Of a DNA stretch of 29,510 nt, positions 1 to 29,510 are shown in pieces. Each line of letters starts with the position of its first letter. Position 1 is the stretch's first letter. Both the position numbers and the translations under genes were made by a program. The DNA comes from an uncultured Oligoflexia bacterium (lineage in GTDB: Bacteria > Bdellovibrionota > UBA1018 > CAZQUK01), in the NCBI GenBank assembly GCA_964596435.1, contig CAZQUK010000004.1, positions 1-29,510 of the forward strand, written 5' to 3'. The notes beneath the pieces are model-generated. The model was not told the origin of the DNA. It ran no database searches and saw nothing but the letters and a program-made list of their open reading frames with translations.

Positions 1-1
1 T

Positions 2-295
2 CTAAGACTAATTAAAATCTATGAAGAAGTTGAATATCCAATTTGGGTGCATTGCAAATATGGGGCAGACAGAGCCGGGATGGCCAGCGTAATTTATTTA
101 TCAACCATAAAAAACGTGGATCTTAAAATAGCGCTTAATTCACAGTTGACGTGGAAATATGGTCATTGGGCCGTGGGTGGGCCAAAAAAACTTGATGATT
201 TCTTTAATATTTTTTTAAATAAATCCAATAATAAGGATTTTATTTCCTGGATCAAAGAAGACTATGTAGATTACTGGAGCAAATTGGATAATTAG
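2..295 (+). CDS. Protein-tyrosine/dual-specificity phosphatase family protein, C-terminal part (5' end outside window)
   Basis: Frame is open from base 2 (LRLIKIYEEVEYPIWVHCKYGADRAGMASVIYL). It contains the P-loop HCxxGxDRxG (CX5R) signature, so the GTG at 47 is internal. Confidence 0.85.
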   Translation, partial: LRLIKIYEEVEYPIWVHCKYGADRAGMASVIYLSTIKNVDLKIALNSQLTWKYGHWAVGGPKKLDDFFNIFLNKSNNKDFISWIKEDYVDYWSKLDN

Positions 296-307
296 GGGGA
301 TTTTTGT

Positions 308-1099
308 ATGAATGTAACATCAAGGTGTCCACCAAAAGATAAATTAAAAGATATTGCGCTCACAGCGGCACATGAAGCTGGTAAGCAGCTTATGAAGTAT
401 TTTCAAAAATCATTTTCAATAAAAGAAAAAAAAGATGCCGGGTTTGTTACCGCAGCCGATTTAGCAGCCGAAAAAGTTGCAATAAAAACGCTTCAAGCCG
501 AAACACCAATGTTTGGAATATTGGCCGAGGAAGCCGGATCTTATAATTTAAACAGCGAAGGACTTTGGATAATTGACCCTCTTGATGGAACAACAAACTT
601 TTCAAAAGGTTTACCGATATTTTCTGTGTCAATAGCGGCAACCTGGCGTGGAGAGCTTATTGCCGGAGTTGTTTATCATCCGGTTGTGAATGACTCGTAT
701 GTTGCAGTGAAAGGCAGGGGAGCCTTTTGTAATGGAAAAAAAATACATGTTTCAAAGACAAAAAAAATATCAAATGCAATGTTAGCAACAGGTTTTTCAT
801 ATAGGTCAGAAAAATTTTTTAAAAAAGAGATTAAAACTTTTCATAAACAGGTAGGTGCAAGTAGCGAAATAAGAAGGATGGGGAGTGCCGCGTTAGATCT
901 AGCGTTTACAGCAAGGGGGGCCTTTGATGGTTTTTGGGAAAGAGATCTGTCTCCCTGGGATATGGCGGCTGGCGTTTTGCTTGTTTTAGAGGCAGGGGGG
1001 CGTGTTAGTGACTTTTCAGGAGGAGCGTTTGATTTGAATAAGAGGGAAGTTCTTGCTTCAAATAGCTATATTCACACGGAACTTTTAAAAAGAATGTAA
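308..1099 (+). CDS. suhB: Inositol monophosphatase family protein
   Basis: Motifs AEE, DPLDGTTNF, GSAALDL and WDMAAG; 263 aa; AGGGG RBS upstream. Confidence 0.93.
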   Translation: MNVTSRCPPKDKLKDIALTAAHEAGKQLMKYFQKSFSIKEKKDAGFVTAADLAAEKVAIKTLQAETPMFGILAEEAGSYNLNSEGLWIIDPLDGTTNFSKGLPIFSVSIAATWRGELIAGVVYHPVVNDSYVAVKGRGAFCNGKKIHVSKTKKISNAMLATGFSYRSEKFFKKEIKTFHKQVGASSEIRRMGSAALDLAFTARGAFDGFWERDLSPWDMAAGVLLVLEAGGRVSDFSGGAFDLNKREVLASNSYIHTELLKRM

Positions 1100-1144
1100 A
1101 TTATAGGTTTCGCCATAACTTTGACGCTTATACGGTTAAGAATT

Positions 1145-1173
1145 TTGACAATATCGCCAGTAATTTTTACAAT
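1145..1173 (+). promoter_or_regulatory. Sigma70-type promoter for the 1284 gene
   Basis: TTGACA (1145-1150), 17-bp spacer, TACAAT (1168-1173). Confidence 0.65.
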
Positions 1174-1283
1174 ATACATAGGGATATGAGAGCCAAGACG
1201 TTATTACATGTTTGTGGTTCTTGTGGATAATATTTGGACCAGGGAATATTTTTATCCCAGTGGTCTAGGAGGGACCAGATCAA

Positions 1284-2285
1284 ATGACCTCATGGGTATA
1301 TATTTTTTCTCGTTTTACACACGAAGCGTTGTTTTTTGAAATTTTAGCAATCTTATTTTTATTTACTAGCTATGCAGCTTTTTTTGTTTTGAAAAAAAGA
1401 CGTATTGGTTCTGTTAGGGAAACACTTCCTGTTGGCGTTGTGAAAGATTATTTAAACATACTAATCCAAGATGCACAGAGCCTTAGAACTCAATTATTTG
1501 GGCTTCTTGGAGCTCAAGGCGGAGATGTTACCGTGGTGGCAAGGCCTATGGTTACGGCAACGGCTACACCCGGAGCGCCTGCTGATTCTTTAAAGTTTAA
1601 AGAACTAGAAACTAAATTAGCAAACCAGGTTAAGGCTGTTGAGAAGATTACAAAAGAAAAAGAAGCACTTGAAAAAAATTTAGAGAATGCACAAAAAGAA
1701 AAGGGTGATGCAAGTGGTGGTGATCCGGCGGTCACAGCAGCACTTGAAACCAAAGTTAAAGAACTTCAAAGTAAACTTGATGAATACAGTATTATTGAAG
1801 ATGACCTTGCAAACTTAAAACAGCTTCAACAGGAAAATGCAAAACTAAAAGAACAGTTGGGTGGTAAAGCATCTGAAGCAGAGCCAGCGCCGGTAGAGGC
1901 GGCCCCAGCAGAGGATGCTCCACTTGAGGAAGCGGCAGAAGGTACAGAAGAAGAAGCACCACAGGAAGTGGAAGCAAAAGAAGGAGATAAATTTGAGGAG
2001 CTTGTAGATAAAGTAGAGGAAAGTTTAGAGCCAGAAGTCGCGGCCCCGGCAGAGGATGCCCCGCTTGAAGAAGTGGCAGAAGGTACAGAAAACGCGCCAG
2101 TTGAAAAAGCGCCTTTAAAAGCGGCCCCAGTAGAAAAAGCAGCAGCGGGTGCCGAAGTTGCTCCTGCAATTGAAAAAACAAAACCAGCCCCACAAACTGC
2201 TGCTGCACCCGAAGAGGAGATAGATAGTGGTGGAAAAAGTGATGAGGACCTTCTTGCAGAGTTTGAAAAAATGCTTGTTTCATAA
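1284..2285 (+). CDS. Hypothetical membrane-anchored protein: N-terminal TM, coiled coil, acidic Ala/Glu/Pro-rich linker, C-terminal amphipathic helix
   Basis: AGGAGG RBS; hydrophobic segment at aa ~16-35; heptad-like region KFKELETKL...KLKEQL; low-complexity linker; ends SDEDLLAEFEKMLVS. Confidence 0.8.
   Translation: MTSWVYIFSRFTHEALFFEILAILFLFTSYAAFFVLKKRRIGSVRETLPVGVVKDYLNILIQDAQSLRTQLFGLLGAQGGDVTVVARPMVTATATPGAPADSLKFKELETKLANQVKAVEKITKEKEALEKNLENAQKEKGDASGGDPAVTAALETKVKELQSKLDEYSIIEDDLANLKQLQQENAKLKEQLGGKASEAEPAPVEAAPAEDAPLEEAAEGTEEEAPQEVEAKEGDKFEELVDKVEESLEPEVAAPAEDAPLEEVAEGTENAPVEKAPLKAAPVEKAAAGAEVAPAIEKTKPAPQTAAAPEEEIDSGGKSDEDLLAEFEKMLVS
1899..2090 (+). repeat. Intragenic ~51-bp imperfect direct repeat (two copies)
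   Basis: 1899-1949 and 2040-2090 encode AAPAEDAPLEEAAEGTE and AAPAEDAPLEEVAEGTE. Confidence 0.85.
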
Positions 2286-2297
2286 TAGGTTATTTCT

Positions 2298-3074
2298 GTG
2301 AAACATTTTAACAACAAAACTTTTTTATGTTTTATTCTGACCGTTTGTTTTTCTTCCTCGGGGTTTGCTGCAACACCGAATATTTTAAAAATACTTGAGA
2401 ATGATTTAAATGCGCACATAAACAAAAAAATCTCAGGATCTTCATTTGAAAATCTAATAAAAAAATGGAGCATTAGTCCGGGGGTAAGTGCGGTCCCATG
2501 GTTAATTAAGATCGCATCTCAGTCAAAATACGATGACTCTCATCGATATGTTGCTTTAATGGGTGCCGCCAAACTGGGTGGGGAAGTTGTTTTACCAAGT
2601 GTAATTGGTTTTTTACAAAGCCCAAGATGGATGCTCAGAAGTGGGGCACTTAAAATTTTAGCTTTTCTAAAAAGTGAGGTTTATGTAAAAAAAGTGTTTC
2701 CGTTATTAATGGACCCAGCACTTGTTGTTAGACTTGATGCCCTTGAGGTAATACACAAAATTAAGCCAAAAGAAAGTGCGGAGGTTTTATTACAGGCACT
2801 TAGAAATAAAAATAATTATAGGAACGGAAAAGCCGAATGGGTACCATTAAAAGCCCTGGATGTCCTTGTTGAGATTGATAGCACTAACCATGCGCCAGAT
2901 ATTGTTTTTCTGCTTGATTATAAAAAGGATCAGAAATTGCAAGAAAAAACTATTTGGGCACTTGAACGTCTAACTGGCAAAGTACTAAAACCCGGGGCTT
3001 CAATTTTAGAAAAAGTACAAGCCTGGAAAACATATCCTGATTTTAATTTGAATCGAAAAAAATCTGTAAACTAG
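2298..3074 (+). CDS. Exported HEAT-repeat (PBS lyase-like) protein
   Basis: Signal-peptide-like N-terminus; repeated helical units such as FLQSPRWMLRSGALKIL and LLMDPALVVRLDALEVI. Confidence 0.75.
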   Translation: MKHFNNKTFLCFILTVCFSSSGFAATPNILKILENDLNAHINKKISGSSFENLIKKWSISPGVSAVPWLIKIASQSKYDDSHRYVALMGAAKLGGEVVLPSVIGFLQSPRWMLRSGALKILAFLKSEVYVKKVFPLLMDPALVVRLDALEVIHKIKPKESAEVLLQALRNKNNYRNGKAEWVPLKALDVLVEIDSTNHAPDIVFLLDYKKDQKLQEKTIWALERLTGKVLKPGASILEKVQAWKTYPDFNLNRKKSVN

Positions 3075-3134
3075 AACAAGTTTTGTTTGTAAAAAAACAC
3101 ATCACAAAAAATCTTTAACCCAGTATAAAAAAAA

Positions 3135-4547
3135 TTAAGAATTTGATTTTATAAGTGGTGAGAAAACCTTTTCAAAAGCGGTTAGAATGCGGTGTGAATA
3201 GCTTTCTGAGCGCCTCTCTGTTATTTCCTTGACCGGATTAATATTAGTAAATTTTTTAGATTGCACAATTAAATTTACAAATTCTTCACTTATTCCAATT
3301 ACTTCAGATATTAAATTAATTTTTCCAAGACCAATCCTATTTGGAAAGCCTTTTCCGTTTCTTCGTTCGTGATGCTGTTCAACTGCTTGTATTACGATAT
3401 CATCTATACCGCTAATTTCACGTAAAATGTCTGCCCCAGCCTCGGGATGGTGCACAAAACGCAGCCAGTCTTCTTCGTTAAATTTTCGCTCATGTGTTTC
3501 ATCAAGGTCCGGGCATTCGTAGTACATACCGATGTCGTGCAGAAAACCAGCGAGTCCAACAATTTCCTGTATTCGTTCCGATTTATTTCCAAGTGTTCTT
3601 ATAATTAATGAAGCAACAGCTGTAACACCAACGGCATGTTCAAAGGCGGAAAGGTCAGCCATAAATTCCTTTAAGTAATAGGATTTTTCGGTATTTATTA
3701 GCTCAATCATTTTCTGAACATTAGTCACAAAACGAGCTGAGAAGTCTATCAGGTCTTTGCTTACACCATTCTTTTGTAAATAATGAATAGTTTCATTACC
3801 AAGGTTCAAGGTCTGTTCGGCTTTTAATTTTGTGGGGGCATTTTCATTGTTGAGTAATGACTTTGCAAGATGATCACAATAACTTAGATAAGTTAGCTGA
3901 GCCTCTTTTCTGAAATAAAAATATTTAATACCTTTTTCTATGTAATTTGAAAGTCTTTTGGGTTCAAAAACCTCACCTATGTGTACGAGCTTAACATATT
4001 TATTGGTGCCTAGTTTTATATAAATATCAAAAAATGATTTATTTCCATATAAAAACCTTGCCGCTGAAATTGGTACAAACTCATTGTCTTCTGCAAATAA
4101 TTGGGTGTTTAATTTCTCCTCACTTTTTGAAGTAAGTTGAAGCGCACTATCGGCATCAAAAGTGCTTAGCATTGGATTTACAAGCGTTACCATTTGTGAA
4201 TATGTGACTGGTTTTGTGATAGTATTGTGAATTGCGAGCTTTTTAAGATCATCATCGGAAATAACAGAAGTTGAATCGTCGTAGATAATAAAAATTGGTG
4301 TACCAATGTGATGAATATGTGCATAACGAATGACAGAAAAAACGTCAGTATTGGTGATTTTTGAATTTACAAAAATTCCGGAATAAAAGGACTTTGGATC
4401 AGACATTAATATTTGAGCATCTCTTCCACATCTTGCGATAAATGGGGGAATATTATTAAAATGTGGGTCGTCTTTAATTTTACGAACAAAAGAATTATCG
4501 GCATCCACAATTAACGGCGAATAAATATTATTTTTTTTCATAAACAT
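3135..4547 (-). CDS. HD-GYP-like phosphohydrolase with N-terminal degenerate receiver domain
   Basis: FEH, LHDIG, HHPEAG and HHERRNGKGFP motifs. AAGGAG RBS at 4552-4557 favours ATG 4547 (or 4541) over the track's GTG 4586. Confidence 0.85.
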   Translation of the reverse strand: MFMKKNNIYSPLIVDADNSFVRKIKDDPHFNNIPPFIARCGRDAQILMSDPKSFYSGIFVNSKITNTDVFSVIRYAHIHHIGTPIFIIYDDSTSVISDDDLKKLAIHNTITKPVTYSQMVTLVNPMLSTFDADSALQLTSKSEEKLNTQLFAEDNEFVPISAARFLYGNKSFFDIYIKLGTNKYVKLVHIGEVFEPKRLSNYIEKGIKYFYFRKEAQLTYLSYCDHLAKSLLNNENAPTKLKAEQTLNLGNETIHYLQKNGVSKDLIDFSARFVTNVQKMIELINTEKSYYLKEFMADLSAFEHAVGVTAVASLIIRTLGNKSERIQEIVGLAGFLHDIGMYYECPDLDETHERKFNEEDWLRFVHHPEAGADILREISGIDDIVIQAVEQHHERRNGKGFPNRIGLGKINLISEVIGISEEFVNLIVQSKKFTNINPVKEITERRSESYSHRILTAFEKVFSPLIKSNS

Positions 4548-4569
4548 AAAGCTCCTTAAATTTATGAAT

Positions 4570-4585
4570 TGCACATTTAGTGCCA
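4570..4585 (-). promoter_or_regulatory. Sigma54 (-24/-12) promoter for the HD-GYP-like gene
   Basis: Minus strand TGGCACTAAATGTGCA is GG-N10-GC, one mismatch from TGGCAC-N5-TTGCA, and places a start site just upstream of the RBS. Confidence 0.6.
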
Positions 4586-4710
4586 CAGGTTGGTTTTAAA
4601 AATGTCTGAAATTGCAGCAAGTTAGGGATTTATAAATAGCACCAAATTACAAAAATTCAGAAGCTTGGATAAAAAGTCCTGTCTGAATTTAGACGCAGGT
4701 GTCCTTTATG

Positions 4711-4741
4711 ACCCACAACTGGCATCAGTGTTTTTGTGGGT
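4711..4741. terminator. Stem-loop just downstream of truB, possible end of the nusA-infB operon transcript
   Basis: ACCCACAA (4711-4718) pairs with TTGTGGGT (4734-4741), with an inner CTG-gcat-CAG stem. No clear U-tract on the minus strand. Confidence 0.4.
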
Positions 4742-4752
4742 TTTGTATAAGC

Positions 4753-5766
4753 TTACACTAGCGCCCAAGGGAATGTGCGGTCCAATTTCCAAATATTATT
4801 ATCTTTTGAGACAACAGCTATGAGATTGGTTTTGTAATACATTGCTAAAATAGTTTGTTGGTGATTTTCTGTATTGTGTGGGCAAGTTGTAATATTAGCG
4901 TTTTCAATTAAGGAAAATAAAACATTTTGTTTGCCCTGTATGATTGCATCAGCATCTTCTTTGCAAACTTCAATTTTAGAGCAATTACCAAGCAGTTTAT
5001 TAAAAGGAACCCAACAGCTAAGCTCATCCCATTTTTTCCCACATTCCATTGCATTTAATATGTCTTCAAGACTCATGGCGTTTTCAAGTTTTTGGTGTCC
5101 AGCCTCCATTCTTTTTAAGGCTACAAGCACGCCCACTGTTCCAAGTTTTTCAGAAAAGTCTTGTGCCAGAACCCGCATAAAAGTTCCTGAGCTGCATGTC
5201 ACATCAAAATTAGCAAGTGGCCCATTTAGTGAACGAATAATAAAATTACTTAATTTACACGCCTTAGGTTCTCGTTCAATTTCAATTCCTTTTCTGGCAA
5301 GTTTATAAATTGGTTTGCCAAGATGTTTTTTTGCCGAATGCATGGGGGGCGTTTGAAAATATGTGCTATTTACAAACCCGTGAGTAGCCTGCACAAGCTC
5401 ATGCATTGACGATGGTATATGATCAGATGTTTTAATTATTGGATCAGTTATGTCACCAGAAATAGATGTTTCACCAAATTTTATAGTACCAGTATATCTT
5501 TTTTTGGAACCCAAAAAGTATCTTGCAAGCTTAACTCCATTATTTACACAAACAATGAGTAGGCCTGTTGCCATAGGATCGAGGGTCCCACCGTGTCCAA
5601 GCTTTGGTAAAAATTTTTTTGGAATACCTGTGCTTCTTAAAAAATTATTTATTTTTTCAATAACGCCAAAGGAGCTTATGTCTTTTGGTTTGTTTATTAG
5701 AAGTGCACCGTTGATTGAATTACTCCAATGTGAAAAAATAATGGGATTATTTTGGGTCTTTTCCAT
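4753..5766 (-). CDS. truB: tRNA pseudouridine(55) synthase
   Basis: INKPKDISS, GHGGTLDPMATGLL, QTPPMHSAKK and CSSGTFMR motifs; follows rbfA. Confidence 0.95.
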   Translation of the reverse strand: MEKTQNNPIIFSHWSNSINGALLINKPKDISSFGVIEKINNFLRSTGIPKKFLPKLGHGGTLDPMATGLLIVCVNNGVKLARYFLGSKKRYTGTIKFGETSISGDITDPIIKTSDHIPSSMHELVQATHGFVNSTYFQTPPMHSAKKHLGKPIYKLARKGIEIEREPKACKLSNFIIRSLNGPLANFDVTCSSGTFMRVLAQDFSEKLGTVGVLVALKRMEAGHQKLENAMSLEDILNAMECGKKWDELSCWVPFNKLLGNCSKIEVCKEDADAIIQGKQNVLFSLIENANITTCPHNTENHQQTILAMYYKTNLIAVVSKDNNIWKLDRTFPWALV

Positions 5767-6157
5767 TTGGATTTGAAATTTGTTTTAATAGTTCGTGAAC
5801 CCTGTTTGTGTTTTCTAGTCCCTTATCTTCTTTGAAAAACAAATGCGGAACACTGCGTGTATTTAAAACTTTCCCAAGATGACGGCGCAAAAAACCACTT
5901 GCGGATTTTAAACCCGAAAGGCAGTTTTCCATTTTTAAACCAGCTTCTTCATCTGAAAGGGTTGGTTCTCCACACAGGCCGCCTTTGGCTCCGCCAAATA
6001 TTGAAATATAAGCTGTTGCATTTTGTGCATCATTAGAGACCATAACAGACGTTAAGGTAATTTGTGGAATTCTGGGGTCCTTTAATTCGCGTGGAATAAT
6101 TATGGCTAATTCCTCTTTTATTACGGCCTCAAGCCTGGCTCTTCTTGTGGGTTGCAT
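5747..6157 (-). CDS. rbfA: 30S ribosome-binding factor A
   Basis: RLEAVIKEELA, DPRI, SASGFLRRHLGK and RSVPHLFFKED; GGAGG RBS; overlaps truB start by 20 nt. Confidence 0.95.
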   Translation of the reverse strand: MQPTRRARLEAVIKEELAIIIPRELKDPRIPQITLTSVMVSNDAQNATAYISIFGGAKGGLCGEPTLSDEEAGLKMENCLSGLKSASGFLRRHLGKVLNTRSVPHLFFKEDKGLENTNRVHELLKQISNPNGKDPK

Positions 6158-6203
6158 TAAATAAAACCCTCCAGCAGTTGCAAATCCGGTACCGAAATAA
6201 TAA

Positions 6204-8915
6204 TTAATCTGAAAGTTCTGGGGTTATCCATTCAATTTCGTATGCCTCAACAATGTCCCCCGGTTTAATGTCATTATAGTTTTCAAGACCAATTCCGCAT
6301 TCATATCCGTTTGAAACTTCTTTTGTGTCGTCCTTAAAACGCTTAAGAGATGACATTTTGCCTTCATAAATTACACGGCTGTCTCTAAGTAGTCTCACGT
6401 CTGCACCACGTATGATTTTTCCATCAATAACTGATGAACCACCAATTGTACCAATTTTGGGCACGATAAATGTTTGCCTGATTTCGGCCCGACCAAGAAA
6501 CTTTTCAACTTTCTTTTTATCAAGAAGTCCGGTCATGGAATTTTTAATATCATCAAAAAGTTCATAAATGATGGTATATGTTTTTATTTCGATGTGCTCT
6601 GAGGCGGCAATTTGTCGGGCCTTAGTGTCGGGCCTGACATTAAAGCCGATAATAATTGCTTCTGAAGCACTGGCCAAAATAACATCACTTTCTGAAATTC
6701 CACCAGGAGCTGCAAGAATCACATTAATTTTTACTTTGTCAGTAGAAATCTTAACGAGGTTATCTTTAATGGCCTCAACGGAGCCAAAAACATCAGCCTT
6801 AAGAATCACTTTTAGTTCCTTGATATTTCCTGCCTGGATTTTTGCAAAAATATTATCCAACTGAATTTTGCCTTCTATTTCTGACTTGGTTCTTGCCACG
6901 TCTTCACGGCTCTTGATGATTTTTCTGGCATCTGCGTCATTTGCAATATTGTCAAATTTATCACCGGCGTTGGGTGTGGTTTCAAAACCTGAAACTTCAA
7001 CAGCTATTCCCGGTTTTGCCTCTTTTACGGTTTTGCCCCTATCGTCGTTCATTAATTTAACTTTGGCAAAACTTGTACCACAAACCAAAAAATCATTTCT
7101 GCGAAGTGTTCCTTTAAGAACTAAAACACTAACAACCGGACCTCGGCCTTTAACGATTTTAGATTCAAGAACAACACCACTTGCGCGCAATGTTGGATCT
7201 GATTTTAGTTCAAGGATTTCAGCTTGCAAAGAAATTGCCTCTAAAAGTTTATCAATGCCAGTTTGTTTTTTTGCTGAGACTTCAAGAAATTGAGTTTCAC
7301 CACCCCAGCTTTCCGGAAGTAGACCAAGTTCTGAAAGATTTTGTTTGATTTTTTCTGGATTTGCGCCCGGCAGATCCATTTTATTTATTGCAACAATAAT
7401 TGGTACTTTTGCGGCCCTGGCGTGATCAATGGCTTCTCTAGTTTGTGGCATAGGACCATCGTCTGCGGCAACTACAAGAACAACTATATCCGTCACATTT
7501 GCACCTCTGGCACGCATGGCAGTAAAAGCAGCGTGGCCAGGGGTATCTATAAAGGTTATTTCGTTACCATCTTTTGTAATTGTATAAGCACCAATGTGTT
7601 GTGTAATTCCGCCTGCTTCTTTATCAACAACGTTTGATTTTCTTATGACATCAAGTAGTGATGTTTTTCCGTGATCAACATGTCCCATTACCGTTACAAT
7701 TGGTGGCCTGGGTTTTTCGTTCTTTTCGTTAGTATTTTCTTCTGCCAGAATTGTTTCTTCCTTGAAGGCAACATTTCTTACTTCAAAACCAAACTCATTA
7801 GCAATAAGCGATGCAGTTTCAAAATCAACTTCCTGGTTTATTGTGGCCATTTGCCCCATACCCATAAGCTTTTTAATAAGTTCCTGCGGCTTAACTTTTA
7901 AATTATTGGCTAAATCCTGGATTGTGACGTTATCAAAAACCTCAACAATCCGTTTTATGGCTTTAGGGGTAGTGATTTTAGTCTTTTTAATTTCTTTTCC
8001 TAACGGGATTTTCTTCTTCTTGGGGAGGAAAACAACTTCCTTTTTCTGATAATCAGCAAATTTCACATCTTCGGGTCTAAGTTCGGTGTTCTTTCCTGTG
8101 CGTTTTTTTGCTTTTTCCTCTTCGGCCATTAGATCCAGGGCCTGTTTGTTCATTTTAATTATTCTAAAACCATCATCTTTTTCGCCATCTGTTGTTGGTT
8201 TTAGAGATTTTTTTGGCTTTTCTTTAGACTTGCTTTCAGATGGAGGAATAATTGTGTTTATTGGTGGTGCTACGGATTCTACAATTTTCAGGAATTTTTT
8301 ATTAGAATCTTCTGGTGTGGCCGCAGTTTCAATAATTTTCTCAACTTCAGTTGTTTGTTCCCGTGTAACTTTCCCGGTGGTTTCTTCACTGGGCCTTTCT
8401 ATTTCCCCAAGCACTTGCGTGGCTTCTATTTCCGGCTCATGGGTGCTTTCTGGCGCCTGTGTTGAAATTATCGGAGCAGAAGTCGTTTGTGGTTGCTCGA
8501 TAATCTGTTCCTTATTGGCAGTTGCATCAGTGGATTTTTCAATACTTGCCGGGGCAACTGTCTCTACCATTCCGTCTGCTTTTACTCTTCTTCTAATAAT
8601 GGTTGGACCGGATTTAATTTCGGGAGTCACCTCTTCTTCAGCTTTTGGGCTTACGTCTGCTTTTTTTGTGTGCTTTCTGGATATAGTTGCTTTTTTAGCA
8701 CTTGTTTCTTTTTTGCTTTCGGTCTTTTTTGTTGAGGTCTTCTTTTTGCTTTTAAAAGATTTAAGAGTAATTTCCACCTGTTCAGGAGTGAGTGTGCTCA
8801 TATGACTTTTTACTTTGATATCAAGATCCTTGAGTTTGCCTAATAAAGAAATAGAGTCGATATCTAAATCTTTTGCTAGCTCGTAAACCTTTTGGGGTTC
8901 TGTGGTTTTTGTCAT
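6204..8915 (-). CDS. infB: Translation initiation factor IF-2
   Basis: IF2_N (KVYELAKDL), G-domain GHVDHGKTS / DTPGH / NKMD, C-terminal GYECGI. Confidence 0.98.
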
Positions 8916-8957
8916 AAGCGATTACCTTTTGCTCCGAATGTTTTCCGCATTTTTTGT

Positions 8958-10391
8958 CTATTTATCATTCTTATCATTATTGTTGTTTACCTGGTCAGCC
9001 TCTTCCGAATTGGCCTGTTTAAACATTTCTTTAAGTCGTTCTTCTGCGAGAGTTTTAGCATCTTTTTTGAGTTCAGGTCCTGCCGAGAACTGTCCTTTTT
9101 CGTCGTCAGACACATCTTCGGGACCTTTTATTGCATCGCCAACTTTTTCAACAATGGCTTTTGCATTTTCGCTAAGTTTTTTTGCATCTTCTTCTGAGGT
9201 AAATCCTGGTATTTTCTGGAGTGCTTCAATTTTTGCATTTGCAACGTTATGCACATTAAGAAAACCAGCTTGAAGTATTGCCTGCGCGATTGTTTCATTA
9301 ATACCATCAAGGTGCTGAAGGTTAAAAACTGCTTCTTGAGTTCTTTTTTGAAGTTTCGATTTTGAAATAATATCAAGACGCCAGCCCGTTAGTTGTGCAG
9401 CTAATCTGACGTTTTGACCTTTTCTGCCGATTGCAAGAGAAAGCTGATCGTCTTCTACCATTATTTCCATCGATTTATTGCGTTCATCAAGCCTAATTGA
9501 TGAAATCTCGGCTGGTGATAAAGATGACTGTACAAACATTACTGGGTTATCCGACCATGGAACTATGTCGATTTTTTCACCCTTAAGTTCTTGAATTACG
9601 CTTTGTACACGGATTCCTTTCATTCCAACACATGCGCCAACTGGATCCACATCCTTGTCTTTTGAAAATACGGCAATTTTTGAACGTGCCCCGGCCTCTC
9701 TGGAGCAGCCTTTTATTTCAATTAACTCCTCTCTGATTTCCGGAACTTCTATTTCAAAAAGTTTGATTACATATTTTGGTGATGAACGGGTTAAATAAAT
9801 CTGTGGCCCTCTTGTCGTTGAAACCACATCTTCTAGGAAGGCTTGAACTCTATCACCTGGTTTTATAACTTCACCAGGAATTGCTTGGGAGCGTGGTAAA
9901 AGAGCATCTGTTTTTCCAAGATCAATTACAATATTGCCCCTCTCCATTCGGCGTGCGATGCCTGTTATGAGATCGCCTTTTCTGTGAATAAATTCATTAA
10001 ATATTATTTCGCGTTCTGCATCCCTGACTTTTTGAAAAATTATTTGTTTTGCGGTCTGAGCATCTATTCGGCCAAAATTTGGTGTTTCAACTTTAATACC
10101 AATTTCATCTCCGATCTCAACATCAGGATCAAGCTCTCTTGCTTCTTCGATTTTTATTTCCTCAAGGGGTTCAAGCATGTCATCATCGCTATCAACAACC
10201 TTCTTAAAAAGGTAAAGATCTACTTCGCCTGAATCTTCACTGTAGTGGGCCTCCATTACGGCAAATTGGCCATATTTTTTCTGGGCAGCCGCTATAATGG
10301 CTTGTTCAAGTGCACTTACTATAATTTCTTTTTTTATTCCCCGATCTTTTCCAACTGATTCAATGACTCTTGTCAGTTCTGATAGTTTCAT
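8958..10391 (-). CDS. nusA: Transcription termination/antitermination factor NusA
   Basis: NTD, S1, KH domains (DPVGACVGMKG, AIGRKGQNVRLA) and one HhH/AR-like C-terminal region. Confidence 0.98.
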   Translation of the reverse strand: MKLSELTRVIESVGKDRGIKKEIIVSALEQAIIAAAQKKYGQFAVMEAHYSEDSGEVDLYLFKKVVDSDDDMLEPLEEIKIEEARELDPDVEIGDEIGIKVETPNFGRIDAQTAKQIIFQKVRDAEREIIFNEFIHRKGDLITGIARRMERGNIVIDLGKTDALLPRSQAIPGEVIKPGDRVQAFLEDVVSTTRGPQIYLTRSSPKYVIKLFEIEVPEIREELIEIKGCSREAGARSKIAVFSKDKDVDPVGACVGMKGIRVQSVIQELKGEKIDIVPWSDNPVMFVQSSLSPAEISSIRLDERNKSMEIMVEDDQLSLAIGRKGQNVRLAAQLTGWRLDIISKSKLQKRTQEAVFNLQHLDGINETIAQAILQAGFLNVHNVANAKIEALQKIPGFTSEEDAKKLSENAKAIVEKVGDAIKGPEDVSDDEKGQFSAGPELKKDAKTLAEERLKEMFKQANSEEADQVNNNNDKNDK

Positions 10392-10428
10392 CTTTTTTGT
10401 CCTTTCATAAAAAATTATTCCTAATGTT

Positions 10429-11031
10429 TTATGTTACCTGTAACGCTGGTTCCAGATTTGCCTTGGACACTAATTCGAATGGAATTTTGATATCCGGTAA
10501 TTCTGTCTCAGTGTTTTTTTTCTGTTTTTTTGATGCAGAGTGACTGCTATCTACCCTAAAAAGAATGTTTGTTGATGTGTCATCAAGTCCAAGAATAATT
10601 CCAATAAAATTTTTCTGCTTTGGGTTTTTATTGTGGTAAAAATTGTTTTGAATTTCCGTTGAGGTCAGGGGTCTGAATAGTTGAATACGGGCGCGCTGGT
10701 TTTTGAAACGATCAAAGTCTTTAAGTTTTCTTAGTGGTCTTTCAATACCTGGAGAGGAAACTTCAAGATCATAGCTTCCGTGAAAGATTTCATCCACTTC
10801 GGGTATTATATCAAGAAGGGTATCTAGTGTTTGTGAAACCTTAACACAATCTTCGCTACCTATTGGCGACGAGAGTGGATTAAGGTGGTCAATAAAGAGT
10901 CTAAGGGTTTTTTTATGGTGAGAAATGATTTCAATATATACAAGCTCGTAACCATGGTCCTTAAGGACCGATTCAATTGAGTCCTCAACTTTTGAAACTA
11001 CTGCTTTTTTGTTTTTCTCAATATCCTTCAT
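10429..11031 (-). CDS. rimP: Ribosome maturation factor RimP
   Basis: LRLFID, EDCVKVS and YDLEVSSPGIERPL motifs; first gene of the nusA-infB operon. Confidence 0.95.
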   Translation of the reverse strand: MKDIEKNKKAVVSKVEDSIESVLKDHGYELVYIEIISHHKKTLRLFIDHLNPLSSPIGSEDCVKVSQTLDTLLDIIPEVDEIFHGSYDLEVSSPGIERPLRKLKDFDRFKNQRARIQLFRPLTSTEIQNNFYHNKNPKQKNFIGIILGLDDTSTNILFRVDSSHSASKKQKKNTETELPDIKIPFELVSKANLEPALQVT

Positions 11032-11073
11032 AATCTTTCAAAAAAATAATAAATTCCAATCAGAGTCATATTT

Positions 11074-11099
11074 AAAAAAAATGGGCCTTTTAGCCCATT
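11074..11099 (-). terminator. rimP leader intrinsic terminator/attenuator
   Basis: Minus strand AAUGGGC-UAAAAG-GCCCAUU followed by a U run, about 45 nt upstream of the rimP ATG. This is the position of the known rimP/ylxS leader terminator. Confidence 0.75.
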
Positions 11100-11286
11100 C
11101 TTAGTGAACACTTATTTTTTGCCCCAGGCTCTCCAGCACAGAAAACTACACTGGTGACTTAACTTCCATTAATCCTACGTGTCAGATTTTGTTTTTCTAA
11201 CATAGTAATTTAAGGAAGCCAAGGATTTGATTCGTATTTGAAAAACAAAAAATGCAAATTTCGTGTAAAAAGGGGTCCTTATGGGA

Positions 11287-11865
11287 CTATTGGGTTCTTT
11301 GGCTTTGTGGAGCCTTTATTTGGCGTCCAGGCGAGGGCTGGGAAGAAGAGTGGATATTATCATCAGGAACGGACTTTTGCTGCGTATTGGATATCCTGCT
11401 GTCATTAGCACCTTGTGTGGCATCAGTTGTGGGCGCTGGTTTAAAAAAATAGTCTAAAAATTCTTTTACATATTGTCTTTTCTTTTGAGGTCTAAAACAG
11501 CTGATTTTGTCCTGGTATGCTTCATGACTTTTGCACTTTTGTATTTCCTCGTTTGAAAAAGACCTGTTGGCTATTAAGTTAATACAGGTAAGTTTCCATA
11601 AACCTGAAGAATTAAGATTTGTACAAACATCTAACGCGCCGAGTTCAAAACGATTGTTTTGGATTTGTGCGAGACAATCTGATATATTTTCGTGGCCATC
11701 TGAGATGTTTTTACAAAATAAATCAGGGTCTGAAATCGCCTGAAGCTTATGAGTTTCAGCCTCCGATTTAGCCACAACTATTCCAAGTGGCGATGTTAAA
11801 TACAAAAAAGATAATATTATTGCTAAGATAGCAAACCAAGTTATTTCTGGATTAAGCTTTTTCAA
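11287..11865 (-). CDS. Hypothetical exported/membrane-anchored protein with Cys-pair repeats
   Basis: Hydrophobic N-terminus; six Cys with C-x12-C-x16 periodicity; low-complexity C-terminal tail; TTG start. Confidence 0.65.
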   Translation of the reverse strand: MKKLNPEITWFAILAIILSFLYLTSPLGIVVAKSEAETHKLQAISDPDLFCKNISDGHENISDCLAQIQNNRFELGALDVCTNLNSSGLWKLTCINLIANRSFSNEEIQKCKSHEAYQDKISCFRPQKKRQYVKEFLDYFFKPAPTTDATQGANDSRISNTQQKSVPDDNIHSSSQPSPGRQIKAPQSQRTQ

Positions 11866-11915
11866 TTTATAGCCCCCGCTCTTATACCCAATTAATCGGT
11901 TTATTTATACAATTC

Positions 11916-11944
11916 TTGACATTTGACAATTGGGTTGGTGCAAT
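11916..11944 (+). promoter_or_regulatory. Sigma70-type promoter for the 12026 gene
   Basis: TTGACA (11916-11921), 17-bp spacer, TGCAAT (11939-11944) preceded by an extended-10 TG; a second TTGACA at 11923-11928. Confidence 0.45.
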
Positions 11945-12025
11945 ATTAGATAGGTGAGTTCTAGAATTTATTATTTTTAGAGCCTTTCCTTTTGAATGAC
12001 AGAAGGAACCAATTGGGGGTAGCGC

Positions 12026-12919
12026 TTGTTTTCCATACTAAAAGTAACTAGCCGTAAATATTGGGTATTTTTGTTTACTTGGGCTGTTTTGTGCATAGGG
12101 GCTTTTTTGTCCTCGTGTCTGTCCGAAAATAGTGCTGGAGCCAGACAAACTGCAAGTTATAACGATACGGACCTTCTTAATAAAGCGTTAGAGCGCGGTG
12201 TTCAACCAGTTGGTGTCGAGTGGTGCGGCTATAAAGAAAAAAAAATTTTGGGAAAATGGACAGCAGAAAGGTTTAATGAACTGAAGCCCGTTAATATTAG
12301 CGCCCAGATGCCGTGGAGTGGAAACAATTCACAGGTTTTGAGTCTTAAGGGTGTTGAGTTTTCAAAATTTATTGATGTTTTATTAGGTGGACTGACGCTT
12401 GAAGAAAAATCCGAGGTAGATTTATTGGTTTTTGAAGGTCAAGGTTCTAAAATGGTGGAAGTTCCCAGAAGTTTTTTTTCTAAATACTCAATTTACATAG
12501 TACTGAATAACCGAATAAGTGCAGATGATGAAAGTTCATTTTCAACAGTTGTGCCGTATAATTTGAAACAGACTTTTAATAATCAGCAATTGCCTTATTA
12601 TTCATTTTTCATAAGAAATCTTAAAAAGATTGAACTTTCAAGTTACAAAAATAGGCATGCAAAATATTTATTAAAAAGCAGAAAAGATCCAATAGCGATT
12701 TTAGGTGAGAGAATTTTTTTACAGTCGTTTTCTTTTTGCCAGGGATTAAGGAGTCCAAGTTCTGTTAAGTATGTTTATTCTGATTTCTATACTGCGCTAA
12801 ACTGCAATCTTAATAAATATGGTTACGACCAACTGAGCGAAAAGCAGGAAAAAGAAAGAGCTCTTAAACAATACTGGGCGGCTTATTTAATGGAAAACCC
12901 AGAAGTTGAACCTCTTTAA
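12026..12919 (+). CDS. Putative lipoprotein with degenerate molybdopterin-oxidoreductase-like and cytochrome c-like segments
   Basis: Lipobox-like LSSC after a hydrophobic stretch; MPWS...LKGVEFSKFIDVLL...VEVPR...TVVP...FIRNLKKIEL pattern; LGERIFLQSFSFCQ. Confidence 0.65.
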   Translation: MFSILKVTSRKYWVFLFTWAVLCIGAFLSSCLSENSAGARQTASYNDTDLLNKALERGVQPVGVEWCGYKEKKILGKWTAERFNELKPVNISAQMPWSGNNSQVLSLKGVEFSKFIDVLLGGLTLEEKSEVDLLVFEGQGSKMVEVPRSFFSKYSIYIVLNNRISADDESSFSTVVPYNLKQTFNNQQLPYYSFFIRNLKKIELSSYKNRHAKYLLKSRKDPIAILGERIFLQSFSFCQGLRSPSSVKYVYSDFYTALNCNLNKYGYDQLSEKQEKERALKQYWAAYLMENPEVEPL

Positions 12920-13080
12920 ATGGTAACTTTTTTGTAAAAAAACGAATACTTAAAGAGTTCTTTGGGGAAAATTTATTTTCTATCCAGTTTCATTCTGGTT
13001 TCTAACTTTTAAGTACACACAAACCAATTATTGATATACGAATAGTTTCCGGGAGTTGAAACAAGTAACGGGGTATTGTT

Positions 13081-14628
13081 GTGAACAATGTAAATCAAAA
13101 AGAAGAAAAAAAAACGATAATTCGCAAAAATGATGATGTTCGGGTTCGTTTTGCGCCATCTCCAACAGGGTTATTACATATTGGTGGCGTTCGGACCGCA
13201 CTTTTTAACTGGCTATTTGCGCGCCAAAAAGAAGGGAAATGTTTACTTAGAATTGAAGATACCGACACAGAGCGCTCAAAGGATATTTATGTTGAAGACA
13301 TTATGAACTCGCTTAAGTGGTTAGGGCTTGATTGGGATGAAGAAGCAATTTTTCAAAGCAAGCGCATGGATATATATAAGGCCAAGGCTGAGGAGCTAAT
13401 AAAAAAGGAGCTGGCATATCATTGTACTTGTACCCCGGAGGAAGTTCAGGAAATGCGCGCAAGGGCGCTAGCCGAGGGTAGAAAGCCAAAATATGATGGC
13501 AGGTGCCGTGGACTGGGAATAAAAAGTACCGACGATAAACCTTCAGTAATTAGGATCAAGCTTCCACAAGATGGTACAGTTACTTTTAATGATATGATTC
13601 ATGGTGAGCTTAGTGTTGAGAATAAAGAACTTGATGATTTTATTATTGTCCGTTCAAACGGAGCGCCCACCTATAATTTTACTGTGGTAGTTGATGAAAT
13701 AGAATGCGGTATAACTCACGTTATAAGGGGGGATGACCACTTAAATAATACGCCTAAGCAAATTCATATTTTTAATTATTTTAAATATAAAATTCCGATT
13801 TTTGCTCATCTCCCAATGATCTTAGGCTCGGATAAGAAAAAACTTTCAAAGCGTCATGGTGCTGTTTCTGCAAGCACTTATCGAGAAGAGGGTTTTTTGC
13901 CAGAAGCACTGTTAAATTTCCTTGCGCGTCTTGGCTGGAGCCATGGTGATGAAGAAGTTTTTACTATTGATGAATTAATAGAAAAATTTTCTTTTGATAA
14001 TGTTCAAAAAAGTCAGGCCGTATTCAATAGAGAAAAACTTGTTTGGGTTAATGGTGTGCATTTGGCAAATGCGGACCCATTGAGAGTACAAAAAATTCTT
14101 GTTAAGGATTTCATTCAGAAGTTTCCTCTTGAACTTAGATCCTTTCTTGATACTTGGAGAAGCGAAAAGCTGATCACAAAAATTCAGCCGAAAGTTAAAA
14201 AGATAGATGAACTTATAGATGAACTTATACCACTTTTTTCAACCGATAAAATGAATCTGGATTTGCGCCCTCTAAAATGGGACAAAAAACCAGAATTAAA
14301 ACCGAAAGTATTTGCGGCCATTAAGGAAGCAAGAGAATATTTTTCACAAATTATTTCTGAAAGATCCAAAGACTTTAAAAGAGAAGGGGTCGAGACTAAT
14401 TGGGGACAGATTCCTTCATTGGAGGAAGTTGGTATTAAGGTTGAGGAAGTTGAGGAATACATAAAAAAACTTTGTGAAACACATCAAATCAGTCTTGGAC
14501 AGTTAGCGCAACCAATCCGTCTTGCCGTTGTGGGTAGAGCCGTGAGTGCAATGGGTGTTTTTGACCTTTTATGGCTCTTACCTTGGAACATTATTGAAAC
14601 AAGGTTTTTGGAGCTAGAGAAACTTTAA
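13081..14628 (+). CDS. gltX: Glutamate--tRNA ligase
   Basis: RFAPSPTGLLHIGG (HIGH), LRIEDTD, RGDDHL, KLSKR (KMSKS), CxC...C zinc-site residues. Confidence 0.97.
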   Translation: MNNVNQKEEKKTIIRKNDDVRVRFAPSPTGLLHIGGVRTALFNWLFARQKEGKCLLRIEDTDTERSKDIYVEDIMNSLKWLGLDWDEEAIFQSKRMDIYKAKAEELIKKELAYHCTCTPEEVQEMRARALAEGRKPKYDGRCRGLGIKSTDDKPSVIRIKLPQDGTVTFNDMIHGELSVENKELDDFIIVRSNGAPTYNFTVVVDEIECGITHVIRGDDHLNNTPKQIHIFNYFKYKIPIFAHLPMILGSDKKKLSKRHGAVSASTYREEGFLPEALLNFLARLGWSHGDEEVFTIDELIEKFSFDNVQKSQAVFNREKLVWVNGVHLANADPLRVQKILVKDFIQKFPLELRSFLDTWRSEKLITKIQPKVKKIDELIDELIPLFSTDKMNLDLRPLKWDKKPELKPKVFAAIKEAREYFSQIISERSKDFKREGVETNWGQIPSLEEVGIKVEEVEEYIKKLCETHQISLGQLAQPIRLAVVGRAVSAMGVFDLLWLLPWNIIETRFLELEKL

Positions 14629-14630
14629 GA

Positions 14631-14722
14631 GTGAGGCGCAGACAGCACAAGCCTTATTGCTTCCACACGCACGAGGGTCCTCTTGGGGGGCGTGTGTCTA
14701 CCGCGGCGCAGAAACACACAAG
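14631..14722. other. GC-rich intergenic element with stem-loop and flanking direct repeat (candidate structured RNA or REP-like element)
   Basis: 55 of 90 bases G+C (14631-14720) in an AT-rich window; CACACGC/GCGTGTG stem; GGCGCAGA..CACAAG repeated near 14635 and 14705. Confidence 0.4.
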
Positions 14723-14740
14723 AATTAAAATTAACTCCGC

Positions 14741-14793
14741 TATACACTAGATGTATACGATGTTTTGTCTTATATAAGATTTATTATAATAAA
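14741..14793. promoter_or_regulatory. Cluster of palindromes overlapping a TATAAT box upstream of the glmL-like gene
   Basis: TATACA-N5-TGTATA (14741-14757), TCTTATATAAGA (14768-14779), TTTATTATAATAAA (14780-14793, includes TATAAT at 14785-14790). Confidence 0.45.
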
Positions 14794-14886
14794 GTTTGTC
14801 AGATGATGACTGGCGCTGCGCGTCAGACGTTACGGGGGAATTAGTCTATTTGTGAACCACTTAATAAAAAAAGGTAGTCCGAATCT

Positions 14887-16698
14887 ATGTCAAACGCAAA
14901 AGATATAAATGTAATTATTGCAACTGATTGTGGCAGCACAACAACAAAGGCAATTTTAATTGAAAGAATTGGAAATGAATTTCGTCAAACTTTTCGTGGC
15001 GAGGCACCAACTACTGTTGAGGCCCCGTTTGAAGATGTTACAAAAGGTGTTCTGAATTCCATTCAGGAAGTTGAAGAACTTTCCGGGCGCAAGATGCTTG
15101 ATGGCGAAAAAATAATAATGGAAACAAGTAGTGAGAATGGTAAAAAAATTGGCGTTGATGCTTACATTTCAACAAGTAGTGCAGGTGGTGGACTTCAAAT
15201 GATGGTAGCCGGTGCTGTAAAGTCAATGACCGCAGAAAGCGCTCAGCGCGCAGCTCTAGGTGCTGGTGCAATTGTTATGGATGTTCTTGCTTCAAATGAT
15301 AAGCGCCTACCGCACCAGAAAATTGAAAGGATCCGTCAATTGCGACCGGATATGATTTTATTATCAGGTGGTACAGATGGCGGTACAATTTCACATGTTG
15401 TTGAGCTTGCAGAATATATTGCCGCCGCAGATCCAAAACCGAGACTTGGCATTAGTTATAAACTCCCAGTATTATACGCCGGAAACGTTGATGCTCGTCA
15501 GAATATTAAGGATGTTTTGCAGGAAAAAATGGAACTTGTTATCACAGATAACTTAAGACCAACACTTGAGCGCGAAAACTTCATGCCTGCCAGACAGGAA
15601 ATTCAGACACTGTTTCTGGAACACGTTATGGCGCAGGCACCTGGCTATAAAAAATTAATTGAAATGACAACAACTGACATTATGCCAACACCTGCAGCCG
15701 TTGGTCTAATTATGCAAATCATTGCAAAAAAACATGGAATAAATTTAATGGGGGTCGATATTGGCGGTGCCACAACGGACGTGTTTTCTGTTTTCGGAGA
15801 GGTTTTCAATAGAACAGTTAGCGCAAATTATGGCATGTCATACAGTATTTCAAACGTGCTTGCAGACGCAGGCCTTAAACGAGTAATGCGTTGGCTTTCT
15901 TTTGACGTTAACGAAAAGGAAGTACGCGACAGAATTAAAAATAAAATGATACGTCCAACCACTATTCCACAAACACTTGATGCACTTAAGTTAGAACAAG
16001 GAATAGCAAGAGAGGCGCTTCGTTTGTCTTTTGAACAACATAAGCTGCTTGCTGTGAGCCTTAAGGGTGTGCAACAGGAAAGAACAATTGCTGAGGCTTT
16101 TACCCAGTCAGAATCCGGTCAATCCATTGTTAACATGATGGAGCTTGATATGATTGTCGGTAGTGGTGGAGTTCTTTCGCACGCGCCAAGAAGAAACCAG
16201 TCAATGTCGATGATGATTGATTCTTTCCAACCTGAGGGCATTACATTTATTTCGGTTGATAGTATTTTTATGATGCCACATCTTGGTGTGCTTACAAATG
16301 TTAACAAACAAGCTGCAACAGAAGTATTTGAAAAAGACTGTATGGTTTATCTTGGAACCTGTGTTGCTCCTGTTGGTTCTGCAAAGTTTGGCACTAAGGT
16401 TATGGATTATAAAATTAAAATGGGACAAACCAGTATTAACGAAACTATTAATTTTGGGGAATTAAAATTTTATAATTTGAGCTTAAACGAAACTGCAGAA
16501 ATAGAACTTTGCCCAATGCGCGGATTTGATGTTGGGCGTGGAAAAGGAAAAACTCATAAAGGAGTTGTAAAGGGCGGTGTTGTTGGCCTTGTAATTGATG
16601 CCAGGGGGCGGCCAATAAAATTCCCGGATGATGAAGCGCACAGAAAAGAAAAAGTTATTGCCTGGAACAAGGAAATGAACCTTTATAGTGAATATTAA
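14887..16698 (+). CDS. glmL: GlmL/MutL (glutamate mutase L)-like ASKHA-fold ATPase with C-terminal extension
   Basis: ATDCGSTTTKA (phosphate 1), SSAGGGL, LLSGGTDGG, GVDIGGATTDVFS (phosphate 2), VGSGGVL (adenosine). Family call from motif recall; function here unknown. Confidence 0.85.
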   Translation: MSNAKDINVIIATDCGSTTTKAILIERIGNEFRQTFRGEAPTTVEAPFEDVTKGVLNSIQEVEELSGRKMLDGEKIIMETSSENGKKIGVDAYISTSSAGGGLQMMVAGAVKSMTAESAQRAALGAGAIVMDVLASNDKRLPHQKIERIRQLRPDMILLSGGTDGGTISHVVELAEYIAAADPKPRLGISYKLPVLYAGNVDARQNIKDVLQEKMELVITDNLRPTLERENFMPARQEIQTLFLEHVMAQAPGYKKLIEMTTTDIMPTPAAVGLIMQIIAKKHGINLMGVDIGGATTDVFSVFGEVFNRTVSANYGMSYSISNVLADAGLKRVMRWLSFDVNEKEVRDRIKNKMIRPTTIPQTLDALKLEQGIAREALRLSFEQHKLLAVSLKGVQQERTIAEAFTQSESGQSIVNMMELDMIVGSGGVLSHAPRRNQSMSMMIDSFQPEGITFISVDSIFMMPHLGVLTNVNKQAATEVFEKDCMVYLGTCVAPVGSAKFGTKVMDYKIKMGQTSINETINFGELKFYNLSLNETAEIELCPMRGFDVGRGKGKTHKGVVKGGVVGLVIDARGRPIKFPDDEAHRKEKVIAWNKEMNLYSEY

Positions 16699-16721
16699 AA
16701 AAATTTTTGGAGGAAACTAAA

Positions 16722-17852
16722 ATGGCACATGCCTACACACCTGGTTTAAGAGTAGCTGAAAAAACCAAGATAAAAAAATGCAGAATATTACCGCTTAAGG
16801 GCAATGTAATAAAAAAAGTTGGTGACGTGGTACTGCGCAATGATGTGGTTGCAAGAACAGAACTTCCCGGCGGAATTTCCACAATGAACGTTGTGAATAT
16901 GCTGGGTATTGTACCAAATGAGATTGATAACTTTATGCTTAAAAAGGTTGGTGAAAAAATTGAAAAAGATGAGGTTATTGCGGAAACCAAATCATTTATA
17001 AAATTTCTGCGCGCAAGGGTACAATCATCAATAACCGGGACAATTGAAGCAATCTCCCCGGTAACCGGGCAAGTACTGCTTCGCGAACCACCACTTCCGG
17101 TTGAGGTAATGGCCTACATTAACGGAAAAGTTGTTGAAGTTATAGATGGCGAGGGTGTGGAAATTGAAACAGAGGCAACTTTTATACAGGGAATTTTTGG
17201 TGTTGGTGGTGAGGTATGGGGATCAATGAAGTTTGCAGTTTCCGGCCCTGATGAGCGCTTAACTTTGGATAAATTAAAACCAGAGTTTAAGGATTCAATT
17301 GTAGTGGGTGGTTCTTTTGCTGGATTTGATGTTATAAAAAAAGCAATAGCTCTTGGAGTACGTGGCTTGATTGTATCTGGTATTCATGATGAAGATTTAA
17401 GAAAAATCCTTGGCTACGATCTAGGTGTTGCCATAACAGGTACAGAAAATATCGGATTAACACTTGTTTTAACCGAAGGGTTTGGCGAAATTACAATGGC
17501 CGAAAGGACCTACCGGACACTTAAGTCCAGAGAAGGAAGTGTTGCGTCGATTTCCGGTGCTACGCAAATCAGAGCTGGTGTGATACGGCCCGAAATAATT
17601 ATTCCATTCGATGAGGGTAAAGTACAAAAGCAGGAAAAAGATCAAAGCAAACAGCCCCATAGTATGCAAATTGGTGATCAGATTAGAGTTATTCGCGATC
17701 CTTATTTTGGAATAATTGGTAAAGTACATGCCCTGCCGTCTGAACTTAGAAAAATTGAATCAGAAACGCGGGCCAGGATTTTAGAAGTGGAATTTCCTGA
17801 CGGAAAGATTGCCGTTATTCCACGCGCAAATATAGAACTTATTGAAGAATAA
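16722..17852 (+). CDS. Conserved hypothetical partner of the GlmL-like protein: barrel-sandwich hybrid repeats, central alpha/beta domain, C-terminal KOW/SH3-like domain
   Basis: GGAGG RBS at 16709-16713 favours ATG 16722. KKVGEKIEKDEVIAE...QSSITGTIEAI resembles RnfC_N/NqrA_N; MQIGDQIRVIRDPYFGIIGKV is KOW-like. Confidence 0.8.
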   Translation: MAHAYTPGLRVAEKTKIKKCRILPLKGNVIKKVGDVVLRNDVVARTELPGGISTMNVVNMLGIVPNEIDNFMLKKVGEKIEKDEVIAETKSFIKFLRARVQSSITGTIEAISPVTGQVLLREPPLPVEVMAYINGKVVEVIDGEGVEIETEATFIQGIFGVGGEVWGSMKFAVSGPDERLTLDKLKPEFKDSIVVGGSFAGFDVIKKAIALGVRGLIVSGIHDEDLRKILGYDLGVAITGTENIGLTLVLTEGFGEITMAERTYRTLKSREGSVASISGATQIRAGVIRPEIIIPFDEGKVQKQEKDQSKQPHSMQIGDQIRVIRDPYFGIIGKVHALPSELRKIESETRARILEVEFPDGKIAVIPRANIELIEE

Positions 17853-17876
17853 GATCACAAATACAGTGTTTATATA

Positions 17877-18806
17877 GTGCAAAACAAAATAATATTTGAA
17901 ATAAAAAATAATTTAAGATTTTTATTATCTATAGTGCTTGTGGTTCTTTATCCGCTTTTTATAGCACTTATACAAATTGATTTTCGTGGTCTTGAGCATG
18001 CGCTGGTGCTTGCGTTTTTTTTAAGTGTACTAACATGTTTATGGCTTGTGTTTTCAGAAGTGGGGATTTTAAGAGTACTGGTGTCCATTGGTTTGGCACT
18101 TCTAGTTGTTTTTAATTATGATGCTACAGGTGCTTTAATCTCAAACTTAAAACTTGAGCACCTTGATTTGATTCTGGCAGATGTCGACAGAACGCTTTGG
18201 GGGTGGCTTTTCGCAAAAGGACAGATTTCATTTTGGTTAGATGGAAATTCCTGGTTGAATCCAAGCACTATGCCTGGAAAAATTCTTACAGAGATTTTTC
18301 AAATTGCTTATAGTAGCTATTATTTTTGGAGCCTGGGGTTGGTTTTTGCTCTTTGTGCGAAAACCTTATTTGGAGCAAAAAAGCAGGAAAGTTGGTCTGC
18401 GCTTAAACTTGTAATGAGTAGTTATTCCGTGGCTTATATTTTTAACTATATCGGATATATTTTGGTTCCTGCAGTTGGGCCAAGGCTAGTTTTTGAAAAT
18501 TATTACAAACATGCGCTTCAGGGTCTTTGGTTAACAATACCATTTAGAGAAATTATTATGAATAACCAAAGTACACTTGAGGATTGCTTTCCAAGCGGGC
18601 ACACGGCCATTAGCTGGTTAACTGCTATTATGTTTTTGCGTTTTTTTCCAAAAGTGGGCCGCATTGCGGTCGTTGCCGCAATTTTAATTACAATGGCAAC
18701 TTTGTATTTAAGGTATCACTACATTGTTGATTTAATCGCAGCCCTACCTTTAATTGTTCTGGCACTTTTGTGGGGTTTTGTGAAGGTGCCACAAATGGAT
18801 GAATAG
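17877..18806 (+). CDS. PAP2-superfamily membrane phosphatase/phosphotransferase (AUR1/IPT1-like subfamily)
   Basis: Multi-TM protein with PAVGPR, DCFPSGHT and YLRYHYIVD motifs. Confidence 0.85.
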   Translation: MQNKIIFEIKNNLRFLLSIVLVVLYPLFIALIQIDFRGLEHALVLAFFLSVLTCLWLVFSEVGILRVLVSIGLALLVVFNYDATGALISNLKLEHLDLILADVDRTLWGWLFAKGQISFWLDGNSWLNPSTMPGKILTEIFQIAYSSYYFWSLGLVFALCAKTLFGAKKQESWSALKLVMSSYSVAYIFNYIGYILVPAVGPRLVFENYYKHALQGLWLTIPFREIIMNNQSTLEDCFPSGHTAISWLTAIMFLRFFPKVGRIAVVAAILITMATLYLRYHYIVDLIAALPLIVLALLWGFVKVPQMDE

Positions 18807-18822
18807 TATTTGTTTTAGATCA

Positions 18823-19581
18823 TTACAAAAAAGTATCAATAAAAACTTTTGCGTCTTTTGGAATATTGTTTTGAAAATTTTGTGTAGTCCAGACAAAAAA
18901 TTGTTTAATTTCCTGTGTCTGTTGTGAATTTGGCTTTGTGTTAAGAATGTCAGCGCCTTGAATGTGATATGGGCTGAAATCATCATTTGTTAAATATATT
19001 TCAAGGAATTTTCGTTTTGCATTGCTTCTGATAACAAACTCATCGGTTGAAAATTCGAAATTGCATATATGGCCGTCAGCGTTTTTGCCTTTTGTATACC
19101 AGGTAATCAGTTTTGTATTATTATCACTTATATAAACCTCTTTTTTAAATCCGGCGTCGTCTTGATTAAAAAGTTTAGAAGAAAGTTTTTTTAGTGAAGA
19201 GCCTGTGATCACAGGCATTAATGTTTGAATGTAGTCTTTTTTAATGAGCCAGCTTGGAAAATATATATCAAACCCAATATCTGAAGATTTATCTTTTTTT
19301 CTTATATGTGCGCATCTGGCCTTTAAATGCAAATTATATTGTTGTAACTGCAAGGTTAAATTGGCAATAGATTCTTTGCCAAGCTCTTTTGGGTCTTTTA
19401 CATTTAACCTTAAGCCACCAATAGAAAAATCAAGTACTGAGCAGGAGTAGTTTGCGTTATTGGCAATTAGTGAAACGTTAAGCGGGTAAGTATTACATGG
19501 TTTGTAACGTATTGATTTGCGCCTCTCAAGGCTCTTGATTTCCGATTTTTCAAAATTTAGTATTTTTTTAAATAGTCCCAT
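18823..19581 (-). CDS. PilZ domain protein (c-di-GMP receptor candidate)
   Basis: RRKSIR (RxxxR) and DFSIGG (DxSxxG) motifs, followed by an uncharacterised C-terminal domain. Confidence 0.85.
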   Translation of the reverse strand: MGLFKKILNFEKSEIKSLERRKSIRYKPCNTYPLNVSLIANNANYSCSVLDFSIGGLRLNVKDPKELGKESIANLTLQLQQYNLHLKARCAHIRKKDKSSDIGFDIYFPSWLIKKDYIQTLMPVITGSSLKKLSSKLFNQDDAGFKKEVYISDNNTKLITWYTKGKNADGHICNFEFSTDEFVIRSNAKRKFLEIYLTNDDFSPYHIQGADILNTKPNSQQTQEIKQFFVWTTQNFQNNIPKDAKVFIDTFL

Positions 19582-19587
19582 TTATTA

Positions 19588-19615
19588 ATTTTAACAAAAG
19601 CTATAGGTTCTTGAA
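19588..19615 (-). promoter_or_regulatory. Possible promoter giving a leaderless PilZ mRNA
   Basis: Minus strand TTCAAG-N16-TAAAAT with extended TG; the -10 box ends 6 nt before the ATG; no SD sequence. Confidence 0.3.
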
Positions 19616-19761
19616 ACTAATTACAGTAAAAAAACATCAAAAATACTAAGCAAATTGTTATTAATTCGAATCAAATGACGCGTTAAATAAATCGAGTTGA
19701 GTTTTAGCACACTGCATCTTGTGCGCATTGGTGTGGTATATAATAGTGTGTATTAATACAG

Positions 19762-20571
19762 TTAAAAATTAATTTCCCCACAACTTATAAGCCGAGCTTT
19801 TCCTGAAAGATAGGCAGCTGCTTTTGGGCCTTCCCATTCAACTATAACTTTGCCACCGGGTTGAATAACTGTGACCGGCGAAATAATATTTTTTATTAAA
19901 ATTGATGCTATGGCACTGGCACAGGCACCTGTGCCGCATGCTTTAGTGAAGCCCACACCTCTTTCCCAGGTTTCAATTGAAATAGAGTTGTTATTTAAAA
20001 CTTTTACAAAATCAATGTTTGTTTTTTTATGAAAGTTTTTGTGGTTTTCAATTATTAGAGTGCACTTTTTAAGGAAATTTGTGTTTGTTTCGTTTTCAAA
20101 AAAAACTGCATGCGGAACACCCGTATTAATAAAAACATAAGCAAATAAATTAGAATTCAGTGCAAGCGTACTTGTGATACTTTGTTTATCGTATTTTGGT
20201 TTTCCAATACCGACGCGTATTGTGTTATCAGATAACATGTCTGATTTTATACGGCCAGAAAGAGTTTCGGTAATAAATTCTTTTTTTCCTTCTACAAACT
20301 GACTAAGGTAAAGAGTGGATGCAATAATTCCATTTCCACACATTTCTGCAATTGTTCCATCGGCATTAATAATACCAAGTTTAGCGTTTGAGCCTTTGGT
20401 CTTTGGTTTTTGAAGAATTAATATCTGGTCTGCACCAACGCCATCTGTTTTGTTACAAATTGATTTTGTTACTATGGGATCAATTTTGAACGAATTTGCA
20501 AAATAAGTATTGTCAATCAAAATGAATTCGTTGCCATAAACATCAAGTTTTGTGTATTTAAGTAAAGCCAT
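19762..20571 (-). CDS. dapF: Diaminopimelate epimerase
   Basis: GNEF, GADQIL, NADGTIAEMCGNG, TGVPH and TWERGVGFTKACGTGA; both catalytic Cys present; N-terminus divergent. Confidence 0.88.
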   Translation of the reverse strand: MALLKYTKLDVYGNEFILIDNTYFANSFKIDPIVTKSICNKTDGVGADQILILQKPKTKGSNAKLGIINADGTIAEMCGNGIIASTLYLSQFVEGKKEFITETLSGRIKSDMLSDNTIRVGIGKPKYDKQSITSTLALNSNLFAYVFINTGVPHAVFFENETNTNFLKKCTLIIENHKNFHKKTNIDFVKVLNNNSISIETWERGVGFTKACGTGACASAIASILIKNIISPVTVIQPGGKVIVEWEGPKAAAYLSGKARLISCGEINF

Positions 20572-20589
20572 GAAAATCCACTTATATCC

Positions 20590-20868
20590 TTAATTTTCCA
20601 GTTCTTCAATTTTATTCAGCAGGTAGTCAACATACCTTTTGTCTTCCATGGCTTCTCTGAATGCTTGCAGTTTTTCCCCACTTATTAAAATAGTTAAAAA
20701 TGGTTCAAAAAAAAGCATGGATTGGCTGCCTAAATAATGAAGTGGCCTTGTGCTTTCTAAAAACATTACCGCAATAACAGATAAGCCTTTTTTTACGATA
20801 AAACCGGCAATTTTATCTAATATTTCAGTTTTTTTTGTATCAAGTATGTCGCACTCGGGGTTATTCAT
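20590..20868 (-). CDS. Small conserved hypothetical protein of the DUF6754-like operon
   Basis: 92 aa; FLESTRPLHYLGSQSMLFFEPF motif; overlaps upstream gene by 8 nt. Confidence 0.75.
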   Translation of the reverse strand: MNNPECDILDTKKTEILDKIAGFIVKKGLSVIAVMFLESTRPLHYLGSQSMLFFEPFLTILISGEKLQAFREAMEDKRYVDYLLNKIEELEN

Positions 20869-21265
20869 TTTTGGTCCTTGCTATTAAAAAATCATGGATT
20901 TCATTTTTAAGATTACTATTAAATATATATATGTATTCGCAAGCTTTATTGGATTTTTTAATAGGTAATATGCCGTCACTTCCAAGAGTGAAAAGCTTGT
21001 AATCAGAGTAATAAAAACATTTTTCTGTTAATAATATTTTTATTAAATAACGATCTTCAAAAAACAAATAGCGAGAAGGAACTAAAAAGTTGACAACGGG
21101 CATGGCCATCACTAAAAGTGCAATAATTGATAAAATAATTGAACCCAAAAGATATTGTGCAAGAAATGTAACAAATAAAATAACCAAAACCGAAAAAACA
21201 CCTTTTTTCCAGTAATGAGTTAAAGGAAAAGAGCTTACTTCGTAAAGTGGCACATCATCCGGCAT
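20861..21265 (-). CDS. Small 2-TM protein with C-terminal beta-rich (PH-like) soluble domain
   Basis: Two hydrophobic helices then FLVPSRYLFFEDRYLIK; coupled to neighbours; very AT-rich. Confidence 0.65.
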   Translation of the reverse strand: MPDDVPLYEVSSFPLTHYWKKGVFSVLVILFVTFLAQYLLGSIILSIIALLVMAMPVVNFLVPSRYLFFEDRYLIKILLTEKCFYYSDYKLFTLGSDGILPIKKSNKACEYIYIFNSNLKNEIHDFLIARTKNE

Positions 21266-21283
21266 ATATTATATAGTTTTGTA

Positions 21284-21898
21284 TTAAGTAATAACACCAA
21301 GCCAGTCTTTTAATAAATACAACACCCTTCCAATTAAAAGTGAAATACGCGCCATGACTGTATAACCAAAGCTTGCACCAAAACTAATCATCAGAAGTGT
21401 TGATCCAAACTTTGTAAAATGGCCAATAACGCCTTTATGCGGTATTGAAAAATAAAAATACAAAAGACAGGCAAATGTTCCTACCAAAATAATTAAGCTG
21501 CTTAAAATGCTAAACCAGCCTCCACCAAGTGGAACGTTTACTGTTGCTTGCACCTGCGTAAGTAAATAAGTATCAATCATGGTAGGGATGCCATAACCAC
21601 TAAAACCCACAAGAAAAGCAAGTGGCCAGAAGCTTATCCAACCAAGTTTGCTTGAAAACCTAAAGAGCATTAAAATTGCTAAAATCGCCGGAATAATAAC
21701 ACTATACTCGCCCTTCGTTAAGGGTTCAAAAAGTTTTGGTAGTAGAACCTCGTTCCATGTTAAGCAAATCAAGTAACCGACAGAAATACCAATAAAGATA
21801 TGTTCCGCAAGTCTATAAAGAGGGTTTTCTTTCCAAAGGTATGTAAAAATTGCGATAGTTAATATTGCGCCTATCCAAATCCAGGGATCTGTACTCAT
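21284..21898 (-). CDS. Uncharacterised ~6-TM membrane protein with internal repeat
   Basis: 204 aa hydrophobic; KENPLYRLAEHIFIGISVGY and MISFGASFGYTVMARISLLIGR motifs; 1-nt gap to upstream gene. Confidence 0.85.
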   Translation of the reverse strand: MSTDPWIWIGAILTIAIFTYLWKENPLYRLAEHIFIGISVGYLICLTWNEVLLPKLFEPLTKGEYSVIIPAILAILMLFRFSSKLGWISFWPLAFLVGFSGYGIPTMIDTYLLTQVQATVNVPLGGGWFSILSSLIILVGTFACLLYFYFSIPHKGVIGHFTKFGSTLLMISFGASFGYTVMARISLLIGRVLYLLKDWLGVIT

Positions 21899-21899
21899 G

Positions 21900-22760
21900 T
21901 TAGAACCCCTTTCTTTCTGTTGCTTCTATATGCCTACGTATATAAAAAAGGATGTTTCCAATGACTATAAAAATAATAATTATAATGTGGCCCCAGTTTT
22001 GAGAGGCCATGCCTCGCATTGCGTTTCCAATAAAACCAGTTAAATATTCATATTCCGCGGCAGCTTTCATGCCCGCAAGAAGCCCCTTCATTTGTCCGGC
22101 CTGAAGATATGGAAAATATTCTGTTGCAGATACTGCTGTAACACCCGCAACGTAGTTAAATTTATATTTGTTAACACCATAAAGTATATATGCTTGCGCA
22201 AGTTTTGTTCCGGTAATGCATATTACAACATGAAAATCATCATAGTTTTGAATACCCTTAAGGACAGGAATATCTGCAATTGGGATCCCCCTAAAATCTT
22301 TGGGGTAGGATAATCTTAGGTCGTCCCCGAGGTTAAGTAGAACTATGTCGTATTGTGGTAGGTAGCCCAGAAAAACATAATCCTGGCCGTTAACTTTACC
22401 AAATTCTTTGGCCATATCATCCATAATGGTTGCGGCCAGAGCGGTACCGTTTGGTAAAAAAGTAAGCCCCACAACCTTTACGTTTTGCGAAAACGCTTGC
22501 CTTAACATAGCTTTTGCCATTGGTTGAAGTTCGGCTAGTGTTGAAGGGTCAAAATCAAAACCAATTAATATAGGTTTCCTTTTTTTTGCGGCCTCTTCAA
22601 CAAGTTCATAAGCTGTTTTTACCCACTTGGTTGATTTTATACTTACAACAGGTTTTAGAAAGAAAGGCAGACTAACTGCCAGGAACATGAAAATATAAAC
22701 AACCCTTCTGTCTAGGTTGATTATTTTGGTAACCAAAGAATTTGTTTTTTTATTATCCAT
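21900..22760 (-). CDS. Uncharacterised protein: TM, alpha/beta domain, TM (apparent paralog of the DUF6754-like domain)
   Basis: 286 aa; FDFDPSTLAELQPM, YVFLGY and GLLAGMKAAAEYE motifs; terminal hydrophobic helices. Confidence 0.85.
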   Translation of the reverse strand: MDNKKTNSLVTKIINLDRRVVYIFMFLAVSLPFFLKPVVSIKSTKWVKTAYELVEEAAKKRKPILIGFDFDPSTLAELQPMAKAMLRQAFSQNVKVVGLTFLPNGTALAATIMDDMAKEFGKVNGQDYVFLGYLPQYDIVLLNLGDDLRLSYPKDFRGIPIADIPVLKGIQNYDDFHVVICITGTKLAQAYILYGVNKYKFNYVAGVTAVSATEYFPYLQAGQMKGLLAGMKAAAEYEYLTGFIGNAMRGMASQNWGHIIIIIFIVIGNILFYIRRHIEATERKGF

Positions 22761-22782
22761 ATACTTTGCCTTTTTGACCTAA

Positions 22783-23418
22783 TTATTTTCCAACACCACT
22801 GAAAACTGATTTATCAATTCCAAGAATAATTTTAAGTGCCGTTGCAACCGATCCTATTGCAATACCAATAAGGATGGCTCGTTGTGCGGCAACATTAGGA
22901 TAGTCCATTATCCAAGCCGAAAATTTAGGAATCAAAGGTGATATAGTTTCTCCGAAAGGAACCTGTGCAAGCATTACGGTAATTGCAGCAAACAAGAGTA
23001 AACCTGCGGAGAAAGATTTTAACCTAAAACTTCTAAATGCGGCAGATGCGATATAAAAAGCCAGAAGTGAGAACATTGTGGATTCAAGTGGTGCCATAAC
23101 GTTCATAAAAATATCATTAAAAAGTGTTCCGGGGTTCATGCCTGTAATAAAACCAACTATTGTCATTATGGCCATAGAAATAATTGTGATTAAGCAGTAA
23201 AACCTATTTGGGTCAGCTTTGTTCATGGCTTTTTTGTAATAGGTTTTAATCATACTTATTACACCAACAGCCATTGCACCACCACCGATGATGATTAACC
23301 AATCGGAATATGTTATCCATAAAAAGTTCATGGATTTGTGTGGAACAAAATAAGCAGCAAAAGTAAAAATACCTACCACTAAGGTTATTAAAAAAGGTAC
23401 CGTCTTTTTAAAAAACAT
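22783..23418 (-). CDS. Uncharacterised ~6-TM membrane protein
   Basis: 211 aa hydrophobic; PLESTMFSLLAFYIASAAFRSFR and PNVAAQRAILIG motifs; TAATG stop/start overlap with upstream gene. Confidence 0.85.
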   Translation of the reverse strand: MFFKKTVPFLITLVVGIFTFAAYFVPHKSMNFLWITYSDWLIIIGGGAMAVGVISMIKTYYKKAMNKADPNRFYCLITIISMAIMTIVGFITGMNPGTLFNDIFMNVMAPLESTMFSLLAFYIASAAFRSFRLKSFSAGLLLFAAITVMLAQVPFGETISPLIPKFSAWIMDYPNVAAQRAILIGIAIGSVATALKIILGIDKSVFSGVGK

Positions 23419-24593
23419 TAATTAGCTCCTCCAGTTAAAAATGTATCCATACCTTCTACACCAAAAAGTTTAAGCAAGAAGCAAATAAGCAGCGCAATCA
23501 TGACCACAAGTTTTACGTAGTCTTGCCCCTTTAAGCCACCAAGCAGGCTTTTATCATCTCCCATGTAGGCTCCAGCAGCGTATAACTCCTCACCAATAAG
23601 TGTGTAGTCGCATGCAACAATAAAAAATGGTATTTGACTCACAGAATCGGTTCCTGCAATTTGTATTGCGCCTGTCATTGCACCAGATTCTGCCAAAATA
23701 AGACTTTCAGCCATAAACCAGCCAAGAAAAAAGTTTGCAGCTGGTTTTTCTCTGGCCATAAGACCCGCAACACCTGAAGCATATGCAAACTGACGGCTTG
23801 TTAGATAATATACATCATCTGCTCTATAAGCGTCAGGACGCCCCATTTTTAGGTATGAGTTTTTAACAACTTCATCAACTACTGAATAAACAATTGGGTC
23901 AAAATTTGGGATAATCATGCGTGAATTATATTCAGCAATTGTTTCAGAAACTTTTGATAAAATTGAAATTGAAGCCAGTGTTGCAATATCCGTAATTGTA
24001 CTTATTCCTGGTACAAAAATGCATGGCTTTCCCATTTCTGTTGCACGTCCAACGGCCTCCTCAATTGCTTTAACTCCGGGCAGTGGGCGGATATATAGTT
24101 TTCGTCCTGTTTTTGCTATCTGTATAAACACTAGGATTATAAACATAGAGATAAACGAAAAGACTAAAGTGAAAATTTTTGTGGAATTGAACCACTGTGG
24201 TTTGGAAACAAAAGGACCAAACTGGTTTGTCTCAAAGATTGTTTTTTCGTTTTCATCCTTAAACACAAGTTTGTAAAAGTATGGAGTTTTGTCTATTACG
24301 TCATTTTTATCTGTGTATTTATTATTTGAAATGTCGAGTCTTTTAATTTCAAGAAATTTAGTGTCGGCCGTGGTTTTGCGGAACACAAAAATATTCAGAC
24401 TTTTTTCTATTATGCTCTGATCTTCAATGTTCCATGAAATATCAATCGAAGCACCCTTGTCGTTTGGTGTGTCTTTTCCTTCAAGAGTGATTTTAGTATC
24501 CGCTCTTGAGAAAACAGAAAACAAGATCAAAAAAACCACGCCTATTAAATTAACAACTCGAAATTTATGGGATTTTTTCATGATGAAAACCAT
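23418..24593 (-). CDS. Signal peptide, Fn3-like domain, TM, DUF6754-like domain, TM
   Basis: DTPNDKGASIDISW...YFYKL (Fn3-like); IRPLPGVKAIEEAVGRATEMG and LIGEELYAAGAY. DUF number is from recall. Alternative start ATG 24581. Confidence 0.82.
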   Translation of the reverse strand: MVFIMKKSHKFRVVNLIGVVFLILFSVFSRADTKITLEGKDTPNDKGASIDISWNIEDQSIIEKSLNIFVFRKTTADTKFLEIKRLDISNNKYTDKNDVIDKTPYFYKLVFKDENEKTIFETNQFGPFVSKPQWFNSTKIFTLVFSFISMFIILVFIQIAKTGRKLYIRPLPGVKAIEEAVGRATEMGKPCIFVPGISTITDIATLASISILSKVSETIAEYNSRMIIPNFDPIVYSVVDEVVKNSYLKMGRPDAYRADDVYYLTSRQFAYASGVAGLMAREKPAANFFLGWFMAESLILAESGAMTGAIQIAGTDSVSQIPFFIVACDYTLIGEELYAAGAYMGDDKSLLGGLKGQDYVKLVVMIALLICFLLKLFGVEGMDTFLTGGAN

Positions 24594-24776
24594 ATCAGAT
24601 TATTTTTGTGGGTCAACAAAAAGGTACTTAAATGGTGTGTTATCGCGCACCGCGAAGACTATTAAAAACGGAGAATCACGCGCTGGGCCAATGTGCGCTG
24701 TATTAGGTGAAAACTTATTTATAACGATCCAGTGTCGCCCTATATGAAAATTATTACTTAAGACATTTTACAAATT

Positions 24777-25613
24777 TCAGGCCTTAATCTGATACTTGAT
24801 CCAGTTTGCGAAATCTTGTTCCCTAATTTTATCATCCAAAATGTGTTTATCTATTCCAAGTTTCCACGCAAGATCAGTGCGAGAGTGATTTTTAGCCAAA
24901 GTTTCCATGTCTTTTGAATATTGAATCAGATCTTCGCGGGTTTTAAAAAATCCCCCTTGGATTAGTTTTTCTTCGCGTGCCAAGATTAATCTGGCCATGT
25001 CGTAAAGGTTATATTCAGGATGATATTGCGTTGCCCAAAAAGTGCCTTTTTTGAATTTAATCTCAGCAGCCTGAATATATGAATGGTCATTTGACGCAAG
25101 CACTACAGAATTTGGAGGCAGTTTTGTAACTTCATCATCGTGGGACTCAAAATGGTCAAAAACTTCGGGCTTCCCTTCCATAAAAGGATGCGATTTTCCG
25201 GCGTTTGTTAAGCGTATCTTTCTTCCAATACCCATTTCGCGTCCCCTTGGGTTTATTTTAACCTCTCCTCCAGCGGCAAAAGCGGCCATTTGTAACCCCC
25301 AGCAACTGCCAATGCTTGGAATTCCAAGTTCAAAAATCTTTTTTTGTAGATCAACTTGTGCCTGAATTTCAGAAATGTGACAGTGATAAACAGTACAACT
25401 GCAACCGGTTAAAATTATGCCCGTGTAGTTTTCTAAAGCAGCACCTTCTGGAAACTTGTGGCCTGGATCCATGGGGTGAAGTACATCATATTTGGCGCCG
25501 GGTAAATATTTGGTTAAAATATCTGCATACATTTTATATGCATGCTTCACATCAAAGTTATCAAATTCATCCCGTTTGCTTTTTGGATAACCATCAATAA
25601 TTAAAAATTGCAT
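24777..25613 (-). CDS. Class I glutamine amidotransferase-like protein (standalone)
   Basis: Nucleophile elbow GSCWGLQ and QYHPE complete the Cys-His-Glu triad; AGGAG RBS favours ATG 25613 over the track start at 25649. Confidence 0.88.
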   Translation of the reverse strand: MQFLIIDGYPKSKRDEFDNFDVKHAYKMYADILTKYLPGAKYDVLHPMDPGHKFPEGAALENYTGIILTGCSCTVYHCHISEIQAQVDLQKKIFELGIPSIGSCWGLQMAAFAAGGEVKINPRGREMGIGRKIRLTNAGKSHPFMEGKPEVFDHFESHDDEVTKLPPNSVVLASNDHSYIQAAEIKFKKGTFWATQYHPEYNLYDMARLILAREEKLIQGGFFKTREDLIQYSKDMETLAKNHSRTDLAWKLGIDKHILDDKIREQDFANWIKYQIKA

Positions 25614-25626
25614 AAGCGCTCCTAAG

Positions 25627-27504
25627 TTAAATTGTCCATTCAAGTCCAAGTTCTTTTAGTTTCCCATTTGATGGGTTTCCTGACTTTATATCCCAACCCA
25701 TCAAATCATAATAATTATCGAGCATATTTAAGTATGATTCTTTATCAACTCCGCGCCCTTTTGCCGGACCATCGGGAATGGGATCGTGAATTTTATCAGG
25801 TAAAAGGTCGCTGCTTCTTGTAAAACCTCTTCTTGTATTAACTTGTCGCATAAGGTTTATGCGCCTTTCGCCAACCTTCATAAGTTCAAAAAAAGTTATT
25901 TCCATTCCAGTTGTAAAATATAAAAGGTCCTCAAGGTCCTTGTATTTAAAAAGGTTACCAGGACCCCAGCAAAACATACAAAGGCCAAGTGTATCAAGTA
26001 CACTATAAAAATATTGAGAGTAAACGGAGGCCCTGACTTTGTTAAGGTTCATGCTAGGTGCCGTATCCTGACCCAATATACCAAGACCGAAACTCGCTTC
26101 ACTTCCGCCGGCAAGGAGCCAGTCATGTTCGCATGACATATGGTCAGCACCAAACGGTACAACACCATACATTAGGGCTTGAGATGGTTTTACCTGTGGA
26201 ACATGTACCGCAAACCCGTGTCCCTTAACGTGGACCGCGTACTTTCTTGTTTTTTCTCCAAAATGATTTATTGTTTTTTCAAAACCATCGGCCAGTATGT
26301 TTCCAATGCCATCTCGGGCGCAAGTTTTTTCTATGCACCACAAAAGTCCTTTGGCGTTTGCAAATTTTACATTTTCATTTCCAATGTCTTTTGAATTTAA
26401 AATACCTTTTTCAACGCACTCACAAAGATACGAAACAAGTCCACCCATTGTTAATGTATCAATTCCGTAGTTGTTACAAAGTTCATTGGCCTTTGCAACA
26501 GCAACTGGATCCGTAATATCAAGGTTTGAACCAAGAAGTCCTAAGGTTTCAAATTCAGGTCCACCAATTTTATCTGTAACTTTGTATGGCTTTTCTGCCT
26601 TAACTTTTCTTCTGCATCCCACAATACAGGCAAAACAAGTTGTTTTTCCGGCACCCATGGTTTTCTCAACATTTTCACCATCAAGTTTTTTGTAATCTTC
26701 ATGGAAGCTTCTTGTGTAGTTGTGTGTTGCAAGATTTCCGGCTTCGCATTGGAAGCCCAAAACGCCAGGTGTTCCAAGTTTTTTTAATGTGGATGGAAAA
26801 TCAGCTCCAGGTAAACGTTCAGTAGCAAGTTTTGCAAGATTTTTAAGTCCCTCGGGATAAGCAAAATTAATTTTTTTATCTCCCTTTACTACCACGGCAC
26901 GCAGGTTTTTACTTCCAAACACAGCGCCCATTCCACAGCGTCCGGCAACATTATTTAAATCTCCCATTAGACACGCGAATCTTACCTGTTTTTCACCGGC
27001 AGGGCCACACTGAATAATACTAATGTTTTTATCGCCATGCTTATTAATTAAGGCTTCATGTGCATCAATTACACTTTTTCCATAAATATCTGAGGCGTCT
27101 TGTATTTGGACGTTTTCATTATCAACAAAAATATAAACAGGCTTTTTAGCTTTTCCTTTAATTACTATTGCATCAAATCCGGATTTTTTTATTATTGGTC
27201 CAATACTGCCGCCAAGCTGACTATCGCCAATGGCATTAGTTTCCGGCGAAACAGCTGTGACCGCACATCTACTAACGCCTGTTACAGATGCACCGGTTGT
27301 AATACCTGGTGCAATGGTAATAATGTTTTCTTCACTTAGCGGGTCAAAATTACATTTCGTTTCCTTTAATAAAAAAAAGCTCCCCATTGCCGCCCCCCCC
27401 ATATAGGTGCGGTAAAAGCTTTTATCTGGCTTTTGTATTTCTGTTTTACCTGTGCTTAAGTTTACTCTAAGAATTGCACCGTTAAATCCAAAATTCTCTG
27501 ACAT
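25627..27504 (-). CDS. aor: Aldehyde:ferredoxin oxidoreductase (tungstopterin AOR family)
   Basis: GRCGMGAVFGSKNLRAV, CFACIVGC (4Fe-4S), GPEFET, CNNYGIDT and LGLCMF; 625 aa; AGGAG RBS. Confidence 0.92.
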   Translation of the reverse strand: MSENFGFNGAILRVNLSTGKTEIQKPDKSFYRTYMGGAAMGSFFLLKETKCNFDPLSEENIITIAPGITTGASVTGVSRCAVTAVSPETNAIGDSQLGGSIGPIIKKSGFDAIVIKGKAKKPVYIFVDNENVQIQDASDIYGKSVIDAHEALINKHGDKNISIIQCGPAGEKQVRFACLMGDLNNVAGRCGMGAVFGSKNLRAVVVKGDKKINFAYPEGLKNLAKLATERLPGADFPSTLKKLGTPGVLGFQCEAGNLATHNYTRSFHEDYKKLDGENVEKTMGAGKTTCFACIVGCRRKVKAEKPYKVTDKIGGPEFETLGLLGSNLDITDPVAVAKANELCNNYGIDTLTMGGLVSYLCECVEKGILNSKDIGNENVKFANAKGLLWCIEKTCARDGIGNILADGFEKTINHFGEKTRKYAVHVKGHGFAVHVPQVKPSQALMYGVVPFGADHMSCEHDWLLAGGSEASFGLGILGQDTAPSMNLNKVRASVYSQYFYSVLDTLGLCMFCWGPGNLFKYKDLEDLLYFTTGMEITFFELMKVGERRINLMRQVNTRRGFTRSSDLLPDKIHDPIPDGPAKGRGVDKESYLNMLDNYYDLMGWDIKSGNPSNGKLKELGLEWTI

Positions 27505-27505
27505 T

Positions 27506-28681
27506 TTATTCTCCTTTGTACGCTTCCCTGTAAAGATTTAATAAGTCTTCTTTTGTACAGGGCCTGGCGTTTGTGAGATGACATGGATCATTGAAAGCCT
27601 TTTTTGCAAGTTCCTCAAGCTGGTTTTCTTTCACCCCTGCTTCTTTTAATGATTTTGGGATGCCAATGCTTTCATTTAATTTTACTACGGCCTCTATGGT
27701 TTTTTCGGCGGCCTCAATTACTGTAAGATTTGAAGTGCCTATCCCAAAACAGTTTGCCACTTTTTTGTATTGCCTAGCCGCAACTTCCATATTGTATTTC
27801 ATCACCGGTACAAGGCAAATTGCATTTGCAAGACCATGTTGAATATTGCATAAGGTGGAAAGTGGGTGCGCCATAGAATGAACGGCCCCAAGATCTTTTT
27901 GAAAAGCCACGGCCCCCATCATTGCGGCAAGAAGCATATAACCTCTAGCTTCAAGATCGTTTGGTTTGCAAACGGCAGTTTTTAAATACTTTGCACAATA
28001 CTCAATACCTATAAGAGCAATACCATCGCACATTGGATGAAAAACAGGAGCCGTTAACGATTCAATGTTATGTGTAAATGCATCCATACCCGTGGCTGCG
28101 GTTAGTGCCGGCGGGAGCGATACTGTCAACTCCGGATCAAGTACGGCAATCTTTGGCATTAGGTGAGGAGAGCAGACAAAAAACTTTTTTCCTTCTCTTG
28201 GAGAAGTTAAAACAGAGCACCTTCCAACTTCACTTCCCGTTCCCGCCGTTGTTGGTATTGAAATCATTGATGGTATGGGACCCTTAATAAGTTTCCCGCC
28301 ACCTTGCATAACATCATAACGGTTAATTGGTTCACCGTGGGCAATTAAAACAGGAACAACCTTTGCGGCATCAAGCGCACTACCACCACCAAGACCTATT
28401 ACACCATCACATTTGTTTTCCTTATAAATTGCGGCGGCCTTATGAGTATCCTCATCAAGCGGATTTGGATTCACTTCAGAAAAAACAGCAAACTGTGTGC
28501 CCGAAGATTTCAGAACATTTTCAACTTTTTTATATGTTTCAGTTTTTCTTAAGCCAGGATCAGTAACTAAAAGGGGCTTTTTTATATTCACTTCATTTAA
28601 GTATTCAGCGAGATTATCTATTGCCCCAGTACCAAATACTATTGTTGTTGGAAAAGAAAATCTTGTAATTTCGTGCGCCAT
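27506..28681 (-). CDS. Iron-containing alcohol dehydrogenase
   Basis: GGGSALD, TTAGTGSE, DAFTHNIES, HSMAH and HGLANA metal/NAD motifs; AAGGAG RBS. Confidence 0.93.
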   Translation of the reverse strand: MAHEITRFSFPTTIVFGTGAIDNLAEYLNEVNIKKPLLVTDPGLRKTETYKKVENVLKSSGTQFAVFSEVNPNPLDEDTHKAAAIYKENKCDGVIGLGGGSALDAAKVVPVLIAHGEPINRYDVMQGGGKLIKGPIPSMISIPTTAGTGSEVGRCSVLTSPREGKKFFVCSPHLMPKIAVLDPELTVSLPPALTAATGMDAFTHNIESLTAPVFHPMCDGIALIGIEYCAKYLKTAVCKPNDLEARGYMLLAAMMGAVAFQKDLGAVHSMAHPLSTLCNIQHGLANAICLVPVMKYNMEVAARQYKKVANCFGIGTSNLTVIEAAEKTIEAVVKLNESIGIPKSLKEAGVKENQLEELAKKAFNDPCHLTNARPCTKEDLLNLYREAYKGE

Positions 28682-28693
28682 ATCTCTACTCCT

Positions 28694-29410
28694 TTATTTA
28701 TTATTTGTTATATTTAATTTATTAATTATTGATGCAAGATCCTTATAGTTTGTACAAATTGCATCAGCTTTTGTATTTTTACTACCTCTGTCTTTTATGA
28801 CAGTTGTTAAAATTGCTTTTGACCCAACAATATGAGGGCCTTCAATATCTTTTTCTTCCCTGTCACCAACATGAATGAGCTCTGTTAATTCAATTTTAAG
28901 CTTTTTTACAATGGTTTCAAAAACAAGCGGGTTTGGTTTTGAACAGCCGATTTCGTCAGAAAAGACAAAAGCTTCAAAGTATTTTAATAAATCTTTTGAG
29001 GCTAAAATTTCCTTAAGCACTCGTCCTGGGCTGAATATTGCATCTGAAATTCCCTCGGCAAAGTCAGGTTGTATGTTGAGTTCCATTTCTTCATGAAGTT
29101 TTACAAGTTCATTAAAATCATTATCGGGAATTTTGCGGTTTAGTTTTTTAAAAAGCACGAGTAATCTTTCGTTAACGGTCCAGGTAATACCTTTTTCGTA
29201 CCAGGCGCGTCTGAACTCAGCGTCCGTGGCGTTATAAGCCTCATTTACTTTTTCTGGTGATATAGTGGCGCTTTTTTTGAGAAAATCTAAAACCAGTTTT
29301 CTTCTTTCTTCTTTTTTTGGAAGAAGCCCCATAGATTTTCTTTTGGGTTCATCAGAGTCATCTATAAAAACTGTGTCCCAAAGATCAAAAGAAACTGCTT
29401 TAATGGCCAT
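28694..29410 (-). CDS. HAD-superfamily hydrolase (apparently with an in-frame internal deletion)
   Basis: FDLWDT (motif I), ISD (II), SKP (III), HVGDREEKD (IV); ATG 29410 is likelier than TTG 29428. Confidence 0.8.
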   Translation of the reverse strand: MAIKAVSFDLWDTVFIDDSDEPKRKSMGLLPKKEERRKLVLDFLKKSATISPEKVNEAYNATDAEFRRAWYEKGITWTVNERLLVLFKKLNRKIPDNDFNELVKLHEEMELNIQPDFAEGISDAIFSPGRVLKEILASKDLLKYFEAFVFSDEIGCSKPNPLVFETIVKKLKIELTELIHVGDREEKDIEGPHIVGSKAILTTVIKDRGSKNTKADAICTNYKDLASIINKLNITNNK

Positions 29411-29510
29411 AGTAAAATTTTGCCCCAAGCTTGGGTTCCTTACAAATACATAAAAATAAAACTGCCCTACAAGTGAGCGTAAGCTGACAAAATTAGGCAG
29501 GTAATTTTAG

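Follow-up and report, generated by a model that had tools for sequence, protein, structure and literature searches.

A GlmL-like ASKHA protein, its partner protein and a cassette of membrane-protein genes marked by the domain DUF6754 constitute a real, widespread bacterial system that has never been studied. It is described here from a stretch of 29,510 nucleotides (hereafter the window) of an uncultured Oligoflexia bacterium. In the reading that we prefer, the GlmL-like protein, its partner and a small protein, F, would form a cytoplasmic module working with an inner-membrane cassette of four subunits, A-B-C-D, probably as a shared engine and most likely in substrate uptake; we regard this reading with evenly balanced confidence. 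Searches of PDB, Pfam and the literature on DUF6754, PF13941 and GlmL-like proteins returned no match or paper explaining the function, and the PADLOC anti-phage defence models recognised 0 families among all eight proteins encoded in the window.

Gene organization

The genes of the system lie in two convergent units (Table 1). The tight packing of six minus-strand genes (24593-20590) described in an earlier note on this DNA is borne out, since ORF coordinates, overlaps and gaps all match. A and B share a 1-nt overlap, TAATG, with the letters read directly as ...AATTAATG..., whilst B and C are separated by 22 nt, C and D by 1 nt, and D and E by 18 nt, and E and F overlap by 8 nt. The true starts of the partner and of A are likely at 16722 and 24581, respectively. 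The earlier note had also placed this set face to face with the ATPase/partner pair: the A-F unit does converge on the pair, but the two do not abut, as PAP2, PilZ and dapF separate them. These three genes are missing at this position in loci L008 and L009 and are not conserved parts of the system. A promoter and terminator scan gave signal at background level.

Table 1. Features of the two units and of the genes between them
Feature	Positions	Strand	Basis
Subunit A (DUF6754)	23418-24593	minus	ORF list, PF20539
Subunit B	22783-23418	minus	ORF list, 211 aa
Subunit C	21900-22760	minus	ORF list
Subunit D	21284-21898	minus	ORF list, 204 aa
E	20861-21265	minus	ORF list, 134 aa
F	20590-20868	minus	ORF list, 92 aa
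GlmL-like ASKHA protein	14887-16698	plus	PF13941, 603 aa
Partner protein	16707/16722-17852	plus	376 aa, ORF list
PAP2 phosphatase	17877-18806	plus	Pfam
PilZ protein	18823-19581	minus	Pfam
dapF	19762-20571	minus	Pfam; 18 nt after F

Linkage and co-occurrence of the two units

The proposal that the pair and the DUF6754 genes belong to one system held when examined by gene neighbourhood and co-occurrence. Of 80 species loci, 17, spread over many phyla, carry the GlmL-partner pair no more than 10 kb from DUF6754, and F-GlmL-partner-A-B-C-D is the usual gene order. Linked loci come from Gemmatimonadota, Eisenbacteria, Zixibacteria, Ignavibacteria and Coatesbacteria, and also from Poribacteria, Latescibacterota, Desulfuromonas sp. 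SDB and Bdellovibrionales; in a further six genomes, the pair adjoins a different copy of the cassette. Linkage is seen in four different arrangements: all eight genes are co-directional in L009, for example, and the two units abut convergently in L008. Where a DUF6754 genome has no pair nearby, a partner ortholog was found elsewhere in every case checked (39/39). Within one phylum, DUF6754 occurs in 151/151 genomes, mostly in 5 copies, and exactly one partner in 149/151, counts that overstate the number of independent observations since the genomes within a phylum are relatives. Conversely, neither DUF6754 nor the partner was found in 200 genomes of the organism's own phylum.

DUF6754 is present in 1-6 copies per genome in a first set and 2-10 in a second (mostly 5), as against exactly one strong partner copy, and tandem cassettes are common. 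In most genomes, including the complete chromosomes G060 and G070, the pair is distant from every cassette, and the Brocadiia locus L010 holds F-GlmL-partner with no cassette within 10 kb. The arrangement of one ATPase to many cassettes had not been seen in the earlier note.

The window holds the complete conserved set, with A-B-C-D in order together with F, the GlmL-like protein and the partner, at 31-79% identity to the conserved sets. This set comprises seven components and not the eight first suggested, because E is confined to the window's Oligoflexia-like clade (L002, L008, L009, L011 and L012; 4/80 species loci). E, a two-helix membrane hairpin, is a lineage-specific accessory.

The proposed cytoplasmic module

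The GlmL-like protein belongs to Pfam family PF13941 (MutL), which it matches over profile positions 1-450 above the gathering score (E 8e-128, 427.5 bits), and carries a C-terminal extension of about 120 aa. Its nucleotide-binding motifs (DCGSTTTKA, SSAGGGLQMMVAG, LSGGTDGG, VDIGGATTDVF and GSGGVLSHAP) are intact, with at least 95% conservation in 19 orthologs, and the gene is single-copy in the window's genome. A Hydantoinase_A match in Pfam is weak. The window's protein shares the family, the ASKHA fold and the nucleotide-binding motifs both with GlmL/MutL, the protein accessory to glutamate (methylaspartate) mutase, and with the GlmL-related ornithine-degradation protein (NF040745, NF040744, TIGR01319). 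It nevertheless misses the NCBIfam cut-offs, reaching 234.8 vs 475 bits for the GlmL equivalog NF040745, 215 vs 600 for NF040744 and 174 vs 204 for TIGR01319, overall about half of the cut-offs, and it differs from known GlmL in its extension. It also keeps different company, namely the partner and F in all cases, and the membrane cassettes in place of mutases. No subunits GlmS/GlmE of B12-dependent glutamate mutase are encoded in the window, and the mutase E chain (PF06368) went undetected in the genome, which is 90% complete.

The partner gene adjoins the GlmL-like gene in all loci examined. Its product combines barrel-sandwich beta domains with a central alpha/beta domain and, at the C-terminus, a KOW-like barrel, the last of which, already proposed in the earlier note, is confirmed by Foldseek: KOW domains are the sole PDB matches of the AlphaFold model (pLDDT 86.7). 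Identity across phyla is 48-70%, with 70 invariant columns; the N-terminal peptide MAHAYTPGL is conserved and His3 is near-invariant. The barrel-sandwich domains recall the N-terminal domain of RnfC/NqrA (Atlas labels and a weak match to RnfC_N, PF13375, in residues 80-120: E 7e-4, 20.1 against a gathering score of 25.6). Unlike RnfC/NqrA, the partner has no FeS or flavin domains, the genes RnfA/B/D/E/G are missing, and its whole-protein fold finds no PDB match except at the KOW-like end. A redox-driven ion pump of the Rnf/Nqr type was rejected, as RnfC_N is sub-threshold and no other Rnf/Nqr family occurs among the eight proteins. PDB sequence searches with the partner and with the GlmL-like protein gave no explanatory match.

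Paralogs of 876-973 aa in which a MutL domain and the partner are fused came to light in the ESM Atlas, and these fusions show that the two proteins act together. These fused paralogs have no cassette nearby and no conserved membrane neighbours, and the module may therefore also serve other clients. As for F, its gene lies directly upstream of the GlmL-like gene in most phyla, in the order F-GlmL-partner (L023, L024, L026, L028, L033, L048, L049, L064, L067, L090 and the Brocadiia L010), and for this reason F is placed in the cytoplasmic module. Its conserved residues are E38, S39, P42, L43, G47 and Q49.

The membrane cassette

Hydropathy predicts transmembrane (TM) segments in five of the six minus-strand products, instead of the four integral membrane proteins counted in the earlier note: a signal/anchor plus 2 in A, 6 in B, 2 in C, 5-6 in D, 2 in E and mostly none in F. 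All subunit topologies given here are predictions from hydropathy and K+R bias.

Subunit A matches PF20539 (DUF6754) above the gathering score over profile positions 2-254 of 257 (E 1e-108, 362.8 bits). It is predicted to run from a signal/anchor through an extracytoplasmic Fn3 domain and a TM segment to an alpha/beta DUF6754 domain and a final TM segment, the alpha/beta domain being placed in the cytoplasm on account of the K+R bias. The Fn3 domain, another element of the earlier note, was recovered when the profile of A was searched against the PDB (titin Fn3, 1e-8), with Fn3 matches only, and again by Foldseek, in which about 100 residues of the AlphaFold model superposed with an rmsd of 2.4-2.8 A. 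Across 68 sequences, A has 48 invariant columns, including GRATEMG, the TGAIQIAGTD region and the pair C328-D329. SIS/RpiR-like Foldseek matches of the alpha/beta domain (TM 0.4) were weak and are not trusted, and long A variants, checked for enzyme domains, proved to hold just additional Fn3 repeats.

B adjoins A in 75/80 loci, is predicted N-in by K+R bias, has the conserved residues R129, R132 and R180, and falls in no Pfam family; its ESM Atlas clusters are from Bacillota, Chloroflexota and WOR-3. D, present in 66/80 loci, carries the conserved C-terminal motif FGAxFGxTVMxRxSLLIGR. Arginines are conserved in B and D, but a recognisable transporter fold was not found in either. C (67/80 loci) is predicted to consist of an alpha/beta domain of about 210 aa outside the cytoplasm between two TM segments, with both termini inside by K+R bias. 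The ESM Atlas model of a relative of C resembles the DUF6754 fold (TM 0.67), and the hhalign profile comparison of C with A was not significant; a paralogous origin of A and C, or of B and D, was rejected, being significant neither by BLASTP nor by hhalign. For C, the partner and B, the ESM Atlas yielded unnamed clusters only. Between cassettes of one locus, identity is 38% in the Fn3 part of A, 41% in C and 61% in the cytoplasmic domain of A. The architecture first sketched for this DNA is supported as well, namely a membrane core, an Fn3 domain facing outward and an ASKHA arm in the cytoplasm.

Origin in this genome

The genome, a 411-contig MAG, carries one cassette and one module. Both units were probably acquired together by horizontal transfer, as sequence identities suggest: NusA is 66-72% identical to same-order relatives and 51-53% to Oligoflexia-labelled MAGs, and GltX 51-55% and 41-46%, respectively, whereas for the system proteins identity to the Oligoflexia-labelled MAGs is 63-79%. 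The same contig bears rimP-nusA-infB-rbfA-truB and gltX, most similar to same-order relatives. The region is tiled by contigs from two samples with no credible conflicting joint; the sole discordance, a 21-nt-side skip in a single contig, is taken as spurious. Their apparent joint entry into an otherwise system-free lineage is independent support for the two halves working as a unit.

Proposed mechanism

Building on the observed gene structure, fold classes, clustering, co-occurrence and copy-number ratio, we infer a physical complex with the topology predicted above, coupled to ATP and engaged in transport. The GlmL-like ASKHA protein, the partner and F would assemble into one cytoplasmic module cooperating with the four-subunit inner-membrane cassette, with E as a clade-specific extra. 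As a single copy of the module meets 2-10 cassettes in other genomes, it is most likely a shared engine. The ASKHA protein would bind and hydrolyse ATP, and this activity, relayed through the partner, would act on the conserved cytoplasmic domain of A and thereby drive a trans-membrane process, and specificity would reside in the variable outward parts (in C the alpha/beta domain, in A the Fn3 stalk). Against this reading count the distance of the pair from every cassette in most genomes, the cassette-free surroundings of the Brocadiia locus and of the fused paralogs, and the lack of a recognisable transporter fold in B and D; moreover, no ASKHA protein is known to energise a transporter.

A layout of one energiser and many cassettes is, among known systems, that of nutrient uptake, which makes uptake or group translocation of a substrate the likeliest process. 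In group II ECF transporters, many S components share a single EcfAA'T; in the PTS, many EII share a single EI/HPr; and many receptors share TonB-ExbBD. These systems have in common with the present one a single cytoplasmic or energising module, several dispersed or tandem cassettes, and outward parts that diverge most. There is, in contrast, no kinship in sequence or fold, and the eight proteins include no ABC ATPase, EI/HPr or TonB box; the parallel is one of possible working, not of membership. A possible parallel also exists with ABC importers that have a tethered binding protein, in the two subunits of about 6 TM (B and D), the outward alpha/beta domain of C and the cytoplasmic coupling domain of A, but homology to ABC components was not detected, and the fold of the candidate ATPase is that of actin instead of RecA-like. 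An ABC transporter proper was discarded, the ABC ATPase (PF00005) and ABC-type permease domains being absent in Pfam and NCBIfam searches.

More tentatively, and with the odds against it, the system could be a new primary membrane machine in which an ASKHA ATPase or kinase takes the place of an ABC, P-type or rotary ATPase. The engine (the GlmL-like protein, the partner and F) would dock in turn on several substrate-specific four-subunit cassettes, and either power import or phosphorylate the incoming substrate, possibly by a relay through His3 of the partner and Cys328 of A. It would then be an ATP-dependent counterpart of the PTS and a central uptake route throughout phyla such as Zixibacteria and WOR-3. 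Near-invariant His3 and invariant Cys328, the latter in the cytoplasmic domain, are the candidate relay residues; homology to EI, HPr and EII is absent.

Alternative explanations

GlmL, EutA and DdrA have been proposed as reactivases of B12 enzymes. Accordingly, the GlmL-like protein and its partner might be a chaperone or reactivase for a membrane enzyme or ion-translocating complex made of A-D, of which they would load, repair or assemble a cofactor or subunit, with the chemistry in cytoplasmic A. Membership of PF13941 speaks for this, as do the cytoplasmic domain of A, which is the most conserved part and active-site-like in its many invariant charged residues and invariant Cys, and the one-to-many ratio, which fits a single chaperone for several client complexes. 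The role of GlmL itself is, however, an unproven proposal, the genome lacks a detectable mutase E subunit, and the proteins show no cofactor-binding motifs or FeS/flavin domains, with RnfC_N below threshold and Rnf/Nqr subunits absent. The few conserved carboxylates in the membrane helices of B and D also count against a cation pump. We consider this explanation unlikely.

Less probable still is a machine of the cell envelope or of surface polymers, one that might, for example, export or anchor a polysaccharide or glycoconjugate, its Fn3 stalk reaching into the wall and its ATPase powering assembly. Carbohydrate-active enzymes (pectate lyase, GH66) contain Fn3 domains similar to that of A, and the several Fn3 repeats of long A variants are stalk-like. 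Following D, Wzi is found in 4/52 and a Wza-like protein in 2/52 same-strand neighbours, but mostly in related WOR-3 genomes, and the Pfam tally of these 52 neighbours has no dominant family; similarly, the PilZ and PAP2 genes between the two units are suggestive in this window but not conserved at this position. At least five cassettes per small genome would be unusual for such a machine, and the Atlas clusters also include single-membrane phyla, e.g. Chloroflexota and Bacillota.

The actin fold, strong conservation, dedicated partner and presence throughout whole phyla would suit an ASKHA protein polymerising like actin, MreB or ParM, with the cassette anchoring the filament of a cytoskeletal or motility device. 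We think this very improbable, since relatives of GlmL/MutL fall in the hydantoinase/oxoprolinase branch, enzymes not filaments (weak Hydantoinase_A match), and many divergent cassettes with variable outward domains are ill-suited to a single cytoskeletal anchor. Finally, that the units are unrelated neighbours, or their adjacency an assembly or binning artefact, might be argued from the three unrelated genes in between, the convergent transcription and the fragmented MAG, but is scarcely credible and largely refuted by linkage in four arrangements and many phyla, near-perfect co-occurrence, same-order-like housekeeping genes on the contig and consistent two-sample tiling.

Significance

If the preferred reading of a shared cytoplasmic engine serving membrane cassettes is true, many mostly uncultured bacterial phyla depend on a hitherto undescribed kind of membrane machine, possibly one that couples energy to a membrane process in a new way. 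Six of the seven conserved proteins have no characterised family, and the system occurs in every sampled genome of one phylum, with about five cassettes each. The likely motor is now annotated as a vitamin-B12 enzyme helper, which would then be a systematic mis-annotation to correct. The minimal version found here, with one engine and one cassette, is the simplest form to express. Knowing the substrate of the machine would close a large gap in metabolic models for bacteria of sediment and groundwater.

Gene organization of the two units

The six minus-strand genes A to F are packed as tightly as the earlier note described, with a 1-nt overlap (A/B junction, minus strand, AATTAATG), gaps of 22, 1 and 18 nt and an 8-nt overlap. 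They do converge on the pair formed by a GlmL/MutL-family ASKHA protein (GlmL-like) and its partner, but genes for a PAP2 phosphatase, a PilZ-domain protein and dapF intervene, so that the units do not face each other directly. dapF begins so close to the F stop that, in the window genome, it and the six-gene operon probably share a transcript; it is not found at this position in the related loci L008 and L009. The PilZ gene suggests c-di-GMP control of something close by, and neither it nor PAP2 is kept beside the system in other genomes. Directly upstream of A, the end of a gene for a tungsten-type aldehyde:ferredoxin oxidoreductase is overlapped by one encoding a class-I glutamine amidotransferase-like protein; both appear unrelated to the system.

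Features in the window and in loci from other genomes (coordinates internal to each locus)
Feature	Locus	Coordinates	Strand	Remarks
rimP-nusA-infB-rbfA-truB operon	window	4753-11031	-	standard
GlmL/MutL-family protein	window	14887-16698	+	603 aa
Partner	window	16722-17852	+	376 aa; best start 16722
PAP2 phosphatase	window	within 17877-19581	+	starts at 17877; between units
PilZ-domain protein	window	within 17877-19581	-	between units, beyond dapF
dapF	window	19762-20571	-	18 nt past F stop
F	window	20590-20868	-	six-gene run
E	window	20861-21265	-	six-gene run
D	window	21284-21898	-	six-gene run
C	window	21900-22760	-	six-gene run
B	window	22783-23418	-	six-gene run
A	window	23418-24593	-	six-gene run
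Amidotransferase-like and oxidoreductase genes	window	24777-27504	-	directly upstream of A
Long A-type protein	L107	1025-3832	-	935 aa
Long A-type protein	L108	1003-3282	-	
Long A-type protein	L109	1290-3404		
Long A-type protein	L110	1309-3432		
PF13941 MutL/partner-like fusion	L103	2803-5691		959-973 aa
PF13941 MutL/partner-like fusion	L104	7803-10724	-	959-973 aa
PF13941 MutL/partner-like fusion	L105	5671-8550		959-973 aa
Wzi-like gene	L003	4323-5864		directly 3' of D
Wzi-like gene	L016	13316-14857		directly 3' of D
Wzi-like gene	L025	11589-13190		directly 3' of D
Wzi-like gene	L061	6528-8078		directly 3' of D
Tandem A-B-C-D cassettes	L028	9779-17066		2-3 complete cassettes
Tandem A-B-C-D cassettes	L020, L038, L056, L063, L068, L070, L072, L079, L080			2-3 complete cassettes

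Origin in this genome

The rimP-nusA-infB-rbfA-truB operon marks the contig, which also carries gltX, as chromosomal and of the assigned order. NusA and GltX are 66-72% and 51-55% identical to those of same-order relatives, against 51-53% and 41-46% for Oligoflexia/Bdellovibrionales-labelled MAGs. The system proteins share 63-79% identity with these labelled MAGs and none was found in same-order relatives; neither DUF6754 nor the partner was found in the 40 same-order and 200 phylum-mate genomes searched. The likeliest history is a joint gain of both units by horizontal transfer from an Oligoflexia/Bdellovibrionales-labelled lineage, followed by rearrangement, and the colinear L009 versus the convergent window fits an inversion. 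GC content is uniform along the window. The source is a groundwater metagenome, and the region is tiled by contigs from two samples; the sole conflicting joint, a 21-nt-side skip in one contig, is taken as spurious.

Protein families

A belongs to the DUF6754 family (E 1e-108) and comprises an N-terminal signal or anchor, an Fn3 domain, a TM helix, an alpha/beta domain of five to six strands and a final TM helix; the Fn3 domain proposed earlier was confirmed by profile search and by a Foldseek comparison of a model with pLDDT 85. Family-wide K+R counts predict a cytoplasmic alpha/beta domain for A and an external one for C, itself N-in and C-in. Six TM helices are predicted for B, five to six for D and a two-helix hairpin for E, and a clear TM segment is mostly absent from F. 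The extra length of the long A-type proteins (704-935 aa) lies on the extracellular side; Pfam detected Fn3 in three of these four (none in L107) and an enzyme domain in none, and the outward part of A looks like a variable-length stalk.

The GlmL-like protein is a member of Pfam PF13941 and retains every ASKHA nucleotide motif, yet GlmL proper was rejected as its identity, since scores reach only half of the NCBIfam GlmL cut-offs and no glutamate mutase E subunit was found in the window genome. Nor was a second GlmL-like gene found there. The partner is unusually conserved (48-70% identity across phyla, 70 invariant columns), and its model (pLDDT 86.7) combines beta barrels with a central alpha/beta domain and a KOW-like end, the only part with a PDB match. 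Its RnfC_N likeness is below threshold, with no other Rnf/Nqr component present, and no ABC, PTS or defence-system components were found among the system proteins. A literature search found no mention of DUF6754 or of its pairing with the GlmL-like protein and partner. The cytoplasmic domain of A holds an invariant Cys-Asp pair (residue C328), and partner H3 is near-invariant within a conserved N-terminal peptide, MAHAYTPGL, modelled at low pLDDT; C328 and H3 are candidate catalytic or docking residues.

MutL and partner-like domains also occur as one chain of 876-973 aa, and the genomes of L103, L104 and L105 carry the separate pair as well as a fusion. The L103 and L105 fusions adjoin a histidine ammonia-lyase gene and an RND efflux operon and have no DUF6754 cassette in their vicinity, and such fusions may represent a second, different client of the ATPase module.

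Linkage and co-occurrence

The clustering of the pair with the membrane genes, which the earlier note had put forward, withstood the refutation test across arrangements and phyla. All eight genes are co-directional in L009 (GlmL-partner-A-B-C-D-E-F); the pair abuts F convergently in L008, and is convergent with the cassette in L013 and divergent in L014. A DUF6754 profile search returned at least 592 species-genome stretches, and 80 loci were kept, in which the gene order A-B-C-D hardly varies (A 80/80, B 75/80, C 67/80, D 66/80; genes are missing mostly where contigs are short or truncated). In 17 of these 80 loci, GlmL and partner are encoded within 10 kb of DUF6754, most commonly as F-GlmL-partner-A-B-C-D; the 17 represent Gemmatimonadota, Eisenbacteria, Zixibacteria, Ignavibacteria, Coatesbacteria, Poribacteria, Latescibacterota, a Desulfuromonas-labelled MAG and Bdellovibrionales. 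On a Brocadiia contig F sits directly upstream of GlmL with no cassette nearby; F is thus a component of the cytoplasmic module, together with the pair.

Each of the 39 genomes that lacked the pair near the sampled cassette encodes a full-length ortholog of the partner at another site (E at most 1e-99), adjoined by GlmL wherever flanks were retrieved; coordinate comparison places the pair beside another cassette copy in six. In the phylum holding Zixibacteria-labelled MAGs, DUF6754 occurs in 151/151 sampled genomes and the partner in 149/151, co-occurrence counts here including related genomes and hence non-independent observations.

One module, many cassettes

Wherever found, the partner ortholog is present in exactly one copy in both genome sets, and DUF6754 in 1-6 copies per genome in the first and 2-10, mostly 5, in the second. 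Cassettes frequently stand in tandem; in L028 they directly follow F-GlmL-partner in an 11-gene operon. Divergence between same-locus cassettes is greatest in the outward parts and smallest on the cytoplasmic side of A, median identity being 38% for the Fn3 part of A, 41% for C, 47% for B, 52% for D and 61% for the cytoplasmic domain of A, as expected if several cassettes with different extracellular recognition offer one conserved docking surface to a single cytoplasmic module.

Proposed function

Among other explanations, a chaperone or reactivase for a membrane enzyme is the least improbable, and still unlikely. An envelope or polysaccharide machine is more doubtful: Fn3 stalks, Wzi or Wza genes beside some cassettes and, in the window, the PilZ and PAP2 genes hint at it, but no family dominates among neighbours. 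The Wzi-like capsule-assembly gene following D in several WOR-3 and related loci is a weak hint of a surface polysaccharide link, or merely reflects common ancestry of the loci. An anchor for actin-like filaments is improbable, and chance adjacency of the two units very unlikely, as the pattern across arrangements and phyla would be difficult to account for if the units had no functional connection, despite the kinship of the genomes.

One shared module with many cassettes is a layout typical of nutrient uptake, as in ECF transporters, the PTS and TonB-dependent uptake, a likeness drawn from established knowledge and not from homology. For this reason we rank first a shared ASKHA-driven energiser for uptake-type cassettes, with putative ATP coupling, complex formation and transport. 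One cytoplasmic module would dock on the conserved cytoplasmic face of several cassettes, each with its own recognition target on the extracellular side.

Follow-up and report, generated by a model that had tools for sequence, protein, structure and literature searches.

A frequently fused companion of a GlmL-like ATPase is predicted to join nested barrel-sandwich hybrids, a swivelling domain and a KOW-like tail

Adjacency, frequent fusion and co-inheritance strongly indicate that a GlmL-like ATPase and the protein encoded next to it, here called the partner, form one unit. The partner was studied in a stretch of 29,510 nucleotides from an uncultured Oligoflexia bacterium (the window), in which its open reading frame occupies positions 16722..17852 of the plus strand and encodes a soluble protein of 376 amino acids, followed by a stop codon. 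On balance, we favor the reading that the partner is an obligate, cofactor-free cytoplasmic subunit of this ASKHA ATPase and that it acts within a membrane module by the mechanism proposed below. The ATPase itself (14887..16698, plus strand, 603 amino acids) belongs to the GlmL/MutL family (PF13941, Pfam E 7.6e-128), and its gene lies directly upstream of the partner gene in 63 of 80 loci that together span more than a dozen phyla. Where the partner is unlinked, the ATPase was located elsewhere in four of five genomes, and one candidate phylum carries the companion ATPase gene in 60 of 61 sampled genomes. Natural ATPase-partner fusions make up more than 100 protein clusters; an exhaustive search of representatives returned two fusions, and a word search returned 113 longer proteins, nearly all with PF13941 N-terminal to the partner. 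The phosphate-binding motifs of the ATPase are invariant in 94 fusions, and an HTH_3 domain is found at the N terminus of some distant fusions.

The two halves are predicted to pack together, as judged by the pTM of 0.84 for the AF2 model of a fused chain of 1003 amino acids (P0272), in which disorder is confined to the linker at residues 609-621. The initial annotation had proposed that the partner is an arm linking the ATPase to a membrane core; the tie to the ATPase is borne out by adjacency, by the fusions and by this model, while the tie to the membrane is one of genomic association. With VIA, the ATPase half was matched best by FtsA and PilM (Z 12.4-13.8), and with Foldseek by ATP-dependent hydantoinase and by subunits of acetone and acetophenone carboxylases. 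DdrA aligned with the fusion at Z 11.5 over residues 13-479 only, which correspond to the ATPase half, and it was therefore rejected as a template for the entire ATPase-plus-swivel arrangement. Our searches found no solved chain that spans both the ATPase and the partner.

The partner open reading frame is real. Its ATG at position 16722 is found 23 nt past the stop codon of the GlmL-like gene, a ribosome-binding site (GGAGGA, 16710..16715, plus strand) can be read 6 nt upstream of the ATG, and homologs share the N-terminal start M..AYTPGL. The family contains more than 8000 homologous clusters, each of about 375 amino acids; the partner of the window is 51-60% identical to homologs of more than a dozen other phyla and up to 70% identical to its closest relatives. 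A hydrophobicity scan found no hydrophobic segment or membrane helix in the partner. No Pfam family covers the protein above its cut-off, the sole Pfam match being RnfC_N with 20.1 bits against a cut-off of 25.6 (E 6.7e-4). Searching the PDB with the sequence and with its profile gave marginal matches only (KOW, barrel-sandwich hybrid, and RraA at E 0.62). A search of the ESM Atlas yielded nothing but members of the partner's own family, and no solved structure of the partner was found. Likewise, our literature search found no published account of the partner or of a module composed of the ATPase, the partner and DUF6754. Four sequencing runs are listed with the locus, all of them DNA and all from a single groundwater study.

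The AF2 model of the partner has a pLDDT of 92.9, and together with the fold searches it shows barrel-sandwich hybrid (BSH) folds in the N-terminal part. According to this model, the partner has two nested BSH units, the hairpin tip of the outer one carrying the inner one as an insertion. The first half of the outer unit (residues ~10-48, 16749..16865, plus strand), delineated by VIA alignments and conservation, has the motif L23-P24 and the invariant residues R21 and G27, and the second half (residues 124-151, 17091..17174, plus strand) is covered by the same VIA alignments. The two halves (~16-48 plus 124-150; VIA ranges 16/18..149/150) align as a single domain with the biotin carboxyl carrier protein BCCP (2d5d), HlyD (5c21) and DUF2118 (3d4r) at Z 7.2-7.7, and an HMM made from the columns of the second half recovers the same region in paralogs. 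The inner, RnfC_N/NqrA_N-like unit (residues 49-123, 16866..17090, plus strand) contains the sub-cut-off RnfC_N match at residues 75-115, and in the AF2 model it matched, over residues 49/51-123, both RnfC (8ahx_C, Z 7.8, rmsd 2.6, 64 aa) and NqrA (4u9o_A, Z 7.7, rmsd 2.2, 64 aa). At E<=0.01, RnfC_N was matched in 36 of 82 aligned homologs, Biotin_lipoyl in 31 and NQRA_N in 9, so the RnfC_N signal is not due to chance at the family level; three relatives (P0178, P0257 and P0352) pass the curated RnfC_N cut-off. The initial annotation had quoted three segments, which are present at residues 24-45, 73-111 and 127-149, and had read them as up to three BSH units. The fold was called correctly, as was the RnfC/NqrA likeness of the second segment, but the number was not, since the first and third segments together make up a single outer BSH. 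Three BSH units do occur in paralogous fused proteins.

The partner was also expected to be free of redox cofactors, and conservation agrees. It has one Cys and four His residues, none of which is conserved in 82 homologs, and mapping conservation in search of a catalytic His or Lys gave no column of His, Cys or Lys at 60% in the same set. Pfam found no Complex1_51K, SLBB or Fer4 domain in the partner and no PEP-utilizers match in the partner or in the 82 homologs. The lack of conserved His, Cys and Lys argues against iron-sulfur, flavin, biotin/lipoyl and phospho-His chemistry. Position 90, which marks the inner hairpin tip, is occupied by K in the partner of the window, by K in 36/82 homologs and by R in 19/82.

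Residues 152-296 (17175..17609, plus strand) form a swivelling beta/beta/alpha domain by VIA and conservation, as had been suggested for the middle of the protein together with an RraA-like alternative. Its VIA matches were PTS enzyme I (2wqd_A, Z 9.2), rifampin phosphotransferase (5hv1_A, Z 9.1), RraA (3c8o_A, Z 8.8) and the small subunit of aconitase X (7cnr_B, Z 8.2), with alignments that span 107-126 aa. The RraA alignment covers 126 aa at 14% identity, and there was no Pfam match to RraA-like families. The most conserved loops of the whole family are in this domain: Q156-GIFGxGG-E164, T239-GxE242, T251-EGFG255 and G279-ATQIRAGVxRPE291. In the close family, T239/G240/E242, T251/E252/G253/F254 and T281/Q282/R284/G286/R289/P290 are invariant or nearly so, and their counterparts are also (near-)invariant in the 94 fusions, which include paralogs of 30% identity. 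These conserved, polar, Gly-rich loops look like a functional site. Since the TGxE, TEGFG and TQIRAGVxRP loops are kept even in the 30%-identical paralogs, the earlier description of the partner as a docking arm probably understates its role, if a purely passive arm is meant.

Behind the swivelling domain lies a charged and poorly conserved linker (residues 297-313, 17610..17660, plus strand) without conserved columns, in which pLDDT falls to about 52 at residues 301-310. The chain ends in a KOW/SH3-like barrel (residues 314-376, 17661..17849, plus strand) with the invariant residues N370 and E372. The proposed KOW tail was confirmed by both structural searches: Foldseek gave a probability of 1.00 for several NusG/Spt5 chains, and VIA matched NusG (1m1g_A, Z 8.5), NdhS (6hum_S, Z 8.1), Spt5 and PsaE; Pfam KOW was matched in 8/82 homologs. 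NusG models reached 13.7 bits against the partner, with cut-offs of 135-150, and covered only the KOW part. No NGN domain was found in the partner, whose N-terminal 300 residues are taken up by other folds. The tail resembles NusG/Spt5 KOW, NdhS, PsaE and PetP in its five-stranded barrel (Z 7.2-8.5, rmsd 1.1-2.3) and NusG in being carried on a flexible linker, but the NGN domain of NusG and gene links to transcription or photosynthesis are absent here, and the tail is missing in paralogous fused systems. In all 20 paralogous fusions examined, the chain ends directly after the swivelling domain.

In the window, the membrane operon lies 2.7 kb downstream of the partner gene on the opposite strand. 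It begins with the DUF6754 membrane protein (23418..24593, minus strand, Pfam E 1e-108), followed on the same strand by m211 (22783-23418), m286 (21900-22760) and m204 (21284-21898), each with predicted TM segments and without a Pfam family. Two small genes on this strand, m134 (20861-21265) and m92 (20590-20868; jointly 20590..21265), precede the ATPase gene in other genomes. In the neighboring membrane genes no Pfam family other than DUF6754 was found even at E<=5, and the Rnf-Nqr families were unmatched. DUF6754 is found downstream of the partner in 52 of the 80 loci, m211, m286 and m204 are syntenic in 47-51/80, and m92, a protein with a single weakly hydrophobic segment, is present in 51/80. 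The m134 gene matches (E 5e-13) a family of 146-aa genes that 19 loci carry upstream of m92. About 50 of the 80 loci have the one-strand order m92, ATPase, partner, DUF6754, m211, m286, m204, and they come from Nitrospirota, Planctomycetota, Latescibacterota, Zixibacteria, Gemmatimonadota, Eisenbacteria, Elusimicrobia, Synergistia and Dormibacterota, among others. Where DUF6754 was not adjacent, it was located elsewhere in five of five genomes. Clustering of the flanks of the 80 loci showed the module genes to be the only recurrent neighbors, with no mutase among them. Taken together, these results place the pair, at the genomic level, in a module of eight genes whose other members are m92 and five membrane proteins (DUF6754, m211, m286, m204 and m134). 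PAP2, PilZ and dapF, which separate the two parts of the module in the window, were rejected as members (0/80 loci).

The partner and DUF6754 were each searched for in 150 other genomes sampled in the phylum of the window, and each was absent from all of them. Mis-binning of the contig was considered and rejected: none of the 115 large contigs has a more typical tetranucleotide profile, and its GC content matches the mean of the genome. A partner-DUF6754 fusion (P0271) is represented by one sequence only, which breaks off within a domain and could be an artefact. Paralogous fused proteins are found directly after DUF6754-m211-m286-m204, but in one group of fused paralogs the membrane module is absent within 8.5 kb, which indicates that the ATPase-partner unit may be able to function in its absence too. 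No m92 or m134 homologs were found in the 21 loci of the paralogous fusions without a KOW tail, while both genes are present in the window and in the canonical loci L023, L054 and L058, of which L054 and L058 read as KOW-bearing fusions. This joint absence in paralogs hints at an interaction of the KOW tail with m92 and m134; the loci that co-vary come from one phylum and are not independent.

The mechanism that we favor would work as follows. The BSH-plus-swivel core would be seated on the ATPase, and the invariant TGxE, TEGFG and TQIRAGVxRP loops would have one of two roles: they could extend into its nucleotide site and act there as, for instance, an arginine finger or gamma-phosphate sensor, or they could bind a client. 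These loops lie at a strand-to-helix turn, and from the order of secondary-structure elements we judge that this turn, with its TEGFG loop, matches the phospho-His site of PEP-utilising swivel domains. ATP binding and hydrolysis would thereby be converted into a movement of the swivelling domain against the membrane subunits' cytoplasmic domains, and the tethered KOW barrel could serve as an accessory docking module, with m92 and m134 as its likeliest targets. PilM-PilN and FtsA offer a partial parallel, in that PilM and FtsA are actin-fold proteins which dock on bitopic membrane proteins; as at pilM-pilN, small hydrophobic-segment genes (here m92 and m134) are found near the ATPase gene. In contrast to the ATPase described here, PilM and FtsA lack a BSH/swivel/KOW partner and fit the ATPase half with an rmsd of 6-9 A, and pilus or divisome genes are absent here. 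A second parallel is GdrAB/DdrAB: the alpha subunit of glycerol/diol dehydratase reactivase joins an Hsp70-like (actin-fold) ATPase domain to a swivelling domain on which an exchangeable partner is bound, and ATP hydrolysis controls this binding (PMC7674605). In DdrA the swivelling domain is inserted in the ATPase chain, whereas here it is on a separate or C-terminally fused protein together with BSH and KOW domains.

Several other readings of the partner were weighed against this one, and the most serious assigns it phosphotransfer or catalysis. The ASKHA ATPase would phosphorylate a residue or ligand on the swivelling domain, which would then swing across and hand the group on, in the manner of PEP synthase, PPDK, PTS enzyme I and rifampin phosphotransferase, with T251/E252 or T281 in place of His. 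Phospho-His swivel domains head the fold matches of the middle domain, the invariant residues concentrate in loops that distant paralogs keep, and the Foldseek relatives of the ATPase half phosphorylate their substrates. However, the partner lacks the conserved phospho-acceptor His (GGxTSH motif) of the PEP-utilising mobile domain; known swivel phosphocarriers are paired with ATP-grasp rather than ASKHA domains; RraA, aconitase X and PA domains have the same fold without phosphotransfer; and a third, substrate-binding domain is not evident. We therefore regard phosphotransfer as unlikely. A swinging-arm carrier, in which the BSH is biotinylated, lipoylated or otherwise acylated at the hairpin lysine, is far less probable still. 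K90 sits at the right place for it, and a lipoate-protein-ligase-like gene adjoins the module in 8 loci; the BSH fold is indeed that of biotinyl/lipoyl carriers (PF00364; BCCP 2d5d, Z 7.7), but the partner has no conserved modifiable Lys, since residue 90 is K in fewer than half of the homologs and R in 6 of the 8 ligase-neighbor loci. In at least five of these loci, moreover, the ligase apparently belongs to a glycine-cleavage operon (inferred gcvT-H-PA-PB ... lplA) into which the module is wedged.

The least credible reading makes the partner a divergent NqrA/RnfC homolog, that is, the peripheral subunit of an ion-translocating redox complex of the Rnf/Nqr type, and the results largely refute it. 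NqrA is also a cofactor-free peripheral subunit, the inner BSH shares its small fold and hairpin motif with RnfC and NqrA (PF13375, PF05896), and an operon in which several small membrane subunits come after a soluble one would fit. Yet the alignment with either protein is limited to residues 49-123, where the BSH of the partner is nested inside a second BSH, and such BSH matches are equally common to biotinyl/lipoyl domains and HlyD-type proteins. The NADH/FMN Rossmann domain, SLBB and iron-sulfur cysteines of RnfC/NqrA are absent from the partner, as are Complex1_51K and Fer4, its single Cys is not conserved, and RnfD/NqrB- and RnfA/E-type membrane partners are missing from a locus whose only Pfam family among the membrane genes is DUF6754. 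A nucleic-acid- or ribosome-directed factor, with a KOW tail that binds RNA, a ribosomal protein or RNA polymerase and so ties the ATPase to translation or transcription, is also improbable. The KOW fold, the weak matches of the NusG models, the position of the window's locus near nusA-infB-rbfA-truB and the HTH_3 domain of some distant fusions are in its favor, but translation genes are conserved neighbors in 0/80 loci, the NGN domain is lacking, the SH3-like barrels of NdhS, PsaE and PetP are protein-docking subunits of membrane complexes, and paralogs dispense with the tail. There is similarly little to recommend an accessory role in which the pair repairs or loads a soluble coenzyme-B12 enzyme, a task that DdrAB performs on diol dehydratase and that has been proposed for GlmL with glutamate mutase, and in which the membrane genes are unrelated neighbors. 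The ATPase is of the same Pfam family as GlmL, its half of the fusion aligns with DdrA, and reactivase alpha subunits pair an ATPase with a swivelling domain (PMC7674605). On the other hand, the ATPase falls well short of the NCBIfam GlmL and Or-4 cut-offs, Met_asp_mut_E was not found in the 90% complete genome of the window, no coenzyme-B12 mutase, dehydratase or lyase is among the recurrent neighbors at the 80 loci, and the partner and DUF6754 are present or absent together.

Returning to the cytoplasmic-subunit reading, a broader version of it can be put forward more tentatively. The pair might be the energy-converting head of an undescribed class of envelope machine, in which the actin-fold ATPase drives the membrane module through a swivel adaptor while the paralogous fusions serve other clients. 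In such a machine, which we consider possible rather than probable, the actin-fold ATPase would stand in for an ABC, AAA+, P-type or rotary ATPase, and the swivel loops would be the coupling or catalytic element.

What is new here is the partner as a frequently fused companion of the GlmL-like ATPase, with a domain plan and a list of invariant residues that turn a hypothetical protein into a directly testable subject. Database labels call for correction: the fused forms are currently named glutamate mutase L, and one relative is named biotin carboxyl carrier protein. Environmentally important groups carry the module, among them nitrite oxidisers, anammox bacteria, marine Marinimicrobia and Poribacteria of sponges, and if the membrane link is true, the module would be a new way to couple ATP to a membrane complex.

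The partner gene (16722-17852, plus strand) spans 376 codons in one open frame. Because its ATG lies 6 nt after a GGAGGA motif and 23 nt past the stop codon of the 603-aa gene before it, and because homologs begin at M..AYTPGL, which is the same start, the longer TTG start at 16707 in the ORF finder listing is unlikely. No hydrophobic segment was found in the partner protein. The upstream gene (14887-16698, plus strand) encodes an ASKHA ATPase of the MutL/GlmL family (PF13941, E 7.6e-128) that scores far under the thresholds NCBIfam sets for true GlmL or Or-4. At least 8000 clusters came up in a word-indexed search with the partner; their members are about 375 aa long, at 57-70% identity, and derive from Planctomycetota, Oligoflexia, Kiritimatiellia, Nitrospirota and others. 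They are annotated as hypothetical throughout, with one mislabelled as a biotin carboxyl carrier protein. An exhaustive phmmer search of 1.84 billion representatives gave 2433 clusters (50% identity) at E ≤ 1e-3. We found no Pfam or NCBIfam family for the partner, no solved structure and no paper describing it.

The AlphaFold2 model of the partner, built from an alignment of 82 diverse homologs (pLDDT 92.9, pTM 0.79), was divided into four pieces by a structural search against representative structures together with Foldseek, which establishes the domain plan. An inner barrel-sandwich hybrid (BSH, residues 49-123) matches the N-terminal domain of RnfC (8ahx_C, Z 7.8) and NqrA (4u9o_A, Z 7.7). 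Residues ~16-48 and 124-150 align as one unit with BCCP, the HlyD lipoyl-like domain and DUF2118 (Z 7.2-7.7). They therefore form an outer BSH whose hairpin tip carries the inner one as an insertion, at the position where HlyD-type proteins have a helical hairpin. The initial annotation had proposed up to three BSH units; the structural alignments bear out the fold but not the number, as the partner has two, nested one in the other. Of the three segments it quoted, residues 73-111 belong to the inner BSH, but residues 24-45 and 127-149 are the halves of the outer BSH and not units of their own. Its swivel or RraA-like middle corresponds to a swivelling beta/beta/alpha domain at residues 152-296, which matches enzyme I (Z 9.2), rifampin phosphotransferase (Z 9.1), RraA (Z 8.8) and the aconitase X small subunit (Z 8.2). 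The KOW tail was likewise recovered as a KOW/SH3 barrel at residues 314-376 (NusG, Z 8.5; NdhS, Z 8.1; also Spt5 and PsaE), preceded by a charged linker of low model confidence. At the sequence level, matches among the 82 homologs were to RnfC_N (36), Biotin_lipoyl (31), NQRA_N (9) and KOW (8).

In the same 82-homolog alignment, R21, G27, G135, Q156, G160, G167, G253, G255, R284, G286, R289, P290, N370 and E372 are invariant, and T239, E242, T251, E252, T281, Q282 and E291 are nearly so. His, Cys and Lys each stay below 60% in every column, and the partner carries no cofactor residues. A phospho-His carrier was ruled out since no His is conserved, and a biotin or lipoyl carrier was rejected since the hairpin tip has K or R and not a fixed Lys. 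An Rnf/Nqr subunit was also rejected, because the BSH is the only feature in common, cofactor domains are absent and the membrane genes are unrelated to the Rnf/Nqr families. NusG was excluded by the lack of an NGN domain. A role as a B12 reactivase accessory was not evident; there is no glutamate mutase E gene in the window's own genome and no mutase recurring near the ATPase-partner pair in 80 loci. A lipoate-ligase-like (LplA-like) gene is a neighbour in 8 loci, but with Arg at the hairpin tip in 6 of these 8, the partner is unlikely to be its substrate. In at least five of the 8 loci the gene seems to be part of a glycine-cleavage operon on the flank. In L016, L032, L049, L062 and L077, loci from Eisenbacteria, Dormibacterota and related MAGs, the module is seemingly wedged within that operon, with the order gcvT-gcvH-gcvPA-gcvPB-[module]-lplA-like inferred from gene sizes and clustering; in the Latescibacterota loci L004, L059 and L074, the module is immediately preceded by the LplA-like gene.

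The partner and the ATPase form a unit. Among 80 loci fetched from one-genome-per-species contigs, the ATPase gene is immediately upstream of the partner in 63, and in 4 of 5 genomes with an isolated partner gene (from Poribacteria, WOR-3 and other groups) the ATPase was located elsewhere. The exhaustive search found two Pfam-confirmed ATPase-partner fusions, and a search of longer proteins gave 113 matches. Some 50 of them, 990-1020 aa long, are closely related fusions found in Neomarinimicrobiota (Tara samples among them) and Planctomycetota; some 60 more, at 27-36% identity, are distant ones found in Cloacimonadota, Fermentibacteria, Delongbacteria, Edwardsbacteria and WOR-3. A single frame of ~1015-1020 aa also occurs in Synergistia and Elusimicrobia genomes. 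Some distant fusions carry extra N-terminal domains, such as a Cro/C1-type HTH_3 in P0352 and a Zn_ribbon_2 in P0332. We modelled the 1003-residue fusion P0272 with AlphaFold2 from an alignment of 94 natural fusions (pLDDT 83.7, pTM 0.84); pLDDT falls below 50 only at residues 396-412, in the linker (609-621) and at the chain termini. So high a pTM over 1003 residues suggests that the two halves are confidently placed relative to each other. The phosphate-binding motifs DxGSTTTK and GGATTD are invariant in 94/94 fusions, and thus the ATPase is probably catalytically active. In this model (m2c4f011d6a1a), the ATPase has a flavodoxin/REC-like inserted domain at residues ~103-254 (Z ~10 against flavodiiron flavodoxin domains and receiver domains), and residues ~489-600 form an all-beta C-terminal extension with a helix at its end, which corresponds to the ~120 aa of the window's 603-aa ATPase past the Pfam MutL model.

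The pair also forms a genomic unit with membrane genes. The order m92, ATPase, partner, DUF6754, m211, m286, m204 on one strand was found in ~50 of the 80 loci, and in 5 of 5 genomes where DUF6754 is not adjacent it is located elsewhere; clustering of all flanking ORFs in the 80 loci revealed no other broadly recurring neighbour. The window has the module in two parts: the ATPase and partner genes lie on the plus strand, and DUF6754-m211-m286-m204-m134-m92 lie 2.7 kb off on the minus strand, convergent to them. The closest module (60-76% identity), in the Bdellovibrionales groundwater MAG locus L001, has the same convergent layout without intervening genes. The halves are separated by PAP2 (plus; a phosphatase gene directly downstream of the partner), PilZ (minus) and dapF (minus) at 17877-20571 in the window only, and these were ruled out as members since they are near the partner in 0/80 loci. 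Between m204 and m92 lies m134 (20861-21265, minus strand; 134 aa, two TM). Because it is homologous (E 5e-13) to a ~146-aa gene just upstream of m92 in 19/80 loci from several phyla, the conserved module is one of eight genes and not seven. In 20 loci, most of them from Nitrospirota (for example L026:14907-16157), m204 is followed on its strand by a Memo-like gene (PF01875), which is possibly a lineage-specific operon addition. In P0271 the partner is joined to the N-terminus of a DUF6754 protein, which is topologically sensible; we give this little weight, as it is a single sequence that stops in mid-domain. The Zixibacteria genomes behind L015 and L039 (G239 and G240) have 6 and 4 DUF6754 matches, respectively, and thus the membrane component has expanded far past the lone ATPase-partner pair of the fetched loci.

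The partner and DUF6754, both present in the window's genome (G000), were each not found in the 150 other genomes of its phylum sampled per search, and the partner was not found in 40 relatives from the same order. The contig composition is typical of its genome, and the closest module is that of L001; the module (14887-24593) is therefore probably an old horizontal acquisition.

The three invariant swivel loops TGxE, TEGFG and TQIRAGVxRP are retained even at 30% identity and would sit at strand-to-helix turns, which are typical sites for phosphate or a partner surface. The main rival reading, which we consider unlikely, gives the swivel domain a catalytic or phosphotransfer role of its own. 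We favour a scheme in which the BSH/swivel core would bind the ATPase, and the loops would either act at the nucleotide site, by sensing or completing it, or hold a client. The ATPase cycle would then move the swivel domain against cytoplasmic parts of the membrane subunits, and the tethered KOW barrel may serve as a second anchor, for which m92 or m134 is the most plausible target. A precedent for an ATPase-controlled swivelling domain is the glycerol/diol dehydratase reactivase, in which ATP hydrolysis by an Hsp70-like domain controls the swivelling domain's cargo (PMC7674605).

Paralogous systems indicate which parts persist. In the phylum of the Fermentibacteria genome of L023, the ATPase is present in 60/61 genomes, most of which have the unfused form plus a fused paralog. 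In one group (L093-L104, from G046, G096, G082 and other genomes), a single ~920-945-aa protein with the ATPase, three BSH units (two inner-type units within the outer BSH, by domain HMMs), a swivel domain and no KOW has its gene immediately behind DUF6754-m211-m286-m204, and a second gene for DUF6754 follows after a few kb; most genomes of the phylum have this system besides the canonical unfused set. For the second group (L105-L113, ~960-990 aa), no gene of the membrane module lies within 8.5 kb. At L107 (3784-8424, minus strand), the one locus of this group examined for neighbours, the fusion is followed by four paralogous proteins of ~230-247 aa with 66-79% mutual identity, N-terminal hydrophobic segments (signal peptides) and no Pfam family. 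The KOW tail is missing from 20/20 fused paralogs examined, the chain ending a few residues past the swivel domain, and sensitive HMMs found no m92 or m134 homolog at 21 fused-paralog loci; with these HMMs the window and the canonical loci L023, L054 and L058 proved to have both. The new findings are the domain-resolved structure with its nested BSH, how extensive natural fusion is, the model of a fused chain, the KOW-less paralogous systems and the co-variation of KOW, m92 and m134. Because the loci of KOW-less paralogs lack m92 and m134 and canonical loci have both, the persistent core is BSH, swivel and ATPase, for one group also with DUF6754/m211/m286/m204, and the data from this one phylum provide a lead that KOW, m92 and m134 are an accessory set gained and lost together.
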